The notes beneath the pieces are model-generated. The model was given only the letters and a program-made list of their open reading frames with translations. It made no database searches and was not told the origin of the DNA. Of a stretch of 63,869 nucleotides of DNA, positions 1-63,869 are shown one piece after another (positions within the stretch are counted from its first letter, which is position 1; each line of letters starts with the position of its first letter). The stretch is taken from positions 1-63,869 of IMG/VR virus record IMGVR_UViG_3300027816_000108; one strand, given 5' to 3'. A program made the translations under genes and the position numbers. The DNA is from a virus (Duplodnaviria > Caudoviricetes).

Positions 1-5
1 AATAC

Positions 6-24
6 ATTTAGAATGGTTCTAAAT
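6..24. promoter_or_regulatory. Fur-box-like palindrome, Bacteroidota type (ATTTAGAATGGTTCTAAAT)
   Basis: 8-3-8 inverted repeat; variants at 990-1008, 1591-1609 and 9005-9023, copy at 62968-62986. Confidence 0.55.
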
Positions 25-150
25 AATATTTCCCCTTCATACGCTGTTGAAAAGGTAGTTTATACACCGTCTATTTAACATAATATTAAACGGAGTGGGC
101 GGGGTTATTACCCTCTTTTGTTATCTTTTTAGGGGGAAAAGTGTAACATT

Positions 151-375
151 TCAGACCTTTTGCAGGTATTGGATGAGGTTTTGAGGGTTGCCCCTGTTAT
201 CTGATTTAATGAGGTTTGTTTTATAGACCTTTCCTTTGCTCCTTATGTTACAAGGGTTTGAGCGGTTTAGTGCCACGTAAACCGAACGGGGGTTTGCTTT
301 GATAGATGAGCACAAAGCGGTTAGGGTTGTGTACGCTTCAGCCCCTGAATCATTAATAAGTATGTATAGCTTCAT
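151..375 (-). CDS. Small hypothetical protein, terminal-repeat allele A
   Basis: Homologous to 63124..63339 (shared TL..LC, PRS..AL...NPC.IR.K.K.Y.TNL, RGN); TACTTTTG promoter at 405..398. Confidence 0.75.
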   Translation of the reverse strand: MKLYILINDSGAEAYTTLTALCSSIKANPRSVYVALNRSNPCNIRSKGKVYKTNLIKSDNRGNPQNLIQYLQKV

Positions 376-460
376 GAATGTTATTATTTTTAAGCGTCAA
401 AAGTACAACATTTCACCCCAACAAACAAGTGGTATCAATTCCTTTTTAGGGGTTAATATC

Positions 461-481
461 AAATGATAATTATTCTCATTT
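461..481. promoter_or_regulatory. Classical Fur-box-like palindrome AAATGATAATTATTCTCATTT
   Basis: 14/15 match to TGATAATnATTATCA; copy at 63424-63444. Confidence 0.5.
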
Positions 482-1066
482 AGGAATGTTTCAATCTAAA
501 GTTTTAATTTAGGCGGGAGGGTGCAACGTGCTAACAATCAGCCCCAAACAGGGGGCAGCCCCGAAACGGGGTAGGGGTGTTTTTATACGAACACACGAGG
601 CACGGATTGGGGGGGATAACCAACGTCTTGAGCACAGGATTGTGATTTTGGGGCAACTCCCGTAAATAAGCATTGTTTAACCCCCCCCGTCACTGACAAT
701 GGATAATGAAATATGAGTTATTGCCCTCCCCCAAAAGGGTATGGGGTCAATGCCACGCTTTTTTACAAATGGTTATTAAATTAGCTATACTCCCTTTTAG
801 GGTAGTGGTTTAGCCAACATCTTGTACAATGTTGTGTTTTTTGTGTAACCCCTGTAAATGTATGGGGGGGGGTGTTATATGCCGTATGGGGGTTTTTAAA
901 ATGGGGGTATGGTGTTCTTCTATATGGGGGTATGGGCTTCTTACCTGTTTGACCTGTGGGGTGACTTAGGGGGTAATATGTTTTTTGTTATTTGGAATGT
1001 GTCTAAACTATTGTTTGGTTTGGGGGATACCGTTTGGTGTATTACATTTGCATAAATTTGAATGAT

Positions 1067-1558
1067 ATGGAAATTAAAAAAGGTATGTTATTGCGGGCTA
1101 TTGACCCGTGTACTATGGATATGGGGGAGGATGCTCTTGTTGTGGGGGATGTTTATGAAATACTTGATGTGCTGCTTGATAAAAAACGGTTTGTTGTATC
1201 ATCAAGGCTTAATGACAAACATATGTTTTCGTTTGATAATATTCATTTGTATTTCGAACCTGTTGCTGTTGCTGATGAACCCGTTACTGCGGTGCAATGG
1301 CTTGTTCGAAACCTTAAACACCAATTTCAAATAATTGGGGATGATGAGTCTTTATCTGCGCTTATTGACTATGCCCTTGAAATGGAACAAAAACAAATGG
1401 TTAGGTTTGATAAAATAACCCGTTTAGAGGTTATTAATCATGCCGAAAACAAATACACCGTTGGTAGGGTGATTACTCTATATAAAGAGTTGGGATTTGA
1501 TAGCCTTGATTTTAGTTTTCAAGATAAAGGCATGACACTTAAAATATTTGTTGACTGA
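1067..1558 (+). CDS. Hypothetical protein (multi-module)
   Basis: ORF after TACATTTG promoter; the middle part (TAVQWL...ALEMEQKQ) resembles the next gene. Confidence 0.7.
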   Translation: MEIKKGMLLRAIDPCTMDMGEDALVVGDVYEILDVLLDKKRFVVSSRLNDKHMFSFDNIHLYFEPVAVADEPVTAVQWLVRNLKHQFQIIGDDESLSALIDYALEMEQKQMVRFDKITRLEVINHAENKYTVGRVITLYKELGFDSLDFSFQDKGMTLKIFVD

Positions 1559-1656
1559 TTATACTATGTGGTACTATACTGTTTGGTACTATTTGGAATT
1601 TATCTAAATTGGGGATACTGTTTGGTGTGTAATACATTTTGGTGTATCTTTGTGGC

Positions 1657-1917
1657 ATGAAACAAACAGCAGTAAACTATTTGGAATCGGAAATCAAGAA
1701 ACTTAAAATACCTGTTGATTCAGCAACGCAGGTTTCAATGATTAGAATTATTGAACAAGCCCTACAAATGGAAAAACAGCACACGCTTTCCGCACAAATG
1801 GATATGTTTCACTTTATAAACAATTTAGAGTATGGGTTGGAGTATTTAGATAAAAGGGATAAAGCAGAAGAATTTGCCGAACAGTATTACAAACAAACGT
1901 ATGGGGATGACAAATAA
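1657..1917 (+). CDS. Hypothetical protein
   Basis: ATG 4 nt after TATCTTTG; MKQTAVNYL...EQALQMEKQ. Confidence 0.75.
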   Translation: MKQTAVNYLESEIKKLKIPVDSATQVSMIRIIEQALQMEKQHTLSAQMDMFHFINNLEYGLEYLDKRDKAEEFAEQYYKQTYGDDK

Positions 1918-1918
1918 T

Positions 1919-2173
1919 ATGAAACAAATTAAACACAAATACGACCTTAAAATCTACAACGGCAGAGTAAAGGTCTATGTTGATGGATACGTCATGTTCT
2001 CGTTTAACCAAATTGACTTCTTGGGATACTATGCATACAAAGACGACACATCTCTTTTTGGTTTAGATATTCACCTTCTCCGTGAAAAAGCGGGAGGATA
2101 TACAATGGAAATCTATTTCAAAACAAAAGAGAATTGGTTGAACATCCTTAAATTGCTTGACGAAAACCTATGA
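1919..2173 (+). CDS. Hypothetical protein
   Basis: ORF abutting the previous gene. Confidence 0.7.
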   Translation: MKQIKHKYDLKIYNGRVKVYVDGYVMFSFNQIDFLGYYAYKDDTSLFGLDIHLLREKAGGYTMEIYFKTKENWLNILKLLDENL

Positions 2174-2236
2174 TGCTTGTACTATTTACCCCTTTATGGG
2201 TGGTTATGGGTATTAACTATTTAAAGGATAAAATCA

Positions 2237-2470
2237 ATGAAACCAATAGAACAAGAACAAGCCAATGATATTGTTCGGAATAAACTATCCGAATGGCTGA
2301 AAAATGACGGGAATAATATATCGGGAAACTATTTTAAGTGGATGCTTATAGATGTTCTGCTTACCTATACCCAATGGAGGGCTTGTAATAGGTTTCATAG
2401 TCTATGGCAAAAAATATGTTTTAAACTAATTTATCCCGCAATTATTTGGATTATAAGGAAAACAATCTAA
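2237..2470 (+). CDS. Hypothetical protein
   Basis: ORF in the + strand operon. Confidence 0.55.
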   Translation: MKPIEQEQANDIVRNKLSEWLKNDGNNISGNYFKWMLIDVLLTYTQWRACNRFHSLWQKICFKLIYPAIIWIIRKTI

Positions 2471-2476
2471 CACTAA

Positions 2477-3772
2477 ATGACACTTACCGAGCAAAACAAT
2501 AAAACCCCCGAACATACAAGTGTGGTGGTGATGTTCCCATATCCAAGTGGTGCAGGGCTGCACGTGGGACATTTCTATAACTACGCTATTATAGATAGCT
2601 ATTGCCGATACCTGCGATATGTAGGACATAATGTGTTTCAACCGTTTGGGTACGATGCCTTTGGCTTGCCCGCTGAAAACTACGCTAAAAAAGTGGGGCG
2701 TGACCCCCGTGAGGTTACGTATGAAAACATACAAAACTTTTCACGTCAAATGGAAAGCATGAACACTATGTACGAAACCCTGCTTACTACCTCAGATGAA
2801 GGGTATCAGGGGCTTGTACAAGAATTGTTTATGCTGCTGCTTACACACGGGCTTGCCTATAAAGCTATGGGTACACAAGACTATTGCCCATCCTGCGAAA
2901 CCGTACTTGCACGTGAACAAGTTGCTGACGGTAAATGCGAAAGGTGTGAAACCCCCGTTGAACAAAAACAACTTGAACAATGGTATTTTAAAATTACCGA
3001 ATACAAACAACGCCTGATTGATAACATACTGAACGGCAAATCAGGACTTCCAAAAGAAACCGCTAATGCTCAGTTGAAATGGCTTGAAAACCAACACGAT
3101 TGGTGCGTTAGCCGCCAAAGGGCTTGGGGTTGTCCTATTCCCATACAGGGCGAAACCGATACTCTTGATACATTCGTTGATAGTAGTTTCTATTTTATCG
3201 TGTATCAACTGATAAAAGGATATAAACCCAAACCCATTGACCTGTATGTGGGTGGTAAGGAACACGCTTGTATGCACCTGATTTATGCAAGATTCATTAC
3301 TATGTTTCTTTATGACATCGGGATTATTGACTTTGATGAACCGTTTAAAAAGGTTATACATCAAGGCATGATTCTGAAAGACGGGCAGAAAATGTCTAAG
3401 TCTAAGGGAAACACCGTTAGCCTTGATGACTACGATAGCGATGAAATCAGGTTCTACCTCATGTTTATCGGACACTATTTTGACGGGGGTAGTTGGAATG
3501 ACCAAAATATCAACGGCATAAAACGCTTTATTGCCCGATTTAAAACATGGATGGGTAAAACAGGTGATGACACCGTTGACCTTGATTCATTTAAAAAAAC
3601 TATCTTTGCATATACCGAATCGTTTAAATTCAATAAGGTGGTTAGTTCGTTTATGATACTGCTGAACGAAAATAAAAACAAGTCCCTGACAAACAAATGC
3701 AAAGACGAACTGATTGACCTGCTTAATATCTATATGCCGTCCTTTAGGCTTAAAATGTGGCAAAACCCATGA
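2477..3772 (+). CDS. leuS: Minimal leucyl-tRNA synthetase-like protein (class Ia aaRS lacking CP1 editing and C-terminal domains)
   Basis: MFPYPSG..LHVGH, GYDAFGLPAENYA, CPSC...CERC Zn knuckle, QWYFKIT, DWCVSRQRAWG, DTFVDSS, YVGGKEHA.MHLIYARF, KMSKSKGN. Confidence 0.9.
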   Translation: MTLTEQNNKTPEHTSVVVMFPYPSGAGLHVGHFYNYAIIDSYCRYLRYVGHNVFQPFGYDAFGLPAENYAKKVGRDPREVTYENIQNFSRQMESMNTMYETLLTTSDEGYQGLVQELFMLLLTHGLAYKAMGTQDYCPSCETVLAREQVADGKCERCETPVEQKQLEQWYFKITEYKQRLIDNILNGKSGLPKETANAQLKWLENQHDWCVSRQRAWGCPIPIQGETDTLDTFVDSSFYFIVYQLIKGYKPKPIDLYVGGKEHACMHLIYARFITMFLYDIGIIDFDEPFKKVIHQGMILKDGQKMSKSKGNTVSLDDYDSDEIRFYLMFIGHYFDGGSWNDQNINGIKRFIARFKTWMGKTGDDTVDLDSFKKTIFAYTESFKFNKVVSSFMILLNENKNKSLTNKCKDELIDLLNIYMPSFRLKMWQNP

Positions 3773-4065
3773 AACACAAAAAACTAACATACGATGAGTT
3801 TATACGTGATATTATCAATATGGAACTGATGCTCAAACACGTATGCTACGATGACCTTGATGAACAACCCGTGTTCGGTGAATTTGACGGTGTGCCGTTC
3901 TATCAATACTTTTCGTTTGACACCAAACGGGAACATGAAGCATGGCGTGAATACGTGTATAAGCGTATATCCGATTGTAACAGCTTAAGACACTATACAA
4001 AAAAACTCAAAATACAACTTGTATGTTATCTTGATTTAGTGTACGGTTTCCGAATCAACTACTAA
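3769..4065 (+). CDS. Hypothetical protein
   Basis: ATGA overlap with the LeuRS-like gene. Confidence 0.7.
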   Translation: MKHKKLTYDEFIRDIINMELMLKHVCYDDLDEQPVFGEFDGVPFYQYFSFDTKREHEAWREYVYKRISDCNSLRHYTKKLKIQLVCYLDLVYGFRINY

Positions 4066-4215
4066 TGGTTCGGAATTTCTTTTTCTATTTATTCAAAATA
4101 TCGTGCAAACTTGTGTTTGCATGGGGTGATATGTGGAACAAACACTAATTTAGTTTGTTTCTACACAATCATTGTATTACATTTGCACAATCATTGAAAA
4201 TCATAATATAATTCT

Positions 4216-5550
4216 ATGACAAATAAATTCATCCCGAACGGACAAGACAGGGAGAAAAAAATCAAGGCTATTAAACTCTATCATGCCTTTTTAAAACAAA
4301 ACCACACTAAGTTCCAATGTGTTGCTGATGCGACAAAAGCATTTATTGACGAACATGGGCTTTGTGGGTATGCAAGTTTTGATAGCCTTAAACAGCTAAC
4401 CCTTAGCTATCCCAAAACGTACAAATTGTATGTATCTAAAGGGCTTGTTGAACAAGACGAACCCGTACATATCAATAAATTGTATTTGGGTAAACACAAG
4501 CATAGGGATAAAACCCCTAAAGTAAAACCCAAAGAACTATCGGTTGATGATGAGATTGAGCAGGATTTAAGGGAGTGGAAATCAAAAGCCGAACAAAAGG
4601 ACATTAGACGAAAGTTCGATAATCTGCTTGGCAGATACAATCAACTGATGCACGACTATGAAACGCTTGCTGCTTTACGGGAATACACCCCACAAGATTT
4701 ACATATCAAGGAGGTTGTACCAACGGGTAAAAGCATGGCTGCTGCTATTGTGCAGTACAGCGATTGGCACGTGGATGAGGTGGTAAAGGCAAGTACCGTA
4801 AACTATAAAAATGAATATAACCCCGATATTGCTAAAAAACGTGCAGTTAAATGTATTCAGAATACTCTGCGAGTTATTAAAACATTCAGACACGACATTG
4901 CAGTTAATGACATTGTTATTCAACTTGGGGGTGACTTTATAGGTGGCTACATACACCCCGAACTTGAACAAACCAATTCTATGTCACCGCTTGAGGGTAT
5001 CCGATTTGCTACTGAACTGCTTGTGAACGGTATTAACTTCTTGGCTGAATACGGAGATTTTGATACCATTACGCTTGTATGTAACAGGGGTAATCACTCC
5101 CGATTAACCAAAAAAATGCAGTCAAACGACTACGCTATGAACCTTGAACAAAATATGTACTATGACCTTGCCAAAAAATTCAGGGATGATGAGCGTATGA
5201 AATTTGTAATCAATGATGCAGAAGTGGTGTATGTACCTATATTTGATAAAATAAACCGTTTCTTTCACGGGCATCAAGTAAAATCACAAGGCGGTATTGG
5301 GGGTATCGGTATTCCGTTGTACAAACAACTACACCGTTGGGACGCTTCACAACACGCTGACTACAACTTTATGTGTGATAAACACACCTACTCACAACCC
5401 ACCGAAAATTGCAATATTAACGGCTCACTAAAAGGGTGGGATGCGTATGCTATTGGCAAGGGATTCAAATACCAAGAACCCCTGCAAAGTTTACAGCTAT
5501 TGGACAATAAACGTGGTTATACAATCAGAACAAAAATAATTTGCGAATAA
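4216..5550 (+). CDS. Calcineurin-like metallophosphoesterase (phage nuclease/phosphoesterase)
   Basis: SDWH, GGDFIGG, GNH, FHGH and DKH metal-binding motifs. Confidence 0.85.
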   Translation: MTNKFIPNGQDREKKIKAIKLYHAFLKQNHTKFQCVADATKAFIDEHGLCGYASFDSLKQLTLSYPKTYKLYVSKGLVEQDEPVHINKLYLGKHKHRDKTPKVKPKELSVDDEIEQDLREWKSKAEQKDIRRKFDNLLGRYNQLMHDYETLAALREYTPQDLHIKEVVPTGKSMAAAIVQYSDWHVDEVVKASTVNYKNEYNPDIAKKRAVKCIQNTLRVIKTFRHDIAVNDIVIQLGGDFIGGYIHPELEQTNSMSPLEGIRFATELLVNGINFLAEYGDFDTITLVCNRGNHSRLTKKMQSNDYAMNLEQNMYYDLAKKFRDDERMKFVINDAEVVYVPIFDKINRFFHGHQVKSQGGIGGIGIPLYKQLHRWDASQHADYNFMCDKHTYSQPTENCNINGSLKGWDAYAIGKGFKYQEPLQSLQLLDNKRGYTIRTKIICE

Positions 5551-5551
5551 T

Positions 5552-5824
5552 ATGAAAAAAATAGAATTAACAGGAATAGAAGCCGAGTTATACATCATGG
5601 CGTGTGAACACTTTGGCTCGTTATCACAATTTATTGATGCTGTGACAAATGACAAAGCACAAGCCGAAGATAATGTTTGTCTTCTTAGTCAAAACCTTGA
5701 GGAAGCCATTAAAATAGCTGACCACTATCGGGAGTTAGTTGACGCATACCGCAATATGTCACCCCCAAAATTTACATGGTGTTGGATGAAATCGCTTGTT
5801 ACTAAAAAACCCGTAAACGTATGA
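5552..5824 (+). CDS. Hypothetical protein
   Basis: Operon continuity. Confidence 0.65.
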   Translation: MKKIELTGIEAELYIMACEHFGSLSQFIDAVTNDKAQAEDNVCLLSQNLEEAIKIADHYRELVDAYRNMSPPKFTWCWMKSLVTKKPVNV

Positions 5825-6033
5825 AAAAAGTATTAGCTTGGATTGTTTTAATCTCCTTCTTTGGTTGGGGTTTTTACAATATTATTGATAGCCTTATTAT
5901 CCAACCATGTATTAACTTTTACACCAAATATGGATACGCAGGTGTTTTTACGTGGCTGTTTGTAGTGATTGTAATAATACTTGCAGTAGTTTGCTTGGCT
6001 AAGATTTTGAATTGGGCAATAGACAATGCGTAA
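5821..6033 (+). CDS. Small membrane protein (2 TM)
   Basis: Two hydrophobic segments; ATGA overlap. Confidence 0.65.
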   Translation: MKKVLAWIVLISFFGWGFYNIIDSLIIQPCINFYTKYGYAGVFTWLFVVIVIILAVVCLAKILNWAIDNA

Positions 6034-6034
6034 C

Positions 6035-6217
6035 CTAAATCTTAGGCCAACTTATCTTACTCAATATAGCCCCCTTTGTGGGGCTTTTTACTTTATAGCC
6101 CATTTGCTCTAACACTAAACGGGTACTATCGGTTAATGCTGCGTAATGACATCCCGTTGGGGATTTCCTGATGCACTCAATGATGTATTCAATGCCCGTG
6201 TCCGTTAGTTTTGACAT
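6035..6217 (-). CDS. Hypothetical protein
   Basis: ATG 4 nt after TATATTTG (6229..6222). Confidence 0.65.
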   Translation of the reverse strand: MSKLTDTGIEYIIECIRKSPTGCHYAALTDSTRLVLEQMGYKVKSPTKGAILSKISWPKI

Positions 6218-6231
6218 ATCACAAATATAAT

Positions 6232-6254
6232 AAAAAAGCCCCAATTAAGGGGCT
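6232..6254 (-). terminator. Intrinsic terminator after primase-helicase
   Basis: AGCCCC/GGGGCT stem followed by a T6 run on the minus strand. Confidence 0.7.
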
Positions 6255-6258
6255 GATT

Positions 6259-8100
6259 TTAAAATGGTGGTTCATCTAAATGTTGTTCAAATCTTGGATT
6301 TATGTGATTGAACGGGTTATCAAGTGCAAGGTAATCAACCGTATTGAATATGAACCTGCGCCTGAAAAAGTCAAATTCAAACTCCAACATACCCCGTTTA
6401 AATAGCTTCTGCTTCTTTACCTTTAAGCTATGCCATTGACAGGTGGCTGACATGGGTTCTGTTTGAGCAACGGGTCTGTGGTATGCAAATAGGTTGTGTA
6501 GCTTGTTATCCCACATTGCACCCCCTGCCATATCATATTTATCGGGGCACTTGTAATTCCCCTCTTCGTCTTTTTGCATTTTGTGTGGGTGGGCTATAAT
6601 ATGAAAATACACATTGTTTTCATTGGCAAATCGCACAGCATCCCCCAAAAAGGCTTCAAGGTACTTGTCATCCCTACCCCCGTGTTTGGAGTAGTCATTA
6701 GTCATCGTGTTGAACGGGTCAATACATACTCCCGTTACACCGTGTTTGATTATCAGTTCTAAAAACTTTGCCTTTAGGTATTCGGGGGTTGGGGCTAATG
6801 TTTGGGGATACACATAGTAAAAATGTTCCCGTACAAAGTCATACGCTTCCTTAAACTTTTCTTTGCTTGGTCTGAACCTGTTTTCGGGGGTTAAACAACA
6901 CCCCATAAGTATTTCGGTTAGTTCTAAATACCATTCTTCTGCGGGGTAGTTTTCAGGGCCAAACACAGCAAACTTATCTCCGTCACGTAGTGCTTTGGTG
7001 ATAGCTAAATACTGCCACATGGTACTTTTACCGTAATTTCCGATACCCGTTAAGGCTGATACCTGCCTTTTCTTCCATTTGTAAAATTCATCAAGGGGTG
7101 GGATATGACACGATTCTGCTGATTCGTAACCCATGTCATACAGCCTTTCGGCATCATTCCACACATCTGCCCCGTATATTACGTCTGTGGGCTTGTAATC
7201 GGCATCCATAAGGTTGTCGGGGATGGTGTAGCTTGCTTCACCCGATTTAGTGACCATATACACCTCACCGTCTGTATCGAATTGGGCTTTGCCAAAATCT
7301 TTCCCGTTGCTGCGGTATGCACTTGTTACGGTACGGTTCATCTCCCGTTGTGAAAAATCGGTATCTCCCACAAGGTAATCCTGCGATATGTAACTTTCTG
7401 CATAGCCCTGTTGGATACCAAACCTGCAACACGCTGCTGCTAATTTGTATATGTAAAGGTTTCGCTCACCCCGTACAAAAGCATCACCCCTGTTTTCAAG
7501 CCATGTCTTTATCTTTTCGTAAATCTTGTATTCGTCTGTTTCGGGCTTGGTAACCTTTTTTACCTCAATCTTGGGTTCAATGTACACTCTATCCCATGTA
7601 TCACTTTTGGGATTGATGTATATTTCGGAATCGTAGCTTTCATAACACACTCTGCTAACATTTATCCCTGATTTATCTATTTCGGGGAACACCTGCTGCA
7701 ACGATTGGAAATGCTCACGGTGTTTGGTGCTGTCTGATATTCTGACTAACACCTTCACCCCATTACCGCTTGGGCTTATCCAACACGCATACGTGCATGG
7801 CCATTTAAGCATCTTACCCTTGCGCTCAATAGCTTGTTCGACTGTCTTATAGTCAAAATCAAGCACTATAAATCCTGAGTGTTTTATTAGGGCGGTATCC
7901 TTTCGCTCACCGAACTTACCCGAAAACATTACACAGGGTAATGATTTCTTTAGGTCGTTCTGTATTTCTTTGTCTGATTCTGACCGTATTTTATCAATCA
8001 GTTCCTTAGATTTCCCGATTTTAATTCGTTCTAAAGCCCCGTCAATAGTAATGGTATGATTGCCCGTTATATCGGATATGTTCTTGTATATTGAAATCAT
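6259..8100 (-). CDS. Primase-helicase: BT4734/VirE N-terminal primase-like domain fused to SF4 (Twinkle/T7 gp4-like) helicase
   Basis: SGFIVLDFD, WISPSGNGVK, SRVCYESYD; GERN helical domain; Walker A GIGNYGKST, Walker B VCIDPFN, IIAHP. Confidence 0.85.
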   Translation of the reverse strand: MISIYKNISDITGNHTITIDGALERIKIGKSKELIDKIRSESDKEIQNDLKKSLPCVMFSGKFGERKDTALIKHSGFIVLDFDYKTVEQAIERKGKMLKWPCTYACWISPSGNGVKVLVRISDSTKHREHFQSLQQVFPEIDKSGINVSRVCYESYDSEIYINPKSDTWDRVYIEPKIEVKKVTKPETDEYKIYEKIKTWLENRGDAFVRGERNLYIYKLAAACCRFGIQQGYAESYISQDYLVGDTDFSQREMNRTVTSAYRSNGKDFGKAQFDTDGEVYMVTKSGEASYTIPDNLMDADYKPTDVIYGADVWNDAERLYDMGYESAESCHIPPLDEFYKWKKRQVSALTGIGNYGKSTMWQYLAITKALRDGDKFAVFGPENYPAEEWYLELTEILMGCCLTPENRFRPSKEKFKEAYDFVREHFYYVYPQTLAPTPEYLKAKFLELIIKHGVTGVCIDPFNTMTNDYSKHGGRDDKYLEAFLGDAVRFANENNVYFHIIAHPHKMQKDEEGNYKCPDKYDMAGGAMWDNKLHNLFAYHRPVAQTEPMSATCQWHSLKVKKQKLFKRGMLEFEFDFFRRRFIFNTVDYLALDNPFNHINPRFEQHLDEPPF

Positions 8101-8373
8101 TTATTTTAAATTGAATACATGGTTTAATTCTTCTTGTAAATACCATTGCAAATTAGATACATCCTTCTTAACCCCGATATTCTTTACAAGGCTTTCTGCT
8201 GTTTTAAAACTTAATTGCTTCCTATCAACATTCCAATGCCCCACAAATGGGATATGTTTGGGGGTATTCGTAATATCAAAAAGTTCCCCTTTTCTAAAAG
8301 CAAGCAATCTCCCATTAAATGTAAATGAATTGCTGTATTTTATTATGTATGGATTTTCGATACTCATAATCAA
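8101..8373 (-). CDS. Hypothetical protein starting within the attI-like site
   Basis: ORF abuts the primase-helicase start; its first codons overlap the 8346-8409 repeat. Confidence 0.7.
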   Translation of the reverse strand: MIMSIENPYIIKYSNSFTFNGRLLAFRKGELFDITNTPKHIPFVGHWNVDRKQLSFKTAESLVKNIGVKKDVSNLQWYLQEELNHVFNLK

Positions 8374-8409
8374 TTAGTTATAACTCAGGGTGCAGGAAGC
8401 GGGTAGTTA
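8346..8409 (+). mobile_element. attI-like site A (ends in core GTTA)
   Basis: 54/64 identical to 54489-54552; contains IHF-consensus-like AATCAATTAGTTA; directly precedes a cassette. Confidence 0.65.
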
Positions 8410-8669
8410 GCACCAATTTTATGACCGATAATTACGGGCAAAATAACTGATTGATGCCATGCATAACATTCCGAATAAAAACCAAACGGTGCATTTCCAT
8501 TCGACATTTTCAATAAAGAAGTCCGTAATTCTTGCAAGTATTCCAAAAAGGAACATACAAATAAATGTGAGCATTGATACTAAAATAAACTTTCTCATAA
8601 TAAAAACTGGTGCTAACATTGGTTTTACGCAAGTGGGGGTTAGCGTTTAAACCCATCTTACGTGCTTCG
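8407..8669 (+). mobile_element. Single gene cassette with truncated attC
   Basis: Starts GTTAGCACCA (8406-8415) with its exact reverse complement TGGTGCTAAC at 8608-8617; the right arm of the attC is missing. Confidence 0.6.
8419..8598 (-). CDS. Cassette-borne small membrane protein (2 TM)
   Basis: MRKFILVSML...; hydrophobic and AT-rich. Confidence 0.6.
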   Translation of the reverse strand: MRKFILVSMLTFICMFLFGILARITDFFIENVEWKCTVWFLFGMLCMASISYFARNYRS

Positions 8670-8981
8670 CTATATACTTACAACCACGTCAAATGTGCCT
8701 ATTTTACCCCCAAACAGTGTATCGGTTTTGTTTACAAACGACAACAGTATAAACAACTGAGCCGCTTCATCGTACCTCATTTCACCCCGTTTACTCTTAT
8801 CGGATTTTTTGATTATATAGCCATTGCCATTGTCTTCCAATCCCATTGCAAGTGTACCCCTTATATGTTCGTTATAATGCTCGGAGTGGCTGTAAAACAA
8901 CCAATAATGGGTGCTTTCAGCCTTATCAACCGCTAAGGTGTATTCTTCTTCACCGTGATTGTTTATGACTTTGTATTTCAT
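8670..8981 (-). CDS. Hypothetical protein
   Basis: ATG 4 nt after TAACTTTG; Fur-box-like site upstream (9005-9023). Confidence 0.75.
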   Translation of the reverse strand: MKYKVINNHGEEEYTLAVDKAESTHYWLFYSHSEHYNEHIRGTLAMGLEDNGNGYIIKKSDKSKRGEMRYDEAAQLFILLSFVNKTDTLFGGKIGTFDVVVSI

Positions 8982-9006
8982 ACTGCAAAGTTACAATTAA
9001 ACCTGT

Positions 9007-9234
9007 TTAGACACGTTCTAAATTACGGGCACGATAGTAACCTTCCTCAATATCAAGGTCTTTTTTCATGGTTTTTATTTCATCCTGAAGTTGGGGGATG
9101 CCCCAATTCTCAAACCTTTGTATGAGTTCACGTGTGTCGTACAACGATGCGTTGTCGAAATCCTGTCGCATTTTATAGCGCAGGTAATCCCAAAAGTCTA
9201 AATTCCCGCTTTCTCTTTCCATATCTTTTTCCAA
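9007..9234 (-). CDS. Hypothetical protein
   Basis: ORF in the minus-strand operon. Confidence 0.6.
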   Translation of the reverse strand: MEKDMERESGNLDFWDYLRYKMRQDFDNASLYDTRELIQRFENWGIPQLQDEIKTMKKDLDIEEGYYRARNLERV

Positions 9235-9313
9235 TTTTGTTCGTTGTGGTTTTTACCAAATGCGCTGTCTAACAGCAAGCTATACTCATCCAACAATTTT
9301 TCAAAAGCATCTT

Positions 9314-9808
9314 TTAGCTTTTCGTACTTGGCGGATTGTTGGCATCCGCAGTCTTTTTCGTCTTGCATTTTTTACAACTTATTTTAATAAACATGGGTTC
9401 ATCAACTGATATACCCAATGAATTTTCGATTTCATCAATCATTTGTTTGTGGGACTTGGATGCGTATTCGTATATTTTACCGCACCCAAAACACACAAGG
9501 TGTGAATGAAAAGGTTTGAAATGTGCGTTTTCATATACCGTTTCACCTGCCCACTTGTACTTAACCAATAAACCACACTCTGTAAGCCATTCAAGGCGTT
9601 CTGCGACATTTTTACGGGTAAAGCCATACAATCCTATACTAAAGTTATAGATGTCATTGTATGTAAAATGGTAATCTCCCGCATATAGATAATTAATAAA
9701 AGAGATAATACCTTCGGGAACTTTTTTACCAAATTTTTGCTTATACCAATCATAAAATATCCTACGTGCGTGTTCTTGCCTATAATCAATGTACTCAGGA
9801 TTAGACAT
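9314..9808 (-). CDS. fur: Fur-family metalloregulator
   Basis: HFT motif, L...GLL wing, HSHLVCFGCGKI and C-terminal CKKC; length typical of Fur/Zur/PerR. Confidence 0.8.
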   Translation of the reverse strand: MSNPEYIDYRQEHARRIFYDWYKQKFGKKVPEGIISFINYLYAGDYHFTYNDIYNFSIGLYGFTRKNVAERLEWLTECGLLVKYKWAGETVYENAHFKPFHSHLVCFGCGKIYEYASKSHKQMIDEIENSLGISVDEPMFIKISCKKCKTKKTADANNPPSTKS

Positions 9809-10337
9809 ACTCAAAATCAATATCTATGGTGTGTGGTGCTGTTTCATCACCCCCGAAATAAGGCCATGACATCCAACCTAAATCGGATTTTTCGTATTGC
9901 ATCCAATAGTTCAGCAGGTTCTCACGCTCAAAGTCAATATCAAAATGTACGATACCCCGTAAATTCATAACAAGCGAAAACTTGTAAACTTTACCAAAAT
10001 CCAACTCCACTATGGGTAGGTACATTTCCTTGCCGTAGTAAAACACTACCCCGTCTTTGTAAATGTACGGACATACCTCAATAGTATCATGTAACGGGTT
10101 GTATCTCCAACCGAACCTTACGCTATTCCAATGAACAGGGGGTTTAAATCCACCTTTAAACGAGGGGAACATACCGATAGTAAACCCAAACAGCTTGTTC
10201 CAATCTAATTGATTTTCAACTTCTTTGGTTTCATACCGTGCAGTATTGTTGAAACTGATATTAAACCGCACCCCGTCATAGGGGCAAATAAGTGACGGTA
10301 ATGCTAATGCGTGGTGTGTGTGTTTATAAATTTTCAT
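9801..10337 (-). CDS. Conserved hypothetical protein, probable beta-sandwich (ConA-like)
   Basis: WNKLFGF, NSVRFGWRY and PYFGG motifs. Confidence 0.6.
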   Translation of the reverse strand: MKIYKHTHHALALPSLICPYDGVRFNISFNNTARYETKEVENQLDWNKLFGFTIGMFPSFKGGFKPPVHWNSVRFGWRYNPLHDTIEVCPYIYKDGVVFYYGKEMYLPIVELDFGKVYKFSLVMNLRGIVHFDIDFERENLLNYWMQYEKSDLGWMSWPYFGGDETAPHTIDIDFEYV

Positions 10338-10656
10338 TTTCAAGTTCTCGGTTTGCTTTTTTGTAATTAATGTAGTACCTGCAAAAGTCATCAAACGAAC
10401 CACCTGCCGCATACGCAAAGTTAGCTAATGTGCTTACCGTTATTTGTGAAATCCACGTGGGGTGTTTCAGGTTCTGAACGTACCTCATGTTAATTTCAAT
10501 ATTGGTTGCTTTGCGCATACGGATTATAAGTGTTCGTATTGCGATGTCATCCCGCATACATATATCCTCAAGATAGTACGAGAATATGGTGCGGATTTCA
10601 ACCTCAAAACTTTTGTAGTTGACATTGCGTTTTTTATACTTACGCTTGTATTTCAC
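10324..10656 (-). CDS. Hypothetical, possible HTH protein
   Basis: Basic N-terminus and helical body. Confidence 0.55.
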   Translation of the reverse strand: MKYKRKYKKRNVNYKSFEVEIRTIFSYYLEDICMRDDIAIRTLIIRMRKATNIEINMRYVQNLKHPTWISQITVSTLANFAYAAGGSFDDFCRYYINYKKANRELENENL

Positions 10657-10675
10657 GTAATTAATTGATTACCAA

Positions 10676-11029
10676 TCAGAAGGGAAGCGAATCCGTTGGT
10701 TCGTCTTTATCAAACAATATGCTTTCGGGGGTGTCTTTACCCTCAACCTCACCCGTTGATTTGTTGATAAACGCAACGTCTGATGCTAACAATGCCATAA
10801 ACCATTGACCTTGCCATTCACGGGTGTCATAGCGGTATGTTACTTCTACCTGCTGACCTACGTGGCGTTCTTCGATAATGTCTGTACCTTCTTGTTTGAG
10901 TTCAAACACAATCTTTTCTAACTTTTCCTTTTCAAGTACGAACTTGCGTACATAGAATGGCTTGTTGGGGTCTTTACCACGATTTTCACGTTTACCAACC
11001 CAATGTAATTTTCCTGTTTCCGTCATCAT
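10676..11029 (-). CDS. Single-stranded DNA-binding protein (DUF3127-like)
   Basis: OB-fold-like pattern (REWQGQWF) and acidic tail ending DSLPF. Confidence 0.75.
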   Translation of the reverse strand: MMTETGKLHWVGKRENRGKDPNKPFYVRKFVLEKEKLEKIVFELKQEGTDIIEERHVGQQVEVTYRYDTREWQGQWFMALLASDVAFINKSTGEVEGKDTPESILFDKDEPTDSLPF

Positions 11030-11094
11030 AAAATGTTAATTATACCACAAAGGTAATACATAGTGTAATACCCTGCAAATTATTTTTGAAAAAA

Positions 11095-11223
11095 TTATCT
11101 TCCTTGTCTGTTGTATGCTTTTACTGATTCGTGCTTGTTGCGCTTTTTCTTCTGCACGCCTGTTTTCTTTTTACCGAAACTTACCTTACGTTGTTCTTTT
11201 GTGGGTTTGCCTACTTTTGCCAT
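11095..11223 (-). CDS. 42 aa highly basic peptide (not in the ORF track)
   Basis: MAKVGKPTKEQRKVSFGKKKTGVQKKKRNKHESVKAYNRQGR; TATATTTG promoter upstream. Confidence 0.6.
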   Translation of the reverse strand: MAKVGKPTKEQRKVSFGKKKTGVQKKKRNKHESVKAYNRQGR

Positions 11224-11247
11224 TTTTTAGTATTTCCCACAAATATA

Positions 11248-11412
11248 CTAAATACTGACTATATCTTCGTCACTATTCAATTCGCAAATCTTACCCCCTT
11301 CTGTTAGGTCTATAACGGTTACTATTGGGTCATCATCTTCTAAATATGTTACCATAATGGATAGCTGTAAATCACCCATTGAACCCATAACTTTAAATGC
11401 TGTTGAAATCAT
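11248..11412 (-). CDS. Small acidic hypothetical protein
   Basis: ATG 4 nt after TACATTTG (11424..11417). Confidence 0.6.
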   Translation of the reverse strand: MISTAFKVMGSMGDLQLSIMVTYLEDDDPIVTVIDLTEGGKICELNSDEDIVSI

Positions 11413-11459
11413 GCCACAAATGTAATACATTAATAGCATTATACAAAATGTATTTTTGC

Positions 11460-11978
11460 TCAATAGTTGATAGTGTCTAATACGCTTTGTATATAAGCCA
11501 AATCAGATTCATCCAATGAAAACCATTCACCACGCACTCTTTTTTCAGCGTATTTTTTGTGCAGGTTAGATTCTAATTTTCTTGAATTTTCGGTTTTACT
11601 CATGCCATAAAACAAAAGACTAATTGTTGGTCTTATTGAAAGCATAGTGTGTTCTCTGTATTTGGGGTCTTTAGATATGCCTATTTTGTAATAATTTGTT
11701 AATTCATCAAACATTACATATAGAAATGAACCGCTATTATTACCACTAACGGGGGCTTTTCCCGATACAAGGTTTAATAGTTCTTCTTCTAACAAACCCT
11801 CATTGATTTTGCTTATATCGTTTTCTTCTGCAAACTTAATTGTGTTTGAAATATATTTGCTTATCAATTCAGCATCGGTCTTTGATAAGTATTGGCAATA
11901 CCCGTTAAGGTTTATTATTATGCCGTTTTCTTGGTCTATGCCAAGTATAATTGGTTTAGAGAAATCCATAATCCGCAT
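11460..11978 (-). CDS. GIY-YIG/T5orf172 (MUG113-like) domain protein
   Basis: LYVM...YKIGISKDP..R...E..LHKKY..KRVRGEWF; start placed after the TATATTTG promoter. Confidence 0.8.
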   Translation of the reverse strand: MRIMDFSKPIILGIDQENGIIINLNGYCQYLSKTDAELISKYISNTIKFAEENDISKINEGLLEEELLNLVSGKAPVSGNNSGSFLYVMFDELTNYYKIGISKDPKYREHTMLSIRPTISLLFYGMSKTENSRKLESNLHKKYAEKRVRGEWFSLDESDLAYIQSVLDTINY

Positions 11979-12041
11979 ATTATTTAATGATACAAATATA
12001 CAATTTTTTAAAAAAACACTTGCATTTATATTTTTTTGTTG

Positions 12042-12149
12042 TACTTTTGTATTGCATTGCATGCGGCTTTGCGGTATATTTGTATCGAATTTCTTTTTGA
12101 AGTCATATAAGAATCCCTGCTGGCCGCATACAGTGGGGTTTTCTTTTTT
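12042..12149 (+). ncRNA. Promoter plus leader hairpin whose loop is complementary to the transcript 5' end (attenuator/antisense-like)
   Basis: TACTTTTG at 12042-12049; ATGCGGC at 12061-12067 pairs with loop GCCGCAT at 12123-12129; stem 12109-12145 ending in a T-run. Confidence 0.4.
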
Positions 12150-12445
12150 ATATGTACCCCACAAATGCATTTTTAGCTTGAAGCATAATGCGACCGTGAA
12201 AGTACGAGCAGATTCGTTGATGTTTGACGACAAAACATAATACCCTTTAAATGACGTGCAAGGACGAAACACTATCCTGCGTCAGCCATACAATACTCAG
12301 AACTCGCTTATACCGAAGTTAATTGGTTAGGGTGTTTCCATTCTTTCTTGTGGGGGTGGGGGTGGAAACACCTTTTCCTACCTCCAAGCCTTGAATCTGC
12401 TTACCCGAAGTTTAATATTGACTTGCTTATATCGGTAGAATAAGT

Positions 12446-12529
12446 GTGGTAGACAAAGACGTGGTAGACAAAGTTTGTTAGTATAGACAAGCTAATACAA
12501 TCAAAAAAAAGATTAGTAAAAAGATTAGT
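12446..12529. repeat. Iteron-like direct repeats
   Basis: GTGGTAGACAAAG at 12446 and 12461; AAAAAGATTAGT at 12506 and 12518. Confidence 0.6.
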
Positions 12530-12568
12530 TAATTTGAGAAAATAAAAGGTTTGTATTACATTTGCAGT

Positions 12569-12826
12569 ATGAAACAGGATTACGACTACATTAACCCCGA
12601 ACACTATCAAGTAGGAGATAAAGAGGTATGGCAGATGATGATTGACATTTGGGGTGTTGATGCGTTTATTAGCTTTTGCAGGTTAAACAGCTTTAAATAC
12701 AGAATGAGATTAGGCTTGAAACCCGAACAACCCATAGAGCGTGATTTAGAAAAAGCATTATGGTACGAAAATATGGCGAATAAGCTACTCAAGTCTAAAA
12801 ACAACGAAAGGTACGGGGGATGCTAA
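12569..12826 (+). CDS. DUF3310 / T7 gp1.7-like nucleotide kinase family protein
   Basis: INPEHY, FCRLNSFKYRMRLG.K, DLEKALWY. Confidence 0.8.
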   Translation: MKQDYDYINPEHYQVGDKEVWQMMIDIWGVDAFISFCRLNSFKYRMRLGLKPEQPIERDLEKALWYENMANKLLKSKNNERYGGC

Positions 12827-13014
12827 GATTGTTGATTAAAAAGCGTTATAGGGGCAAAAACGGGCATACCTACATCATAGATAACATTTGGTGGTTAAAA
12901 GGTGAGGTATCACACATTGACTTATCCGATGATAAGGGCAAGAAGTATAACATGATTGAACTGAAATGGCTTGATACCAAATTAGCATCAGGTGAACTTG
13001 AACCCATAAAATAA
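12820..13014 (+). CDS. Hypothetical protein
   Basis: Overlaps the previous gene and is followed by a terminator. Confidence 0.6.
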   Translation: MLRLLIKKRYRGKNGHTYIIDNIWWLKGEVSHIDLSDDKGKKYNMIELKWLDTKLASGELEPIK

Positions 13015-13015
13015 A

Positions 13016-13042
13016 AAAGCCCCGTAATTAATACAGGGCTTT
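13016..13042. terminator. Bidirectional terminator
   Basis: AAAGCCCCGTA/TACAGGGCTTT stem between convergent genes. Confidence 0.7.
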
Positions 13043-13065
13043 CATAACCATTTCCGTCCGATTGA

Positions 13066-13227
13066 CTAACTGCCGTAAATAAACTTATGCAAAATATCGT
13101 TCATATAAGCATTTACCGTAAGTCCTTCTTCCTCCGCTTTTTCCTTGATTTTGTGTTTGATGTCAAGGTTCTCTTTACTCAGCCTGATTACAAACATCTG
13201 AGTGCTTTGTTTTTTCTTTTCTTCCAT
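13066..13227 (-). CDS. Ribbon-helix-helix (Arc-like) DNA-binding protein
   Basis: FVIRL strand followed by IKEKAEEEGLTVNAYMNDIL helices. Confidence 0.7.
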   Translation of the reverse strand: MEEKKKQSTQMFVIRLSKENLDIKHKIKEKAEEEGLTVNAYMNDILHKFIYGS

Positions 13228-13262
13228 ACCGTACAATATTTTGTACAAACATAATACAATGT

Positions 13263-13703
13263 ATGACAAATTCCAAATTAGTGTCCGAAAAAATGTACAA
13301 CACTATTATCGAAAGGTGTTATTCTTCTGATAGTGAACTACTTGCAAAATATCACGTGCTTGCCCCCGCTATGTTATTCGATTGTGTTGAACACACGGTT
13401 GATGTATTCCGCAAAGCCATGAACTTTGAAATGTACGAAGTGTATGACGGTGATAACTTTGTGGGGTACTTCGGGCTTGAAAACTATTTTGGTGAAATAT
13501 TCCTTTGTGGGTTTTTTATCATGCCCGAATACCGAACCCCAGAATGGAAACGTAAATTCATTGACGAAATAAAATCACGTACCGATGGATTGATAAACTG
13601 CTTGTTATACATCAAAAATACACGGGGTATCAAATTCCTGCAAAATATGGGGTTTGAACTGTCCAAAATAAATGATGATGTAGTGTATTTGTTTTTTGAC
13701 TGA
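13263..13703 (+). CDS. GNAT-family acetyltransferase-like protein
   Basis: FFIMPEYR and KNTRGIKFLQNMGF motifs. Confidence 0.65.
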   Translation: MTNSKLVSEKMYNTIIERCYSSDSELLAKYHVLAPAMLFDCVEHTVDVFRKAMNFEMYEVYDGDNFVGYFGLENYFGEIFLCGFFIMPEYRTPEWKRKFIDEIKSRTDGLINCLLYIKNTRGIKFLQNMGFELSKINDDVVYLFFD

Positions 13704-13734
13704 AATGTATTACATTTGTAAAAAATTAAACAAC

Positions 13735-14133
13735 ATGAAACTTTTTAAGAAATTAAAACAAGATTTTGAACCACAACCGACACAAAACATTGACTTTTTT
13801 AATACTCAGTTTGGTGAAGTAAGAAGGATGTTAAACGAATTGAAAAGCGAAAACAATACTTTACAAAGTGATATTAAAAAGTTACGATTTGAAATTGATA
13901 ATCCGAAACCCCAAAATGGTGAGAGATTAATAATAAAAGATGAGCCATACATTGTTGTATCGTGCGAAATAGGTCTTTCCAATGTAAGCAGGTATCATCA
14001 TAGTGATGTAGCTTTAGAGATTGGGAAATATGGAGAATGCCCCGTTTGGGCTATTGGGGTTATAAAAGAAGGAACTTTTGACTTAAAAAAGGCTCTGTAT
14101 TACGGTAAGGGCGTATATAGATTTGTTTATTAA
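13735..14133 (+). CDS. Hypothetical protein
   Basis: ORF after TACATTTG promoter. Confidence 0.65.
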   Translation: MKLFKKLKQDFEPQPTQNIDFFNTQFGEVRRMLNELKSENNTLQSDIKKLRFEIDNPKPQNGERLIIKDEPYIVVSCEIGLSNVSRYHHSDVALEIGKYGECPVWAIGVIKEGTFDLKKALYYGKGVYRFVY

Positions 14134-14214
14134 ACAAATAGCGTGTTAAAGGTCTGAAAATCTTTATTTGCTTTTCTGCTGTGTGTGTATTATTTTTGTC
14201 TAAAATAACAGACA

Positions 14215-14994
14215 ATGCCAATAACAACAGGTGTAATAGCAGCAGGAGTTGGCCTGAAAGCAGTACAAGGCGGTATGGCTTATGCCCGTCAACGCAGGGC
14301 TGAAAAGCGGTTGGATGAACTTTCCAAACAGGCATTACCCCAATACAGCGCAACCCCACAATTACAGCGATATTACTCACAGGCTTTACGTGAAAGCCGT
14401 ACACCACAAGGATTTACCCCTGAGCAAACCGCAGCATTTGAAAGCGGTATGGGTAAAACCATAAACGCACGTATGGCAGCAGCACGTGGTATGGCAGGTG
14501 GTCAATTAAACCGTGCAGTACGTGGTACAAGCATAGCAGACCAATTGGCATCGCTTAATCAGTTTGCAGCGCAGGATGCGGCTATTGCCCGTCAAAACAG
14601 AATGTCAGCATTAGGTCGTTTAGGTTCGGCTACAAGCCAAATGCAAAACCTTGCAAACCAAAACGTATCGAATTTGTATCAACGCAGAATGATGACCGAA
14701 CAGGGTTTAGGCGCAGCCATACAGCAAAACCGTGATATTTGGCAACAAGCCATAGGTGATACAGGTAGTGATTTGATGAGCGCAGGTGTAAAAATGTACG
14801 GTTATGAAAATGCGTATGGCGATACAGGTGCAAGAAGCGCAAGAAACATATCAAAATCTTCTATTGATAGGTCAACAAGACCCGAAAAGTTTTTTGACCC
14901 CGAAACTCGTCAATATTCATTTGATGGTGGTGCTCAGAACGCTGGATTAAACAGACAGTATCTGAGAACACTTTATGGTTATGATAATAAGTAA
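14215..14994 (+). CDS. Putative internal virion/ejection protein
   Basis: Ala/Gln/Gly-rich with an N-terminal hydrophobic GxxxG-like helix; first gene of the ejection cluster. Confidence 0.6.
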   Translation: MPITTGVIAAGVGLKAVQGGMAYARQRRAEKRLDELSKQALPQYSATPQLQRYYSQALRESRTPQGFTPEQTAAFESGMGKTINARMAAARGMAGGQLNRAVRGTSIADQLASLNQFAAQDAAIARQNRMSALGRLGSATSQMQNLANQNVSNLYQRRMMTEQGLGAAIQQNRDIWQQAIGDTGSDLMSAGVKMYGYENAYGDTGARSARNISKSSIDRSTRPEKFFDPETRQYSFDGGAQNAGLNRQYLRTLYGYDNK

Positions 14995-15003
14995 AATCAC
15001 ACT

Positions 15004-16443
15004 ATGCCCGTAAATTTAGGAGAAGCAATAGGACTTGGCTCAAGACAACGTATCCGCAGCGGTGAATTAACGCAAGGCGTAAAGGATTTTATACAGCTTG
15101 ACCAACAGAAACGTGCAAGGCAAGCGGCAAAAGAAGCCGAAGACCAAAAGTACGCAGATGAAATTTATAAGTCATTGACCCTGAAAGTGGGTAAATTAAA
15201 CCAACCCCGTACAGAAGAAGCTATGCGAACTGTATCGGAATTTGCGGTAAACACCCGCAACAAAGAGGGTAAGATTGACAGGTTAAAAGCACAAACCGAG
15301 TTTGAAAAGGCAACAGCCCGATTACAGGCATTAAACAAAGAGCAGGAAGTAGATGATGATAACGCAAAAGTGTACCAAACAAACAGAAACGCATTTGGTG
15401 GCATGAATGTGTTGCAGTATGGTGAGGTAATAAAAAATGACCCATACTTAGCTACACGCATTTATCAAGATTCAGGATTTAATGTGCCGATACTTAAAGG
15501 TGTAAAATATGTTGACCCCACTACATTTGAAAATCAAACCGCTGAAACGTTGATGAAACAAAAGCAACCCGTTTCAACGGGTAAGACATTAGGGGGTAGT
15601 TTGGTTACAAAACGCATGCTAACCCAACAAGATGCAATAGACCTTGCAACAGCCAATGTGGGTGACGGTTCAACAGATTACGCAATTAGCTTGTACTCAC
15701 AGAACAAGCCTGAGATATTTAGAATTGCAGAAGAAAAGATGCAGAAAGACCCCAACCTAAGCGGGGATTTAGCTATAACATCAGCAATGGTTGATTTAGC
15801 AACCAAAAGGTTTTTAAGTCAAGGGCAATGGTTTGATACCGTAGGACTGCGTAGTTCACGTGACGGGGGTAGTGGAGGTAAACTAAAAAAAGGTTGGAAC
15901 ACAGGTGTTCAAGCCGAAAACCTCGCTTATGAAGAACAGGCAGCACCAACAACCCCATACGATGAATTACTTGGGCCGCAAAAAGGTCAAAAGAAAGGTG
16001 ATGTAGTTGGATTTGCAAAAGATTCAGGTCGTAGTGTTAATGACTACAAAGGGTTTTTATCAAACATACCAAGAGTTGACCCAGTCGCAGCAGATGAATC
16101 AACCAAAAAAATAGTATTGACATATCAGGGTGGTAATGTAACAAACACAGATATATTGTATTTTGTGCAAGACCCGATAACCCGTAAGTGGTTTGCAAAG
16201 GTTTCAGATGAAACAGCAAGCAAAATGTTTGGTGAAAGACTACTTAGTTCAGCAGGTTTGATACCCCTTAAAGAACAAGATTACGGTGCAATAGCATCAG
16301 CATACGGGGAAAAGAAAGAAAATTTTGTTAAGTTGCTTAACGAAACATCTGCCAAATACCTACCCAAAACGGGGGGTACAACAGAAAAGAAAGCGACAAC
16401 AGGAAGTAAACAATCAACCGTTACGGGTGGTAAAGTAAGATAG
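15004..16443 (+). CDS. Putative internal virion/ejection protein
   Basis: Position and coiled-coil N-terminus. Confidence 0.5.
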   Translation: MPVNLGEAIGLGSRQRIRSGELTQGVKDFIQLDQQKRARQAAKEAEDQKYADEIYKSLTLKVGKLNQPRTEEAMRTVSEFAVNTRNKEGKIDRLKAQTEFEKATARLQALNKEQEVDDDNAKVYQTNRNAFGGMNVLQYGEVIKNDPYLATRIYQDSGFNVPILKGVKYVDPTTFENQTAETLMKQKQPVSTGKTLGGSLVTKRMLTQQDAIDLATANVGDGSTDYAISLYSQNKPEIFRIAEEKMQKDPNLSGDLAITSAMVDLATKRFLSQGQWFDTVGLRSSRDGGSGGKLKKGWNTGVQAENLAYEEQAAPTTPYDELLGPQKGQKKGDVVGFAKDSGRSVNDYKGFLSNIPRVDPVAADESTKKIVLTYQGGNVTNTDILYFVQDPITRKWFAKVSDETASKMFGERLLSSAGLIPLKEQDYGAIASAYGEKKENFVKLLNETSAKYLPKTGGTTEKKATTGSKQSTVTGGKVR

Positions 16444-16450
16444 CTTATAT

Positions 16451-19400
16451 ATGGAACAGCAAGACCCAATAAAAGACGCTCTTAGAGATTTTGTTGCCAC
16501 GTCTAATAGTGGCAAATATAGCAGTGAAGATGAATTGCTATCTAAATTTCCCGAGTTAAAAGGCTTTGATAAACAAGTTTTACGGGATTTTGTTGCTACA
16601 TCAAATAGTGGTAAATACAAAACAGAAGAAGAAATATTTTCAAAATTCCCTGAGTTTCAGGACATTAAAAAAAAAATACCTACAGAACCTACTACGTCCG
16701 TTTCAAAGAGTGGTGGAGTACCCACTTCCCCGTTAATATTTACATCAGCATCAGAATCACCCGAAGGGAAACCTAAGACATTTGGTGAGATTGGGGGCGC
16801 ACCGCCTAAACCAAAGGCACTAAAGGAAACTTTAATTTCTCCAAAACCGCAAGAACAACCCACCTTTGGTGAATTAGCCGAACAGGGTAAGATAAAGCGT
16901 GAAGAAAATAAAGACAAGTATGCTGTATTTCAAGGGTATGAGGGATTGCAAAGCGAACTTAGTGCTATTGATAAAGCCCTTAATTCAAGTGAAATAAAGA
17001 ACGCATCCCGCTATGTAGATAAGGCAGAAAAGGATTACTTGCTTAATAGAAAAGCGGAGTTGGAGAATAAACGGCTAACAACCAAGCAAAACGCTACATT
17101 AAACTACAAGCAAACACAAGCAGAGTTAGATAAATTCATACAAGGCGACATCAAGACAAACGGGCTTGATTATTTTACAAGAGTAAACAATAGTGGTTTT
17201 AAAGTAGCCGACCCCGAAAAAATTGATGAGTGGGCAAAGAACCTTTCCATGATGTCGGGGATGTCCGATGAGGGGTATTTCAAGGATTTGGCTTACAATA
17301 AAATGAAATCCAATATTCAGTATGAAATAGCCAAGCCCGAAATTGAAAAGACATTTAATTCATTGTATGAAAAGAAGTATGGCAAAAAAACACAGCAAGA
17401 CATACAAGCAGAGTTTGAAAAAACATTTAAGGCGCAGCAGGATATAGAGCAACAGCTAACATTGCAGGTTTCATCGGTTGTTAATCAGATAAAGCAATCG
17501 CAGCAAGCGGATATTAACCAAATAAAAAACACATATCAACCCCAATTAGATGCACTTAATGTTGGGTATGAACAGCAAACACAAGAAATAAAAACCCAAG
17601 CTAATGCTTTAAATCAACTTTATACCACAAAGCAAATATCCTATGAGGATTATGTTCGAGGTATAAACGAATTAAACGCAGGCATACAGCAATCAAACGT
17701 TCAATACAAAGAGCAATTTAATGCAGCAGCAACAGAATACCTTAATGCACAGCGTGAACTAAACGGTAAATATGCTGCAAGGTACAAAAGGCAGGTTGCT
17801 GAATTAAAGGCAATGGCTGATAATAGATTAAAGCAAGAGTTAGCCAAATACCAAAAAGAATACAAAATATCACCCGAACTTCAAAAGCGATACAATGATA
17901 CGTGGAAAGAAGCCACCAATGTGTTTGCTGAAAGCGAAGAGGGGCTAAAACGTGGGTTGGATGAATTAAAACCGTCATCTTATGTTTTTGCTCAATCCGT
18001 AATAAGTGGGCTTGGTGGTGCTGTAAGTTCTTTGTCAACATCACTTGGGTATGACGGTGGTAAGGTTATGGGGGATTACCTATCAAGTATGTTTACCCTA
18101 TCAAACCCCGAAATAAAAGAAGCAAAAGACCTTTTAGATTTAACCAAACTTTCTCGTTCAACGGGTGAAATGATTGGTGGTATGTTGCCAATAATGGCTG
18201 CACAAGCAATTACAGCAACAGCAACGGGTGGTTTATCAATACCCACTCAATTAGCATTACAAGGGGGTGTTGCGTTTACGGTTGAAACCGCACAGTTGGG
18301 CGGTGCTATGTACGATGAAACATTTGAAAGAACGGGTAATGTTGCAGAAGCAGAAAAAGCAGCAGCAAAGGTAATACAAGGAAACTTATATCTTTTACCA
18401 CTTTATGCAGTAGACGGTCTTCCATTCATAGACAATGCAACTTTAGGACTTAAAAATATTTTCTTAAAGGGTGCAGCCAAAGGTGGTGTTGAAGTAGCAA
18501 CCGAACTCCCACAAGAGTTTTTTCAGGGGGCTTTTGAAGATTTAGCCCGTTCAAACAAAGATATTAGTCAAATAGGTGAAAACATAACATTAGATAGGCT
18601 TGAAAATACGTTGCTAAACATAGTTCCGTCATCTTTTGCTATGGGTGCAACCCCTACATATTTGGGGGACATGAAAAACTTATGGACTAAAATTGAAGCT
18701 AAATCATTAGCAGCCAAACACGATTTAAGCAAATTATCAGAAACCGCTGTTCAGCAGTATATGTATGATATGTACCTTAGATATGGGGAATCGTTTTCTA
18801 AAGCATACTTATCGGGTTTGTACCAAAGCAACAAAATTGATGAAGTACAAGCAAAGCGTCTTACAGATATATTAGATTCAGCCAAAACCGTTATTGAAAA
18901 CTCAGAAAGGTTTAAACTAACAAAAGGGCAAAGTAAGGTATATGCAGCATTACTGTTTGATTACGAAAACGCTAAAACAGAAGCAGAATCAGCCACAGAT
19001 GAAATAGTAAAAGATTCGCTTAACAAAAAAGCCAATCAATTAAAAGCAATAGCATCAGATTATCTTTCAAACAAAAATGCTGAATTTGCGGTAATAGTAT
19101 TACCTAACAATGAACAATATGTTGTAACATTGCAGGAAGCAACCGATATGTTAGATGATGCAAGTTTTTCTAACAAGGTAAGGGCTAATGAGGTAAAGAT
19201 AGTACCACAATCAACTCAAAAAACAGAACAATTTAATACTTTAGAAAACAGATTAAAAACCATAGCAAATGAACCCATTACAAGAACTGACGAAGGAAGA
19301 GTTACTACAACTGAAGAACCAATTAGAGCAGCAGCTACAACAGGTGAAGAAGGAGTACAGGAAACGAATGTACCTATTGGAGAAGAAGTAGTCCAAACAG

Positions 19401-22400
19401 TTGAGGGAGAAAAAGCAAAGCCAACAGAACCCGCACAATCGGATAAGTCTTACATAGAAGCACAAGAGGTAACAGCAAATGTTTCAAAGGAAAATCCCGA
19501 AGCAAGTGTATTAATACAACCTAAAGGGGATGATTTAGTATTAACAGCAGTATATGTAGGTAAAGAAAAGCGTGGAAAGGGTATTGGCTCAAAGGTGCTT
19601 GAAACCGTAAAAAGCGAAGCAGATAGACTTGGTAAAAAAGTAGTATTAGATGCCACAAACGAATTGGATAGTGAAACCAATTTGGAACGACTTGGTAATT
19701 TTTACGAAAAAAACGGGTTCAAAAAGATTGGTGAAAATAAGTTTGAATACACACCCCAAGAAGTAGTATCTGAAACTCCTGCATTAAGAGATGTAGAGAG
19801 TACGGCTAAGGCGTTGGAGGGGGTAAAAGGGAAAAGTGGGAAAGATGTTTATTTGGAAGCCCAAAAAGCAGGTAGCGAGAATAACGATTTTGATGAAAAC
19901 ATGAGTGAATATCAAAATCAAATTGAGCAAAATGAATATTTGTTATTAAATATACCAATAGAAAAATTAGTAGAAAATGACCCTGATTTAAAGGAATACA
20001 TAGATGCTGGCATAGATGAATCTTCCCCCAAAAGAAGTATTAAACAACCAATAATTATTGGAAACGCAGAAAGAGGGTCGTTTAATACTATAAAAGACGG
20101 TGTTATTGATGGTTTTCATAGAGTAGAGCAATCTATAATAAATGGTGAAAAGTTTGTAAAGGCGTATGTGCCTAAAAACTCGAAATTAATTTCCGAAGCG
20201 TATCACAAAGCAAAAGCAGACAGAAGCAATCCTGAATTAGTAAAAGCAGTAGAGGAACTAATAACTAAACAATATGAACAAGAAATCAAACAAAAAGATG
20301 CCCAACCCCTGTCAGAAGGGGTACGAGGCTTACGGACTGAAACCGAAGAACGGGAAGCAAGTGCCCAACTGCGTACCGAAAAAGAAGAAGTAAAACCCGA
20401 ACTAACCCCCGCAGAAAAGACCAACCTTGAAAGTGTAGGAGAACAAGTAGGTAAAAACTTTAGAGAAGTACAGAATGTATATGCTAAATACGGTGAGGGT
20501 AAGCCCCTATCAGAAATAACAGCAGAAGATTACCGCAAAGCGCAGGAAAAGCGTGACGCATCAAAAGCCCCTGACATTGAACAGGTTGCCCAAAAATCAG
20601 GCATAACGCCTAAAAACCTAAAAGACCTGTACAACATTAACAGAGATTTGTTTGGGCTTGATAGAATCAAGTCTTTTGCCTCTGCAATAGCAATGGATAG
20701 AATGGTGGGGGCGATGGCTAAACGAGCAGGTATTACCAAAGAACAAATGTATGGTAGGTTGGATTTCAAAAAAGACACACAAGAAAACGTACTAAAAGCC
20801 GACAATGCGCTATTTCAGGGAACAGTAAACGGGCAAGAGGTATCATTAAAAAACATCGATATTGATGTAGTAAACGGGTTTTACTCACCCATAGAGAAAC
20901 GCCTTGCCGAAACCAAAATTGAAAAGCAAAGCGCAAATAAATGGCTTACTGTAATAGGCAAGGGGGATGAAGCTACTTGGACAGGAGTAAGAGCATGGCT
21001 TGAAAGCAAAAACCCACAAGAAACTGTATCTAAATCTGAAATCCAACAATGGATGAAAGATAATAGGATTAGTGTTGTTGAGGTGGTGAAGGGAGAAAAA
21101 GAAAAGCCAAAGCAATACCAAAGGTTTGATGAAATAATAGATACGCTTAAAAGCAGGGGTTACGATGTTGAGGTAGAAGATTACGGAGGCATGGATATGG
21201 GTGTAAGAGGTGTAGATGATGGGCAGGTGTACTTAGACACAGGTAATTATTATTCAAAAAGGGAAGATTTAATAAGAGAGGGGTATTCCGTAAAAGACAC
21301 ATACGAAGAAGATGTTAAACTTTTGGAAGAGGCAAAAAAAATAGCATCAAACCTTGCTTACAGACAACAAAAAGAAGATACTTTATCTGAAACCAAATTT
21401 TCCCAATACCAATTAGAAGGAGAAAAGGAAAACTACAAAGAGATATTGGTTACGTTGCCTAATAAAAATAAATATGATTCAATAGAAAAAAGAGAGAATG
21501 ACAAGGCAAAAGAGTTATTTGGTAAAAGTTTCGATGAACTTGATATATATGAAAAAGGTAAGGTAAGCAATATTATTGCAACCCAAAGTAGAGAAATTGT
21601 CGGTTTTAAATCCACCCACTTTGACGAACCTAACATCCTTGTTCACTTGCGTATGAACACCCGTACTGATGCAGATGGTAACAAAGTATTGTTTTTGGAG
21701 GAAGTGCAAAGTGATTGGGGGCAACAAGGAAAGAGAGAAGGTTTTGAAATAGACAAATCGCAAAAAATTAAAGAACTTGAAGAAAAGTTAAAACAAGCGT
21801 GGGAAAAACAATCTAAAGAAACTGACTTTTTAAAAAGAGGTGAAATTTACGAAACAGAAGTAAAGCCACTTGGTTTTGCACTTGAAGAAGCTAAAAATCA
21901 AAACAGAATACAAAAAACTCCAACCGCACCATTCGTAACCGACACAAACGCTTGGACTAAATTAGGTTTAAAAGTAGCATTAAAAGAAGCAGTAAAACAA
22001 GGTGCTGATAAGATTGCATGGACAACAGGAGAGCAGCAGAATGACAGGTATGATTTGAGTAAATCAGTTGATAAAGTTTACTACAATCCAAAAACGAAAG
22101 AATTTGGTTATTTTGGTACAGACAATTTACAGCCCGATGTGTTCCCTAAAACAGAACCAAGCAAGATTGTAGATTATGTAGGTAAAGACGTTGCAGAAAG
22201 ATTATTAAATTCAGAAGTTAATGAAGATGGGCTACAAGAACTAAAAGGCAATGATTTAAAAGTAGGTGGTAAAGGAATGAAAGGCTTTTACGGTTCACCA
22301 ACAGAAGGTAGTTTAGGCATAGTAGGTAATGTAGCAAAGAGTTTATCTAAGCAAGAGCCGAAAACTATTGAGATAACAACACAATTTAAACAACCTACAC

Positions 22401-23260
22401 AAGAAATATACGAAAGCCCAAATGGCAATTGGTTTGTTGATTGGACAGAAGAAAATGGTAGAACATATCAAAAAACATTTAAAACAGAAAAAGAAGCAAA
22501 AGTTTGGGCGAAAGAGAATTTAACAACTACTACATCAACCCAACACTCCATAGACATAACGCCTGAACTAAGAGCGGAAGTAGAACGTGGCTTGGCATTA
22601 TTTCAAAGAGAACAGGGTGGCAAGGCTAAGGGTGCAATGGTAGCAGCAGACGGAAGTTACGTTATCTACGCCTTAACAGACCCCAATGTAAGCACCCCGT
22701 TACACGAACTTGCCCACGTATTTGAGCATTACCTGACTGATGCAGAGATAGCAACCGTAATTAAAAACGCAGGTACAAAAGGTTGGACAACCGAAACAAG
22801 TGAATACTTTGCAAGAGGTTTTGAAAAATACCTTGCAGAGGGTAAATCACCTATTGAAGCCCTAAATAAAGTATTTGCCAAGTTCAAAGAATGGCTTACC
22901 GAAATTTACAATGGCATAAAAGGCTCAGGCATAGATGTTAAGCTAAATAACGAAATGCGTAGTATCTATGACAAGATGCTTGGTGTTGAAAAGCTAATTG
23001 ACGAGCAGGTAGTAGATGAAGTAGCCGAAAAGGTAATACAAGCCCGTGATGCAAAAAGGGGATATGACAAGAAAGGTGGCAGGAAAAAAGCATTTGAAAC
23101 CCAAGCTACGCTAAATGAAAAAGCCCAAAAAGCAATGGACGGTGTAGATACCAAATCCCCTGAATATGAAACCGTTAAGGCTATCGAAGAAAACATAGAC
23201 GATATTATGAATGATTTGATGAACAACGGTTTAATAGAAGACACAGATTGTGTATTATAG
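16451..23260 (+). CDS. Giant polyvalent/ejection protein (GNAT, ParB-like and zincin HExxH domains)
   Basis: VYVGKEKRGKGIG...FYEKNGF (GNAT); PIII...IDGFHRV (ParB/Srx-like); EEVQSDW domain; PLHELAH at 22703-22717; N-terminal tandem repeat LRDFVATSNSGKY. Confidence 0.75.
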   Translation: MEQQDPIKDALRDFVATSNSGKYSSEDELLSKFPELKGFDKQVLRDFVATSNSGKYKTEEEIFSKFPEFQDIKKKIPTEPTTSVSKSGGVPTSPLIFTSASESPEGKPKTFGEIGGAPPKPKALKETLISPKPQEQPTFGELAEQGKIKREENKDKYAVFQGYEGLQSELSAIDKALNSSEIKNASRYVDKAEKDYLLNRKAELENKRLTTKQNATLNYKQTQAELDKFIQGDIKTNGLDYFTRVNNSGFKVADPEKIDEWAKNLSMMSGMSDEGYFKDLAYNKMKSNIQYEIAKPEIEKTFNSLYEKKYGKKTQQDIQAEFEKTFKAQQDIEQQLTLQVSSVVNQIKQSQQADINQIKNTYQPQLDALNVGYEQQTQEIKTQANALNQLYTTKQISYEDYVRGINELNAGIQQSNVQYKEQFNAAATEYLNAQRELNGKYAARYKRQVAELKAMADNRLKQELAKYQKEYKISPELQKRYNDTWKEATNVFAESEEGLKRGLDELKPSSYVFAQSVISGLGGAVSSLSTSLGYDGGKVMGDYLSSMFTLSNPEIKEAKDLLDLTKLSRSTGEMIGGMLPIMAAQAITATATGGLSIPTQLALQGGVAFTVETAQLGGAMYDETFERTGNVAEAEKAAAKVIQGNLYLLPLYAVDGLPFIDNATLGLKNIFLKGAAKGGVEVATELPQEFFQGAFEDLARSNKDISQIGENITLDRLENTLLNIVPSSFAMGATPTYLGDMKNLWTKIEAKSLAAKHDLSKLSETAVQQYMYDMYLRYGESFSKAYLSGLYQSNKIDEVQAKRLTDILDSAKTVIENSERFKLTKGQSKVYAALLFDYENAKTEAESATDEIVKDSLNKKANQLKAIASDYLSNKNAEFAVIVLPNNEQYVVTLQEATDMLDDASFSNKVRANEVKIVPQSTQKTEQFNTLENRLKTIANEPITRTDEGRVTTTEEPIRAAATTGEEGVQETNVPIGEEVVQTVEGEKAKPTEPAQSDKSYIEAQEVTANVSKENPEASVLIQPKGDDLVLTAVYVGKEKRGKGIGSKVLETVKSEADRLGKKVVLDATNELDSETNLERLGNFYEKNGFKKIGENKFEYTPQEVVSETPALRDVESTAKALEGVKGKSGKDVYLEAQKAGSENNDFDENMSEYQNQIEQNEYLLLNIPIEKLVENDPDLKEYIDAGIDESSPKRSIKQPIIIGNAERGSFNTIKDGVIDGFHRVEQSIINGEKFVKAYVPKNSKLISEAYHKAKADRSNPELVKAVEELITKQYEQEIKQKDAQPLSEGVRGLRTETEEREASAQLRTEKEEVKPELTPAEKTNLESVGEQVGKNFREVQNVYAKYGEGKPLSEITAEDYRKAQEKRDASKAPDIEQVAQKSGITPKNLKDLYNINRDLFGLDRIKSFASAIAMDRMVGAMAKRAGITKEQMYGRLDFKKDTQENVLKADNALFQGTVNGQEVSLKNIDIDVVNGFYSPIEKRLAETKIEKQSANKWLTVIGKGDEATWTGVRAWLESKNPQETVSKSEIQQWMKDNRISVVEVVKGEKEKPKQYQRFDEIIDTLKSRGYDVEVEDYGGMDMGVRGVDDGQVYLDTGNYYSKREDLIREGYSVKDTYEEDVKLLEEAKKIASNLAYRQQKEDTLSETKFSQYQLEGEKENYKEILVTLPNKNKYDSIEKRENDKAKELFGKSFDELDIYEKGKVSNIIATQSREIVGFKSTHFDEPNILVHLRMNTRTDADGNKVLFLEEVQSDWGQQGKREGFEIDKSQKIKELEEKLKQAWEKQSKETDFLKRGEIYETEVKPLGFALEEAKNQNRIQKTPTAPFVTDTNAWTKLGLKVALKEAVKQGADKIAWTTGEQQNDRYDLSKSVDKVYYNPKTKEFGYFGTDNLQPDVFPKTEPSKIVDYVGKDVAERLLNSEVNEDGLQELKGNDLKVGGKGMKGFYGSPTEGSLGIVGNVAKSLSKQEPKTIEITTQFKQPTQEIYESPNGNWFVDWTEENGRTYQKTFKTEKEAKVWAKENLTTTTSTQHSIDITPELRAEVERGLALFQREQGGKAKGAMVAADGSYVIYALTDPNVSTPLHELAHVFEHYLTDAEIATVIKNAGTKGWTTETSEYFARGFEKYLAEGKSPIEALNKVFAKFKEWLTEIYNGIKGSGIDVKLNNEMRSIYDKMLGVEKLIDEQVVDEVAEKVIQARDAKRGYDKKGGRKKAFETQATLNEKAQKAMDGVDTKSPEYETVKAIEENIDDIMNDLMNNGLIEDTDCVL

Positions 23261-23284
23261 CCCAAAAAATAGTATATTTGCATT

Positions 23285-23776
23285 ATGCACGACATATATA
23301 AACTTTCGCAGCCCGTTATTGATATAATCAATCCATTAGCTAAAATGGAGTTATTTCAAACAAGTTTCTATACCCGATTAGGGGCAATAGCAAACAACTT
23401 GGGATTCCTTGTAGCCGAGCAGTATTTCTATGCTGAAAGCAACGAGGAAAAGACACATTTTGATATGTGGAAAGATTATGTACTTGGCAGGGGAAATGAC
23501 TTTGACGTGCCAACTATTGAAGCCCCCGATTTGAGTGGTAAATCATTGTACGAACTAAGCGAACTTGCCCTTGAAATAGAAGCAGAGGTAAGCGGTATGT
23601 ACCAAGATGCAGCCATGAAGGTGTTTCCGATTTGCCAAATGACATACCGCAAAATGCAGGAGTTCATCAAGATACAAGAAGAAGCCATGAAGTTTTACGT
23701 TGACGTATGTACGGTATTGGTAGGACTTGACAAAACGGGTGAACTTGTAGTAGAAAAAACACTGTTTAAAGCATAA
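23285..23776 (+). CDS. Ferritin-like protein
   Basis: E22, Y29, E54, E55, H58, E99, Q131 match FtnA ferroxidase ligand spacing; own TATATTTG promoter. Confidence 0.85.
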   Translation: MHDIYKLSQPVIDIINPLAKMELFQTSFYTRLGAIANNLGFLVAEQYFYAESNEEKTHFDMWKDYVLGRGNDFDVPTIEAPDLSGKSLYELSELALEIEAEVSGMYQDAAMKVFPICQMTYRKMQEFIKIQEEAMKFYVDVCTVLVGLDKTGELVVEKTLFKA

Positions 23777-26700
23777 TGGCTTGTAACTTAACATTAAGTA
23801 GTGAACTTGCTGAACGGGTAGGTTTAAAGGATAAAGACGGTAATACACGCAAAAAGATTACCCAAGCCGAGTTTTTGTCTTGGTTATCAAAGGGTAACAT
23901 AGAGCAGTTGATAGAAGAAGGCGTGTTAGATGCCAAAAAGTTTCAGAAACTGCGTGATGCGTTATACACCAAAAAAGAAGCACTAAAAGCAGCAGCAGCC
24001 GCAACGGGTAAAACTAAGAACTTAAAAGCAGCTATTCGTGAAAGCATAAAAGGTGCGGTAAAGTATGTAACCAAAACCGTAGGCGATTTTACAAAAGAGT
24101 TATACAAAGCCGAGCAAGCGGGGTCAAAAGCAGGTGCGAAGTATCAAAAGCAAATAACAGCCGAATTACAACGTGCATTTTCTGAATACCAAAAGGAAAA
24201 TCCTCTACCAAAGATTGCAGACAGAACAAAGGCAACAAGAATGAAACTTGCGGTTGAAAGACGTGCAAAGCGTATAACCAACCAAAAAAGCCTTATAAAA
24301 GCGATTGACTATTACAATAACTTACTGCGTGATGCAGAATACATTGAACGGGTAGATGCACTACGCAAGGCGCAGAAGGCAGTACTGCGTGTAAACAAAG
24401 ATGGATTACCTGCAACAGACCTTGCGTTCATTACGCAAATACGTGGCATTATACCGGAAAGGGTGTTTAACATTGATGCGTTTACCGAAGCGTTAAATGC
24501 GTATGCAGCAAACTTAGGTGCAAAAGCACCACAAACACTTGACATACGTAAAAGGTTGCAGAATTTATTTGCCGAGCAAGCAGATTTATTAACCGCACAA
24601 CAAGAAGAAATAGACAAGGCAAAGCGTGAGTTCTATGACGATATGTACCAACAAGCCATTGCAACGGGTGTTTTTGAGGGCACAATAGATGATTACATCA
24701 ATTGGCTTGAATCCCCCATTGTGGAAAATATGGTACAACCCGCAGAACCCTCCACAGATAAAAAAGCCGAGTTTGTAAAAGAGTTCAAAGACTTCCTTAA
24801 CTTCCTTGTGGATGAAATGGATTTAAGTTCCATTATAGGTGAGTATGACGGTACGGTAGAACAGAAGCGACAGATACGTGAAATGTACCAAAGCATAGTA
24901 GGTGCAAGCGAAGAAACGCTAATGAAAGTGCCTACTATCAATTTGATAAAACTTCAAAACATACTCAACAACATAGTAAGCGAGGGGGATTATACGGGAT
25001 TTGGGGATATGATACCCCAAGTAATTGAGCAGACCGAACGGTTAAAAAACTTACGTGGTTTAAACTTTAGAAACATAGAAACAAAGTTATTAGGCGATAA
25101 GAACGTAAAGAACTTGCAGGTGCTATTAAATTCCATAATAGCGGGTAATTCTGATGCGTTTATAGGGCAGTTGTTTGGGCGTACATTTGGTAAGTTTGCA
25201 GCAGCCCAAAAGAAATTAGCCTTTCTTATGGCTGAATTTGATAAAGAATTAGCCAAAGCAAAGGATAGCTATAAGACAGCCATACACGTAGATACTATTG
25301 GGTTTATCAACCAATGGCAAGCGGGTATGACACAAGAAGAAGCCGAAGCCCATGTACGTGAACGTGCAGAGCGCAGGGCAAGTGATTACGCATCGGTTAT
25401 CGAAAATAACACCCGTGAAGGTCAAACCGAAAGGCAAAAGGCACTTGTAAACGAAGCGGTAGTGGGGCTTGAATACTTGCAAAAAATAGGTGCAATATCC
25501 GATTTAAACATAAACAGAGAAACGGGTGAGGTATCATTTGAACCCGTAGAAACATTTGTGTTTGATGAAACTATAATGAACAAGGACGAAGCGCGGGTGT
25601 ACAACTTTGTACGTAACTTCTTTGAAAACAATACCGAAGATGTTATGCGTAACATTGCGGTGTACACAGCCCGTCCCGCAGAAAAATGGATAAACTATTA
25701 CCCCACCGTAACATATCAGCAGTACCAAACCGCAGAAACAATAGAAAGCACATCGCAGATATTCCCAACGGTAAATATGTACCCCGCTGTTCAAAAACAA
25801 TTTGGTGCAACCAAGCAGCGTAAAGGCTTAAAGCACGATAGAGTGTATGCAACGGGATTAAGACAAGTATTACGGTACGGTGCATATCAAAACATAGTAA
25901 TGCGAGATATGCCATATTGGAAAAACTATGCGTATCAATCAGCACTTAAAACCGCACCCGTATATCAATTTTTAACCCAAGAAAAGGGGTTAGATTCAAT
26001 GGATGTTGACTATGTGCGTTCAGCGGTACAAAACTATATAGGTGCTAAATTCAACCACGCAGCCATATCAAAAGCATTTGAGCAAACGGGTAAAAAAATA
26101 TTGAACTCGGTATTTCAAGGTTTTGTTAGAACGATTATACAAAAGCCGTCACAGATTATAAAGCAGACAGCATCCCCCGCAGTATATATGCTGATACGTT
26201 CGCCAAAGTTTTATATGGATGCCATATCTGTACTGCAAACCCGAAACGGAATAATAAAAGACGGTTTAAATAGGCTTTACAGCGAATCGCCCGAACAGCT
26301 AAGACAGCTACTTGGGCAGATAGAATTAAGTGAAAAGCAATTAGCTTTTGAAAAATCCGAAACAGTAGCAGGACAAAAGGCTGCACTAACATCAGAGCGT
26401 GTTTTAGATACGTTATCAAAAGTATCCGACTTTGGTATAACCATGTTAGCCGATAGCTTAACGGTAAAAACAGCGTTTTTAACGGGGTACATTGAAAGTC
26501 TATATAAGCGTGGCGTAGTGAAAAACAAGCAAGAGTTAGCCAAGCATTTTGAAGATATAGGTAATAATGTTATTGAACCTGATGAGCGTTCATTGATTGC
26601 GGGTTCAAATTATCAAACCAAAGCCAACAACGCAAGTGACCCCGACATGGCTCCCGAAGCATTGCGTTCAAAAGGGGGCAAAACGTTATACTTTTTGAAG

Positions 26701-27963
26701 TACATAGGTATGACTATGCAGCAGTCTGCAATAGATTCATTGCGTACAACTTTTGATGACAGAGCAACCCCACAAGAGAAAAGTGTTGCAGCACGTGAAG
26801 CATTTGCTTATTTGGCACAAGCAGCGGTGTTTAGAGTTGTATCACTCGGCATAACATCATTAACCGTAGATATTGTGGCAAAATATTTACTTGATATGCC
26901 CGAAGATGAGGAAGAAAAAGAAAAAAGAAAAAATATAAAGTGGTACACAGCAACGGGTATGTTTATTAAGGATATACTCTTTGCAAGTAGAAACCTTATA
27001 TATGATGTAACAGCATCAGTATTTGTAAATCTTTTGGTGGCTGCTAAGGTAAAATCATTAAAAGAAGAATACAAAGAAAAGAATCCCAATGCAAAGAGCA
27101 CACCATATGACGGGTATCAAGAGGGGTATAATATGTTTTTTGGCGACCCCTCATTGGACAACACATCAACGGGAGTAATCATAGGTGCAATGCAGGGGAT
27201 GTACGATATATATGAAAAATACGAAAAGAATGCAGATAAATTTGGTGACGAAGGCTTTAATCTAACCCCTGAAATGGCAGCAGCGGTAAAGGGTGTTCCA
27301 TTTTTGTTGGGTAACGGTACATTGAATGAGTTGTCGGGTTGGAATATGCAGGGTAACATTAAGCCCGAAGACACCAAAACAGCTAATTTATCAGCCAAAG
27401 CGGGTATCCCGTCAAAAGATGCACGTCAAGCCATAATCGAATACGGCAAAATAGGTGTAAATCACCAAGATAACAAGTACGATGAAAACGGCAATCTGCG
27501 TAAATTGGGTTATAAGAATTTTGTGTTTATACCACCCCAAAAAATAGTAACCGATGACAATATAGATAGCAACATACGGGTGATGCTGTCAAATGAATTT
27601 AGGCTTATACTGAACGGGCAGCAAGCGCAAGCGTGGTTGGAAATACGCAACTACATGAAAAATAGAATAGAAAGCGCAAAAGCACAGCAGGATGTAGGTA
27701 GTGAAGTAGATAAAGCCACAAAAGATTTAGGGTTCAGCGTAAGCAGCAAATTGCGGGAAAAGATTATAAAAGACGCAATAGGTGTACGTGAAAGCTATTA
27801 CAATCAACTTGCAAATCAAATCATTTACTATTTATCAAATGGACAATTAAAAGAGTCACAATTAGGTAGTGCATTTGGTGTTGATGACGCAAAAGCCAAA
27901 CAGCTATATAGTAAATACAGAAGTTTAGGTTCAATCAAGCAGATACAAACAATACAAGAATAA
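23776..27963 (+). CDS. Large internal virion/ejection protein
   Basis: 1395 aa helical protein in the ejection cluster with late hydrophobic segments. Confidence 0.55.
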   Translation: MACNLTLSSELAERVGLKDKDGNTRKKITQAEFLSWLSKGNIEQLIEEGVLDAKKFQKLRDALYTKKEALKAAAAATGKTKNLKAAIRESIKGAVKYVTKTVGDFTKELYKAEQAGSKAGAKYQKQITAELQRAFSEYQKENPLPKIADRTKATRMKLAVERRAKRITNQKSLIKAIDYYNNLLRDAEYIERVDALRKAQKAVLRVNKDGLPATDLAFITQIRGIIPERVFNIDAFTEALNAYAANLGAKAPQTLDIRKRLQNLFAEQADLLTAQQEEIDKAKREFYDDMYQQAIATGVFEGTIDDYINWLESPIVENMVQPAEPSTDKKAEFVKEFKDFLNFLVDEMDLSSIIGEYDGTVEQKRQIREMYQSIVGASEETLMKVPTINLIKLQNILNNIVSEGDYTGFGDMIPQVIEQTERLKNLRGLNFRNIETKLLGDKNVKNLQVLLNSIIAGNSDAFIGQLFGRTFGKFAAAQKKLAFLMAEFDKELAKAKDSYKTAIHVDTIGFINQWQAGMTQEEAEAHVRERAERRASDYASVIENNTREGQTERQKALVNEAVVGLEYLQKIGAISDLNINRETGEVSFEPVETFVFDETIMNKDEARVYNFVRNFFENNTEDVMRNIAVYTARPAEKWINYYPTVTYQQYQTAETIESTSQIFPTVNMYPAVQKQFGATKQRKGLKHDRVYATGLRQVLRYGAYQNIVMRDMPYWKNYAYQSALKTAPVYQFLTQEKGLDSMDVDYVRSAVQNYIGAKFNHAAISKAFEQTGKKILNSVFQGFVRTIIQKPSQIIKQTASPAVYMLIRSPKFYMDAISVLQTRNGIIKDGLNRLYSESPEQLRQLLGQIELSEKQLAFEKSETVAGQKAALTSERVLDTLSKVSDFGITMLADSLTVKTAFLTGYIESLYKRGVVKNKQELAKHFEDIGNNVIEPDERSLIAGSNYQTKANNASDPDMAPEALRSKGGKTLYFLKYIGMTMQQSAIDSLRTTFDDRATPQEKSVAAREAFAYLAQAAVFRVVSLGITSLTVDIVAKYLLDMPEDEEEKEKRKNIKWYTATGMFIKDILFASRNLIYDVTASVFVNLLVAAKVKSLKEEYKEKNPNAKSTPYDGYQEGYNMFFGDPSLDNTSTGVIIGAMQGMYDIYEKYEKNADKFGDEGFNLTPEMAAAVKGVPFLLGNGTLNELSGWNMQGNIKPEDTKTANLSAKAGIPSKDARQAIIEYGKIGVNHQDNKYDENGNLRKLGYKNFVFIPPQKIVTDDNIDSNIRVMLSNEFRLILNGQQAQAWLEIRNYMKNRIESAKAQQDVGSEVDKATKDLGFSVSSKLREKIIKDAIGVRESYYNQLANQIIYYLSNGQLKESQLGSAFGVDDAKAKQLYSKYRSLGSIKQIQTIQE

Positions 27964-27964
27964 T

Positions 27965-28867
27965 ATGGCACTTGAAGTAAAAGAAAACATAGTAATCAAT
28001 GACCCCGATGGATTAGTAAGCGAATTTACCGATGTAACGGGAGTATATAGCACCAACAACACAGGTGGGTACGGCACACCAAACATTGACTACGGTGACG
28101 TAGAAATGGTGCGCCTTAAAGTGGGTAACTACGAGAATATATCCCTTGAGTTTGTTCTTGATACCGCAGGTGCGCCACTTGGTCAATACTATGAGTATCT
28201 AAAAATCGCAGGAACACCAAAGGTGTATGACGGCAAAACCATATCGGTAGGTGAGTATTTTATTCCACACGTTGCAGGATTAACCGTACAAAGTGGTGAT
28301 GAATTTACCGTAACGGGTTTTTACAGCGCACCCATATCACCCGCTACGTTTTTACCCGCAAACACTAATCCTATTTTATACCTTAATTCGGTTCAATTAG
28401 GGCAGTACGGTTCGGTAGGTGTAATATCCGACAACCTCATAAGCGCACAATACGAGGTGTACGATAGCCTTCAAATAGGTGGTTCAGCCGTAGCCGATGC
28501 AACCTACATGGCATATAGTTCAACCGTAACTTACGGGGGTAATACATACAGATTAGGTGAGGTATTTACTGCAAGCGCAGCCACAGCCATAACGGGTACG
28601 GTGGTAAAATTAGCATCATCTGTAAGCCAAGATTTTGTATTAACCTACAACATTGACAAGGCAATAAACGAATTAGTAATACGTGCTAAATCGGGCGATT
28701 GTTCATGCTACGATGATATTATTGAGGGTGTGTTAAGGGTTAGATTACTGCTTGACGGTTTGAAATGGCAAGCAAAATCAGGCACACTATCGTGGATGAA
28801 AGGGCAGGATATATTAGACTACTGCACACAAAAAATCAACGAATTAACAAATAGTAGCTGTTTTTAA
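27965..28867 (+). CDS. Virion structural protein (tail hub/adaptor-like), paralog of 30811..31674
   Basis: Shared TY..GEVFT and G.C.C motifs. Confidence 0.55.
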   Translation: MALEVKENIVINDPDGLVSEFTDVTGVYSTNNTGGYGTPNIDYGDVEMVRLKVGNYENISLEFVLDTAGAPLGQYYEYLKIAGTPKVYDGKTISVGEYFIPHVAGLTVQSGDEFTVTGFYSAPISPATFLPANTNPILYLNSVQLGQYGSVGVISDNLISAQYEVYDSLQIGGSAVADATYMAYSSTVTYGGNTYRLGEVFTASAATAITGTVVKLASSVSQDFVLTYNIDKAINELVIRAKSGDCSCYDDIIEGVLRVRLLLDGLKWQAKSGTLSWMKGQDILDYCTQKINELTNSSCF

Positions 28868-28898
28868 TTAATCAAAAATTGTCTATATTTGTGGACAG

Positions 28899-29195
28899 AT
28901 GTCATTTTACACCGAACAACAAATAGAAACTTTGACCGAAAATGCCGAGATTACCTATTTAGCTAAGGCGCAGGTAATTGCGACAATATGGGAAAGCGGT
29001 ATTGACAAGGTTCGGGAAAATAACATTATTGATGAAATGAAAAAGGCAAAAGCAATGATTGACGTTTGCAATAGCCCGATAGCCACGATTGAGCAAAAGA
29101 ACGATGCGATAGATGAGTTGGGGCGATTAGGTTATACAAGCGGTGCAACGGCAGGATATTCGGTAGGGTATGTAAGTAATTATACCAATCTGTAA
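28899..29195 (+). CDS. Small structural protein
   Basis: TAATG-coupled to the tail fiber gene. Confidence 0.55.
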   Translation: MSFYTEQQIETLTENAEITYLAKAQVIATIWESGIDKVRENNIIDEMKKAKAMIDVCNSPIATIEQKNDAIDELGRLGYTSGATAGYSVGYVSNYTNL

Positions 29196-30811
29196 TGGCA
29201 GTAGATATTATATTTCGTTCAGGCAATGGCAACCCGCTAAGTTCAGCGCAGGTTGATTCCAATTTTAAAGCCCTAAAAGTAGCCGTTGAAGCCCTGCAAG
29301 TTGCGGGTAGTGGCGTAACAAGTGTTGGGCTTAGTATGCCATCAGGATTTGCGGTAGCCAATAGCCCCGTAACGGGTGCAGGTACACTTGCTGTTACAAC
29401 CACATTAAACGGGTTTGTAAAGGGCAATGGTAGTGGTTTTACCGCAGCAGCAAACGTAAACGCAGCCACAGAATTAACGGGTGTAGTTCCCATAGCCAAT
29501 GGGGGTACAAACGACAATGGTTCATCATACGCAAGCAATAGGGTGTTGGTGTATAACGGAACAAAATTTGTTACCGCATCAACCACCACTACTGAGGTTA
29601 ATTACCTTAGCGGTGTGACAAGTAGCGTACAAACCCAAATCAACGGTAAAGAAAATACTATTACAACCCTGCCAATCAATAAAGGGGGTACGGGATTAAC
29701 CGCAACACCAACCAACGGACAGTTGTTTATAGGCAACGGTTCGGGCTATACCCTTGCAAATATTACATCATCAGACGGTAGCGTAAGCGTAACCAATGGT
29801 GCGGGTAGTGTGAATTTAACTACCGCAGTAAACATTGATAATACCGCATTTGTAGCCAAAAACGGAAACGATGCAACGGCAACGGTAAATTCGGTTGTTA
29901 ATAAGTATTTGACTATTGGTGCAGCCTTAGCGGCAGCGGGAGCAGACACCGTGTTTGTTTACGCAGGAACATACACCGAAGACATTACCCTTAACAATGG
30001 TCAAAAGGTTTATTTACAAGCAGGTGCTATAATAGACGGAACGGTAACAATGGGTAATGGAACTAACTATATATTGGGTGAGGGTTCAATAGAAAAGAGT
30101 TCAGCAGGTGATGCCGTATTAATCAACGGTAATGGCTCATCATTTAACTACATAGGTTGCTTCCAAGTAATAGGCGGAACAAATGCAACGGGACACGCTG
30201 TTAGAAAAACAGGTAGCGGATATGCTGAAATTACCCCCACTTGTAGGGCTATATATGCACGTAGCGGTAGTGATATGGCTATTGACAACCAAGCGGGTAC
30301 AATGCACATCTTTTGTCAATTTGTACAAATTACGGGGGGTACATCAATAACCACCGCATTGATTAAAAACTCGGCTACAATGTTGTTGGATATTGACCAA
30401 TTCACCACATCAGAAACAAGTGCCACCCCTGCATTATTGATTGCGGGTAGCGGTAGCAGCAGATACTACTTTAACTTGTGTACGGGATTTGTAGAAATAA
30501 CGGGTACGGGTAAAAACAATATACGTGCTAAAGGTTCAACGGGCGCAATAAAAGTAAACACGGGTAGATACCCGATTAACATTACCACAGCATCCGCAAC
30601 AGCAATAAAAGTAAGTAATATGAACCTTGCGGTAGTGGGATACGGTGGAACAGACAGGGGGATACGTTGTTCAGCAGCCAATCAAACGGTTTGGATTGAC
30701 GGCAGGGTGGTATCAAACGTTGACCATTCAAAAGCCCCTGACCCATTTGCTATTACAATCACGGGCGGAACATTTACAGTTAATACAGCACTTGACACAA
30801 CTAACCCATAA
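29195..30811 (+). CDS. Tail fiber/spike with beta-helix-like C-terminus
   Basis: LSSAQVDSNF N-terminus, PIANGGT/PINKGGTG repeats, TIGAALAAA...VYAGTY.E pectin-lyase-like start. Confidence 0.75.
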   Translation: MAVDIIFRSGNGNPLSSAQVDSNFKALKVAVEALQVAGSGVTSVGLSMPSGFAVANSPVTGAGTLAVTTTLNGFVKGNGSGFTAAANVNAATELTGVVPIANGGTNDNGSSYASNRVLVYNGTKFVTASTTTTEVNYLSGVTSSVQTQINGKENTITTLPINKGGTGLTATPTNGQLFIGNGSGYTLANITSSDGSVSVTNGAGSVNLTTAVNIDNTAFVAKNGNDATATVNSVVNKYLTIGAALAAAGADTVFVYAGTYTEDITLNNGQKVYLQAGAIIDGTVTMGNGTNYILGEGSIEKSSAGDAVLINGNGSSFNYIGCFQVIGGTNATGHAVRKTGSGYAEITPTCRAIYARSGSDMAIDNQAGTMHIFCQFVQITGGTSITTALIKNSATMLLDIDQFTTSETSATPALLIAGSGSSRYYFNLCTGFVEITGTGKNNIRAKGSTGAIKVNTGRYPINITTASATAIKVSNMNLAVVGYGGTDRGIRCSAANQTVWIDGRVVSNVDHSKAPDPFAITITGGTFTVNTALDTTNP

Positions 30812-31674
30812 TGGCAAACGAACTACTCATATCATACGACAGGTACACCTTACAGCAAATTGATATTTACGATGCCACAGATTATCCTATCGGGCTTGTA
30901 ACAAAAAACAGTATCAATCAAACAAGGTTTTTATTTGCCACCGTAAACACAATTAACAATCGGCAATTAGACGTAACAACCCTTGAAGCGTATAAGGAAT
31001 ATGACCTTGTAGGAACGGGTAGTATTACGGTAAACGGTGTAACATATAGTGCAGGCAGTAGCGTAGTGTTTGCCAATGACGAAACCCCGACTATCCCCGC
31101 AGGATTAACGATAAACGAAAGCGGTTATTATGTGCCGTACAGCACGTATATTCCAAGTGTAGATGACTATGCAACCATTATCCCAAGTTCAATGGGCTTA
31201 ACGGGTAATGTATTCCCCGATAGCGTAATACACATTATCTACGAAACATACACCACCGAATACCTTGCAGGCGCAACTGCCCCGTCAGGCACATACATAG
31301 TGCAGGGGACACAAGGCGATAGTATATCCATAGGGGGTGAAACCTATTATGTTGGTGAGGTATTTACAAAAGGTGGTTCATTTACATTTACCAATAACGC
31401 AGGAACAAATAAAGTTGTAAAGTATTTCCAAAGCGGTGATGCCTATACGTGGACAGACTACAACGCCTATCAGGTGTATGAAAGTTACGTACAAGCCCTT
31501 GCACAGGGGAAATGCGGATGTGATAGTGATTTTGTAGGAAACTACTTAAAGGTTTACAGCCTATTAAACAGTTTGTACATATCGGCTGAACGAGATGTAA
31601 ACGTAGATACAGATTCAATGCAAGCAGCATTAGATGAAATCAATACATTGTACAGTGTAAAACCCATGTGCTAA
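30811..31674 (+). CDS. Virion structural protein, paralog of 27965..28867
   Basis: TYYVGEVFT, GKCGC. Confidence 0.55.
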   Translation: MANELLISYDRYTLQQIDIYDATDYPIGLVTKNSINQTRFLFATVNTINNRQLDVTTLEAYKEYDLVGTGSITVNGVTYSAGSSVVFANDETPTIPAGLTINESGYYVPYSTYIPSVDDYATIIPSSMGLTGNVFPDSVIHIIYETYTTEYLAGATAPSGTYIVQGTQGDSISIGGETYYVGEVFTKGGSFTFTNNAGTNKVVKYFQSGDAYTWTDYNAYQVYESYVQALAQGKCGCDSDFVGNYLKVYSLLNSLYISAERDVNVDTDSMQAALDEINTLYSVKPMC

Positions 31675-31919
31675 TGCCAACCCGTAACAGTACACAGATA
31701 AACACATTGTTTGATAAGGTAGTAGCCAAGTACATAGGTTATATGGAAAGCTACATACAAGCCCGTGAAAATGGGTATGCCACATTATCAAACCAAGTAG
31801 GATTAGCATCATTGGTAATGGACTTTGTAGATGAAGCCACGCAGACAGACAACCCCGATTTAACATTAACAAACGAAGCATTAGACTATACAATAAACAA
31901 TATTTATGGCACTTACTAA
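31674..31919 (+). CDS. Small structural protein
   Basis: TAATG coupling; N-terminus resembles 28899..29195 (QI.TL). Confidence 0.55.
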   Translation: MPTRNSTQINTLFDKVVAKYIGYMESYIQARENGYATLSNQVGLASLVMDFVDEATQTDNPDLTLTNEALDYTINNIYGTY

Positions 31920-32985
31920 TTTAAAAGCCCCGATACCAAAGAATCTGATTGACCTTTTAGCCAATGCGCTGAATAGTATTACATCCCTTGTATGGGGTAA
32001 TATAACAGGTACGCTATCCGACCAAACCGATTTGCAAAACGCATTAAACGCAAAGCAAAACACCCTTGTTAGTGGTACAAACATTAAAACCGTAAATGGC
32101 AGCAGCGTGTTAGGTAGTGGTGATTTACCTATACCCGCAGCGGGAAATACGGGTGAAATACAATTTAACAATGGCGATGTTTTTGCATCCGATACAAACT
32201 TGTATTGGGATAATGCCAACAATTACTTGGGTGTAGGTGCTAATACAGGATTAAACGCAAACGTAACCATAAAAGGGTATGGCACGGGTAACACGGCTAA
32301 CGTAAGCGTGACCAACTCAGCGGGTGGCAAAATTATCAGAAGTACAAATAACGGATATGTTTTTATTGGCAACAATAGTTCAGACGGTGTATTTATAGGC
32401 AGTAGTTTCCAAACAAATGAAGTTCCAACTATAACAGAAACGGGGCAGAACAACCTTGTATTCTCTACGGCATTAGGCAATGTTGCAGGACACGGGTTTA
32501 TATTTACGAACCCCACGTTTACATTTAGCCCCCCAAGCGGTACAACCAATGTAATTACATTTGGTGATATTGAGTTTGTGGCAAATTCGGGAACGGGTAA
32601 TTTTACAGCCTACAACATTAACCCCGTAATTAATCAAACATTAACGGCTACGGGTATAGTTAGGGGAGTATTGTATAAACCAAGCATTACAAGTATCACG
32701 GGTGAGCACAGAGCAATTGAAACAACAGAGGGTGATGTGTTATTTGGGACTACAAGTGGTACGGTTAAAATAGGCACAACAGCAAGCCCACAAACGCAAT
32801 TTAAAAGCACGGGTGAGTTTGGGTTTGGTGGCGCAACACCGACATCCCCACAAACGGGTTGGGGGGTAGCAAATCCCGTAACCAACAGGGCGTTAGACGT
32901 TAGTGCAGCTACATTAGCACAAGTAACACAGGTGCTTGGAACGCTGATAGATGACCTAAAAGCAAAGGGCATAATTACTACATAA
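31906..32985 (+). CDS. Tail fiber protein
   Basis: WGNITGTLSDQTDLQNALNAKQNTLVSGTNIKTVNG, GEIQFNNG; G/T/N-rich. Confidence 0.75.
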   Translation: MALTNLKAPIPKNLIDLLANALNSITSLVWGNITGTLSDQTDLQNALNAKQNTLVSGTNIKTVNGSSVLGSGDLPIPAAGNTGEIQFNNGDVFASDTNLYWDNANNYLGVGANTGLNANVTIKGYGTGNTANVSVTNSAGGKIIRSTNNGYVFIGNNSSDGVFIGSSFQTNEVPTITETGQNNLVFSTALGNVAGHGFIFTNPTFTFSPPSGTTNVITFGDIEFVANSGTGNFTAYNINPVINQTLTATGIVRGVLYKPSITSITGEHRAIETTEGDVLFGTTSGTVKIGTTASPQTQFKSTGEFGFGGATPTSPQTGWGVANPVTNRALDVSAATLAQVTQVLGTLIDDLKAKGIITT

Positions 32986-33002
32986 AATGAAAGGAACGGT
33001 AA

Positions 33003-33287
33003 ATGGACAGGATAAAGCAATTAGAAGAGGAGATTGCGTACTTAAAACGTGACCCCTCAGCAAAGTTTTACGCAGCACTTGTAGAAGCAGTAGAAGGTGT
33101 AACGGTTTTGATTAAGAGTAAGAAGTTAGACCTTGAAAGCGATGTGTATGCAAAATCAGTAATTATCCTTGCGGAAAAAAGCGATAAGATATTCAATGGC
33201 TTACGCAAGGGTTTGGAAATGTTTAACCAATCCGAGCAGGACGAAAAGCCCACAAAGGCTAAAAAGAGTGAAACACGGGCGATATGA
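33003..33287 (+). CDS. Putative terminase small subunit
   Basis: Small helical ORF overlapping the TerL start; positional call. Confidence 0.4.
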   Translation: MDRIKQLEEEIAYLKRDPSAKFYAALVEAVEGVTVLIKSKKLDLESDVYAKSVIILAEKSDKIFNGLRKGLEMFNQSEQDEKPTKAKKSETRAI

Positions 33288-35107
33288 CGACAATCATAGA
33301 CAACACAAAACCCCGTGCCCCGATATTTGAATATGAACCAACACCAATATTTCGAACAACTTTAGAGGAACAGAAGTATTGGCAAGAAGAAAAGCGCAGG
33401 TGGTTAGAGGGCTATGGGGAAATGACAGGCCCACTATACTATTACGCCACGCAGATAAAGCTAAAAGACCGTTTAACGGGTAGGATATTCCGACCAACGG
33501 TACGGGATGCAGACCTCATCATATTTAAGGCAATAGAAGATGCACAAAAAGAGGGCAACGCACTTTATTTTTTAAAGGCACGTGGTATAGGATTTAGTTC
33601 AATAGGCATGGCATTGCCGTTTTATTATTTTAGGGTATTCCCGAATAGTAACTGCGTAGCCACAAGCAAAGATAAGAAGACCCTTGCAACGCTGTTTAAG
33701 GACAAGACAATTATAGCGTATGAGAATTTTGAAAGCCCCTATGTAAAACCCGATATATTGGCAAAGAACGAAACCGCCAATGAATCGTATTTATCGGTGG
33801 GGATGAAATACCTAAACGAAGACGGAAAGGAAAAGTACGCCACAAGCAATTTATATTGTAGGGATACGCAGGAAAGTGATAAGGCAGCAACCAACTTTTC
33901 GGGTGGTGGTGCGATATACGGGTTTGCGGACGAAGCAAGTTTGATGCCCCGACTAATGCTGTTTTTTAACTCAGCTATTGAGATATTCAAAAACACCGAT
34001 GGAAAGATAGCAGGTACACTTGTAATGGGTGGAACAGCCGAAGCAAGCATGGGCGCAGAGCATATCCAAAAGATACAGGGGATATGGGAAAACGCAGATG
34101 CGCTAAACATTAAGCCCCTATTTTTACCCGCAACGTATGGCAAGTACATGACAAACGGATGGAGTGACCACAAAAAAGCCGAAGAAGAGATACTAAAAGA
34201 ACGGGAAAAGAAAGCCAAGTTAAATGACGGGGGTGAATCGTTAAAGGCGTATATTAAAAACCACCCCCTAACCATTGAAGATATATTTGATTTCGGGGGT
34301 AGTTCAAGGTTTGATGACTATGCGGTACAATGTATTAACGAACAAACCAAAATAGTGTTAAAAGACCCCGCAATGCCCAAGTACGATATAATTGAAAGCA
34401 ACGGGGAAGTGGTAGCCGTACCCACAAAAAACGGGAAAATAGAGATATTGGAACACCCCAAGCCCAATGTGAAGTATGTTATAGGGATTGACGGTATTAT
34501 GACCTCGCAGCTAACAAGCAGCGAAAAAGATAGCAAGACATCAAAGTTTTCATGTATAACCATGAAGGGGGTTGACCCGCAAGCAGATTTGCAGTTTGCC
34601 CCGATATGCAGATATAGTGAACGCCCCAAGTCCATACAAGACGCAAACGAAACAGCCATACGCATATTGAAGTATTACAACAAATACGATAAAGCAGGTA
34701 TGATAGGGGAATTGAACGCAGGGGGTGAGCATATTGTAAAGTTAGCCATGACAAAAGGATTGTTTCACAAAATGATAATCCGAAAAGACCTAAATAAAAA
34801 AGGGTTTGTAGATACCAACAAAGTTTGGTTTTACCGAAACGATGCGATAAAAGAGTGGCAGAACGAAGCAGCCAACGTGTACTTTAAAAAATATGCAGGT
34901 ATGGTAAAGTACATTGACCTGCTAAAAGACGCACAAAAGAATATCACAGACAATACGGACGACCTTGATGCATTTATGGCTTGTTTGTATGGGTGGGGAA
35001 CGGGGGATTTGTTGGAAGAAAAAACCGTAGAACGCAAGCCCCGAAAGATAAGCATTTGCAGGTGGAATCCCCTTACAAATAAATACGAATGGACAGAGGT
35101 AGGATAG
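33284..35107 (+). CDS. terL: Terminase large subunit
   Basis: LKARGIGFS Walker A variant, FADEAS Walker B, IGIDG and DDLDA nuclease aspartates. Confidence 0.85.
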   Translation: MTTIIDNTKPRAPIFEYEPTPIFRTTLEEQKYWQEEKRRWLEGYGEMTGPLYYYATQIKLKDRLTGRIFRPTVRDADLIIFKAIEDAQKEGNALYFLKARGIGFSSIGMALPFYYFRVFPNSNCVATSKDKKTLATLFKDKTIIAYENFESPYVKPDILAKNETANESYLSVGMKYLNEDGKEKYATSNLYCRDTQESDKAATNFSGGGAIYGFADEASLMPRLMLFFNSAIEIFKNTDGKIAGTLVMGGTAEASMGAEHIQKIQGIWENADALNIKPLFLPATYGKYMTNGWSDHKKAEEEILKEREKKAKLNDGGESLKAYIKNHPLTIEDIFDFGGSSRFDDYAVQCINEQTKIVLKDPAMPKYDIIESNGEVVAVPTKNGKIEILEHPKPNVKYVIGIDGIMTSQLTSSEKDSKTSKFSCITMKGVDPQADLQFAPICRYSERPKSIQDANETAIRILKYYNKYDKAGMIGELNAGGEHIVKLAMTKGLFHKMIIRKDLNKKGFVDTNKVWFYRNDAIKEWQNEAANVYFKKYAGMVKYIDLLKDAQKNITDNTDDLDAFMACLYGWGTGDLLEEKTVERKPRKISICRWNPLTNKYEWTEVG

Positions 35108-35158
35108 TGTTTGTTAAATTAGACATTTAATGTTATATTTGTCCAATATACTGCATAT

Positions 35159-37276
35159 ATGAACCCAAGTGTATTACCATATTCCCCGTTAGCGGTACAA
35201 CCCTCACAGCGTAAAAAGGATTGGACAGAAGAAGACTATATCTCAAACCTGCGTTGGTTATCTTCACAATACAACAGACCCATATTTGATTATGGGTACA
35301 GCACCACAACGGGTAGAGCAGCCGTAGTTCCGAATTGGGTACAGAATTACATAGCCAACGAATCATATTACCAACAAAGGCAAGCCATTACCCCATACGG
35401 TTTTTTTGCGGTTGACGAAACCAATAAGCCTACAAGCACAATCATGTATCAGGGTTCAGACATACGTGAGTTGATTGACCAAGTGGTAGGTAATTTGATG
35501 CAGCCGTTAAAGACATTGCCAAAAATGATTACGGCAATATCGGTAAGCCCCAATGCGGTTACACGCAAAATGATATTAAAGGACTTAGCGAAACTGCGTG
35601 TAGCAAACAAAGTTTATTTTGATATTTTAGAAGATATTTCGGGTGTGGGCTTTCAGCCAATGGGCGATTTGGACTTTGAGGACGAAGCGCAGATTGAGCA
35701 GTTTTTTACCACATTCCGTGATGACTTAGAAAAAGCCTACATAGCCCTTGCAAAAGATTCTTGTTACAGAAACCATTGGATAGAAGTATTTAGTAAATCA
35801 GCCCTTTACTATTGTATTGGGGGATTTGCCATGATGCGCCATAGTGTACGTAACGGCAAAGTTTGGTGGGATATTGTAGAACCCCGTAACGCAATATGGG
35901 ATAATTTCCGAAGCAGCGACCAACACAGATATGACCGTTTTGCAGGTGAAGTACGCATGATGACCATACCTGAATTGGTAACATTGTACGACTTTACCGA
36001 ACAAGAACAAAAGGAACTTGAAACCATAGCCCAAAGCCGTGATTCATGGACAACCTATAATTGGGTGTACGGTGGATATACATTCTATTGGTGGAACAGC
36101 GACAATAAAGGTGTTCCCGTAGTAGCAACCGTAGAGGGACAATGGCGTTCACTTGAATTTGTAAACGGTGAGTGGATTGAAGTAATCCGTGAGGGTGTAT
36201 TAATCGGTAACAAATACATCAAAAATTACGGTATATCCAAGAACACCCCCGAAGAACGTGATGACAAGAGCAAACTTAAATTCAGGTATGTAACCGTTAC
36301 CCCAAGTGTACTTTCAGGGGTAAACATGAGTATGATTGACGTACTCAAAAAATATCAGGATTTAAAAGATGCGTTCAAAACAAAACTGATTCAGTTAGTA
36401 GCCCGTTCAAAGGGTAAGGGATATTTTGTAAACGCCAACAAATTGCCCGAAGGCATGAACACTCCTGAGATTATATCGCAGTTATCCCAAGCAGGTATAG
36501 CGGTGCTTGAGGGTGATTTGATTGACGAGGGTAACAACAGCAAAGGCACACGTTTGGTTGAGCAGATTGACATGACCCTTGACCCAAGCATATTAGGGCT
36601 TGCACAATTGATACAGCAGGAACGAAACTACATGGACAATATTATATCCATGCCTGCGTCAGCACGTGGCGTAGTAACAAACTACCAAAGTGCAGACCAA
36701 ATAATGAGCAACATACAGCAATCCCGTGCAGGGCTTGACTATTTCTATACATCGTTCTATACGTGGGTACTGCGTAACCTTGAGTTAAGCGCAGACATGA
36801 TGAAAAACCTGATAGGCACAGAAGAGGATGACGAAGAGTACACCCCGTTGATTGTAGGTGATACTATGTATGAGATGCTTAAAATGGAAAACATAGCCGA
36901 AATGCCATTTACTGATTTTGCTATGAGCCTAAGCATTGATGACTTCGCCAACGAACAAGACAAGAAGATGATGCAGCAGGTAGCATTGCAACTTGCCACA
37001 GCAGGGGCTATTACAATGGCAGACTACACAAGACTGCTATCCATGACAAGCAAAACAGAAATAGCTAATTATTTCCAATACATTGACGAGAAGAAGAAGC
37101 AAGAGCAGATGATGATGCAGCAGCAACAAGCAGAACAAGCTATTCAACAGCAAGAGATGTCACGTCAAACACAGCTTGATTCAACAGCTATATCAGCCGA
37201 TGCGGGTATTCAAAAAGAGTTGATTAAGCAGGATACAGAATTAGCAAAGATGGATAGAAATGAATCACTTGGATAG
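35159..37276 (+). CDS. Portal protein
   Basis: 705 aa directly after TerL with a Gln-rich C-terminal barrel. Confidence 0.8.
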   Translation: MNPSVLPYSPLAVQPSQRKKDWTEEDYISNLRWLSSQYNRPIFDYGYSTTTGRAAVVPNWVQNYIANESYYQQRQAITPYGFFAVDETNKPTSTIMYQGSDIRELIDQVVGNLMQPLKTLPKMITAISVSPNAVTRKMILKDLAKLRVANKVYFDILEDISGVGFQPMGDLDFEDEAQIEQFFTTFRDDLEKAYIALAKDSCYRNHWIEVFSKSALYYCIGGFAMMRHSVRNGKVWWDIVEPRNAIWDNFRSSDQHRYDRFAGEVRMMTIPELVTLYDFTEQEQKELETIAQSRDSWTTYNWVYGGYTFYWWNSDNKGVPVVATVEGQWRSLEFVNGEWIEVIREGVLIGNKYIKNYGISKNTPEERDDKSKLKFRYVTVTPSVLSGVNMSMIDVLKKYQDLKDAFKTKLIQLVARSKGKGYFVNANKLPEGMNTPEIISQLSQAGIAVLEGDLIDEGNNSKGTRLVEQIDMTLDPSILGLAQLIQQERNYMDNIISMPASARGVVTNYQSADQIMSNIQQSRAGLDYFYTSFYTWVLRNLELSADMMKNLIGTEEDDEEYTPLIVGDTMYEMLKMENIAEMPFTDFAMSLSIDDFANEQDKKMMQQVALQLATAGAITMADYTRLLSMTSKTEIANYFQYIDEKKKQEQMMMQQQQAEQAIQQQEMSRQTQLDSTAISADAGIQKELIKQDTELAKMDRNESLG

Positions 37277-37453
37277 GAAACTTTCCACCAAGACTTTCAC
37301 CCACATAGATTCGGTATTAACACCGATACCTTTCATCTTATTCATTAAAAGTTCATAGCGTGCGGGGCTGATACGTCCCGTTAAACGAACCATTTTGTAG
37401 TCGCTTTTTGCGGCTTCAAGTTTATCTTCTTGTTTTTTAAAATCCATAGGCAC
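37265..37453 (-). CDS. Small RHH-like DNA-binding protein, antisense to the head operon
   Basis: VRLTGRIS strand plus two helices; TATCTTTG promoter at 37482..37475. Confidence 0.5.
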   Translation of the reverse strand: MPMDFKKQEDKLEAAKSDYKMVRLTGRISPARYELLMNKMKGIGVNTESMWVKVLVESFLSK

Positions 37454-37542
37454 AAGTTGTCACAAATTGACACCCAAAGATAAGGCATTACATATTAATG
37501 TCCAAACTGTTATACTATTTTTGTATAAAAAATTGGACATTT

Positions 37543-38643
37543 ATGGAAGGTAATGAAGATTTTAAAGTGTTAGACGATTTTGATATGGAGGCATTTCTTG
37601 CTCAGAATCAAAACGCTACCACAGAAAAAACAGAAGAAAAGCAGGAGAGTACCCCTGCTGCCGAAACAACTGAAGCCACAACCGAAGCGGTAACAACCGA
37701 ACAGGTGCAGGACGAAGAAGAAGGCGAAAGTGGTACTAAGTTCTTACAATTTTTGACAGGCGAAACACAAGCCACTACAAGTGAAGAAGAAACCAAGAAA
37801 GCCGAAGTTCCGCAGGAAATCCTGAGTGAACTTGAATCGTACAAAGAGAAGCTATCTAAGTACGAAAGAAATCAGTTTCTGAAAGCAGTAGTGGAAATGG
37901 GTTTAAACCCTGATGACGCAAAGGCTATTGCCAAAGAGATTTTGGGAACAGACGTAAGCAATATGTCCGTAAATGACTTACTTGCAATGGATACCAAATC
38001 TGAAACAGGCTTAGACGGTGATGACTTGCAGGATGCTATTGACGCTGAGATTTCGTATTACGAATCATTAACCCCACGTCAAAAGGCGCAGTTTGAAAAA
38101 GAACTACGTGGCAAGTACAACCAAACATCCGAAAGCAAATTGCTGAAAAGTATTTTGGAATCAACCCCAAAAGAACAGCAAAAGATGTCACAGGAACAGA
38201 TTGATGCTATGCTTGCCGAAGACCGCAGACAACTCAATGAAGTTGTAAAGCAGTTTGTGGGGCAAGATTTAATGGGATTTAAAGTTGACGAATCGGTGGC
38301 CAAACAGATTATTGATTCGTATGACAACTACCCGTTCAAGCATTTCAACGATGACGGCACGTTCAACGCAAAGGACTACGCTACCGATGTATTTATCAAA
38401 GCTAATTTCAACAAGATTGTAAATAGCGCAGTAGAATACGGTAAGCAGGTAGCCCTGAAACAAAGAACTAACCCTGATAAAAACGGGGTAGCAGGTGGCG
38501 CAGGAACACCGTCAACAGACAATCGCAAGCCCATAGAAAAGTTAGCAGAAGCTATTGACAACGATGAAGTCAAGGTGTATGGTAACGATGAGTTGCCCGA
38601 AGATGTAAGAAGAGTATTAGAACAACATTTAAAAAACAAATAA
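37543..38643 (+). CDS. Putative scaffolding protein
   Basis: Acidic, between portal and capsid genes. Confidence 0.6.
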   Translation: MEGNEDFKVLDDFDMEAFLAQNQNATTEKTEEKQESTPAAETTEATTEAVTTEQVQDEEEGESGTKFLQFLTGETQATTSEEETKKAEVPQEILSELESYKEKLSKYERNQFLKAVVEMGLNPDDAKAIAKEILGTDVSNMSVNDLLAMDTKSETGLDGDDLQDAIDAEISYYESLTPRQKAQFEKELRGKYNQTSESKLLKSILESTPKEQQKMSQEQIDAMLAEDRRQLNEVVKQFVGQDLMGFKVDESVAKQIIDSYDNYPFKHFNDDGTFNAKDYATDVFIKANFNKIVNSAVEYGKQVALKQRTNPDKNGVAGGAGTPSTDNRKPIEKLAEAIDNDEVKVYGNDELPEDVRRVLEQHLKNK

Positions 38644-38655
38644 AAAAAGTAGATT

Positions 38656-39996
38656 ATGGCATTAAATTCACCATTTATCAATCCAAATCTGCCCCTGAAA
38701 TCAGTATTTGAGTTGAACGAACTCAATTACAGGCAGGTTGAGAAGCTCGTGCCCAAAATGGCACCCGCCTTCCAACGAAGTGTGATTTCTATCATCAGTG
38801 AGCAAATGGGTAAACCCGTGATGAAAAAGTCTGCAAACCGTGTGTTTGAGATTTATCGTCAACCTAACGACTACCCTGCTGCAACTATCGCTACAAGAAC
38901 TGCAAGTGGAACTAAACTTGTTCTTGAGTGGACTGATTCAACCTTCCAAGCTATTCGTCAGGGCAACCTTATCATTGCCAACAGCGGATGTCTTGGTTAC
39001 GTAGAAACAGTAGCCGCAGGAACTGTTACCATTGCTTTCTTTGCTAATCCTAACGGAAACACCTCATTCCAATCTGCTGACTTTGCCACAGGCGAATTAG
39101 CTATTGACGGTGGTGACTTAGGAAACCTGAACAACCGTGAATCTAAAACCACTCTGTTCACCCTGCCTATCCAATACAAGAACATTATTGGTCAGATTAA
39201 CGAATCAGTAACTATTGATTTCGAATCTGCTAACCAATACACTTGGATTCAAGGGCCTGACGGACAGATGTACTATGCTCACGCTAAAGTTGCTCAGTCT
39301 ATGGGTCGCATGAAGCAGTACGAATCACTGCGTATGGTAGGTGATTTCCCTGCTGTATTTGACGCTAACAATCCATTGTCAGGTTCACTGCTGTGGCAGA
39401 TTAAGAATCAAGGTGGACGTTCACGTTCTTTCTCAAGTGCTATCACTGAAACAGAATTTTTCGCTGCTGCTGACGACTTCGCAAACGCAGGTGGTTACAC
39501 CTCAAACGAAATCGTGATTGTATGCGGACGTAATTACCTGAGTGATATTCAGAAAAACGTGTTCAAGCAGTTTGTAACAACCGCAGGTAAAACAAACGTA
39601 GTAGGTGGCGAAACCGTAAAAGGTATTGACGCTTACGAATTTGGTTACAACGGTGTAACTTACAAATTTGTTGTTGACCGCTTCCTTGACAACCAACAGT
39701 TGTTCGGACAATCTACAATCTTCACAGGCGAATCTAAGCGTTCACACTCAGCTATTTGGATGTCCACATCCCCTGTTGCTACTGAGAACGGTGGTACTAT
39801 GCCTTTCATCTCTGATTACTACTACGGAGTAGCTGACATTATCGCTACCGAAGTTGACGGTATGATTGATGCAAAAGCTAACCCTGTAAAGAAAGGTGCT
39901 AATGGCAAACTTGCTTCTACCGTAGAACTTTCTCTGAACAAGTGTACACAGTTGAGCAATCCTGCTTCATGTTACTATCACTACACTGAGGCTTAA
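38656..39996 (+). CDS. Major capsid protein
   Basis: Size, position and strongly biased high-expression codon usage. Confidence 0.75.
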   Translation: MALNSPFINPNLPLKSVFELNELNYRQVEKLVPKMAPAFQRSVISIISEQMGKPVMKKSANRVFEIYRQPNDYPAATIATRTASGTKLVLEWTDSTFQAIRQGNLIIANSGCLGYVETVAAGTVTIAFFANPNGNTSFQSADFATGELAIDGGDLGNLNNRESKTTLFTLPIQYKNIIGQINESVTIDFESANQYTWIQGPDGQMYYAHAKVAQSMGRMKQYESLRMVGDFPAVFDANNPLSGSLLWQIKNQGGRSRSFSSAITETEFFAAADDFANAGGYTSNEIVIVCGRNYLSDIQKNVFKQFVTTAGKTNVVGGETVKGIDAYEFGYNGVTYKFVVDRFLDNQQLFGQSTIFTGESKRSHSAIWMSTSPVATENGGTMPFISDYYYGVADIIATEVDGMIDAKANPVKKGANGKLASTVELSLNKCTQLSNPASCYYHYTEA

Positions 39997-40017
39997 TTTT
40001 GAAAGGAGAAAAATAAA

Positions 40018-41004
40018 ATGAATAGTAAAGTAATTGACTTAGCCGTACTTGATACAGTAACCGCCAACGGTACAGATTGTTCTGTATCGGGAGGTATTGT
40101 AACCCTGAAGGATATTGATGGCCCAATCTTAACAAGCGGACTTATCTCGGTTGAAACCAAAACAGCCGTAACAGCCGTAGCTAAGGTTGACATTGTTACC
40201 CCTTCAACCGTATCTAACAACGCTGTTTACAGCCTGACTTTGACCTACACCGATAGCAAAACAGGATTGTCAGTAGCTAAACCGATGACTTACACTTCAG
40301 ACGCATCTGCAAGTGCAACTGAAATCTGTAACGCATTCCGTTCTTACATCAACAGCACCCCTAACTGCCCTGTAACTGCATCAGGAACAACTACCTTGAT
40401 TCTGACTGCCGATTCAGGCTATCCTAACTCTTTTGTAACATCTACAAGCGACAGCAAATTCACTATCGCCACAGGTGGTTCAGGAGGTTCAACAGCGGGT
40501 GTAGTTGGTTATGGACTTGGTTCACAACTTGCTGCTAAATACCCTGAAGCTGAATACCCTGCTATTGCTAACTTGGTTGCTGCTTCTGCTTACACAGAGG
40601 TAATCGTAACTTACCAAGACCTCGCAGGTCAAGGTGAGAACTCAACCATGAGCAACGGTATCGTATCAGCAGTAATGCTTGTGAAAGAATCTGCTACTAA
40701 CTTTGCTGACCTGCTTGGTACTTACGGTACTGTAACAGGTTTGAGAGCAGGTTACGCAGTAACTATCACAGCCCCCGCTACTACAACTTGCGAAGTAACC
40801 GTTACCACAGGTGCTCTGACACTTGCAGGTGGTTCTGCTACCTTTGCCTCACTTGGCGCACAATCGGGCGATTATATCGCAATCGGTTCTGATGTTACCA
40901 AGATTACAGGCATCACAGGTGCTGCCGCAGGTTTTGGCACAAAGGTTACTGCTACCGCAGCCGCTACTTTCAAGTTGGCTGCATGGCGTAATCTCGGATT
41001 CTAA
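40018..41004 (+). CDS. Auxiliary capsid/decoration protein
   Basis: Thr/Ala-rich, same codon bias as the MCP, followed by a terminator. Confidence 0.55.
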   Translation: MNSKVIDLAVLDTVTANGTDCSVSGGIVTLKDIDGPILTSGLISVETKTAVTAVAKVDIVTPSTVSNNAVYSLTLTYTDSKTGLSVAKPMTYTSDASASATEICNAFRSYINSTPNCPVTASGTTTLILTADSGYPNSFVTSTSDSKFTIATGGSGGSTAGVVGYGLGSQLAAKYPEAEYPAIANLVAASAYTEVIVTYQDLAGQGENSTMSNGIVSAVMLVKESATNFADLLGTYGTVTGLRAGYAVTITAPATTTCEVTVTTGALTLAGGSATFASLGAQSGDYIAIGSDVTKITGITGAAAGFGTKVTATAAATFKLAAWRNLGF

Positions 41005-41032
41005 CCTTCCATTTCCGTCCGTTTCATAGCAC

Positions 41033-41059
41033 AAGCCCACCCCTAAAAAGGTGGGTTTT
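41033..41059 (+). terminator. Intrinsic terminator
   Basis: AAGCCCACC/GGTGGGTTTT hairpin with T-rich tail. Confidence 0.75.
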
Positions 41060-41117
41060 GTGTTTTATTTGCATTGTATAATAATTAGTATTATATTTGA
41101 ACAAAAAATTAGACAGA

Positions 41118-42353
41118 ATGGAAAAGGTTAAATTTCGTGTACAATCACGGTACATTGACACACAAGCCACCCCGATACTCATGCGTCATTTTAACAAGCA
41201 GTTAAGAACGCAGGTGGTTATGTTCAAAAACGGAGTAATTGAATTTAGAAACGCCACCCCTGATGAAGAGGATTTTTTGGATTCCATTGTGCTGACACAG
41301 CGTATGCACATTGAGGGTGGACATTTCAGGGTATATGCTGATTTTGAGTATGTTCCCGAACATTTAGAGGGTAAGTTAAACAGCGAATACGAGCGTTTGA
41401 ACAATATCCGCAACCGCAAATTGCACGAGTTTATGAAAATGGACAGCCGTGTAAAAAGCACAAACAATCAAAATATCATAGCCGACCCACCGTTTGAATT
41501 GGTAGAGGTTAGCGCAGATGTAATTGCCGAAGAAAAGAAGAACAAAGAGATTGCCACAGCGTCACAGAAGTTGACCGAAGTGTATAACAATAACGAAGAT
41601 TTGTTTGTAGATATTTGTTATGCGTATGGCATCCCGAATATTCAAAACTCAGAAAAGCAGAAGTTGTATAACTTGTGTATGAGCAAGTTGACAATTAATC
41701 CACAGGAATTTTTGAAACTTATCAACCAAAAAGATATTGCATTGCGTTCATTGGTACAACGTGCAATTAACTTTAAAGAGTTGAAAGACGGGCAAGAGAA
41801 AGGCATCATTGATATTACCCCGAACGGTAACTATATGTTAGACGGTGAGTTTATCGCAGCCAATATTGACGACTGCTATGAGCATTTCAAATCGCACGAA
41901 AAGCACAGACGTTATTTGGAAACCAAATTGGGGGTAGCTCCGTTGGTAGTTCACAGCACAATGGTAACAAAGGCAGCAGAAGACACTACCGAAACGGTTG
42001 AATTGACATTGGTTGACCATCAGATTTCGCAGCGTTATGCTGAAACAAACACCCGTGATATTAGGTTTAAATTGGCGCAAGCATGGCGCATTAAAGACCC
42101 TATTAAACGGGAAAAGAGAATTAACACCCTGCGTGAAGTGTATTCCAACAACTCGGTAAACGAAAAAATGTTTTTAAAAGAACTTGCCCGTTTGCAGAAA
42201 CGAGGTGTGGAAATGACCCCGCAACTGATTGATAAAAAGTATCTACCTATTAACGAAGATTACGTGGGTAAGAAAAAAGGTAATACAGAAGAATCGGAGT
42301 TGCCCGAAGTATCAGAGGTAGCCACCGATATTGACAACCCAACAGAAGAGTAA
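41118..42353 (+). CDS. Hypothetical protein (head module)
   Basis: Long ORF with its own promoter. Confidence 0.65.
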   Translation: MEKVKFRVQSRYIDTQATPILMRHFNKQLRTQVVMFKNGVIEFRNATPDEEDFLDSIVLTQRMHIEGGHFRVYADFEYVPEHLEGKLNSEYERLNNIRNRKLHEFMKMDSRVKSTNNQNIIADPPFELVEVSADVIAEEKKNKEIATASQKLTEVYNNNEDLFVDICYAYGIPNIQNSEKQKLYNLCMSKLTINPQEFLKLINQKDIALRSLVQRAINFKELKDGQEKGIIDITPNGNYMLDGEFIAANIDDCYEHFKSHEKHRRYLETKLGVAPLVVHSTMVTKAAEDTTETVELTLVDHQISQRYAETNTRDIRFKLAQAWRIKDPIKREKRINTLREVYSNNSVNEKMFLKELARLQKRGVEMTPQLIDKKYLPINEDYVGKKKGNTEESELPEVSEVATDIDNPTEE

Positions 42354-42392
42354 TTGTGTGATTGTTTTCATATTTAATTGTTTAATTGGTTA

Positions 42393-42424
42393 CGAAAGCC
42401 CCGCTCAAAAGGTGGGGTTTTTCG
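42393..42424 (+). terminator. Intrinsic terminator
   Basis: AAAGCCCCGC/GTGGGGTTT hairpin plus T-run. Confidence 0.7.
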
Positions 42425-42447
42425 TTTTAAAATAGTATATTTGTACT

Positions 42448-43068
42448 ATGTTAGTCAGCGAAATAAAGAACAATTTTAATGTACAATGGGACGAGTTCTA
42501 TTCGGGTGAGATACCCGATGACCGTTTAAACTACATATTTGACCGTGCCCAAACGAACTATTGGGAGAAGATGATGAACAGCTATCAGATTAACAGCGCA
42601 GTAACCGCAGAGTTGCAGCCGTTGATTGTAAGTGCAACACCCGCTATTGCACCGTCAAACATTGTTCAGATTTCAAGCATACCCGATTATAAGCGTGTAT
42701 TGGCCGTTATGGCTACCTATACCGAAAACGGGGTAACATATACCGAATACGCTAAAGAATTGCCCACAGAAGAATTGGGGTCGTTTTTCAGCAGGGGAAC
42801 TGTACGCTACCCCCGTTACCGCATGGTGCAGGATAATGTGTACGTAATGCCCGAAAGTCCTGCGTTGTCATCATTGACCGTAACGTATTTCAGAAAGCCA
42901 TACGACATTGACTTTACCGATTTATTAGACCCCGATATTCCGTACATTGAAAAGAGTATTGCGGGAATTATAGACGAAGCGTTAGCCATTGCCTCTACGA
43001 TATACCGTGAGGATGGTTACTACAATGTAGCCGAACGTGAGCAGCGGGAAAATTCTAACTCGCTGTAA
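42448..43068 (+). CDS. Head-tail adaptor/ring protein
   Basis: LTVTYFRKP motif; position. Confidence 0.6.
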   Translation: MLVSEIKNNFNVQWDEFYSGEIPDDRLNYIFDRAQTNYWEKMMNSYQINSAVTAELQPLIVSATPAIAPSNIVQISSIPDYKRVLAVMATYTENGVTYTEYAKELPTEELGSFFSRGTVRYPRYRMVQDNVYVMPESPALSSLTVTYFRKPYDIDFTDLLDPDIPYIEKSIAGIIDEALAIASTIYREDGYYNVAEREQRENSNSL

Positions 43069-43240
43069 CAGCAAGTGAATCAACCGCTTGTTCGTGGGTA
43101 ATGTAGCAGTTTTCGCCCGAATACCCTGAGAACATTGGTGTAGCAACAATTTCAAGAATACGCTGATTGGCGTGGTCAACATAGTAAAATGTTTGCCCCT
43201 CTAATACAGCGACCCCGTTTATGTAAAACATTGTTTCCAT
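43055..43240 (-). CDS. Small antisense moron gene
   Basis: Own TATCTTTG promoter at 43256..43249. Confidence 0.5.
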   Translation of the reverse strand: METMFYINGVAVLEGQTFYYVDHANQRILEIVATPMFSGYSGENCYITHEQAVDSLAVTAS

Positions 43241-43353
43241 ACGGGTTACAAAGATAATACATTCCGTAATACAATGCAAGTGTTTGTTAATCAGGCAAAA
43301 TAATGTCTGCTTAAAAGTGTCTATTTTTGTGTACATTTTTGTATATTTGCATT

Positions 43354-44031
43354 ATGACCCTTGACCAAGTTGAAGAAATAATTGAGCGTTCAATCAATGC
43401 GGGTTTAGCTACATTGAACGGAAAATGGCAACCCCTGTACATTGAAGAGTTGATTCACGAAGCAAGGGGACAGGCTATTATTGAAACCTATAATGGCAGC
43501 AGAAGGCTTGCATCATCAAAGCGTATTAGCGGTGAGTGGTTGCAGGATTTCAATTTAACCATTACCCCGTCACAGCAGAACCCCGATGTAGATTACCTTG
43601 TGGTGCAATGCCCCGCCCCTGTGCGTATTAATTCAAACACAGACGGGTTGGTATATGTAGGTTCACGCAACAATGCCGTAGCGTTTAAAAAGGCTACCAA
43701 CAGGCAAGAGATTGCTATGTACATCCAACGGGGATTCATCAAAGACGGTAAGGATATAGTGTATTACCTTGACGGTGATAAATTGTATATCTATGGCAAT
43801 AAGCAGTTAAAAAACCTTGCAGTAAGTGGCGTGTTCCAAGACCCCACAGCCGTAACGGGTTACGATATAAAGAACGAGAACTACCCTATAAGCAGGGATT
43901 TAATTCCGCTTATGGAGGATTACATTATTAACAGATTAAGAGTTGCACTCGGTCAAGCCCCTGATATTATCAGCGATGCTTCGGTATCGAATGACCAAGC
44001 AAGGATTAAGGCTAACATTGTTAAACGATAA
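43354..44031 (+). CDS. Ring/tail structural protein
   Basis: YLDGDKLYIY...GVFQDP...YPI motifs of crAss-like ring proteins. Confidence 0.6.
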   Translation: MTLDQVEEIIERSINAGLATLNGKWQPLYIEELIHEARGQAIIETYNGSRRLASSKRISGEWLQDFNLTITPSQQNPDVDYLVVQCPAPVRINSNTDGLVYVGSRNNAVAFKKATNRQEIAMYIQRGFIKDGKDIVYYLDGDKLYIYGNKQLKNLAVSGVFQDPTAVTGYDIKNENYPISRDLIPLMEDYIINRLRVALGQAPDIISDASVSNDQARIKANIVKR

Positions 44032-44034
44032 CCT

Positions 44035-44739
44035 ATGGCATACAACATACAAGATTACGGCACATACGACTATATATCATTAGATACGTTGGTAGCAGCA
44101 GCAAAGATGCGATTGGGTATGAAAGATACCAATGCTGATGATATTTACCTGAAAGACCTTGCTATTGACGGCACAAAGAGAATACGTGGTTTGCAGTCGT
44201 TTGTACAAGCGCAAGCGCAAATCCCTATTCAAAATTTGAAAGCCAAGTTGCCAACGGGGTTCATACGTTTAAACAAACCAAACGCTATTGTGTTTGTAAA
44301 CGCAGACGGCACAATGAACACACGGAACATTTATCAACCCGTGTACGTTGATAACCCGTTTTTTGAAAACGACCCCACAACGGTAGCGTCACCCGACCAA
44401 AGCCGTTCGGGATATAAGTTCCTACCCACTTATCAGATTGTGGGGCAGTACATATATTTCAGCGCAAGTGTAACGGCTGATTACATTATGATAAGTTACT
44501 TGTCACAGAATGTAGATGACAACGGGGATATACTCATACCCGAAATTTATCAGATAGCCGTAGTGCCATATATTTGTTGGCAGTACAGCAAAACCTACTT
44601 TGACCGATTCCCAATGGGTATTATACAAATGTACGAAATGGAGTACAAGCAGAATAAGTCAGCCATACGTGGTATATCCAATATGCCTGATGCTGCACAA
44701 AATCAGCTTACTTCATTCAAAATGAACACAATAGTTTAA
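44035..44739 (+). CDS. Tail tubular/ring protein
   Basis: ISYL...DDNGDILIPE motif. Confidence 0.6.
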   Translation: MAYNIQDYGTYDYISLDTLVAAAKMRLGMKDTNADDIYLKDLAIDGTKRIRGLQSFVQAQAQIPIQNLKAKLPTGFIRLNKPNAIVFVNADGTMNTRNIYQPVYVDNPFFENDPTTVASPDQSRSGYKFLPTYQIVGQYIYFSASVTADYIMISYLSQNVDDNGDILIPEIYQIAVVPYICWQYSKTYFDRFPMGIIQMYEMEYKQNKSAIRGISNMPDAAQNQLTSFKMNTIV

Positions 44740-44740
44740 T

Positions 44741-47700
44741 ATGCAGGACTTTAGCCGTCACGATTTCACCAAAGGTCTTAATCAGGATTTTGACACCCGC
44801 CTTGTACCGACAAACCAATATACCGATGCACAAGATGCAGAGTTTGTTGGTAATGATAGCGGGACAATGTTTGCTGCGGAAGCAAAGAAATCAATGGCTA
44901 TTGCCTATACTATCCCGACAATCAGCGCACAAAAGCAAGAGTGGCAGATAAAGTTTGTAGCAGGTGCAGTAGCCCCCAATGACAAGGACTATGAGTTTAC
45001 CCTGAGATATTTGGGTAACACCTATACAGCTACCGTAACCGTAACGGGTTCAAGCCCCGCCACAACGCAGACAGCTATTGAAGGTTTGTTTACCACAGCG
45101 GGATTAAGCGCAACCACATCGTATGATTTGGGAACAAATGCGATTACCATATCCCAAACCGCAAATCAAATAGCAGATGTATTCTTTTCGTTTACTATTA
45201 ACGGTGAACAACAAACCACCTATTTAACCAAAGACTTTTTGGGATTCGGTGGGCAACTACAACCCGTACAATCATGTGAGTTGGACAATAAAATGTTTGT
45301 ATTGTCCAAGTGTATGAACAACGGTGCGACAGAACTTGGCGTAGTGGTAAAATCGGATAGCATAAGTTCAGTTGAACAATACACCTATACCCGACTAATG
45401 AGAACAAAGGGTATTGTATTGCCGTTAAAGACCGACAAGGGTACAACCAAGTTGGGATTTTGGGATGCAAATACCAACACCCCTGTACTCACAGCCACCG
45501 ATACATCAGCCACACAAGGGTTTTATGAGGTATCCGTAGCGGGTACGCAGTTTGGTGTGGATTGGGAAGTGGGCGATTATATCATTCACTACTTAGGCAA
45601 CTATCAAAAAAATTGGGTTAAAGTACCCAATAACGAAGTAATAGATTTTAAGGGAGAAAGATTTAAAGACGACCAATACGCACTATACTTTGTGGACAAT
45701 TATAACAAACCCAAAGTAGTGTATGTGCCTGATACATTGACGCAGGACTGCGTGGTAAAAAGCGTAACCAACCCTGACGGTACACACAACCTTTCAAGCG
45801 TAGATGAACAAACAAACCTGCAACTCATAAACAATATGGGTTACGTAGAGTTTTTGCAGCAGCTACAAAGCGGGGGTGCATTAAAAGCAGGGGGCAAGAG
45901 ATACGCAGTACGTTTTGGTGTAGGGGAAAGCAACACAACCGAGTGGAGTTTCCTTACCCCGAATGTGATACCCGTTTACAAAGAAAGCACAGAGGGTTCA
46001 GCCTATGTAATACGTGGTAACGTAGTAGGTGAAACCACAAGTAAAGCAAACGTATTACGGGTTTACAACGCACGTCCCGATGTATTTCAATGGGTAGAAC
46101 TTGCGGTAGTAAACTATGCAAGCGACCTTGCACAATCAGCCGAGTTAGTGGGTAGATATTACCACACAACCGATATAATTGACATTACACATTTTGGAAC
46201 AGAGCAGACCACACAATTAGATACGGGTTCATTATTGCAAGTTCAAGACGTGGTATTAACCGCAAAGAACCAAGAGATAAAACTCAACCGCATGAACTAT
46301 GCGGGTATTAACATTGCAACAAGCCAAGACCTTACAAGCATAGCAAGCGGTATTACCCAATCACAAAGCAAGTATGCAATGGATGGGGTTGGGCGTTCAA
46401 ATAATACCCGTGAGGGGGTGTTTGGGGCATATACCGCAGCATCAACAAATACACTTGTTGCTATATCCTTTAACGAAGTTTGGGATTTATCAAACTATTG
46501 GCAACTAAATTCACAGTTTTACCCTGCACCGTATTCGTATTTTTCGTTGAATGTATCAATGAATGTAACCCTTGCAATAGCCGCAGTACCTAATGCAGCG
46601 TGGAGGATATTGATACGAGATAACACAAATGCAATAGTTTGGACAAGCGAATACGAAAAATTAGAAGGACGTACTTTTTTTACAGCAAGTGCATTTACCC
46701 CTTTGTTATTTGCAGGTGCTACATACTATACCGTTCAGTTAGAGGTTGCCAATCAAACGGGTTTAATAACAATTACCGAGAGATATTGTGCAGGTTACAT
46801 ATCAACCAACGGACAATCAAGTACCAAAGACATAAAGTACGGTGAGTACCTTGACCCATATAACTGCGCCAATAAGGTAGGTTATATGTTGGGTGAAACC
46901 TATGCTTTTGCTATCCGATTCCACTACAAGAACGGTTATGTAAGTGACCCATATCCTATTGACGGGGGTACGTTTACATTTAACACGGATACTGAAACGG
47001 TTTTAGTTGGAAACCCACCCGTAGCTGTACAAGCACAATATACAAGTACGGGGGCAAACGATTACGCATTTGCCACATTCCTTGAACTGAACAACATTGA
47101 TATTAGTTCAATACGTGACCAAATAAACGGGTTTAGTATTTGGAGGGCGCAAGTAACAAACCCCACCATAATGGGTACGGGGGTATTTGTTCCGTCACAC
47201 GGATTTACAGGTATTGACCCAACTGTAACCGCAAGTTCGCAGAACGGTAACTTTTCATGGGGATATTACTCGGCACAAATACGTGGTAATGACTACGGAA
47301 CTATTATACCGTCAACCACCAATAAAGTGCGTCAGTTTGGTATGATGATGTGCCCCGATGTAATGTTTGGCAAAACACAATTCGACTATGCCAACGGGGA
47401 TAAGCTAATAAACTTGGGGCAATTTGACCGCTATCAACGGGAAGACAATATGTTTGTTACCCCCGCTATTGGTGACTTTTCAGAATACACGGGCGCATCA
47501 GCCCTTGTAACTCCCGAAGAGTATGACATATCGGATAGTGTTATTACAGCATATAGCGATTCAAAAAGAAAGTTAAGACAAGCAGTATCGGCAACCGAAG
47601 ATTGGGAGGTTTCAGCCTTATTGGATTCAACGGGTGCATATACCACAGGCAACGCCACAGGCATAGCCATAGCATTAGATGCAGATGAATACGCAAACAA

Positions 47701-49435
47701 AGTAACAACGGCTAATGATTACGGGGTGTATAATGTTATTTACAAACGCACCGTAAACGGGCAATACGATTTTGATAACATCACCTATGTACCAACGGGT
47801 ACGTATTACAATGTAACCGCAGATAGCCCCGATATTGTTTCGGGAATACAAGTGTTTGGGGGAGATACCTACACACAAAAAACTATTATGCGTACCGTTT
47901 ACTTTGCTTTCCCCGTGACTATTAGCGGTATCAACTTCTACGTATCGGCAGGTATTAGTTTCTACTCGCAGAATAGAATTAACACTCAACTAAGGTTTAT
48001 TGAGCAGGAAGAGTTAATGTACCCATACAACGTAGAGTTGGATGAATATGTTTGTCCGCCTATTTACCGCACCGAGTTCCTTGCAGACTACCAAGAAGAC
48101 CCCATTCACTATGATGCGTCATACAGCGCAGACAACCTTGTGAACGTAGTTGACGGGTATAACAGCAGAGTAGCAGTAAATGGTATGTACCCCGCAAGAA
48201 TAATGTATTCCGAGCAAAAGCAGTACAACACATTCCTTGATGCGTACAGGGTGCTGTTACCGTTGAACATAAAAGACCTTGACGTAAAAGACGGGGAGAT
48301 AGTAGGCTTGTATGATACGGGTGATTACATAATGGCTATACAGCGTGATGCCATTATCGTGTTGCCATACCAAGCAGACGTAGTGGTAAACTCAGGCGCA
48401 GGTGACGTTTACGTAGGTAACGGTGAAGTATATGCCCGAAGAGGAACAAAGGTATCTACATTGGGAACAACCCTAAAATCAGCTACCTTATCGGGTAAGA
48501 ACAGAAACGGCAACCCCACAATATATTGGTATAGCATACCGTATAAAATCTTTATGAGGTATAGCGGTGACGGTATCCGAAAGCTATCCGATGAAAACCA
48601 AATGCGTACATGGTTTTTGAATAACACAGCGTTCATTAAAAACGAATACGACATACGACTTGGGTTTAACATCGCCAAACAAGATGTGCTTATTACAGCA
48701 GATTGCTTGAACAACAATGCGGCTTGGTGGAATAACTCCACATCGTATAATGTTGGAAACTTTGTAAAGTACGGTGCATCAGGTAGCTATGAAACATTTG
48801 AACAAACCCCCGACATATATCGAGCCACAGGCAACAACACCAACGATGCCCCGTTTGGTAGCTTGAATTGGGAATACATTGAACCAACCGACAATAGGTA
48901 TTACAATAAGTGGACATTGATATTCAACGAGTTACGTAATTCGTTCAGTACATTTACAAGCTATTACCCATTGCGGTATTTGAATTTTCAACAAGATACA
49001 ATGGCAAGCAGACCTATTGACAACGTAGGTCAGGTGTACATCTTGGACAAAGGAACGGATTATTTAAAGTGGTGGAATAACGGTTCAACCCACAAAGCGG
49101 GGGAATTTATGGTAGAAGTAGTGGTAAACAAAAACCCCGAAGTATCTAAGCGATTAGTGTCAACAGGCTTGGCAGTAGGAGAAAACTTTGATACCAACAA
49201 CTTACCAACACTTATTGCAAATAACGAAACTCAGACAAGTACACAAACCGAATGGTTACTACGCAGGGGTGAGTTAATCACAAGCGTAAAGAACCAAGTA
49301 ACGGGGGTAGGAACGCTAACAAGCAGCCCGATAATAGGGCAATGGAATAAGATAAAGATAACCCACACGTATTACATTAAGTTGGTAAGTATTATCAACA
49401 GATTCTACGCAAAATTCAGGTTGCCTTTTAGATAA
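44741..49435 (+). CDS. Tail nozzle/stabilization protein (P22 gp10-like)
   Basis: FTKGLNQD...Y.DA N-terminus; ARIMYSEQ and GEIVGL beta-propeller region. Confidence 0.7.
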   Translation: MQDFSRHDFTKGLNQDFDTRLVPTNQYTDAQDAEFVGNDSGTMFAAEAKKSMAIAYTIPTISAQKQEWQIKFVAGAVAPNDKDYEFTLRYLGNTYTATVTVTGSSPATTQTAIEGLFTTAGLSATTSYDLGTNAITISQTANQIADVFFSFTINGEQQTTYLTKDFLGFGGQLQPVQSCELDNKMFVLSKCMNNGATELGVVVKSDSISSVEQYTYTRLMRTKGIVLPLKTDKGTTKLGFWDANTNTPVLTATDTSATQGFYEVSVAGTQFGVDWEVGDYIIHYLGNYQKNWVKVPNNEVIDFKGERFKDDQYALYFVDNYNKPKVVYVPDTLTQDCVVKSVTNPDGTHNLSSVDEQTNLQLINNMGYVEFLQQLQSGGALKAGGKRYAVRFGVGESNTTEWSFLTPNVIPVYKESTEGSAYVIRGNVVGETTSKANVLRVYNARPDVFQWVELAVVNYASDLAQSAELVGRYYHTTDIIDITHFGTEQTTQLDTGSLLQVQDVVLTAKNQEIKLNRMNYAGINIATSQDLTSIASGITQSQSKYAMDGVGRSNNTREGVFGAYTAASTNTLVAISFNEVWDLSNYWQLNSQFYPAPYSYFSLNVSMNVTLAIAAVPNAAWRILIRDNTNAIVWTSEYEKLEGRTFFTASAFTPLLFAGATYYTVQLEVANQTGLITITERYCAGYISTNGQSSTKDIKYGEYLDPYNCANKVGYMLGETYAFAIRFHYKNGYVSDPYPIDGGTFTFNTDTETVLVGNPPVAVQAQYTSTGANDYAFATFLELNNIDISSIRDQINGFSIWRAQVTNPTIMGTGVFVPSHGFTGIDPTVTASSQNGNFSWGYYSAQIRGNDYGTIIPSTTNKVRQFGMMMCPDVMFGKTQFDYANGDKLINLGQFDRYQREDNMFVTPAIGDFSEYTGASALVTPEEYDISDSVITAYSDSKRKLRQAVSATEDWEVSALLDSTGAYTTGNATGIAIALDADEYANKVTTANDYGVYNVIYKRTVNGQYDFDNITYVPTGTYYNVTADSPDIVSGIQVFGGDTYTQKTIMRTVYFAFPVTISGINFYVSAGISFYSQNRINTQLRFIEQEELMYPYNVELDEYVCPPIYRTEFLADYQEDPIHYDASYSADNLVNVVDGYNSRVAVNGMYPARIMYSEQKQYNTFLDAYRVLLPLNIKDLDVKDGEIVGLYDTGDYIMAIQRDAIIVLPYQADVVVNSGAGDVYVGNGEVYARRGTKVSTLGTTLKSATLSGKNRNGNPTIYWYSIPYKIFMRYSGDGIRKLSDENQMRTWFLNNTAFIKNEYDIRLGFNIAKQDVLITADCLNNNAAWWNNSTSYNVGNFVKYGASGSYETFEQTPDIYRATGNNTNDAPFGSLNWEYIEPTDNRYYNKWTLIFNELRNSFSTFTSYYPLRYLNFQQDTMASRPIDNVGQVYILDKGTDYLKWWNNGSTHKAGEFMVEVVVNKNPEVSKRLVSTGLAVGENFDTNNLPTLIANNETQTSTQTEWLLRRGELITSVKNQVTGVGTLTSSPIIGQWNKIKITHTYYIKLVSIINRFYAKFRLPFR

Positions 49436-49469
49436 GTAAAACGTAAATTTGTATAAAAAAATAGACACC

Positions 49470-49787
49470 ATGCAATATAATCTCGAAGCCCTTGTACGAT
49501 TAACTGAAAAAACAGTTCAGGATTCATACGGGTATAACATTGTACCGCTTGTAATTACAACCACAACCACCGCAGCAACAGGTGAGTTCATATACGCAGT
49601 AAAAGCCATTAACGGTGATGCGGTAATAACATCAGCCGTTGACATTAACGGTGCAACCGTAGCGGGGCTTGCAGGTGTAACAATCAAGCAGGGGGATATA
49701 TTGCAGTTCCCATTAAATACCATTACCCTAACAAGTGGTAAATTGGTGGTTTACAAAACAGTTAAATTAGACAACATCATACCGTGA
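49470..49787 (+). CDS. Small virion protein
   Basis: ITLTSGKLVVY; tail cluster. Confidence 0.55.
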   Translation: MQYNLEALVRLTEKTVQDSYGYNIVPLVITTTTTAATGEFIYAVKAINGDAVITSAVDINGATVAGLAGVTIKQGDILQFPLNTITLTSGKLVVYKTVKLDNIIP

Positions 49788-50635
49788 AAATAGGATTCGG
49801 ACTTGGAATATCGGATTACAGATTGCGGGGTGGTGGCTTAGACCCCGATGCTTTAGCATTTATAGTAGCAGAAGAAACAGCAGGTGCAACATTTGACGCT
49901 AACCAAAAAGATGCTATTAATAATCTATTCTTAAACCTAAAAGGGCAAGGGCCTGATAACAATACCGTAGATTTTTGGACTACAAATAAAGTTCGCAAAT
50001 GGTGGCCTTTGGTTGGTGGAGCATCTTCTGCCGCTAATGAGATAGACATAAGGTTAAATGCTGGTGTGTTTAATGGAGGTTGGACGTTTAACAATAATGG
50101 CGTACTCGGAAATCCAATAGATACATACTTCAATTCACTAACGGCATTTACAGGAGAAGCGACAGGTGATTGGGGTTGGGGTATGTACATAAGCGACTTT
50201 GTAGGCGGAGCAAGTGGCGAATGGTTTAATGGTTATATAATTTATTCCCCATCTGTAATACTTTCAGCATATAGAACGTTCAACCCCGCTGCGCCTGCGC
50301 CAATCGCAAACTCAGGCTCGTACATAAGAAGTGGTGGTATGACGACTATTTTAGATACATTTTCGGGAGCAAGGTCAGCTGTAAGGCAAGGTGGAACTGT
50401 TTATACCGTAAACAATAACTCAGTAATAAACACTTTTGTTGACCCCGACATGGGCGACTGTCCTCTTGACTTTTTCTTTGGCTCAATAAACAACGCAGGG
50501 GGCGGCATAGTTAGTCCAACAGCAAACTACTTTAAATCATTTTACATAACCTATGGAGTAACATCAACTGAAATGGAGTTGCTTCAACAAATAGACAATG
50601 CCTTTCAAACGGCATTAGGAAGGAACACATACTAA
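49784..50635 (+). CDS. Putative receptor-binding/lectin-like tail protein
   Basis: DPDALAFI...WPLVGG...FQTALGRN frame around a variable middle. Confidence 0.55.
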   Translation: MKIGFGLGISDYRLRGGGLDPDALAFIVAEETAGATFDANQKDAINNLFLNLKGQGPDNNTVDFWTTNKVRKWWPLVGGASSAANEIDIRLNAGVFNGGWTFNNNGVLGNPIDTYFNSLTAFTGEATGDWGWGMYISDFVGGASGEWFNGYIIYSPSVILSAYRTFNPAAPAPIANSGSYIRSGGMTTILDTFSGARSAVRQGGTVYTVNNNSVINTFVDPDMGDCPLDFFFGSINNAGGGIVSPTANYFKSFYITYGVTSTEMELLQQIDNAFQTALGRNTY

Positions 50636-50844
50636 TGAAAGTAGCGCACATAACAGAACAACAAGCAGAACAATTGAAAGGGAACATATACTTTCAATCT
50701 GTATTTTTTAACCCTGTACAAGATGCCGATGATAATTGGTGTATCAGCGAAATAGTGATACAGAAAAATGAGAACACCGATTTTGCATGGGTGAACGAAC
50801 TTGTGGCAGATAAAGAGTACAAACTCAAAAAGATAAATATATGA
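50635..50844 (+). CDS. Hypothetical protein (possible fiber chaperone)
   Basis: FNPVQDADDNWCIS; TAATG coupling. Confidence 0.55.
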   Translation: MKVAHITEQQAEQLKGNIYFQSVFFNPVQDADDNWCISEIVIQKNENTDFAWVNELVADKEYKLKKINI

Positions 50845-51006
50845 AAGAGATAATCAACCTTATAGCTGTAATTATATTTGTCGTGTTAGCATACGGGTTT
50901 TATACCCACGCAGAAGGGGCATGGCGTTTAGTTGGCCCGTTTATATTTTTAATATTACTATTTTTCTTTTTATCTAACCCTAATAAAACTTAATCAAATG
51001 TAACTT

Positions 51007-51393
51007 ATGTCACCTCTATCTACCTTTCTATCTAAGTATTATCTTTCTATTGGCGCAGGACTATTAGCGTACATTATCCCAATCAAAGCAGACCTCATAT
51101 TTGTGGGTTCATTAGTAATGTTCGATTGGATAACAGGCATGATGAAAGGTATCAAAACATCCGAGTTTAAAAGTTCAATAGCTATACGCAAGTTTTGGGT
51201 AAGCGCAGGATACCTGTTGGGTATATTTGTAGCCCACAGCGTAGAATTATATTTAGGCAGCGCAACCCCGATTGTAAAGCCAATGGTGGCTATTATAGCC
51301 GTAGCAGAGATACAATCATTACGTGAGAACATACAAATACTTACGGGGTTAGATATACTTAAAAGCGTTTCGGGATTGTTTAAAAAGAAGTAA
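51007..51393 (+). CDS. Holin
   Basis: Three TM segments, DWITG..K, E..S..EN; precedes the endolysin. Confidence 0.75.
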   Translation: MSPLSTFLSKYYLSIGAGLLAYIIPIKADLIFVGSLVMFDWITGMMKGIKTSEFKSSIAIRKFWVSAGYLLGIFVAHSVELYLGSATPIVKPMVAIIAVAEIQSLRENIQILTGLDILKSVSGLFKKK

Positions 51394-51396
51394 GTC

Positions 51397-51837
51397 ATGC
51401 GTGAGATAAAGTTTATAGTTTTACATTGCACCGCAGGCCCACAAGCACAAACAACCAAGAGCATACTTGACTATTGGAAGAACAAGCTAAAGTGGAAATC
51501 GGTAGGCTATCATTTCCTGATTAGTGGCAATGGCAGCTATGAGCAGTTATCCCCTATTGATAAACCTACCAATGGGGTTGCAGGATTTAACGCCAACTCA
51601 ATTCATGTGTGTTATAAAGGGGGGTGGAACGGTAAAGACACCCGCACCCCTGAGCAGAAGCAATCTATGATTGACATTGTAAGAAACTTGAAGAAGCAGT
51701 TTCCCAACGCAAGAGTGGTAGGGCATAGGGATTTTAGCCCCGACCTTGATGGGGATGGGGTGATTGAGCCGCACGAATTTTTAAAACTTTGTCCCTGCTT
51801 TGATGCAGCGCAGTTCGCAAAAGAAAACAACCTATGA
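51397..51837 (+). CDS. Endolysin, N-acetylmuramoyl-L-alanine amidase (T7 lysozyme-like)
   Basis: LHCTA, VGYH, GHRD, K.CPCFD. Confidence 0.9.
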   Translation: MREIKFIVLHCTAGPQAQTTKSILDYWKNKLKWKSVGYHFLISGNGSYEQLSPIDKPTNGVAGFNANSIHVCYKGGWNGKDTRTPEQKQSMIDIVRNLKKQFPNARVVGHRDFSPDLDGDGVIEPHEFLKLCPCFDAAQFAKENNL

Positions 51838-52379
51838 GAAGCACATCAGATTGGAATATCATACTTACTTGTTTGTTATGTATAGCTATTCTAATCATAA
51901 GTGACCTCAGTTGCAAAAAGCCCAAGATAAAGAACATCATTGATACAGACACCGTAACGGTATCAGTGGTTCAGCGGGACACCATTTACCGAACCAAGTT
52001 AAAGCCCGTTTACAGAACGGTTGTAATACCCGACACAATCATTGACACAGCCTATGTGGTGGTAGATTACAACACCATTAACACGTACATAGATACAATA
52101 GCCGATAGTAATTACAATGTGATTATATTCGACACTATTTGGAAGAACGCTATATATTCCCGTAAGGCATACGTAAGTATTACCCACACCAAGACAACCA
52201 TAACCAACACCGTATTGCCCCGCAACCATGTATATGTGGGATTGCAGTTTACCGCACCCAACCCAAGCATAGGGGGTGTGGTGTATTACAATCGGGATAA
52301 AGATATGTACGGATTGGGGTATAACCCGTTCAACAGAAGTATTACAATCGGGTACAGCCGTAAATTATTTTCACGTTAA
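51834..52379 (+). CDS. Putative spanin
   Basis: N-terminal TM/lipobox-like LSC, DTV/DTI repeats, beta-rich C-terminus. Confidence 0.5.
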   Translation: MRSTSDWNIILTCLLCIAILIISDLSCKKPKIKNIIDTDTVTVSVVQRDTIYRTKLKPVYRTVVIPDTIIDTAYVVVDYNTINTYIDTIADSNYNVIIFDTIWKNAIYSRKAYVSITHTKTTITNTVLPRNHVYVGLQFTAPNPSIGGVVYYNRDKDMYGLGYNPFNRSITIGYSRKLFSR

Positions 52380-52428
52380 GTGTATGTAATACGTACAAAA
52401 AATCGTATAAAAATGGTATATTTGAATT

Positions 52429-52716
52429 ATGCCAAAGACAACTACACCCCGCAAGAGAAAGCCCCGCAGCACAGGTAGTGTTGAGGTGGTATCACTTACA
52501 CATCAGGATATGTTAAATTGGGTGTCCACATTAAACGATTTGGCAATCAGCAATATCATAGACGAAGATAAAACAACCCCTTTAAGCAATGAACCCGTGA
52601 TGAAGAATTTGTTTGAAGAGCATGAGTTGCTTGTAATAAAGGGCAAGATATTTACACTATTGGAATGGATAAAGGTATCAAATGGGACTGACACTGACAC
52701 TACGCAAGAAACGTAA
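52429..52716 (+). CDS. Hypothetical protein
   Basis: ATG 4 nt after TATATTTG. Confidence 0.65.
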   Translation: MPKTTTPRKRKPRSTGSVEVVSLTHQDMLNWVSTLNDLAISNIIDEDKTTPLSNEPVMKNLFEEHELLVIKGKIFTLLEWIKVSNGTDTDTTQET

Positions 52717-53062
52717 AGTAAACGGGGGAAGATACAGCAAGGCTGAACCCTCGAAGAGAACATATAATGGGGTTGTATATCAATCAATATGGGAAATGGA
52801 ATACGCCAAGAAGTTAGACTACCTGCTCAAAGCGGGTGAGATAAAGTCATGGAACAGGCAAGTGCCATTCCCGATTATAGTCAACGACCAAAAGGTTACA
52901 ACGTACATCTGCGACTTTGAAGTAATCAACCATGACGGAAGTAAAAGGTATATTGACCCCAAGTCATCACCCAAGATAGTTGACGAAGTGTTTAAGCTAA
53001 AGGCTAAATTGGTAAAGGCTATTTACGGGGTAGAGATTGAAGTGGTATATCAGAAGCCTTAG
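52682..53062 (+). CDS. DUF1064-like PD-(D/E)xK endonuclease
   Basis: YNGVVYQS..E, RQVPF, YICDF...IDPK. Confidence 0.7.
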   Translation: MGLTLTLRKKRKVNGGRYSKAEPSKRTYNGVVYQSIWEMEYAKKLDYLLKAGEIKSWNRQVPFPIIVNDQKVTTYICDFEVINHDGSKRYIDPKSSPKIVDEVFKLKAKLVKAIYGVEIEVVYQKP

Positions 53063-53465
53063 ATACCTTGTAGTACTCCCGTATTAGTTCCAAACGGATT
53101 GCTTGCACCCTTTCGTATGTTTGCATACTGCTTCTATCCCCGAACTCATACTTGTGATGGCAACCCACACAAAGAAGTAGATGATTACGAATGTCGCTGC
53201 GAAGAGCAGTATTGCTCCCCTTTGAAATAATATGGCTGATATAAGCAGGATTAAACTCAGGCAATCCTTTGCCACATTCTTCGCATGACTTAGTTTTGTG
53301 GCTATCCCATGCACGTTTGTAATACTCTTTGTTTTCATTTCCGTTCTTGTTTGATTTCCTAATTGGTTTATAGGATGCAGCAGCACACGGTTTACACCTG
53401 CCCTTGCTGAATATGTACGTTACATTACCGCACTCTTTGCACGGTTTCTTTTTGGGGGTTATCAT
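53019..53465 (-). CDS. HNH/NinG-like nuclease
   Basis: CEECG...SHIISKG...N..LLC..CH. Confidence 0.7.
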   Translation of the reverse strand: MITPKKKPCKECGNVTYIFSKGRCKPCAAASYKPIRKSNKNGNENKEYYKRAWDSHKTKSCEECGKGLPEFNPAYISHIISKGSNTALRSDIRNHLLLCVGCHHKYEFGDRSSMQTYERVQAIRLELIREYYKVSKASDIPLQSLPRK

Positions 53466-53767
53466 TTGAACCTTTCGCCTTTGCCCGATGTCTTACCCTC
53501 ACGGTAAACCTTTGAACCTTTACTCCAAAGGTCATTTAGTGCCCACCACGCAGCCGTTAGTTTTGATGCGTTGGCTGCACGGGCATGACGTTTACGGTAT
53601 TGTTCACGGGCTTTTGCGCTGTAATTTGAACTATATCCCTTTGCTCCGTATCGAACTATCTTTTCCTTGCCATTGGCACACGCCTTAACCACACGCTTGT
53701 GTATCCCGTCATTTGCTTCACGGGGTGTATTACACTTCATGGAATCTTTGTCAATACGCTTAGTCAT
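53462..53767 (-). CDS. Conserved small basic phage protein
   Basis: KIVRYGAKG...YRKRH...AAWWA; leaderless promoter. Confidence 0.7.
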   Translation of the reverse strand: MTKRIDKDSMKCNTPREANDGIHKRVVKACANGKEKIVRYGAKGYSSNYSAKAREQYRKRHARAANASKLTAAWWALNDLWSKGSKVYREGKTSGKGERFK

Positions 53768-53798
53768 ACCACAAATATAACCATTTGTAAAATAACAA

Positions 53799-54467
53799 TC
53801 AACGTATTATTTGGAATAGCAAATCCTCAGTTACCTGACTTGGGGGACAATGCAAATCCCCCTGCAATGTTATGAGTTTAGCCCCGTTACCTACCATTAC
53901 TTCGCTTTGTTTGTAGTGAACAATAGTGTCGTCTTTATAATGAATCAATGTTACGGGGCAATCGAACTTATGGTCTGATACATTCACATCCCCATAGGTA
54001 CGGGCAACACCCAATAGTTTACTACACAGCCAATCGTTTGTATTGGATATAGTGGCAACACATATCACCCCCTCTACCCTGTTCTTGCTTGCGTAGTTCA
54101 ATACAATATTAGTACCTGCACTTTGCCCGACTAACCACACCCTTTTAATACCCATTGATTTCAGGGCAGCAATAGCGTTGGTTATATCCTCAAGCATACT
54201 ATCAGATGTTGCGGGTAAAAACCTATAATTCATAGCCGCATAGGAATATCCCCTTGATTTGATTAGGGGTTTGATATACTCCCAATCAGACATATCACCC
54301 GATACCCACGCACCACCATGTACAAATAGGCAACAGGTTTCACCCGTTAATTGATACGTCATAACCTGACGTTCATGTTGCCCGTATCTCAATACGGATT
54401 GGGTTTCTTTTTCTTTGGCGCACCCAATAAGGAACGGCATAATTAAAAATAATATTCTTTGTAACAT
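53799..54467 (-). CDS. Alpha/beta hydrolase (esterase) lipoprotein
   Basis: Lipobox LIGC, HGGAW oxyanion motif, GQSAG nucleophile elbow, Asp/His candidates (DDTIV, DLHC). Confidence 0.8.
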   Translation of the reverse strand: MLQRILFLIMPFLIGCAKEKETQSVLRYGQHERQVMTYQLTGETCCLFVHGGAWVSGDMSDWEYIKPLIKSRGYSYAAMNYRFLPATSDSMLEDITNAIAALKSMGIKRVWLVGQSAGTNIVLNYASKNRVEGVICVATISNTNDWLCSKLLGVARTYGDVNVSDHKFDCPVTLIHYKDDTIVHYKQSEVMVGNGAKLITLQGDLHCPPSQVTEDLLFQIIR

Positions 54468-54488
54468 AGTTTTAATTAATATTTTGGT

Positions 54489-54552
54489 TGTATGGATTTT
54501 GGCTACTGATAATCAACTAATTACAATTCAAGGTGCAAGAAGCAGGTAGTTA
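54489..54552 (+). mobile_element. attI-like site B (ends in core GTTA)
   Basis: 54/64 identical to 8346-8409; AATCAACTAATTA IHF-like motif; heads the 5-cassette array. Confidence 0.65.
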
Positions 54553-54560
54553 TGTGCCAT

Positions 54561-55115
54561 TTAAAGAACGACACTGCTCTCAACTTCATTTCCCCAAACA
54601 TCCCAACCATTTCTCGGATAACGGCAGAAAAGTTCAACTCTTGGTAAATCACCAAACAACAGTTCAATTCGCTCAATCGCTTCAATAGGTTTCTTACTAT
54701 GTTTTGTTCTTTCTGCTTCTATTAGTTGAAAAATGTTGTTTGCTTTTTTGTGTTGCAACATATTACCTTTTGCACCTAAAATACACACCTCACAGTTTTT
54801 CATTGTCCACGCCCCAACATTTGCACAAGTATTGCCTTTATTGGTTATTTTCTTCCAAATAAAAACTATTGTTCGGTATGTAAAGCCCCACGCTTCTATT
54901 AATTCAATCCCTTCTTTTAGGTGGCTATCTGTTACCCATAAAAATAAAGCACAATCTTTGTCTGCAATATCTTTTACTGGTAATTGTTGCAACTCTTTTT
55001 TTGTCATCGTTGGGTATTGCTCATCTATAAGTCGGTCTTTTCTGCCGTTATCCTGATAAACCCCTTTGTTAAATCCCCAAGCTGGGTCTGCATAAATTAT
55101 TTGATATTTCTTCAT
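54561..55115 (-). CDS. MT-A70-family adenine methyltransferase (cassette 1)
   Basis: IIYADPAW, LFLWVT, WGF.Y.T..F.W.K, HSKKP, ELF.R...GWDVWGNE. Confidence 0.9.
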   Translation of the reverse strand: MKKYQIIYADPAWGFNKGVYQDNGRKDRLIDEQYPTMTKKELQQLPVKDIADKDCALFLWVTDSHLKEGIELIEAWGFTYRTIVFIWKKITNKGNTCANVGAWTMKNCEVCILGAKGNMLQHKKANNIFQLIEAERTKHSKKPIEAIERIELLFGDLPRVELFCRYPRNGWDVWGNEVESSVVL

Positions 55116-55145
55116 ATTTATAAATTAAATTCGTGAATAAAAAAC

Positions 55146-55245
55146 GGCACATAACACGGTATATAAGCAAGTTTGCCATCAAGTTTATCGGTAATTTGAA
55201 ACATTCTGCAAGGCAAACCTGCTCATATACCCACCGTTAGCACCC
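55146..55245 (+). repeat. attC site 1
   Basis: GGCACATAAC...GTATATAAGCAAGTTTGCC/GGCAAACCTGCTCATATAC...GTTAGCACCC. Confidence 0.85.
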
Positions 55246-55473
55246 ATTGTAGAAATAATCCACATTGAAGCTAATAGTTAATATTCTACCATCATATCTA
55301 AATTGGTGGTTAATGTACTTTTCCCCTTTTACAATCGTTTTACCAGTTCCGTAGCATTGTCGCTTTCTGTTACTTGTTCTCTCAGTCGTAGAGCGTACAT
55401 TATCAAAAACAACGGGTGCTAACAGCGTATATAAAACATTACTGGGTTGTAGTTTTTTGTTACTGTGTGCCAT
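55237..55473 (-). CDS. Cassette 2 hypothetical protein
   Basis: Starts in the attC2 loop; its stop is the TTA of the core site. Confidence 0.65.
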   Translation of the reverse strand: MAHSNKKLQPSNVLYTLLAPVVFDNVRSTTERTSNRKRQCYGTGKTIVKGEKYINHQFRYDGRILTISFNVDYFYNGC

Positions 55474-55550
55474 TTTATAAGTTTTTTATTGTTGTCAATA
55501 TTTTTGTGCTTTTCATACGCAACGTTTCATATACGAAAAACGTTACCTGC
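55414..55550 (+). repeat. attC site 2
   Basis: GGGTGCTAAC...CGTATATAAAACATTAC/GCAACGTTTCATATACG...GTTACCTGC. Confidence 0.85.
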
Positions 55551-55555
55551 AAGTG

Positions 55556-56395
55556 CTACATTTCGTTTCCAAATAGAGTTTCTGCCTGTAAATCTTTTTC
55601 TTTTCTTTTTTCTTCCCTCGCTTTTTTAATACGTTCTTCAATAATATTACAGTATTCATTTGATAATTCACTTCCAATAAAATTTCTATTACTTAAAATA
55701 CTCATTTTTGCAGTAGTTCCACTTCCCATAAAGCAATCATAAACTAAATCATTTTCATTGCTCCAAGTTATAATGTGGTCTAAACATAATTGTTCTGGGA
55801 ACATTGCAGGATGTTCAAAAGCAAAAGTATCTGATGTTGTATTTCCTTTCCCTGTTGCATATTCCCAAATATTATATCTATACCCAAGTTCTTCAACTAA
55901 TCTTTGTTTTCTATCTCCAAGTACGCCATCCTTTTCTCTTACGGTTGTTTTGCCAAACGTATAAGTTCCTCCGTATTTATTTTTTCTATCTTTTATTAAG
56001 TTAGTTGTTTTCGGTTTGCCTTTGCTTAATACAAACATAAATTCAATAGCATCTCTATATCTTCCTTTATGTGGCAATCCTCCGCTTGTTTTAGAATAAA
56101 TCATTGTGTCATAGACATTAAATCCGATACTTTGAAAATATAAACATTGTTTAAATGATGTAAGGCTTTTATTTCCATTCACAGTAGCATCTTTTACAAC
56201 CCAAATAACAACTCCACCTTGTTTGGTTATTCTATATAATTCTTTTGCAATATCCTCAAATGGAAATGAATACCCCTTGTAATCTCTTAAATTATCGTAA
56301 GGTGGAGATGTTACTGTTAAATCCACAAAACAATCGGGCATTTTTGCCATTGTTTCTAAATTGCTTTCATTATAATTCTTGTTTATCTCAATCAT
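55556..56395 (-). CDS. N4-cytosine/N6-adenine DNA methyltransferase, beta class (cassette 3)
   Basis: TSPPY, HPAMFP, DCFMGSGTT. Confidence 0.9.
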   Translation of the reverse strand: MIEINKNYNESNLETMAKMPDCFVDLTVTSPPYDNLRDYKGYSFPFEDIAKELYRITKQGGVVIWVVKDATVNGNKSLTSFKQCLYFQSIGFNVYDTMIYSKTSGGLPHKGRYRDAIEFMFVLSKGKPKTTNLIKDRKNKYGGTYTFGKTTVREKDGVLGDRKQRLVEELGYRYNIWEYATGKGNTTSDTFAFEHPAMFPEQLCLDHIITWSNENDLVYDCFMGSGTTAKMSILSNRNFIGSELSNEYCNIIEERIKKAREEKRKEKDLQAETLFGNEM

Positions 56396-56493
56396 TTTTT
56401 TAAATTTTTCAAATTAATATTTACCATCGCACAAAAAAGAAAAGAAAAAGCGTTTGCGTTCCAATTCAAATTATGTGGTAATAATCCGCACCA

Positions 56494-56590
56494 GCAGGTA
56501 ACAGCGTATATAAGAAATGGCACATAAACATTTGTGCTAACTTTCAACATTCTACAAGTGCCACTTCTTATATACGCAAAACGTTAGGTT
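56494..56590 (+). repeat. attC site 3
   Basis: GCAGGTAAC...GCGTATATAAGAAATGGCAC/GTGCCACTTCTTATATACGC...GTTAGGTT. Confidence 0.85.
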
Positions 56591-56611
56591 CAATTAAATT
56601 ATTGTTTTGAG

Positions 56612-56971
56612 TTATTTAATAAATTTACATCTAACCCAATAAAGTGTCATATTAGGTTCGTGCTGTGTATGTAGTGAATAAAAAAAACATTTAGTTGCCC
56701 CTTTCTTTTCATATTCTTCAATATCATCTTGGAATTGTTTTAAATCCTTATACATCTTACTTTCCACATATAACTCGCTACCATTATATTCAAATTTAGG
56801 TGTAGTTACTTGAATTATTTCTAATTTAGGTTTTAATGTAACCTCGGATTGACAAAACCATTCCCCATTTATTAAATAGATGTTTTGGTCTGTATCCCAC
56901 TCTATTTTTTTAATTAAACCTTCAAATAATCTATCGCCAGATTTTACAATAACTAAATCTTTTTCTTTCAT
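56612..56971 (-). CDS. Cassette 4 hypothetical protein
   Basis: ORF fills the cassette. Confidence 0.7.
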   Translation of the reverse strand: MKEKDLVIVKSGDRLFEGLIKKIEWDTDQNIYLINGEWFCQSEVTLKPKLEIIQVTTPKFEYNGSELYVESKMYKDLKQFQDDIEEYEKKGATKCFFYSLHTQHEPNMTLYWVRCKFIK

Positions 56972-57005
56972 AATTTTTTTATATGGTAAAACAATAATTT
57001 AACAA

Positions 57006-57063
57006 AACCTAACAAATGATAAACAACATTAAAACGATTGTTTATCATCAACCGTTAGCGGCA
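57006..57063 (+). repeat. attC site 4 (short)
   Basis: AACCTAAC...ATGATAAACAA/TTGTTTATCAT...GTTAGCGGCA. Confidence 0.8.
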
Positions 57064-57064
57064 A

Positions 57065-57271
57065 TTACTTCTGCACCATAGTATAAGGTCGATATTCGCC
57101 ATTCACATTCAATCTATCTAACAATCTTTTCACTCTTTCATAAGTTCTCGGTGTTACAGCCCAATCATCAGGCATCTCAATACCGTCCTTATCAAGTATC
57201 TTCCATGTAACTGCCGCTAACACATTATTTGCGTCAGTGTGGGCGATGTGCTTTTTAGAATCTGTGTGCAT
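57065..57271 (-). CDS. Cassette 5 hypothetical protein
   Basis: Starts in the attC5 loop. Confidence 0.65.
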   Translation of the reverse strand: MHTDSKKHIAHTDANNVLAAVTWKILDKDGIEMPDDWAVTPRTYERVKRLLDRLNVNGEYRPYTMVQK

Positions 57272-57350
57272 ATTTTGAACTTTAGTTTGTTAAACAATCT
57301 TTGGTGGTGTAATGCCCCACCGAACGCAAATAATCGGAACGTTATGGCGA
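57212..57350 (+). repeat. attC site 5
   Basis: TGCCGCTAAC...ATTATTTGCGT/ACGCAAATAAT...GTTATGGCG. Confidence 0.8.
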
Positions 57351-57375
57351 AATTCGCTTCGCTTTACGGTAGTAA

Positions 57376-57615
57376 TTACAGCACATAATACATTATTGTA
57401 TTGTTATCGGGGTCACAGAACATATCAATATACACCGCCCCAACCCACTTTCTAATCCGAAAAGCATTGCCTTCGGGATATATTGTGAATGGCTGTGTGC
57501 TTCGGCATATTGTATATTTACCCCCATATTGTTCGGATAATCTTTGTTCGATTCGGTTAAGACCTGCTTCATGTTGGTCAAACGATGTCTTGTGTATAAT
57601 CTTCTTGTTGCTCAT
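57376..57615 (-). CDS. Hypothetical protein
   Basis: Minus-strand operon. Confidence 0.6.
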   Translation of the reverse strand: MSNKKIIHKTSFDQHEAGLNRIEQRLSEQYGGKYTICRSTQPFTIYPEGNAFRIRKWVGAVYIDMFCDPDNNTIMYYVL

Positions 57616-57913
57616 TTGGGTCAGGGATTTGTGTGTTTAAAATGGTGGCCGCAAATTCTTGTATTAGTATTTTGTAGGTATCCCAATGGTGTACGTTCAT
57701 CTTACGTGTGCTTAGTGAATCACCAACCATGAAGTATTCTGATGAAACATTGTAGATGTCTGCTACCATTGGGATAAACCTGTTTTTAAGGTACAAATGT
57801 ACTTGTTTTTCTGTTAATTTATGACCTAATTTTTCAAATGATGATTGAATTATAGGGATGACCGTTCCCCAATAATAGGCGTTTTGTTGGGATGTTCTAC
57901 GTCTAACTTCCAT
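57578..57913 (-). CDS. NinB-like protein
   Basis: RRTSQQNAYYWG...STRKM...IPDP. Confidence 0.65.
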   Translation of the reverse strand: MEVRRRTSQQNAYYWGTVIPIIQSSFEKLGHKLTEKQVHLYLKNRFIPMVADIYNVSSEYFMVGDSLSTRKMNVHHWDTYKILIQEFAATILNTQIPDPNEQQEDYTQDIV

Positions 57914-58296
57914 ATATGTTCAATCATTTTGAAATACCTAAGTATAAGTTTGTCATTCGCTTCAATCCAATCAAGGATATTATCTCTGCCATTTATTACG
58001 GTTGAGTGGTCACGCCAACCCAAATTGCTGCCTATGCGGGTGAGTGAAATGTTTTCTTTCCATAATATGTACATAATAATTTGTCTTGGATATACTACTT
58101 CACGCTTGCGTATAGGTGAACGCAGAACTTCGGGGTCAACCCCCATTGCAACCGATAGTTCATCAATAAACTGAGCAAGAGGATTAGCCTTCCTAAATTT
58201 CAGCGTCTTACAGAACTTAACGTATTCCTTTTCGGGGTCAAAACCGTAGGTCAATCCCAAATGTTTTATAAATAAATAGCTATTCTCGAACTCCAT
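57850..58296 (-). CDS. DnaA C-terminal HTH-like protein
   Basis: RKREVVYPRQIIMY...SLTRIG..LG.RDHSTVI. Confidence 0.8.
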   Translation of the reverse strand: MEFENSYLFIKHLGLTYGFDPEKEYVKFCKTLKFRKANPLAQFIDELSVAMGVDPEVLRSPIRKREVVYPRQIIMYILWKENISLTRIGSNLGWRDHSTVINGRDNILDWIEANDKLILRYFKMIEHIWKLDVEHPNKTPIIGERSSL

Positions 58297-58781
58297 TACT
58301 TTTCTATTGTTAGTTTAACTTTTGTTGTACTTGATTTAATTGGGGGATTGATTGTATCCACCTCACCCGTGTCTTCGTTTACTAATGTCATTGGCTTGGT
58401 CAACGTTTTAAGGAACTTCTCACGGGCTTTACGGGCATCGGCATTGCGCTGTTCAGCATTGCGGTACATCGTCCACTCCATGTCCTTGCAGTTTTCGTAA
58501 TCGTATTTAGTGCCCACTTCTGCGATAGTAAACTTAACCCCGTGTTGGGTTACTTCTTTGCCGTGCTTTTCTACCTCATCAATCAGGTAAGAGTGTATAG
58601 CTTCTTCGCTTTGTTCGGCTATCTCCCGCAGGTTTCTGAGCATAGCAACCATTTCCATAGCTGTGTATGAACCACCGTCAACGGCTGATTTAATCTGCTC
58701 AACGAATGATTTGCGCTGCTCGGCATTGCACCCCTTAAACAATGCAGCTATTGACGGGGCTGTTAATTCCATTCTTTCCAT
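58296..58781 (-). CDS. Conserved phage protein (recombination module)
   Basis: EVGTKYDY..C.D..W; next to the SSB-like gene. Confidence 0.65.
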   Translation of the reverse strand: MERMELTAPSIAALFKGCNAEQRKSFVEQIKSAVDGGSYTAMEMVAMLRNLREIAEQSEEAIHSYLIDEVEKHGKEVTQHGVKFTIAEVGTKYDYENCKDMEWTMYRNAEQRNADARKAREKFLKTLTKPMTLVNEDTGEVDTINPPIKSSTTKVKLTIEK

Positions 58782-58782
58782 G

Positions 58783-59169
58783 TTAGTCTAATTTAGATGT
58801 TACCCATTCGTGAAACTTAGTTGCAAGCGGAAGCATTTGCTCGGTGCTAATCTTACCTGCTACACACAAATCTTTTGCGTATGACAAGCACATAGTAACC
58901 GCTTCCTTTTTGTGGTCTTTGCTGTACCCACCTTTGCCCCCGCCAAATGCAGGGCGATTAGGTTTGATTGTGTAGTACACCCCCGTGCCGTCTGCTTTTT
59001 GTTTCTCTTCCACGATAGCATCGGTTTCCATGCCTTCGGTGAATGTGGTTTGATTGTCTTCCTTTGTGCGGTAATAACACCGCTTCCCGTCCTCAAGGGT
59101 AATAGTGTAAGTCCACAGCCCGTACTGATTTTTTTCGGGCAACTTCTGAATTGATTTAATTTTTACCAT
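58783..59169 (-). CDS. OB-fold ssDNA-binding-like protein
   Basis: Beta-rich N-terminus, Gly-rich linker, helical C-terminus. Confidence 0.5.
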   Translation of the reverse strand: MVKIKSIQKLPEKNQYGLWTYTITLEDGKRCYYRTKEDNQTTFTEGMETDAIVEEKQKADGTGVYYTIKPNRPAFGGGKGGYSKDHKKEAVTMCLSYAKDLCVAGKISTEQMLPLATKFHEWVTSKLD

Positions 59170-59483
59170 AAAATTGAAAATAAACGTGTGATTAAATTAT
59201 TTTTCTTTACTTTTTTCTTACCGAATATGCTTACATAAATGATAAACTTTTCCATGAACTTAGCTTGCATAGCTTCATCCCGTTTGAAATTGGTTATCCA
59301 ACTATAAAACTCATCAGGCGTTTTGAATATCTTATACCTGTCATACCTACCCCCAAACATTGCGGGGTACTTTTTCAAGGTGCTAACTTTGTCTTGGAAA
59401 TATTCGCACTTACCCCCTTGATATTCTCCCCACATAATCATCAGGGGGTACTTCGATTTGTCGCAATCAACTCTTGTAATCAT
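59163..59483 (-). CDS. Hypothetical protein
   Basis: Minus-strand operon. Confidence 0.6.
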   Translation of the reverse strand: MITRVDCDKSKYPLMIMWGEYQGGKCEYFQDKVSTLKKYPAMFGGRYDRYKIFKTPDEFYSWITNFKRDEAMQAKFMEKFIIYVSIFGKKKVKKNNLITRLFSILW

Positions 59484-59751
59484 GTGCCATGAATGTTAAT
59501 TTGTCCTTAATTGATTTACTTAGTGTAAGGGTTTTTGCCGTAGTAGTCCATAGCACCTCAACCGTTTCCCCTTTGGGGTAGTAGATAGTCCCTGTATTAC
59601 GCAGGTAGGCCGCAATATCATCAGCAACGTGGTGATTCAGCCCCACCAAATCCATTTCAGCTATCATCTTTTCATCTACATACCCGATGAAGTTACCGTT
59701 GAACGTAATACCTATGTTCCCGTCCTCTTGGTGTACCCACAACTTGTTCAT
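59467..59751 (-). CDS. Hypothetical protein
   Basis: Minus-strand operon. Confidence 0.6.
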   Translation of the reverse strand: MNKLWVHQEDGNIGITFNGNFIGYVDEKMIAEMDLVGLNHHVADDIAAYLRNTGTIYYPKGETVEVLWTTTAKTLTLSKSIKDKLTFMAHDYKS

Positions 59752-60026
59752 ACGGTTTGAGTGGTTTTTAAAAGTACAATCTGCTTTTCGAGTTCGTGTA
59801 TCTTATCTGAGATTTCACGGTGGGCTATGATATTGTGGGCTATGATTTCCTCACATCCCACCGCAGTTTCACCCCTGAATATTCTATCGGTTTTGCGCCA
59901 CGCATTATACACCGTTCTGTCGGGGTAAATACACACCATTACATCCATGTGTGTGCCATTCTTTGCTTCTGATTCGATTGCGTCAAGTATTAACGCAACG
60001 TTGTTTAAAATTGCTTGTTTGTCCAT
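59748..60026 (-). CDS. Hypothetical protein
   Basis: After a TACATTTG promoter. Confidence 0.65.
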   Translation of the reverse strand: MDKQAILNNVALILDAIESEAKNGTHMDVMVCIYPDRTVYNAWRKTDRIFRGETAVGCEEIIAHNIIAHREISDKIHELEKQIVLLKTTQTV

Positions 60027-60061
60027 ATCCGTGTTGTTTAAATTGTTTCACAAATGTAATA

Positions 60062-60289
60062 CTAATTTTGTTTTCCACCAAATTTATTTTTTATCAACGG
60101 GTCAAACCCATAGTATCTCAGGTGTTTATCTTGTATGTCGAACATTTCTTTTCGGGTTTGTCGAATGTTATTCACGATATATTCCCGTGATGCTTTACCC
60201 TTTAATGTGAGGTAATACTCACACTTTGTTCTGAGGGTATGGATGTACGGGTAAATTGCCCGTGCTTTATTTTTTAGTTTTTCGTTCAT
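60062..60289 (-). CDS. Hypothetical protein
   Basis: Small early-region ORF. Confidence 0.55.
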   Translation of the reverse strand: MNEKLKNKARAIYPYIHTLRTKCEYYLTLKGKASREYIVNNIRQTRKEMFDIQDKHLRYYGFDPLIKNKFGGKQN

Positions 60290-60292
60290 GGC

Positions 60293-60484
60293 TTATCGGG
60301 TATTTGTTTCACACAATAATTTCAGCCCCATGCGCTCACTTTTATACAGCGTCATGCGTTCGTTACCCGATAAATGGGGAAATACATCGGTTGTCTTTAC
60401 CCTGATACGGGGGTTCTCTTGTTTCACGATTCTTTGGCACTCTGCCAATACTTTTAAATCGTATTTTTCGATTGTGTTATACAT
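60293..60484 (-). CDS. Hypothetical protein
   Basis: Small early-region ORF. Confidence 0.55.
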   Translation of the reverse strand: MYNTIEKYDLKVLAECQRIVKQENPRIRVKTTDVFPHLSGNERMTLYKSERMGLKLLCETNTR

Positions 60485-60587
60485 ATTATTTTAGAATAAT
60501 TGGGTTAGTAAATAATAAACTATGTAGCCCGCACCCCCTATCAATAGGGTAATTTCCCATGCTTTTCTGTTCATGGCTTTTAGGCTG

Positions 60588-60824
60588 TCATTTAGGTTGC
60601 TTAGGTGTCGTTTCATTTTTTAATTGGGTTTGTTTTAATTCGTATGCTTCTATGATTTTCCTGCACCTTTCATGGTAATAGTGGCGACTTCCCCGCCTCA
60701 TGTGTTTACAATCCTTTCTCCTGATAGGGTACACTTTATCGGTTTCCCTGTCCTTCAGGTAGGGTACTTTGTTCCACCTGAATGTGAGGTATTTTTTGGT
60801 TTGTCGCATTACAGTCAGGGGCAT
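60588..60824 (-). CDS. Hypothetical protein
   Basis: Small early-region ORF. Confidence 0.5.
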   Translation of the reverse strand: MPLTVMRQTKKYLTFRWNKVPYLKDRETDKVYPIRRKDCKHMRRGSRHYYHERCRKIIEAYELKQTQLKNETTPKQPK

Positions 60825-61008
60825 GGTGTTATCCTTTTAGTATAAATTTTTTAACATAATTAGCTGTCAATTTCCCGCTATCAATAAAGCCCTGAGTAAT
60901 TGGGATAAGGGTGATATGGATATATTTACCCACTACTTCAGCCCGTTCCACGTTGTAACTACTCAGAACTTTATTGTAATTTTCGGGGGTGTATTTAATT
61001 TTCACGGG

Positions 61009-61218
61009 TTAGTAGCTCCATTTTTGCCATTTCATGCCTTCGCATAGGGCATCAGATAGCACGGTAAAAAGGCTTTTATACAGGGTTGGTAGTGTTTCCC
61101 ATTGGGTTATTTCTACCCCATTAATAAAGTAGGAAATATAAGCCTTGTTTGTTTCCTTTTCGGTTGCTAATACACTTAGGCATTTGCCGTGTATTTCGAT
61201 TGATTCTAATACTTTCAT
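61009..61218 (-). CDS. Hypothetical protein
   Basis: ATGA overlap. Confidence 0.55.
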   Translation of the reverse strand: MKVLESIEIHGKCLSVLATEKETNKAYISYFINGVEITQWETLPTLYKSLFTVLSDALCEGMKWQKWSY

Positions 61219-61424
61219 GCTTTTACGATTTTAAAGTTTTGTTTATTGTAATTGGTTGACTTCAATAGGTCATTCATTTTACCCCTACAAACTGGATACG
61301 GGGCTGTTTTAACCACTATTTCACCCCTGTACAGTAGATTGTATAGTTTTGGGGCTTTAGTTGATTTAGGGGCTTTATTTGTGGGCAAGCCGTAACCTGC
61401 CCACATTTTGGAATAGATATTCAT
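61215..61424 (-). CDS. Hypothetical protein
   Basis: Small early-region ORF. Confidence 0.55.
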   Translation of the reverse strand: MNIYSKMWAGYGLPTNKAPKSTKAPKLYNLLYRGEIVVKTAPYPVCRGKMNDLLKSTNYNKQNFKIVKA

Positions 61425-61606
61425 ACACTAATTATTGTGTAAGTGTTTAAAAATCTGAACTTTGCGAAGCAGTTGCCTGTATTTTGCTTCGAGTTTTTCA
61501 TGGCTGCGGGTGCAATATCCGCACACAGGCCGCCCGTTTTTCATTAGCATCAGGGAATGAACGCCCGATTTTGAGGTTGAAATGATTAATTGCATGGCTG
61601 TATTAA

Positions 61607-61852
61607 TTAAATTGCGACCGTTTCATTTTTTACTTTCCTGTTTATTAAACGGGTTGGGTATCCCGTAAATCTGTACTCCCTTAAATCGTGCCCTATTAAA
61701 GAATATTCTTTTTGTCTGCCTTGTTTATCGGTATAAAAAACTCCCGATTTTTCAAAGTTCAAAAATTGGCTGTTGGTTTCATAGGTTGAAACATCCTCCC
61801 AACCGAAGCCGTAATTCTGTTGAATAACTGAGAAATAGCTGTACTTTTTCAT
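61607..61852 (-). CDS. Hypothetical protein
   Basis: IQQNYGFGWEDV; same start context (TTAATACCATGAAAAA) as the upstream gene. Confidence 0.65.
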   Translation of the reverse strand: MKKYSYFSVIQQNYGFGWEDVSTYETNSQFLNFEKSGVFYTDKQGRQKEYSLIGHDLREYRFTGYPTRLINRKVKNETVAI

Positions 61853-61942
61853 GGTATTAAATATTTAAAGGTTTAAAAAATTGATTAATTTGTGCGGGTT
61901 AACCCTGCGAGGGTTGCACGGCCTAACCGTACCCGCTTTGTG

Positions 61943-62812
61943 TTAAATTGCCCGTATATATTCCACCTGTTCAGCGGGGATATTATGGCAGCCTATTTTG
62001 ATATATTTGGGGCTTACCTCACTAACCGAATAATTTAACACACTGTCGCCTTGTCTCAACGTGCCGTTTTTATATGCTTCGGCATATCTTTTTGCCACGT
62101 CAATAGGCAATTTCACGCCCTTGCTTGTTTCAACTTGCCCGTCAATAACCCGTAAAATAGTAATGTCTGACAAGTTGATATATTTATTTAGTATAAGGCG
62201 TTCAGAAGGTTTAATTTGCTCGCTTATCTGTTCATATGGTAAGCCCGCCCGCCACAGTTTTATATACTTGTAAAAAAGTTTGCTGCCCTTTTCCTGAATG
62301 ATTTTAGCTTCTTTTTTGGCTGCTTCGGCCTGTTTACTTACTAACTGTTCAGCGTTTTCAAAGGTAAGTAAAAGCAGTTTTTTCAGTTCTTTAGTAGGTT
62401 TAACGGCCATAAATTCACAGTATGTTTTAGCCTCATTTTGCAGGTGCTGAATAGCGGTAAAATACTTTTCAGGCTTACGGGCTGTTCTCATTGCTTTTAA
62501 ATTCGATTCTATTTCACGTTGCCACGTACTGAAATTATCTGAATGACTGCCGTCAATATATGGGGCGTAAACTTTTGGCAAATGTGAACAGGCTGCCCGA
62601 ACTATTGAAATATGTTTTGCAGTTGTATTGCTATATGAACGGGTTGTAAATAGCACCTTCCCGTTTATATGCTTTGCAATAGGAAAGTGACGCCCATATG
62701 AATAGATAGTGTCACCGTCAAAATAAAAACTACGGTTTGAATTGGTTGCTTCGCTTTGTACTTTGTTTGCCCAATAGTGAGCAACGGTTTGAGGGTCTAA
62801 AACTTTTTTCAT
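61943..62812 (-). CDS. Conserved early phage protein
   Basis: IYSYGRHFPIA, YSNTTAKH, VETSKG, KIGCH.I. Confidence 0.75.
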   Translation of the reverse strand: MKKVLDPQTVAHYWANKVQSEATNSNRSFYFDGDTIYSYGRHFPIAKHINGKVLFTTRSYSNTTAKHISIVRAACSHLPKVYAPYIDGSHSDNFSTWQREIESNLKAMRTARKPEKYFTAIQHLQNEAKTYCEFMAVKPTKELKKLLLLTFENAEQLVSKQAEAAKKEAKIIQEKGSKLFYKYIKLWRAGLPYEQISEQIKPSERLILNKYINLSDITILRVIDGQVETSKGVKLPIDVAKRYAEAYKNGTLRQGDSVLNYSVSEVSPKYIKIGCHNIPAEQVEYIRAI

Positions 62813-62962
62813 GGTATTAATGATTAAATGATTAATATGGGGTTAATTTTTTAACGAGTACAAAGGTATAGCAAATGTATTACGTGTCAATACCCTGAAC
62901 ACAAAAAAACATATTTATTTTTGCTATGCACTGAAAATCAGCACAATATTTTTACACTTTGT

Positions 62963-63869
62963 AATACATTTAGAATGGTTCTAAATAATATTTCCCCTTC
63001 ATACGCTGTTGAAAAGGTAGTTTATACACCGTCTATTTAACATAATATTAAACGGAGTGGGCGGGGTTATTACTCTTCCTTACAATCAAAATACTGATAG
63101 TTTGACCTGCAAAAGTACAGTATTCATTTGCCACCCCCAAAATTGAGGATATTACCCCTTGTTTCATTGCCCTGTAGGTTTGTTCTGTATATTTTGGCTT
63201 TACCCCTTATCTGACAAGGGTTTGCTTTGGTTAGTGCTGCGTGCATTGAGCGGGGTTTGAGGTTGTAATGAGCGCAAAGTGAAACCAACGTACGCCAAAC
63301 TGTTAATTCATTACCCCGTGAATAGATATAAACTTTCATAAATACTGATACTTTGAGGAACAAAAGTACAACATTTCACCCCAACAAACAAGTGGTATCA
63401 ATTCCTTTTTAGGGGTTAATATCAAATGATAATTATTCTCATTTAGGAATGTTTCAATCTAAAGTTTTAATTCAGGCGGGAGGGTGCAACGTGCACACAA
63501 TCAGCCCCAAACAGGGGGCAGCCCCGAAACGGGGTAGGGGTGTTTTTATACGAACACACGAGGCACGGATTGGGGGGGATAACCAACATCTTGAGCACAG
63601 GATTGTGATTTTGGGGCAACTCCCGTAAATAAGCATTGTTTAACCCCCCGTCACTGACAATGGATAATGAAATATGAGTTATTGCCCTCCCCCAAAAGGG
63701 TATGGGGTCAATGCCACGCTTTTTTACAAAGGGTTATTAAATTAGCTATACTCCCTTTTAGGGTAGTGGTTTAGCCAACATCTTGTACAATGTTGTGTTT
63801 TTTGTGTAACCCCTGTAAATGTATGGGGGGGGGGGGTTATATGCCGTATGGGGGTTTTTAAAATGGGGG
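62963..63869. repeat. Right direct terminal repeat (imperfect)
   Basis: Matches 1-907 except 63074-63360. Confidence 0.95.
63124..63339 (-). CDS. Small hypothetical protein, terminal-repeat allele B
   Basis: Homologous to 151..375; TACTTTTG promoter at 63368..63361. Confidence 0.75.
   Translation of the reverse strand: MKVYIYSRGNELTVWRTLVSLCAHYNLKPRSMHAALTKANPCQIRGKAKIYRTNLQGNETRGNILNFGGGK

Follow-up and report, generated by a model that had tools for sequence, protein, structure and literature searches.

The gene at positions 2477..3772 (plus strand, as are all features below) of a freshwater crAss-like phage of about 64 kb is an open reading frame for 431 residues, its stop codon included in the coordinates, with neither a frameshift nor an internal stop. 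Its product, which we call mini-LeuRS, is an intact LeuRS-type class Ia synthetase. The bacterial LeuRS profile TIGR00396 (leuS_bact) matches it in three stretches with 333.1 bits (E-value 3.6e-99), below the profile cut-off of 548.4, and the match stops at profile position 759 of 843. The metG profile gives 137 bits (cut-off 336.35) and the MshC profile TIGR03447 gives 46.8 bits (cut-off 485.1), both again below threshold. The top match in a PDB sequence search was 3ziu (E-value 3e-70). The names obtained from source databases amount to the automatic label 'leucyl-tRNA synthetase'.

The features described in an earlier, sequence-only reading of this DNA, namely a frame of 431 residues with HVGH, KMSKS and a zinc knuckle, were all found at the residues given here. 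HVGH, the class I HIGH signature, occupies residues 29-32 (2561..2572), and H29, G31 and H32 are present in 28/28 members of the mini family; KMSKS occupies residues 305-309, with K305, M306 and K308 likewise in all 28. The E. coli residues D80, Y527, E532, H533 and H537 are ones we take to define the LeuRS synthetic site. Together with Y43, R424, R426, K619 and K622 they have equivalents in every one of the 28 mini members, and Y43, D80, Y527, E532, H533 and H537 are also present in 37-38 of 38 longer sequences. Overall, 73 positions conserved at 90% or more carry the identical residue in the mini family and in longer LeuRSs, and the catalytic residues relevant to transfer that we checked each occur in 25-28 of 28 mini members. 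The ZN1 zinc knuckle (residues 137-157, 2885..2947), with C137, C140, E147, C154, R156 and C157, is complete in mini-LeuRS, with 45/45 aligned residues present; its cysteine positions are kept in 26/28 members, and E147 and R156 in 28/28. The available portion of PMC13454842 names Tyr43 for the synthetic site and, in E. coli, C159, D162, E169, C176, R178 and C179 as the counterparts of these ZN1 residues.

Alignment to the annotated LeuRS of E. coli K-12 (Ec; 37% identity over 424 aligned columns) shows which parts have gone. Residues 3-205 of mini-LeuRS align with Ec 24-226, the N-terminal ~20 residues of the E. coli enzyme being absent. None of the 190 residues of the CP1 editing domain (Ec 227-416) has an aligned counterpart, and a PF13603 search of mini-LeuRS gave no match; CP1 would sit between N205 and Q206, within the junction L203-E-N-Q-H207 (3083..3097). 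AQLKWL continues straight as ENQHDWCVSRQRAWG in the translation (residues 198-218), just as the sequence-only reading had it. In the mini family L203, E204 and N205 reach a conservation of at least 90%, and they are not the residues of the full-length majority. Residues 206-223 align with Ec 417-434; at the I223/Q224 junction (3143..3148) a second insertion of 49 residues (Ec 435-483) is lost entirely, and where it is present it contains at least three cysteines in 28 of 37 aligned sequences. Residues 224-303 align with Ec 484-573. The leucine-specific domain (Ec 574-617) is absent, and by alignment and conservation its place is taken by the linker L-K-D-G-Q leading into KMSKS (residues 300-309, 3374..3403). 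Residues 304-430 align with Ec 618-775 in compacted form, 98 against 125 residues over Ec 651-775, which bears out the claim of a shortened anticodon-binding bundle. This compact helical bundle (residues 342-431, 3500..3769; delimited by alignment to Ec 651-775 and by the helices of the model) has conserved residues specific to the family, such as K387. The protein ends where the C-terminal, tRNA-elbow domain would start: Ec 776-860 is absent, with no residue aligned to Ec 796-860. The absence of CP1 and of the leucine-specific and C-terminal domains in an unbroken frame, as originally proposed, therefore holds for all three, but the leucine-specific gap is nothing peculiar to mini-LeuRS. It is inherited, since the nearest full-length relatives share it; indeed, the domain has 0 residues in all 29 intermediate and full-length relatives tabulated. 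The proposed list of losses had, on the other hand, overlooked two: some 20 residues at the N-terminus, and the second insertion.

The AlphaFold2 model of the 431 residues is confident (pLDDT 93.6, pTM 0.92), and its bundle consists of five helices (residues 342-359, 369-381, 385-399, 406-419 and 423-429). The top structural match found by Foldseek is again M. mobile LeuRS 3ziu, with a TM-score of 0.90 on the query. Both the fold and the profiles, among which leuS_bact scores best (333 bits vs 137 for metG), agree with the assignment to LeuRS on which the sequence-only reading had relied. A homodimer might, according to structure prediction, replace the missing C-terminal domain, although the support is thin. 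The prediction scored 0.42 (three runs: 0.00, 0.44 and 0.42) against 0.00 for the best of three controls, with a contact agreement of at least 33% and a partner pLDDT of at least 85. This is barely at the mark, which was reached by 20 of 30 proteins solved as one-chain pairs and by 1 of 23 solved as single chains; since we used our own alignment, these counts are a rough guide only. The predicted interface is moreover the least conserved part of the protein (0.565 vs 0.791 overall; none of 5000 random residue sets was as low), and we do not rely on the dimer.

Mini-LeuRS is a selected LeuRS derivative devoid of the editing domain, and not a pseudogene. The mini family, which is under strong purifying selection, comprises at least 120 clusters at 70-99% identity, all of 406-454 aa, and to our knowledge it is smaller than any LeuRS studied so far. 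Intact reading frames of 405-442 aa were found in 29 of 31 viral homologues; of the two exceptions, one reads 487 aa and one (L033) is frameshifted. The median omega is 0.136 (101 of 325 pairs with 0.05<dS<2), and the closest pairs have values of 0.03-0.1. Pseudogenisation among homologs, named at the outset as grounds for abandoning the idea, is thus contradicted both by the intact frames and by dN/dS. Contigs from four runs of three studies contain the window gene complete, differing by 2-5 substitutions and free of indels; only four variable sites are listed (two synonymous, S94N and P192S), and none of the listed holders of the gene is an RNA dataset. In FastTree phylogenies, whose supports are SH-like local values, the mini clade is monophyletic with a support of 1.0. 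Its members were found on phage contigs only, namely those of huge phages and of two crAss-like phages of ~63 kb, the window phage being one; the GenBank relative closest to mini-LeuRS (67% identity) is encoded in LR745206.1, a record of 635 kb. In the tree, from which M. mobile LeuRS (MmLeuRS) itself was left out, full-length LeuRSs are interspersed with CP1-less forms of 569-706 aa, and apart from P0125 and P0127 these are not sisters of the mini clade. Nine of the ten tabulated forms of 530-706 aa retain 45-54 residues of the second insertion and 56-145 of the C-terminal domain; the tenth, P0122, is the exception and belongs to the mini clade. A 508-aa LeuRS of the 735 kb phage LR756501.1, located after five tRNA-Leu genes, is likewise without CP1 and a C-terminal domain, yet it groups with E. 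coli-type LeuRSs (support 0.98-0.995). By this placement it is unrelated to the mini family and has converged on the same form.

The genomic surroundings differ between the window phage and its larger relatives. No tRNA gene was detected in the window, that is, the whole stretch of 63,869 nt analysed here, either by ARAGORN or by Rfam at gathering thresholds, in keeping with the original description of a phage without tRNAs. The record is the whole IMG/VR entry and is 89% complete by the CheckV estimate, so a tRNA gene may lie in the missing part. Mini-LeuRS is the only translation gene found in this phage, and the second crAss-like phage of ~63 kb repeats the pattern of mini-LeuRS without tRNA genes. 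In whole records of huge phages, by contrast, the tRNA-Leu covariance model has 34 matches with scores of at least 70 bits, and 19 of them, spread over 7 of 10 records, are no more than 3 kb from the LeuRS gene, whereas random placement would give 0.64; leaving out one match read by ARAGORN as having a Gln anticodon, the figures are 18 of 33 and 6 of 10. The linked genomes (6-7 of the 10) have most of their own tRNA-Leu genes within 3 kb of the LeuRS gene, and in the other 3-4 the nearest tRNA-Leu is 31-229 kb away. Five of the linked genomes belong to the mini clade; a common ancestor may have passed the arrangement on to them, and they should not be counted as five independent events. The same tRNA arrays contain short, 74-75-nt 'type I' tRNAs with Leu anticodons. 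These score 52-68 bits with the tRNA-Leu model, most other matches, taken as ordinary tRNAs of assumed isotype, scoring about 50 or less; when descent from long-arm tRNA-Leu was examined by 5'-half identity, only three of nine had a type II tRNA-Leu as their nearest tRNA. The huge phages also carry other short synthetase genes, namely ValRS-like ones of 450 and 509 aa, an IleRS-like one of 655 aa and a MetRS gene of 484 aa, which fits a general streamlining of translation enzymes. Adjacency of a synthetase to its cognate tRNA is not a general rule, however: neither of the two short ValRS-like genes lies beside tRNA-Val, and one adjoins four tRNA-Leu genes.

We also considered whether the lost modules might be supplied in trans or by a partner. 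The window has no TIGR00396 match outside the mini-LeuRS frame, and five huge-phage records have neither a match to profile positions ~780-843 nor a second LeuRS, leaving no spare CP1 or C-terminal module in the six genomes checked. Among neighbouring genes, the most frequent cluster after LeuRS itself occurs in 9 of 32 loci; the window has no neighbour cluster in common with the others.

Taken together, mini-LeuRS is probably a minimal, proofreading-free LeuRS that charges tRNA-Leu, in the window phage the tRNA of the host. Its LeuRS synthetic site, canonical throughout, would activate leucine with ATP, and the leucine would then be passed to tRNA-Leu, which would be held only by the catalytic core, by the ZN1 finger at the acceptor end and by the compact bundle on the inner side of the L. 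The enzyme would work beside phage-encoded tRNA-Leu genes in huge phages. The window phage has no tRNA genes, so its substrate would have to be host tRNA-Leu, whose charging could provide extra leucylation capacity during infection. We infer leucine activation, tRNA charging, the absence of post-transfer editing in vivo and a benefit to the phage, and we count the retained ZN1 residues and helical bundle in favour of a role in charging, together with the conserved synthetic site, the fold shared with the active M. mobile enzyme, purifying selection, linkage to tRNA-Leu genes, the convergent 508-aa enzyme and the other short synthetases. The family-specific residues H333, F335, D336 and K387 are candidates for replacing the lost elbow contact. 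The idea that such an enzyme is error-prone goes no further than plausible, because only post-transfer editing is structurally absent. Experiments on larger enzymes weigh against charging: the available text of PMC3561953 reports that deletion of the C-terminal domain abolished aminoacylation by T. thermophilus and E. coli LeuRS and that truncation of M. tuberculosis LeuRS lowered tRNA binding to about 30%, and in the portion of PMC13454842 at hand the E. coli C-terminal domain contacts the variable arm and the D-loop. The profile score of 333 against 548 bits, the lack of a module in trans, the unlinked genomes and the failed ValRS control are to be entered on the same side. A bolder and more tentative version, which we consider possible but not probable, is that mini-LeuRS leucylates independently of the variable arm. 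Loss of its C-terminal and leucine-specific domains, the readers of the long variable arm and the elbow, would let it charge both type II tRNA-Leu and the 74-75-nt tRNAs. The short tRNAs may be beyond the reach of an ordinary host LeuRS: according to part of PMC6614811, E. coli LeuRS charges type II tRNA only. Were this version true, mini-LeuRS would be the smallest natural LeuRS, the enzyme and its tRNAs would form a pair partly private to the phage, and small crAss-like phages would have captured the enzyme alone.

The same observations can be read in other ways. Mini-LeuRS could be a paralogue that binds tRNA-Leu and/or makes Leu-AMP without charging. As a decoy or regulator it might, for instance, tie up uncharged tRNA-Leu or signal leucine or ATP status during infection. 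The requirement for the C-terminal domain in the bacterial LeuRSs tested (PMC3561953) and the family's score under the LeuRS cut-off agree with this, as do sections of PMC9437257, in which Sulfolobaceae LeuRS-I binds tRNA-Leu and forms Leu-AMP yet is incapable of charging, and the activity of halobacterial LeuRS2 is very low. We nevertheless regard it as unlikely, given that transfer-relevant residues are kept in 25-28 of 28 members, that LeuRS-I is not a clean minimal core, its CP1 being disrupted and its C-terminus aberrant, and that the presence of short ValRS-, IleRS- and MetRS-like genes alongside in these phages points to a shared role in translation and not to regulation specific to leucine. 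An enzyme still more remote from charging, a tRNA-independent adenylating one supplying activated leucine for Ap4A synthesis or another aminoacyl acceptor, had been proposed from the outset. Two tRNA-handling modules, CP1 and the C-terminal domain, are indeed gone, and synthetase paralogues in such roles are known from other families (a table in PMC9437257). However, the bundle and the ZN1 finger are kept under purifying selection, tRNA-Leu genes are linked in 6-7 of 10 huge-phage genomes, the protein does not resemble the ligase paralogue MshC (46.8 bits vs a cut-off of 485), and no acceptor or partner gene is conserved alongside. With its tRNA-binding parts conserved, tRNA-Leu genes linked and ValRS-, IleRS- and MetRS-like genes pared down in much the same way in the relatives, repurposing is less likely than had been claimed, and we give it little credence.

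Somewhat better placed, though improbable as a reading of its own, is that host LeuRS becomes limiting, inhibited or targeted in infection and the phage for this reason supplies a copy of its own. Self-immunity copies of LeuRS protect against LeuRS-directed antibiotics, and the two chains of one of them, AgnB2 (5ah5), hold Foldseek ranks 3 and 4, which reflects a shared fold only. In favour of such a bypass, no translation gene other than mini-LeuRS was found in this 64 kb phage without tRNAs, and a second such phage is alike; against it, no linked inhibitor, toxin or defence gene was found and no neighbour is conserved across contexts. Since a bypass itself needs tRNA charging, it adds a motive to the preferred reading, charging of tRNA-Leu, and no separate mechanism. 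The original form of this idea, that the enzyme counters a shut-off of host translation, found nothing in its favour. Finally, half the normal length and the frameshifted L033 might suggest a decaying, functionless remnant of a captured host leuS. This is scarcely credible in view of the clade support of 1.0, the at least 120 clusters all of 406-454 aa, omega values of 0.03-0.14, a compact and confidently modelled fold and clean domain boundaries. Of the original interpretation, a genuine, selected, editing-less LeuRS derivative stands, the link to shut-off is unsupported, and adenylating repurposing has become less likely.

Bacterial LeuRS is a textbook multi-domain enzyme whose C-terminal domain is held to be necessary for charging, and even the 637-aa LeuRS of M. 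mobile is said to be exceptionally small. A selected form of ~405-440 aa in many phages would therefore redefine the minimal machinery of tRNA-Leu recognition. It would represent a natural experiment between engineered 'urzymes' and modern synthetases, and possibly a compact scaffold for engineered synthetase-tRNA pairs. Proofreading would also be dispensable for phage-encoded class Ia synthetases. The distribution of the family shows that crAss-like phages of ordinary size, too, receive translation genes of huge phages. If mini-LeuRS does not charge tRNA, it would be a new kind of phage regulator linked to tRNA or leucine.

Among the matches listed in a full-text literature search, supplements aside, no phage LeuRS without CP1 and the C-terminal domain was described, and the main text of the crAss-like survey PMC7886860 contains none of the terms 'synthetase', 'tRNA ligase' or 'leucyl'. 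The closest known system, best in both sequence and structure, is MmLeuRS (3ziu, 637 aa). In the available text of PMC3643597, this enzyme naturally lacks CP1 and the leucine-specific domain and aminoacylates, with a kcat/Km of 0.24 per s per uM, without post-transfer editing; its GKDG before KMSKS is described there as a minimal functional substitute for the leucine-specific domain. In both proteins a short linker replaces CP1, W202-L-E-N-Q-H-D208 in mini-LeuRS and a nonapeptide in MmLeuRS (PMC3643597), and the tetrapeptide before KMSKS differs in its first residue, which is L in L300-K-D-G303 and not G as in G-K-D-G. MmLeuRS has ~64 extra residues between the regions matching residues 231 and 251 of mini-LeuRS and ~84 extra at the C-terminus; these are the second insertion and the C-terminal domain, both absent from the phage family. 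It is, moreover, a cellular enzyme and the sole LeuRS of its organism, whereas mini-LeuRS is an accessory phage gene. With canonical bacterial LeuRSs (E. coli 4aq7/3zgz, T. thermophilus 1h3n) mini-LeuRS has in common the synthetic site, ZN1, the KMSKS loop and the helical anticodon-binding domain, but not the N-terminal ~20 residues, CP1, Ec 435-483, the leucine-specific domain or Ec 776-860. Minimal MetRS cores of ~500 aa (S. aureus 7wpl, T. thermophilus 2d54) show the same combination of Rossmann fold, zinc knuckle insertion and helical bundle (TM-score 0.72-0.76 on the query, 0.61-0.67 on the target); the sequence signature of mini-LeuRS is, however, that of LeuRS (leuS_bact 333 bits, metG 137). 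Huge phages encode tRNA synthetases, as many as 15 in a genome, which were proposed to charge phage tRNA variants (Al-Shayeb et al. 2020, PMC7162821); the accessible text of that study does not mention domain loss, and mini-LeuRS also occurs in crAss-like phages of ~63 kb without tRNAs. Sulfolobaceae LeuRS-I and halobacterial LeuRS2 likewise have altered CP1 and C-terminal regions and maybe a role outside standard charging, according to part of PMC9437257. Yet these are archaeal-type or chimeric, full-size, cellular proteins found beside a normal LeuRS, whereas mini-LeuRS is a clean bacterial-type core carried on phage DNA.

The gene at 2477-3772 (+) is most economically explained as, and probably is, a genuine minimal leucyl-tRNA synthetase (LeuRS) that dispenses with post-transfer editing and is used for translation. 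Its open ORF encodes 431 aa with Pfam matches to the class I synthetase families tRNA-synt_1g (E 2.4e-37) and tRNA-synt_1 (E 1.1e-36). The top NCBIfam match is bacterial LeuRS, TIGR00396 (333.1 bits in three stretches, E 3.6e-99), a score far above those against the MetRS, ValRS and IleRS models and below the family cut-off of 548.4 bits. Aligned to E. coli K-12 LeuRS (Ec numbering), the protein shows clean, in-frame gaps at the N-terminal segment (Ec 1-23), the editing domain CP1 (Ec 227-416), a second insertion (Ec 435-483), the leucine-specific domain (LSD; Ec 574-617) and the C-terminal segment (Ec 776-860), and its helical anticodon-binding region is compacted to 98 residues from 125. The open ORF and this alignment bear out the sequence-only reading, which had described a half-size, editing-less LeuRS. 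Its list of losses is right for CP1 and the C-terminal domain (CTD); the LSD gap is real but is also present in all 29 longer relatives tabulated, and the Ec 435-483 insertion had been overlooked. The LSD is missing from the B. subtilis and M. mobile enzymes as well (PMC3643597). Of 37 aligned sequences that have the Ec 435-483 insertion, 28 carry at least three Cys in it, so for most relatives it is a second zinc module.

The remaining core is well preserved. At 73 positions conserved to at least 90%, the residue is common to longer enzymes and the mini family, by which we mean the phage LeuRSs of ~405-440 aa without CP1 and CTD, including the window protein; only 8 near-universal positions deviate in that family. 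Every synthetic-site and signature residue that we checked is present in 25-28 of the 28 mini members, and so are those of ZN1, which have been connected with activation and with the holding of tRNA bases 74-75 (PMC13454842). Comparison with LeuRS by HMM and predicted structure, a check that had been proposed from the sequence, gave TIGR00396 as the best family and M. mobile LeuRS (3ziu) as the best structure. The AlphaFold2 model is compact and of high confidence (pLDDT 93.6, pTM 0.92) and superposes on 3ziu with TM 0.90 on the query; other LeuRSs come next, and MetRS cores reach 0.72-0.76. Compensating contacts could come from some of the 34 family-specific conserved positions; candidates are H333, F335, D336 and K387, which lie in the stem-contact and helical region.

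The carrier is a crAss-like podovirus: the window has genes for a Crassvirus muzzle protein (PF25731, E 1.1e-37), a portal and a terminase, along with an exonuclease and a BT4734-like primase-helicase. The LeuRS gene is the sole translation-related gene found in it, and, in keeping with the claim of a phage without tRNAs, neither ARAGORN nor Rfam detected any in this whole IMG/VR record, which is 89% complete by CheckV estimate. Likewise, no tRNA was found in a second crAss-like carrier, G010 (63 kb, 86% complete). In the tRNA-less window phage, the mini-LeuRS would act on host tRNA-Leu. The window also carries an esterase gene, a 2269-aa ORF (16451-23260) with a GNAT acetyltransferase domain at residues 1024-1092 (PF13508, E 8.5e-08) and, after it, a 1395-aa ORF without a family match; giant proteins of this kind are typical of crAss-like phages. 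A T5orf172/MUG113-domain protein and two DNA methyltransferases are encoded in the non-structural arms (11460-12272 (-), 54561-55115 (-) and 55556-56395 (-)). Window positions 2000-4300 recur near-identically in 20 DNA runs from 15 studies, whose labels are freshwater, lake-water or 'fungus' metagenome; six of the 20, from three studies, carry no flag as possible sources of the window DNA. Four of these unflagged runs contain the complete LeuRS gene on a single contig piece that differs by 2-5 substitutions and has no indels; the near-identical X15 piece among them may itself be the source of the window DNA.

In most of the larger genomes scanned, tRNA-Leu and LeuRS genes are linked. Within 6-kb flanks, tRNA-Leu genes lie directly upstream in five non-redundant mini-clade loci (L014, L017, L027, L028 and L030), the last one ending 16-22 bp before the LeuRS start codon in L030 and L028. 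In the huge phage LR756501.1 (locus L122), five tRNA-Leu genes are followed by a 508-aa LeuRS, with a 256-aa GIY-YIG-like ORF (L122:11216-11986) wedged between array and LeuRS gene. At LR745206.1, L015, L016 and L019, tRNAs occur nearby, none with a Leu anticodon. As a control, the two short ValRS-like genes do not adjoin tRNA-Val, and one of the two adjoins four tRNA-Leu genes ~229 kb from that genome's mini-LeuRS. Because this control cut against a simple adjacency reading, we trained a covariance model on 22 long-arm tRNA-Leu genes and searched ten whole records with it at a threshold of 70 bits, chosen by us (training members score 75-98 bits). Within 3 kb of the LeuRS gene lie 19 of 34 matches, in 7 of 10 records, against 0.64 predicted by random placement; omitting one match to which ARAGORN assigns a Gln anticodon leaves 18 of 33, in 6 of 10 records. 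As the five linked mini-clade genomes may share the arrangement by descent, the independent linkage events number at least two, not six.

The tRNA-Leu of bacteria is normally type II. Nine 'type I' tRNAs of 74-75 nt with Leu anticodons (taa, caa, tag) and a 4-5-nt variable loop sit in arrays of long-arm tRNA-Leu adjoining CTD-less LeuRS genes (L014:4782-4855; L017:4815-4889, 5031-5105, 5115-5189; L028:3931-4005, 4114-4188, 4562-4636; L122:11009-11082, 11087-11161). Eight of the nine have A73, and they score 52-68 bits with the tRNA-Leu model, most other matches of whatever isotype scoring ~50 bits or less; more 74-75-nt matches (59-68 bits) occur elsewhere in the records G014, G015, W02 and G001. 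Other tRNAs, of 82-91 nt, combine a long variable arm with Ile, Asn, Thr, Met, Cys, His or Gln anticodons, some possibly ARAGORN misfolds (L014:3037-3122, 4267-4353, 4882-4966, 5253-5337, 5512-5597; L028:3155-3238; L019:10569-10659; L121:15110-15191; L124:2072-2153); the 82-nt Gln(ttg) species among them scores 71.6 bits in W02 and 68.5 bits in G001 with the tRNA-Leu model. ARAGORN also reports four-letter anticodons (acat, gtag, ttac), that is, 8-nt anticodon loops, in huge-phage arrays (L014:5173-5245; L121:14513-14586; L122:1128-1218).

In a FastTree phylogeny on 431 window columns, 27 (later 28) mini sequences and the 530-aa protein P0122 form one clade (support 1.0) on a long branch, so the minimal architecture arose once; the CP1-less LeuRSs of 569-706 aa are scattered among full-length ones, so CP1 loss is recurrent. 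P0122 keeps part of CP1 (PF13603, profile positions 81-135 of 185), but its second insertion and CTD are already gone; the mini family therefore descends from a canonical LeuRS. This metagenomic protein, from contigs of up to 5.6 kb, has a CP1 remnant of ~115 aa with TTKPET- and GTG...VP.DD-like motifs and is a possible transitional form. The 508-aa LeuRS of the 735 kb phage LR756501.1 (L122:11983-13509) falls among E. coli-type enzymes in the tree (support 0.98-0.995); CP1 (here a 14-residue linker) and the CTD are missing from it, and the second insertion (CxxC...CxxC) is retained. Given this separate ancestry, two phage lineages converged on a CP1-less, CTD-less LeuRS. Huge phages with a mini-LeuRS also encode two ValRS-like proteins (450 and 509 aa), one that is IleRS-like (655 aa) and a MetRS core (484 aa) (L116:491-1843; L120:396-1925; L117:507-2474 (-); L118:499-1953), each under its own family cut-off; profile matches of the ValRS-like proteins skip the CP1 region. 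Since these proteins too are short, streamlining appears to be a general feature of the class Ia synthetases of these phages.

The notion that the gene is a dead remnant of leuS deserves hardly any credence and is contradicted by the data. In a 90%-clustered protein database, 7996 of 8000 candidates match the window protein, and the best 120 of them are all 70-99% identical and 406-454 aa long, on contigs of up to 221 kb. Clustering at 50% reduces the mini family to one full-length representative (P0121, 429 aa, 65% identity), P0122 and fragments, the remaining matches being longer LeuRSs at 40-50% identity. Among 31 viral loci (contigs of 13-519 kb), 29 have intact ORFs of 405-442 aa, and one encodes 487 aa owing to an unrelated low-complexity tail. 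The sole disrupted homologue (L033:6013-7271) is broken by one frameshift near residue 235, beyond which the remainder reads on intact in a different frame; this may reflect an assembly error or recent inactivation. The dN/dS analysis, likewise proposed beforehand, gave a median Nei-Gojobori omega of 0.136 over the 101 of 325 pairs with usable dS (the 224 saturated pairs fall outside the estimate) and 0.03-0.1 for the closest pairs. A scan of one genome for each of 185,579 prokaryote species, which takes its peptide words from the query and so reaches no more than close relatives, recovered the mini form in only 5 of 80 loci kept (69-72% identity). All five are contigs from MAG bins, 1.6-35 kb long; the labels read Bacteroidota, Bacteroidetes, Flavobacteriaceae or Flavobacterium in four cases and 'uncultured bacterium' in the fifth, and one of these contigs, of 34,585 bp, is also that of viral locus L007. 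Much larger phages stand behind several of the carrier records, which are fragments with a completeness of 17-30%. Three records of 211-508 kb (G001, G002 and G003, of loci L013, L014 and L017) are classed by IMG/VR as 'provirus', which may reflect their host-like translation genes; they look like huge, tRNA-rich, lytic-type phage genomes.

The main doubt about charging is the missing CTD. Deletion of this domain abolishes aminoacylation in T. thermophilus and E. coli LeuRS (PMC3561953); the tRNA variable arm touches it, and the D-loop touches the C-terminal, leucine-specific and anticodon-binding domains (PMC13454842). We found no sign that the missing modules are supplied in trans: the LeuRS profile has no second match in the window, five huge-phage records, of which four are at least 97% complete, contain neither a match to the CTD profile positions nor a second LeuRS, and no conserved neighbour gene was found across the contexts of mini-LeuRS loci. 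A predicted homodimer just reaches the mark (score 0.42; runs 0.00, 0.44 and 0.42; best of three controls 0.00), a mark reached by 20 of 30 proteins with structures solved as same-chain pairs and by 1 of 23 solved as single chains, rates that apply only roughly here because we supplied the alignment ourselves. At least 33% of contacts agree between runs, and partner pLDDT is at least 85; we give the dimer little weight, since its interface (loop 242-250, helices 406-429) is the protein's least conserved part. The main rival to charging is a paralogue that binds tRNA and forms adenylate without aminoacylation, for which Sulfolobaceae LeuRS-I offers a precedent (PMC9437257); we consider it unlikely. 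Bypass of an inhibited host LeuRS would provide a possible motive, but no direct support for it was found, and we rate it lower still. Slightly less probable again is a role independent of tRNA, a poor fit to the tRNA-facing parts that the protein retains.

Parts of this picture are already known: M. mobile has a LeuRS without CP1 and LSD, and CP1 has been lost repeatedly in tiny bacteria. Phage-encoded synthetases are on record for huge phages (PMC7162821). In the main texts of the top-ranked full-text matches, we found no description of a large, monophyletic, phage-restricted LeuRS family of ~405-440 aa that also lacks the second zinc insertion and CTD, of its occurrence in crAss-like phages of ordinary size that carry no tRNAs, of its linkage to tRNA-Leu arrays, or of a convergent second CP1-less, CTD-less phage lineage. 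The pre-KMSKS linker of the window protein, L-K-D-G, is close to the G-K-D-G of M. mobile LeuRS, a tetrapeptide shown to be a minimal functional replacement of the LSD (PMC3643597).

Follow-up and report, generated by a model that had tools for sequence, protein, structure and literature searches.

The DNA analyzed here, called the window throughout, is an IMG/VR virus record of 63,869 nt and belongs to a Bacteroidota phage of about 63 kb and of the Flavobacterium type. Two copies of a 64-nt repeat lie inside minus-strand early-gene blocks of this phage (6035-12170 and 53019-63339). Read on the gene strand, each copy comes after small genes and before backbone genes, at the promoter-distal end of a row (Table 1). 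With tblastn, the primase/helicase was found to be related to those of Flavobacterium, Cellulophaga, and Maribacter phages. Relatives of the primase and of the 88-aa protein were not detected among viral contigs, and positions 5001-13000 gave no blastn match among GenBank phages.

A GIY-YIG (T5orf172/MUG113) gene is located at the promoter-proximal end of locus 1 (11460-12170), and, beyond copy 2, a weak HNH gene (53019-53465) forms the promoter-distal end of the locus-2 block of genes. The terminal direct repeat of ~907 nt (1-907 and 62963-63869) is imperfect, with 97-99% identity, and includes an 83-nt patch at only 71% identity (212-294 versus 63176-63258). It is possible that two strain variants or the end of a concatemer have been joined in this record.

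Table 1. Features at the two loci of the window, ordered by position.
Feature	Position	Strand	Remarks
Primase/helicase, BT4734-like_N + AAA_25	6259-8100	-	Conserved backbone gene downstream of copy 1
88-aa ORF	8101-8367	-	No Pfam family; ATG 8365-8367 and first 7 codons within copy 1
64-mer copy 1	8346-8409	+	No fold; 100% identical in contig L033
Core of copy 1	8389-8409	+	Only part present in other backbones; crossover between G8406 and T8407
Locus 1 unit 1	8407-8639	+	66-aa membrane-like ORF 8419-8619 (-), then truncated hairpin from 8612
Locus 1 unit 2, decayed	8640-9006	+	103-aa ORF 8670-8981 (-); far side without hairpin
Lipoprotein alpha/beta-hydrolase	53799-54467	-	Downstream of copy 2; signal-peptide-like start
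64-mer copy 2	54489-54552	+	Core 54532-54552; crossover between G54549 and T54550
Locus 2 unit 1	54550-55236	+	MT-A70 methyltransferase 54561-55115 (-) and hairpin 55152-55239
Locus 2 unit 2	55237-55542	+	Small ORF and hairpin 55420-55545
Locus 2 unit 3	55543-56583	+	N6_N4 methyltransferase 55556-56395 (-) and hairpin 56499-56586
Locus 2 unit 4	56584-57054	+	119-aa ORF 56612-56971 (-) and short hairpin 57010-57057
Locus 2 unit 5	57055-57341	+	Short unit and hairpin 57218-57344

Rows of units and their hairpins

Elements of the form TAAC-stem-loop-stem-GTTA are found five times next to copy 2 and once, in truncated form (8612-8642), next to copy 1; beyond unit 5 of locus 2, no complete hairpin was found. 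When at least 13 of 16 positions had to be paired, three sites (six strand matches) were detected in the window, as compared to a total of two matches in 20 shuffled sequences. Folding was computed for hairpins and 64-mers as single-stranded DNA against shuffled sequence, and the TAAC...GTTA elements of the window folded with z-scores of -3.3 to -6.3. Each gene between the hairpins has an inverted repeat of its own that ends with GTTA... and ...TAAC, such as GTTAGCACCA and its complement plus TAAC around the 66-aa ORF of locus 1. The 119-aa ORF of locus 2 is enclosed by a 26-nt inverted repeat of 88% identity.

For a broader comparison, a set of 25 hairpins of 48-130 nt was used, all of which had TAACG...TGTTA ends. 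The 85 stem mismatches in this set comprised 43 G.T mismatches on the gene strand versus 10 A.C mismatches, and the gene strand was the better-folding strand in 19 of the 25 hairpins. The outer arms covary between homologous methylase units, with GGG/CCC in contig L043 and CGC/GCG in the cultured Flavobacterium phage lillamy9-1. The hairpins neighboring the 64-mers have features of attC sites, namely imperfect inverted repeats, AAC...GTT ends, and cassette-specific complementary outer boxes. A point against an integron-like row is the asymmetry of their spacers, with 5-6 nt on one arm versus 1-2 nt on the other, since the extrahelical bases of classical attC sites are on the opposite arm.

The same row architecture covers ~6 kb in lillamy9-1 and is also present in the Polaribacter phage P12002L, whose methylase region is matched by window positions 54400-57100. 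The architecture is more clearly visible in contig L043, where three units with unique complementary arms each form a row that ends with ...TAAC, the last part of the 64-mer, one further nucleotide, and the ATG of an HTH gene. Integrase-less attC clusters (CALINs) of this appearance have been described by Qi et al. (2023, Front Microbiol, PMC9892861), who report 17 of them in phages, including a P12002L CALIN with two methyltransferase genes, and who also describe that IntI1 recombined one of the two predicted attC sites of P12002L into attI1. The window rows resemble these CALINs in their TAAC...GTTA hairpins, their methyltransferase cargo, and the lack of an integrase, and a hairpin loop as well as a methylase unit are common to P12002L and the window. 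The rows themselves are therefore of a published kind, CALINs in virulent phages.

Some side aspects of the hairpins may be noted. The window hairpin 57010-57057 and a P12002L hairpin (L049, 3612-3715) have the same 11-nt loop on different stems. Like rows of hairpins are carried by two uncultured jumbo-phage records of 635 kb and 462 kb (L054, 20039-20660; L055, 16498-19541), neither of which has a PF00589 match. In GenBank records of Lillamyvirus phages, very short CDSs are annotated on or within hairpins (L044, 3488-3583, 4883-4990, and 5617-5733), and these may be annotation artefacts.

Composition of the 64-nt repeat

In a gapless alignment, the two 64-mers were identical at 54 of 64 positions, exactly as a sequence-only reading of the window had claimed. 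A BLAST search of the record with 8330-8430 found copy 2 with E = 9.7e-16. A repeat finder, which extended the pair to 83 nt at 78% identity, returned it as the sole long internal repeat of the window besides the terminal repeat. The left edge is abrupt, with matches at 0-5 of 10 positions in the 10-nt blocks leftward of 8346. Both copies were said to end at GTTA, where identity should stop. GTTA is indeed present at 8406-8409 and 54549-54552, but a faint tail of identity persists beyond it, with 5, 7, 5, and 2 matches in the successive 10-nt blocks. That neither copy is a hairpin was in full agreement with our folding analysis, in which the two copies gave z-scores of -0.11, +0.70, +1.19, and +0.65 on both strands in comparison to shuffles.

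What had been regarded as a 64-bp site consists of two different parts. Only the last ~21 nt (8389-8409), termed the core in the following, recur in other backbones, whereas the remaining 43 nt do not, and a 28-nt pattern from the left part of the 64-mer had no match in viral contigs. In copy 1, these 43 nt are the leader and the first seven codons of the 88-aa ORF, and copy 2 retains the start of this ORF as a dead relic, with ATC in place of ATG and a stop after 13 codons. The possibility, raised together with the original claim, that the similarity is only a duplicated gene start thus applies to the left 43 nt. The full 64-nt length of the repeat reflects this duplicated gene start, which would have been copied to locus 2, leader included, along with the core.

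Related cores were identified by pattern scans of viral contigs and metagenomes. A loose 17-nt core pattern gave 30 loci, 29 of which were chance matches within unrelated sequence. The metagenome core scan gave eight loci, with three chance matches (L034-L036), and the genome core scan gave a single match in a Campylobacterales MAG, also by chance. On the gene strand, three distinct backbone genes come after the core, namely the 88-aa ORF with the primase, the hydrolase, and a 70-aa HTH gene. The latter is found in L003 (identical to L038 and L039), L037, L040, and L043, in which the core directly precedes the HTH gene and a differing unit lies on the opposite side.

The IHF consensus noted in the sequence-only reading, WATCAANNNNTTR, is present in both copies (8368-8380 and 54511-54523), but the pattern is common in the window, with 13 matches versus 5.95 +/- 2.55 expected, and it is absent from all four cores that precede the HTH gene. 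Being common in the AT-rich DNA of the window and lacking in the HTH-type cores, the pattern has little weight as evidence. A specific IHF site that is conserved at a fixed distance from the crossover was not seen. A TAGTTA repeat upstream of the core is present in copy 1, degenerate in copy 2, and missing before the HTH gene, and the cores of copy 1, copy 2, and the HTH type have neither a dyad nor a second binding box nor direct repeats that are conserved among them. The idea that the core is one half of a hairpin (TAAC, one stem arm, and GTTA) was tried and rejected; with weight matrices of the arms of the 25 hairpins, the cores scored at most 2.2 bits, versus 7.5 bits for the 99.9th percentile of the window.

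On the gene strand, the repeat immediately precedes genes, and the HTH-gene contigs have 1 nt between the core and the ATG. Such positions would suit a promoter, a translation leader, or an RNA element that serves the gene following the row. However, neither copy contains TAnnTTTG, the -7 promoter consensus that does occur at other intergenic sites of the window, and the repeat does not fold on either strand. The distance from the core to the next start is 1 nt, 21 nt, or, in copy 2 with its dead original start, 64 nt, and the three downstream genes are unrelated. An expression signal is thus a very unlikely explanation of the repeat.

Different units at one core and their movement

Nine different first units come after the 21-nt core when the window is taken together with its related contigs and the metagenome assemblies; hits with variable cassettes behind them had been named in the sequence-only reading as support for an insertion site. 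These are the first units at the two window cores, L033 (also in run X10), L003, L037, L040, L043, X15/X17, and X16. Contig L033 matches the window at 8284-8410 with 100% and at 8612-9293 with 97.7% identity; the intervening 2480 nt of L033 contain four other genes, as compared to one 201-nt unit in the window. Run X10 contains two forms, that of the window and that of L033. Assembly contigs part from the window at 8406-8410 in four public runs. A joint at 8425-8599 in a single contig of run X16 was left out of the comparison, since its shorter side spans only 20 nt. In runs X15, X16, and X17, contigs with primase and core continue past 8409 into other sequence, and contigs with the first unit of the window have a hairpin end (...GATAAC or ...GAAAAC) ahead of it at 8406. 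Taken together, the hairpin end at 8406 and the divergent core contigs indicate that at least one extra unit is present in these three runs exactly between G and TTA (G↓TTA in the following).

The variety of first units bears on the question of whether the core is merely a passive edge without site function, namely backbone that abuts the row, with the G↓TTA of the first unit or a minimal GTT site being sufficient and the 64-mer being a relic of ectopic recombination that carried a gene start. The composition of the repeat would fit to such a relic, as 43 of the 64 nt are leader plus seven codons and copy 2 has ATC for ATG. The core is also not clearly more conserved than its flanks, with two differences in 21 nt between the copies as compared to eight in the other 43 nt. 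However, the same 17-21 nt are found at the row end in three unrelated backbones, with both sides differing, and the core has been reused with nine different first units. A passive edge is for these reasons unlikely, and we favor a core that serves as a docking junction.

Cultured Lillamyvirus phages that are 98-100% identical (lillamy9-1, lillamy9-7, snork6-2, and hemulen6-1) made it possible to follow the movement of units. A unit of ~434 nt, consisting of an ORF and a hairpin upstream of its start, is located at an internal place in lillamy9-1 (record positions 5642-6075, L047). It is gone from this place in lillamy9-7 and likewise not there in snork6-2 and hemulen6-1. In lillamy9-7, the unit (L050, 2037-2475) instead separates precisely the G from the TTA at the end junction next to the conserved gp04. 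The end unit is missing in snork6-2, and in hemulen6-1, two other methylase units occupy this place. The ~434-nt unit has thus left its internal place and re-entered at the equivalent G↓TTA of the end junction, which is a natural translocation. In all six events, the ends were at, or at most 5 nt from, G↓TTA on the strand opposite to the genes. The Lillamyvirus moves imply that, on this strand, a unit consists of TTA, the reversed gene, the hairpin, and ...ACG, and that it enters at the hairpin-free end junction.

These moves also determine the polarity of the rows. The crossover strand is opposite to the genes and therefore the plus strand of the window, so that the original orientation, in which the site heads the rows with the conserved part on the left and the variable units on the right of G↓TTA, was right. 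The unit genes face the site. This is the reverse of the textbook integron layout, in which cassette genes point away from the site, and of the canonical cassette, in which the gene is on the G↓TT strand and attC is downstream of the gene; the unit that moved in lillamy9-7 has its hairpin upstream of the gene, with G↓TTA on the non-coding strand. The opposite reading, with the gene strand as the top strand, the hairpin downstream of the gene, and the 64-mer as a tail, would fit to the truncated hairpin shared at 8612, but it is contradicted by the Lillamyvirus moves and the run contigs.

The truncated hairpin (TAAC, one 21-nt arm, and GTTA; window 8612-8642, L033 2608-2640) is common to the window, L033/X10, and X16, and the units to its left differ among these three. 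As a boundary, position 8612 is at odds with the G↓TTA rule. It lies at the start of a 28-nt stretch shared between the window and L033, as would be expected if units were shuffled by homologous recombination between repeated intergenic motifs, like the PeSLs of T4-like phages, with the 64-mer as a portable homology. The setting is also alike, since PeSLs are repeated intergenic stem-loops in a phage region of small non-essential genes (Comeau 2014, PMC4122927). Against such shuffling stands that the unit ends coincide with G↓TTA in the six events and that donor and target of the lillamy9-7 move have only ~7 nt in common. Furthermore, the hairpin arms stay matched and units have covarying end arms of their own, both of which would be broken by crossovers inside the repeats. 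We consider this explanation highly improbable.

In a separate comparison, related methyltransferase units with 64-69% DNA identity were found in L033 (120-799), hemulen6-1 (L053, 2034-2722), and L040 (539-1319). They are the first unit in two unrelated phage types and the second unit in a third, and the similarity among them begins at GTAGTTA.

The end junctions of the Lillamyvirus phages and P12002L share only GT[A/T]GTTA with the core, which indicates that a specific sequence may not be needed and is a further point for a passive edge. In the same direction, IntI1 has been described to insert at many genomic attG sites that need ~9+9 nt around GWT (Loot et al., bioRxiv 10.1101/2022.09.11.507474). 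The core would resemble the attG sites of that report in being double-stranded, outside of an integron, and subject to a single cut at G↓WT with insertion of a cassette. The attG sites are described there as many and loosely defined, whereas here one sequence of 17-21 nt recurs in three backbones and is used repeatedly.

Relation to integrons and significance

The existence of the repeat is confirmed, and its final ~21 nt behave like a docking junction of integron-like rows. We consider it probable that they are a fixed double-stranded docking junction of such a cassette row. The likeness to attI, for instance attI1 of class 1 integrons, consists in the following: the site is not a hairpin, it is conserved on one side of G↓TT, a variable first cassette is joined to this conserved left part at the crossover, as seen with the nine sequences after the core, and it is the point of entry. 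The core does not fold above shuffles on either strand, and it may correspond to attI as a double-stranded site. Relative to the attI crossover 5'-G↓TTRRRY-3', the boxes found here, GTTAGCA and GTTATGT, keep GTT and only partly RRRY. In contrast to attI, the phage site has no integrase gene or cassette promoter beside it and no recognizable second box or direct repeats, the cassette genes point towards it, there are two copies per genome, and only ~21 nt are conserved.

The rows also differ from PeSLs (Arbiol 2010, PMC2839356; Comeau 2014, PMC4122927), with which they share small motif-bounded genes that are shuffled in plastic regions of virulent phages. PeSLs are described in these papers as promoter-terminator motifs that undergo homologous recombination, whereas the crossovers found here are precise, the units have inverted repeats of their own, and the hairpins are strand-biased; exchange within a promoter-terminator motif is not what was seen in these rows. 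As to the CALINs, the available text of PMC9892861 makes no mention of a fixed site of entry, of rows with reversed polarity, or of units that moved naturally. What is new here is the evidence for the end of the 64-mer as an entry point. For Lillamyvirus, the words hairpin, cassette, and stem-loop do not occur in the available text of the description (Nilsson et al. 2020, PMC7077304).

An intI gene was not found in the window. The window had no match to the PF00589 profile at E<=1, and the neighbors of the site are the 88-aa ORF with the primase and the hydrolase. PF00589 was absent from all five phage records examined (the window, G001, lillamy9-1, LR745206.1, and LR756500.1), and PF01797 and PF00239 were absent from the three records searched for them. 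No recombinase family was matched by the proteins beside the row ends of P12002L, lillamy9-1, L003, and the window. The three phage types with rows share almost no genes. As no recombinase was found in the phage records searched, the enzyme would be supplied in trans, in agreement with the original suggestion.

The following model would account for these data. On the gene strand, the docking junction would be TAAC followed by TACCYGCTTCYTGCACC. On the plus strand, a unit would consist of TTA, a unit-specific arm, the reversed gene or genes, the complementary arm, TAAC, the imperfect hairpin, and ...ACG. Units would be gained and lost by crossover between G and TTA, and since the crossover is at G↓TTA, the newest unit would directly abut the core, with transcription running towards the core from a promoter at the opposite end of the row. 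The folding strand would be the gene strand, and the recombinase may come from the host or from a co-infecting element. While the junction behavior was seen in the contigs and phages compared above, we infer the single-strand mechanism and the class of the enzyme.

More generally and only tentatively, we propose that unrelated virulent Bacteroidota phages keep "reverse integrons", that is, rows in which anti-restriction genes and other small genes are oriented towards a dedicated double-stranded docking site and which may be loaded and reshuffled during infection by a recombinase not encoded by these phages. If so, unrelated phages that share a host would draw on one common cassette pool.

Integrase-less attC clusters of phages have so far been published as curiosities and possible carriers of cassettes between bacteria. 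With a fixed and repeatedly used entry site in phages without recombinase, and with genes facing the "wrong" way, these rows would be working platforms by which the phages themselves capture genes, for the most part DNA methyltransferases that act against host restriction. Such a site would also bring integron-type recombination into a phylum that is nearly without classical integrons, as a complete integron is listed for only one Bacteroidetes genome in the available text on IntegronFinder 2.0 (PMC9024848). The cultured Lillamyvirus phages and their Flavobacterium hosts are a directly testable system for this view.

Follow-up and report, generated by a model that had tools for sequence, protein, structure and literature searches.

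A probable integron-like cassette array in a tailed phage, with recombinase-bearing relatives in large phages and Bacteroidota

This study analysed a window of 63,869 bp, the whole of a viral record with an estimated completeness of 89% that derives from a tailed phage, probably one with a Bacteroidota host. The stretch 54549-57347 is probably a recombinase-less array of five mobile cassettes, belonging to an integron-like system common to Bacteroidota and phages. The cassettes are small; two encode DNA methylases and three encode small unknown proteins (Table 1). The supporting evidence comes from the anatomy of the array, from the family of hairpins to which its sites belong, from a tyrosine recombinase that adjoins the arrays of relatives, and from natural variants.

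Table 1. Features of the cassette array and its borders in the window.
Feature	Position	Strand	Description
Array-proximal junction	54468-54548	.	spacer from hydrolase start codon to first core; hairpin-free; ends ...AGCAGGTA directly before GTTA
Cassette 1	54549-55235	+ (element polarity)	core GTTATGTGCC at 54549, reversed ORF, inverse core GGCACATAAC at 55146, H1
Cassette 1 ORF	54561-55115	-	MT-A70 family DNA methyltransferase, 184 aa; PF05063, 2.5e-31; phrog_359
Hairpin H1	55152-55239	+	88-nt class, TAAC..GTTA, 20-bp stem
Cassette 2	55236-55541	+	core GTTAGCACCC at 55236, reversed ORF, inverse core GGGTGCTAAC at 55414, H2
Cassette 2 ORF	55237-55473	-	78 aa; start inside H2
Hairpin H2	55420-55545	+	126-nt class; clear only in basal 15-bp stem
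Cassette 3	55542-56582	+	core GTTACCTGC at 55542, reversed ORF, inverse core GCAGGTAAC at 56494, H3
Cassette 3 ORF	55556-56395	-	N6/N4 DNA methyltransferase, 279 aa; PF01555, 5e-40
Hairpin H3	56499-56586	+	88-nt class, 22-bp stem
Cassette 4	56583-57053	+	core GTTAGGTT at 56583, reversed ORF, inverse core AACCTAAC at 57006, H4
Cassette 4 ORF	56612-56971	-	119 aa
Hairpin H4	57010-57057	+	48-nt class, conserved loop CATTAAAACGA; 65.8 bits
Cassette 5	57054-57340	+	core GTTAGCGGCA at 57054, reversed ORF, inverse core TGCCGCTAAC at 57212, H5
Cassette 5 ORF	57065-57271	-	68 aa; start inside H5
Hairpin H5	57218-57344	+	127-nt class; clear only in basal stem
Terminal core GTTATGG	57341-57347	+	joins phage backbone; distal array end

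An earlier note on this DNA, made from the sequence alone, had described five units, each opening with a core whose inverse lies at its own far end, with a hairpin beyond each far end and a final core. When the window sequence was re-read, all five inverted-core pairs were located exactly where the earlier note had put them, and the hairpins (one after every inverse core, 5/5) and the final core were likewise in place. In a repeat search the inverted pairs of cassettes 1 to 5 lengthen to 14 nt/93%, 25/80%, 15/87%, 26/88% and 15/93%, respectively. The last core has no CCATAAC partner to the right of 57341, and the array therefore ends at 57341-57347. A hairpin finder returned six TAAC…GTTA matches in the window, all in a single orientation, comprising H1 to H5 and one within a methylase ORF, whereas 100 dinucleotide-preserving shuffles gave a mean of 0.35 and a maximum of 2. 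H1 to H5 are the sole intergenic hairpins of this type in 64 kb and share an asymmetry identical in kind, TAAC being followed by 1-2 unpaired nt and GTTA preceded by 4-6. The anatomy goes beyond chance, and the reading of the locus as an integron-like cassette array in a phage is upheld. As in attC-type anatomy, each of the five imperfect hairpins is bounded on one side by the inverse core (…AAC) and on the other by a core (GTT…). In DNA folds the minus strand was the more stable for all five, and the two A.C mismatches in the H1 stem on the + strand become G.T wobbles on the gene-sense strand. For H2 (z = 0.13/-0.10) and H5 (z = -1.20/-1.63), the fold of the whole element is no better than that of shuffles.

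All five cassette ORFs lie on the minus strand, co-directional with the leftward replication operon. The window cargo consists of the two DNA methylases and three unknowns, with no orphan immunity genes; the cassette 4 product had no family match. Homologs of the cassette 1 methyltransferase were found in other arrays, as were homologs of the cassette 3 methyltransferase with 57-64% identity, recombinase-linked ones included. H3 is 95.5% identical to a hairpin at another locus (L014). A search of the whole 63,869-bp record with PF00589 gave no match, in agreement with the earlier observation that the genome has no tyrosine recombinase. A NinB/Orf-like gene is present in the phage genome.

Relatives were sought with the sequence pattern of H4, which matched in at least 120 viral stretches (1 match in the window vs 0 expected). 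The fetched viral loci yielded 525 unique hairpins, with a median hairpin-to-hairpin spacing of 301 nt in the phage arrays; the window hairpins are of about 48, 88 or 125 nt (48-127 nt overall). Stems covary, with 143 doubly-changed cells vs 47.5 in shuffles and none of 500 shuffles reaching the observed value, and loops are conserved even across distant phages. Among 278 cassettes of relatives, the inverted cores are exact over at least 8 nt in 206, the match length having its mode at 10 nt and being followed by a conserved mismatch. Mismatches within the stems are predominantly A.C or C.A (241/377, vs 43 G.T or T.G); these turn into G.T on the other strand, so that the gene-sense strand folds better. 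The folded bottom strand of attC carries conserved extrahelical bases. Constant extrahelical bases are absent from the present hairpin family, in which the two arms of a stem pair largely without offset. Its recurrent features are an A.C/G.T pair at each of two fixed places in the stem and a spacer of 1-2/5 nt. Among the 148 sampled of 371 non-redundant phage cassette ORFs were methylases, Tad6 and an exoribonuclease, and most had no family; a Thoeris inhibitor family also occurs in the phage cargo, beside methylases and many unknowns.

In large phages, the arrays are adjoined by a XerA/IntI-like tyrosine recombinase of 265-270 aa, which is encoded by at least 179 viral stretches and is present in 4 of 5 array-rich contigs, each time at one array end. 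Of the recombinase loci, 58 extend at least 1.5 kb upstream; a hairpin in the expected orientation lies within 1.5 kb of the recombinase in 52 of them, and three or more do so in 44. Summed over all loci, the upstream side has 366 hairpins in the expected orientation and 4 in the opposite one, and the downstream side has 21. The link between recombinase and hairpins is one of association, and 46 of 50 hairpin-bearing viral contigs are recombinase-free, as are 7 of the 9 that are at least 90% complete. On TIGR02249, the recombinases of the relatives score 151-161 bits in two stretches vs a cut-off of 265. Residues 182-258 of V. cholerae IntI4 (2a3v) face just 29 residues of the phage recombinase, which is thus short of about 48 aa at the IntI4-specific insertion, and XerA (4a8e) aligns with it end to end. 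Judged from these scores and alignments, the likely recombinase of the system is an I2-less XerA-like enzyme and not an IntI in the strict sense, contrary to the earlier suggestion of an IntI integrase.

A CALIN with methylase cassettes has been reported in the Polaribacter phage P12002L by Qi, Rajabal, Ghaly, Tetu and Gillings 2023 (PMC9892861), with two attC sites predicted by HattCI/Infernal 'with divergent directions'; IntI1 in E. coli recombined the bottom strand of one of them at G^TT (their section 3.4). The P12002L array was found here to carry minus-strand DNA methylases and TAAC…GTTA hairpins, the loop type of H4 included, and P12002L encodes no recombinase of the XerA/IntI-like phage family. 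With five sites in 2.8 kb and no tyrosine recombinase in the record, the window array is also a CALIN if its hairpins count as attC-type. The recombination by IntI1, the fit of the site ends to the classical boxes (…AAC / GTT…) and the inverse cores within cassettes, an integron signature, would all agree with ordinary attC sites of canonical integrons, served by an I2-bearing IntI, the Xer-like recombinase being unrelated. This explanation is nevertheless considered unlikely, because the recombinase at the array ends lacks the IntI4 insertion and falls far below the TIGR02249 cut-off, because the stems show conserved A.C/G.T positions and the 1-2/5-nt spacer rather than constant bulged bases, and because the loops are conserved across distant phages. 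Additionally, very few complete integrons are reported for Bacteroidetes by IntegronFinder 2.0.

Because the inverted cores read alike on either strand, they cannot by themselves fix the direction of the cassettes. Of 67 unique regions upstream of a recombinase in relatives, 58 have a conserved attI-like motif (TATATA..ATA) that ends exactly at GTTA, and the first cassette there has no hairpin in front of it. In phages, 29-55 nt separate this site from the start of the recombinase gene downstream of it, and the cassette ORFs run toward the site. The left half, up to this GTTA, is identical within each of the sets L252/L253, L263/L268 and L304/L306/L308, yet the members of a set differ in the first cassette attached to it. 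The motif is absent from the window junction 54468-54548. Polarity is settled by the abutment of the attI-like motif on GTTA in these relatives, by the window array beginning hairpin-free and ending with a hairpin, by hairpins going more often with the TAAC-side cassette, and by a natural variant without exactly cassette 1 (both described below). A cassette therefore runs core, reversed ORF, inverse core, hairpin, and the genes are antisense to the site polarity, as had been proposed.

The same hairpin family was found on Bacteroidota chromosomes in rAID-1-like arrays, together with a recombinase of 43% identity, a figure that compares the phage recombinase with a Bacteroidales chromosomal recombinase examined here. 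In these chromosomal arrays (Bacteroidales, Flavobacteriia), the recombinase is followed by co-directional ORFs split by hairpins, with the same inverted-core logic. The ORFs are classical in sense, 25/31 left and 19/31 right neighbours lying on the hairpin strand, and one bacterial first cassette encodes a SUKH immunity-type protein. On the chromosomes, many hairpins occur as scattered single copies, a hint that their role in bacteria may be an additional or a different one.

Gene orientation also bears on whether the hairpins are RNA elements, which would serve the polycistronic mRNA as terminators, attenuators, stabilisers or sites of processing and so insulate accessory 'moron' genes, with shuffling as a by-product of homologous recombination at conserved sequences. 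In phages the hairpins are fixed in orientation to transcription, with neighbouring ORFs opposite to the hairpin strand in 114/143 and 126/143 cases and the antisense ORF the longer one in 253 of 278 intervals; the mismatches are G.U pairs in the gene-sense transcript, and the 5'-UTR beside H4 is kept in many loci. However, the bacterial hairpins are reversed relative to their genes, and the transcript there is consequently the complement, with A.C mismatches. No Rfam family matched the hairpins and there is no U-tract consensus after the stem, and the cassette-specific inverted cores, the attI-type junctions and the recombinase linkage are left unexplained. This RNA-level reading is therefore judged quite improbable.

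Where two contigs share one flank only, the break falls at hairpin borders. The hairpin is kept with the TAAC-side cassette in 10 of 25 pairs vs 3 of 24 for the GTTA-side cassette; it differs in 11/25 left-flank-only and 20/24 right-flank-only pairs (Fisher's test for same vs different hairpin by side, p=0.02). Hairpins are thus not strictly tied to either flank: either both borders break or hairpins are replaced otherwise. One metagenome contig joins 54548 to 55236 and is without exactly cassette 1 and H1 (687 nt, GTTA on both sides), at a depth of 110 vs about 550 for the main path; the joint comes from a single Logan contig in 1 of 4 runs and has a side of 25 nt, a type of joint that calls for caution. 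An H5 variant that is 67 nt shorter (joint 57236 to 57304) occurs in 2 of 4 runs. The least probable explanation is recombinase-independent mosaicism, in which the hairpins would be conserved linkers for homologous or annealing-based module swaps, analogous to the stem-loops of T4-type phages, and the recombinase would serve, e.g., dimer resolution: the breaks at both borders, the frequent swapping of hairpins independently of either flank, a NinB/Orf-like gene that could serve in a phage without tyrosine recombinase and the many recombinase-free contigs agree with it, but homologous recombination gives no cassette-specific inverted cores exact for 10 nt and accounts neither for an attI-type junction at a fixed distance from the recombinase start with variable partners nor for the orientation bias of 366 vs 4 beside the recombinase.

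For the preferred reading, a cassette-exchange system, the following mechanism is proposed. On the + strand, a cassette would comprise G^TTA with its specific core, an opposite-strand ORF, the inverse core with TAAC, and a hairpin ending ...C-G^, and the hairpins would be recombination sites working like attC. When a cassette is circular, its cores would come together in an outer stem of 10-12 bp, followed by an asymmetric internal loop and an inner stem, with the gene-sense strand as the probable folding strand. Strand exchange would occur within GTTA at the 3' boundary of the hairpin, and cassettes would be inserted at the attI-like site TATATA..ATA^GTTA. The enzyme most likely acting is the 265-270 aa XerA/IntI-like recombinase without the integron-specific insertion, whose gene stands at the attI end of arrays in large phages and a homolog of which is encoded in the rAID-1-type arrays of Bacteroidota chromosomes. 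Since the window phage encodes no recombinase, exchange here would need an enzyme in trans, from the host or a co-infecting phage; this is plausible, as is expression of the cassette ORFs by read-through or else from their own 5' regions.

More tentatively, and with slightly less than even confidence, a single cassette economy can be envisaged in which an I2-less XerA-like recombinase acts on folded hairpins: bacteria would bank immunity genes, phages, with reversed polarity, would bank counter-defence genes (orphan methylases, Thoeris inhibitors), and small phages would borrow the recombinase from the host or from co-infecting large phages. If true, recombination of single-stranded hairpins would have arisen, or would persist, in enzymes lacking the I2 helix, which is regarded as the defining feature of integron integrases; the IntI-specific helix has been called their key innovation (PMC7790495). 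If association reflects function, phages, virulent and very large ones included, would possess a dedicated site-specific platform for gene capture and a mechanism by which accessory and anti-defence genes could turn over rapidly. For the rAID arrays of gut and marine Bacteroidota, it would supply candidate sites (the hairpins, the attI-like motif and the GTTA crossover) and a link to phages, and the system would offer a test case for tyrosine recombinases acting on folded single strands without the IntI-specific helix. The reversed ORFs show that genes need not follow the polarity of the sites, which bears on cassette expression and on the strand exposed in replication.

The system resembles classical integrons in its small, mostly single-ORF cassettes between imperfect hairpins with …AAC / GTT… boxes, in the core that opens each cassette recurring in inverse form ahead of that cassette's hairpin (5/5 in the window), in the better folding of one DNA strand and, in relatives, in a recombinase gene beside a conserved insertion site with variable first cassettes. 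It differs in a recombinase without the IntI-specific insertion, and neither the window nor the recombinases of relatives provide the integrase with IntI-specific domain that defines an integron in the sense of IntegronFinder. The sites also differ: two A.C/G.T positions are conserved, the spacer measures 1-2/5 nt and the outer stem 10-12 bp, the loops are conserved and come in three size classes, and constant extrahelical bases are absent. Another difference is the short hairpin-to-hairpin spacing, with a median of only 301 nt. Finally, phage cassette ORFs point toward attI and classical ones away from it. Xer/dif modules (IMEX elements, Acinetobacter plasmid pdif) use double-stranded dif-like sites of about 28 bp and host XerC/D. 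They share with the present arrays an Xer-family recombinase and gene modules between inversely oriented recombinase sites, whereas the sites here are hairpins of 48-127 nt with strand-biased pairing.

To call the system undescribed, as the earlier note did, is too strong: it is partly in print already, as the phage CALIN of Qi et al. 2023 and the bacterial rAID-1 of Ross et al. 2019, while the literature searched contained no report of a recombinase platform of this kind in phages or of the reversed polarity. P12002L, a virulent phage of a Flavobacteriia host, is like the window in its hairpin family, methylase cargo and want of its own recombinase of the phage family; the sections of PMC9892861 drawn on here give no account of the hairpin family, the Xer-like recombinase, an attI-like site or a consistent reversed ORF polarity.

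The rAID-1 arrays of Bacteroidales, described by Ross et al. 2019 (bioRxiv 10.1101/471110), are recombinase-associated acquired interbacterial defence clusters, in which a XerD-like tyrosine recombinase precedes a run of short genes and repetitive sequences 'reminiscent of integrons' lie between the genes (10.1101/471110; PMC12247911). The criteria are a XerD-like recombinase at the 5' side, with more than 44% identity to BF9343_RS08045, and at least two co-directional genes downstream of it with conserved intergenic motifs. The biogenesis of rAIDs has been called an open question (PMC12247911), and the portions of both sources used here mention neither phages nor hairpins. The chromosomal arrays share the hairpin family, the inverted-core logic and a relative of the recombinase with the phage arrays, in which the conserved intergenic hairpins are also present. 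Bacterial arrays have the recombinase on their 5' side, and their ORFs lead away from the attI-like site. Phage ORFs lead toward it, and in phages the array is found on the upstream side of the recombinase gene (366 hairpins vs 21 downstream), the window having no such gene. The cargo differs as well: orphan immunity genes in rAID-1, and methylases, a Thoeris inhibitor family and many unknowns in the phages.

The cassette array that an earlier note had drawn at 54549-57350 is real, and its structural reading is right. All ten cores and inverse cores lie where they had been placed, and the final core GTTATGG at 57341 was recovered with no inverse partner to its right; in a repeat search of the window, the five core pairs extend to 14-26 nt at 80-93% complementarity. 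The array sits in a linear record of 63,869 bp, estimated to be ~89% complete, that encodes tailed-phage genes (large terminase, portal, primase/helicase, exonuclease) and also carries very long + strand ORFs at 16451-23260 (2269 aa), 23776-27963 (1395 aa) and 44741-49435 (1564 aa). All five cassette ORFs are on the minus strand. Two of them encode DNA methyltransferases (MT-A70 in cassette 1, N6_N4_Mtase in cassette 3), and those of 78, 119 and 68 aa gave no family match, the 119-aa protein of cassette 4 scoring only 0.76 in Protein Atlas, under the usable range. The 78-aa and 68-aa ORFs start inside their right-hand hairpin.

A rule-based hairpin finder (TAAC, a short spacer, a stem no shorter than 10 bp, GTTA) returned five intergenic hairpins, H1 to H5, and one match within a methylase ORF across the whole window, in a single orientation throughout, compared with a mean of 0.35 and a maximum of 2 in 100 dinucleotide-preserving shuffles of the window. 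The window hairpins leave 1-2 nt unpaired past TAAC and 4-6 nt ahead of GTTA; the match inside the methylase ORF, the sole one outside intergenic sites, has no such spacer asymmetry. Additionally, a mini TAAC…GTTA hairpin at 29370-29396 (minus strand), within the ORF 29195-30811, scored 18.7 bits (E 0.13) with R1, a covariance model of the short-type hairpins, and is probably due to chance.

Hairpins and other inverted repeats in and around the cassettes
Feature	Coordinates	Source or location	Detail
Intergenic hairpin H1	55152-55239	rule-based finder	
Intergenic hairpin H2	55420-55545	rule-based finder	
Intergenic hairpin H3	56499-56586	rule-based finder	
Intergenic hairpin H4	57010-57057	rule-based finder	
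Intergenic hairpin H5	57218-57344	rule-based finder	
TAAC…GTTA-bounded inverted repeat	56206-56319	inside N6_N4 methylase ORF	11-bp stem TCCACCTT…AAGGTGGA
Perfect 18-nt purine/pyrimidine inverted repeat	55594-55611 and 56433-56450	flanks nearly all of the cassette 3 methylase ORF	

The hairpins belong to a family that extends well beyond this phage. Short blastn matches of 53000-59000 coincided with hairpins; the phages concerned are two huge uncultured ones and the Polaribacter phages P12002L and P12002S. A gapped pattern derived from H4 (TAAC, the loop CATTAAAACG, CGTTA) matched at least 120 stretches of viral contigs and once in the window, where 0 matches were expected. Across 146 pattern instances the loop is constant and the stems vary freely yet stay complementary. 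In 33 distinct hairpin sequences, 89.8% of cells were paired vs. 63.8% in shuffles, and 143 cells were doubly changed vs. 47.5, a value reached by 0 of 500 shuffles; pairing fell to ~30% when partner columns were slid. R1, built from these 33 sequences, detected only H4 in the window (65.8 bits), and Rfam contained nothing relevant (greA, E 0.69, and mir-994, E 2.9, scored well under their gathering thresholds). Since R1 covers the short type only and the long hairpins need a model of their own, the rule-based finder was used instead, which misses diverged copies because it requires exact TAAC and GTTA. It yielded 255 and then 525 unique hairpins from viral loci, in size classes of ~48, ~88 and ~125 nt with spacers mostly of 2/5 and 1/5 nt, and the flank consensus extends 12 nt past the hairpin on each side (…ACTGCNNM-TAAC and GTTA-KNNGYAAT). 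Position 11 has a conserved A opposite C, and 241 of 377 stem mismatches are A.C or C.A (43 are G.T or T.G). Because the + strand mismatches are mostly of this kind, the gene-sense complement has G.T wobbles there. In DNA folding, the minus strand was the more stable in five of five window hairpins (H1, -16.4 vs. -12.8 kcal/mol); whole-element folds of H2 and H5 were no better than shuffles.

Close relatives of the window were sought through its DnaA-like neighbour gene, and none was found. A blastn search of 53000-59000 against 50,697 phage records gave short matches in 16 records, none covering at least 80%, and a tblastn search of all retrieved loci with the flanking genes (hydrolase, orf79, NinB) and with cassettes 2, 4 and 5 gave nothing at E<=1e-8. 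The comparison was therefore built on family-wide statistics and metagenome contigs. In fourteen public runs, 96% or more of the words sampled from 53800-57900 were present, indicating that most populations keep a stable array. Variant joints were sought in four runs (contigs of three, raw reads of one with 4 reads only). A contig of run X14 joins 54548 to 55236, removing 687 nt that are exactly cassette 1 and H1 and leaving GTTA on both sides, at a depth of 110 vs. ~550 for the main path. This is one contig from one of the four runs; its shorter side is 25 nt, a length expected of a junction unitig at word size 31, but short-sided joints call for caution. An H5 variant shorter by 67 nt was present in two of the four runs. 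In the segment 56951-57087, which covers H4 and the adjoining, conserved 5' region of cassette 4, depth reached 4-10x that of the remaining phage sequence (X14, 2275 vs. ~570; run X5, 264 vs. ~27-39), and many metagenome contigs depart from the window sequence at hairpin borders. Other genomes of the samples therefore contain the same hairpins, and H4 with its adjoining region is shared by many of them. A backward joint, 57049 to 56581, was considered as an excised circle and rejected: the 'GG' between its sides differs from the window spacer, and it was read as another genome's copy. Within cassette 3, contigs join 55612 to 56433 at the 18-nt repeat (two of four runs) and 55562 to 56486 (one run); therefore, cassettes with the same ends and another or no body may exist. 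A joint from 56251 to 56366, near the repeat in the methylase ORF, was seen in one run at low depth.

The absence of a tyrosine recombinase from the window was borne out by a PF00589 search of the whole record, which gave no match. Of the five viral contigs richest in arrays, four do encode one, of 265-270 aa. These proteins combine PF00589 with an N-terminal SAM_4 domain and have an intact R-K-H-R-H-Y catalytic set. Their best NCBIfam model is XerA_Arch (176-195 bits, cut-off 220), the integron-integrase model reaches 151-161 bits in two stretches (cut-off 265), and public protein sets name the family merely 'XerD'. The closest solved structures are P. abyssi XerA (2e-43), followed by V. cholerae IntI4; the alignment to the latter breaks where IntI4 residues 182-258 face just 29 residues of the phage protein, and the integron-specific insertion is therefore absent from the phage recombinase.

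Recombinase and hairpins are arranged in a constant manner. In all four of these contigs, the recombinase gene immediately borders one end of an array that contains 8-17 hairpins, with constant geometry, and a profile of the four recombinases found relatives encoded in 179 viral stretches. In the best 80 of these 179, where hairpin positions were counted over 509 kb upstream and 630 kb downstream, 366 upstream hairpins had the expected orientation and 4 the opposite one, compared with 15 plus 6 downstream. Among the 58 loci with at least 1.5 kb upstream of the recombinase, a hairpin of the expected orientation lies no more than 1.5 kb away in 52; in 44 there are at least three. The recombinase is encoded by 4 of 50 further hairpin-bearing viral contigs (2 of 9 among those with a completeness of 90% or more), and P12002L has no recombinase of the phage XerA-like family; the window belongs to the recombinase-less majority of hairpin carriers. 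An uncultured phage of 462 kb with hairpins in common with the window (LR756500.1, 48599-48817) has only an 88-aa open frame resembling the N-terminal part of the recombinase (6.3e-17), which may be a recombinase remnant.

Since inverted cores read alike on both strands, they cannot assign the right or the left hairpin to a cassette, and other evidence had to decide polarity. In 58 of 67 unique loci, the stretch that separates the recombinase start codon from the first cassette has a TATA-rich motif ahead of GTTA (…TATATA(T/A)AATA, then GTTA), a few of the 58 being loose matches by the criterion used. The GTTA of this attI-like site is 29-55 nt away from the start codon, and the intervening sequence is free of hairpins. 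Several loci have identical left halves and different cassettes from GTTA on (L252/L253, L263/L268 and L304/L306/L308), which is what insertion at attI would look like at the level of sequence. These junctions put the crossover where the hairpins end in GTTA; therefore, a cassette consists of core, reversed ORF, inverse core and hairpin. The alternative, a minus-strand reading in which each ORF is followed by its hairpin, was rejected in view of the hairpin-free attI-like junctions. It also disagrees with the edges of the window array, in which cassette 1 has no preceding hairpin and cassette 5 has a trailing one, and with the loss of cassette 1 together with H1 in the 54548-55236 joint. The cassette unit of the earlier note is upheld by the junctions and array edges, and the reversed gene polarity that it had proposed by these and the deletion joint. 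At its left junction (…AGCAGGTA, then GTTA), the window array is without the TATA-rich motif. In one locus (L251, G002:C1 ~132,090-132,120), the attI-like junction is immediately adjoined by a unit whose conserved loop sequence CATTAAAACGA sits between inverted cores arranged 'inside-out' (GTTATGGCA … TGCCATAAC); this unit may represent a cassette that is empty or the outcome of a recombination event. For a tRNA-like stretch beside it, ARAGORN reported 0 genes in 4 loci.

The same cassette logic was seen across 278 distinct hairpin-to-hairpin intervals from the window and the recombinase-linked arrays. In 206 of them, the core past GTTA is the exact inverse, over at least 8 nt, of the sequence before the next TAAC, most commonly with an exact core length of 10 nt (137 intervals). 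The longer ORF is antisense to the hairpin in 253 intervals and sense in 20, and 5 have no 40-aa ORF on either strand; in pattern-found loci, the neighbour ORF is on the opposite strand on the left in 114 of 143 cases and on the right in 126 of 143. The median hairpin spacing is 301 nt and the median ORF 90 aa. Where sites from different loci share one flank only, similarity stops at TAAC or at GTTA. Pairs that share the TAAC-side flank alone have the same hairpin in 10 cases, an intermediate one in 4 and a different one in 11, vs. 3, 1 and 20 for the GTTA-side flank alone (same vs. different, Fisher's test, p=0.02). These counts indicate that the hairpin tends to go with the TAAC-side cassette yet often swaps independently; the independent exchange might be explained if both borders are used or if hairpins convert one another.

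Cargo was surveyed with Pfam in a random 148 of 371 non-redundant phage cassette ORFs, most of which had no match. N6_N4_Mtase was found in 5, other DNA/RNA methylases in a few, and YopX and DUF3310 in 1 each; one cassette ORF matches Tad6, a Thoeris inhibitor family (4.6e-41), and one an Rv2179c-like 3'-5' exoribonuclease (9.9e-55). Homologs of the window's methylase cassettes occur in other arrays, recombinase-linked ones included, at 41-43% (MT-A70) and 57-64% (N6_N4) identity. The cargo fits a putative accessory or counter-defence bank.

A bacterial counterpart was also found. The H4 pattern matched at least 120 stretches of genomes, mostly Bacteroidota and many by chance: the finder detected no hairpin in 76 of 120 listed genome loci, and R1 gave 84 matches at E<=0.001 in the first 100. 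For 31 R1 matches from isolates or from contigs no shorter than 100 kb (short MAG contigs, perhaps phage, being excluded), the neighbour ORF is on the hairpin strand in 25 on the left and 19 on the right, and on the opposite strand in 3 on each side. An Aquimarina isolate contig encodes a recombinase that shares 43% identity with its phage counterpart and scores 225 bits on XerA_Arch, over the cut-off; it is followed by a mini-hairpin and …TATACAATT abutting GTTAGCAGAT, then a co-directional SUKH-family ORF, then ATCTGCTAAC with a short-type hairpin; a Vicingaceae contig has the same geometry. In Bacteroidales chromosomes, recombinase homologs (217-254 bits, one aligning with the phage protein across 261 aa at 43% identity) are followed by co-directional ORFs and ~125-nt hairpins of the phage hairpin family. 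Reading the bacterial recombinase as an IS91-type element was dismissed, the neighbouring 467-aa protein being of the SUKH family and no transposase. In a Pontimicrobium chromosome (G060, reached via L147; 150 candidates scored), ten single short-type hairpins are dispersed, on the + strand at 23-624 kb and on the - strand at 820-3278 kb, and their orientation may track replication or gene direction. Bacteria and phages have in common that recombinase and cassette ORFs lie on one coding strand, whereas the attI-like site and hairpins flip polarity between them relative to that strand. Because the hairpins can face either way with respect to transcription, a role at the RNA level alone is unlikely.

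Overall, the window array belongs to an integron-like family and is one of its members that lack a recombinase; the integron-like mechanism proposed for it rests on association and comparative anatomy. Qi et al. 2023 (PMC9892861) describe 17 CALINs from a screen of 10,705 phage genomes, among which the P12002L CALIN includes two methylases. It has two predicted attC sites, noted there as having 'divergent directions', of which one recombined with attI1 under IntI1 through the bottom strand (0 recombinants for the top strand) and the other failed to recombine. The IntegronFinder 2.0 report lists almost no complete integrons in Bacteroidetes. The accessible text of the literature searched (including PMC9892861, PMC9024848, PMC4889954, 10.1101/471110 and PMC12247911) gave no phage-encoded recombinase with arrays, nor an attI-like site, a link between phage arrays and the rAID type, or reversed polarity. 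The earlier note's description of an 'undescribed system' accordingly holds in part: judging from these portions of the literature, the bacterial form, the recombinase-linked gene arrays of Bacteroidota named rAID-1 (Ross et al. 2019), and the P12002L CALIN are in print, and the phage-borne recombinase platform appears not to have been published.
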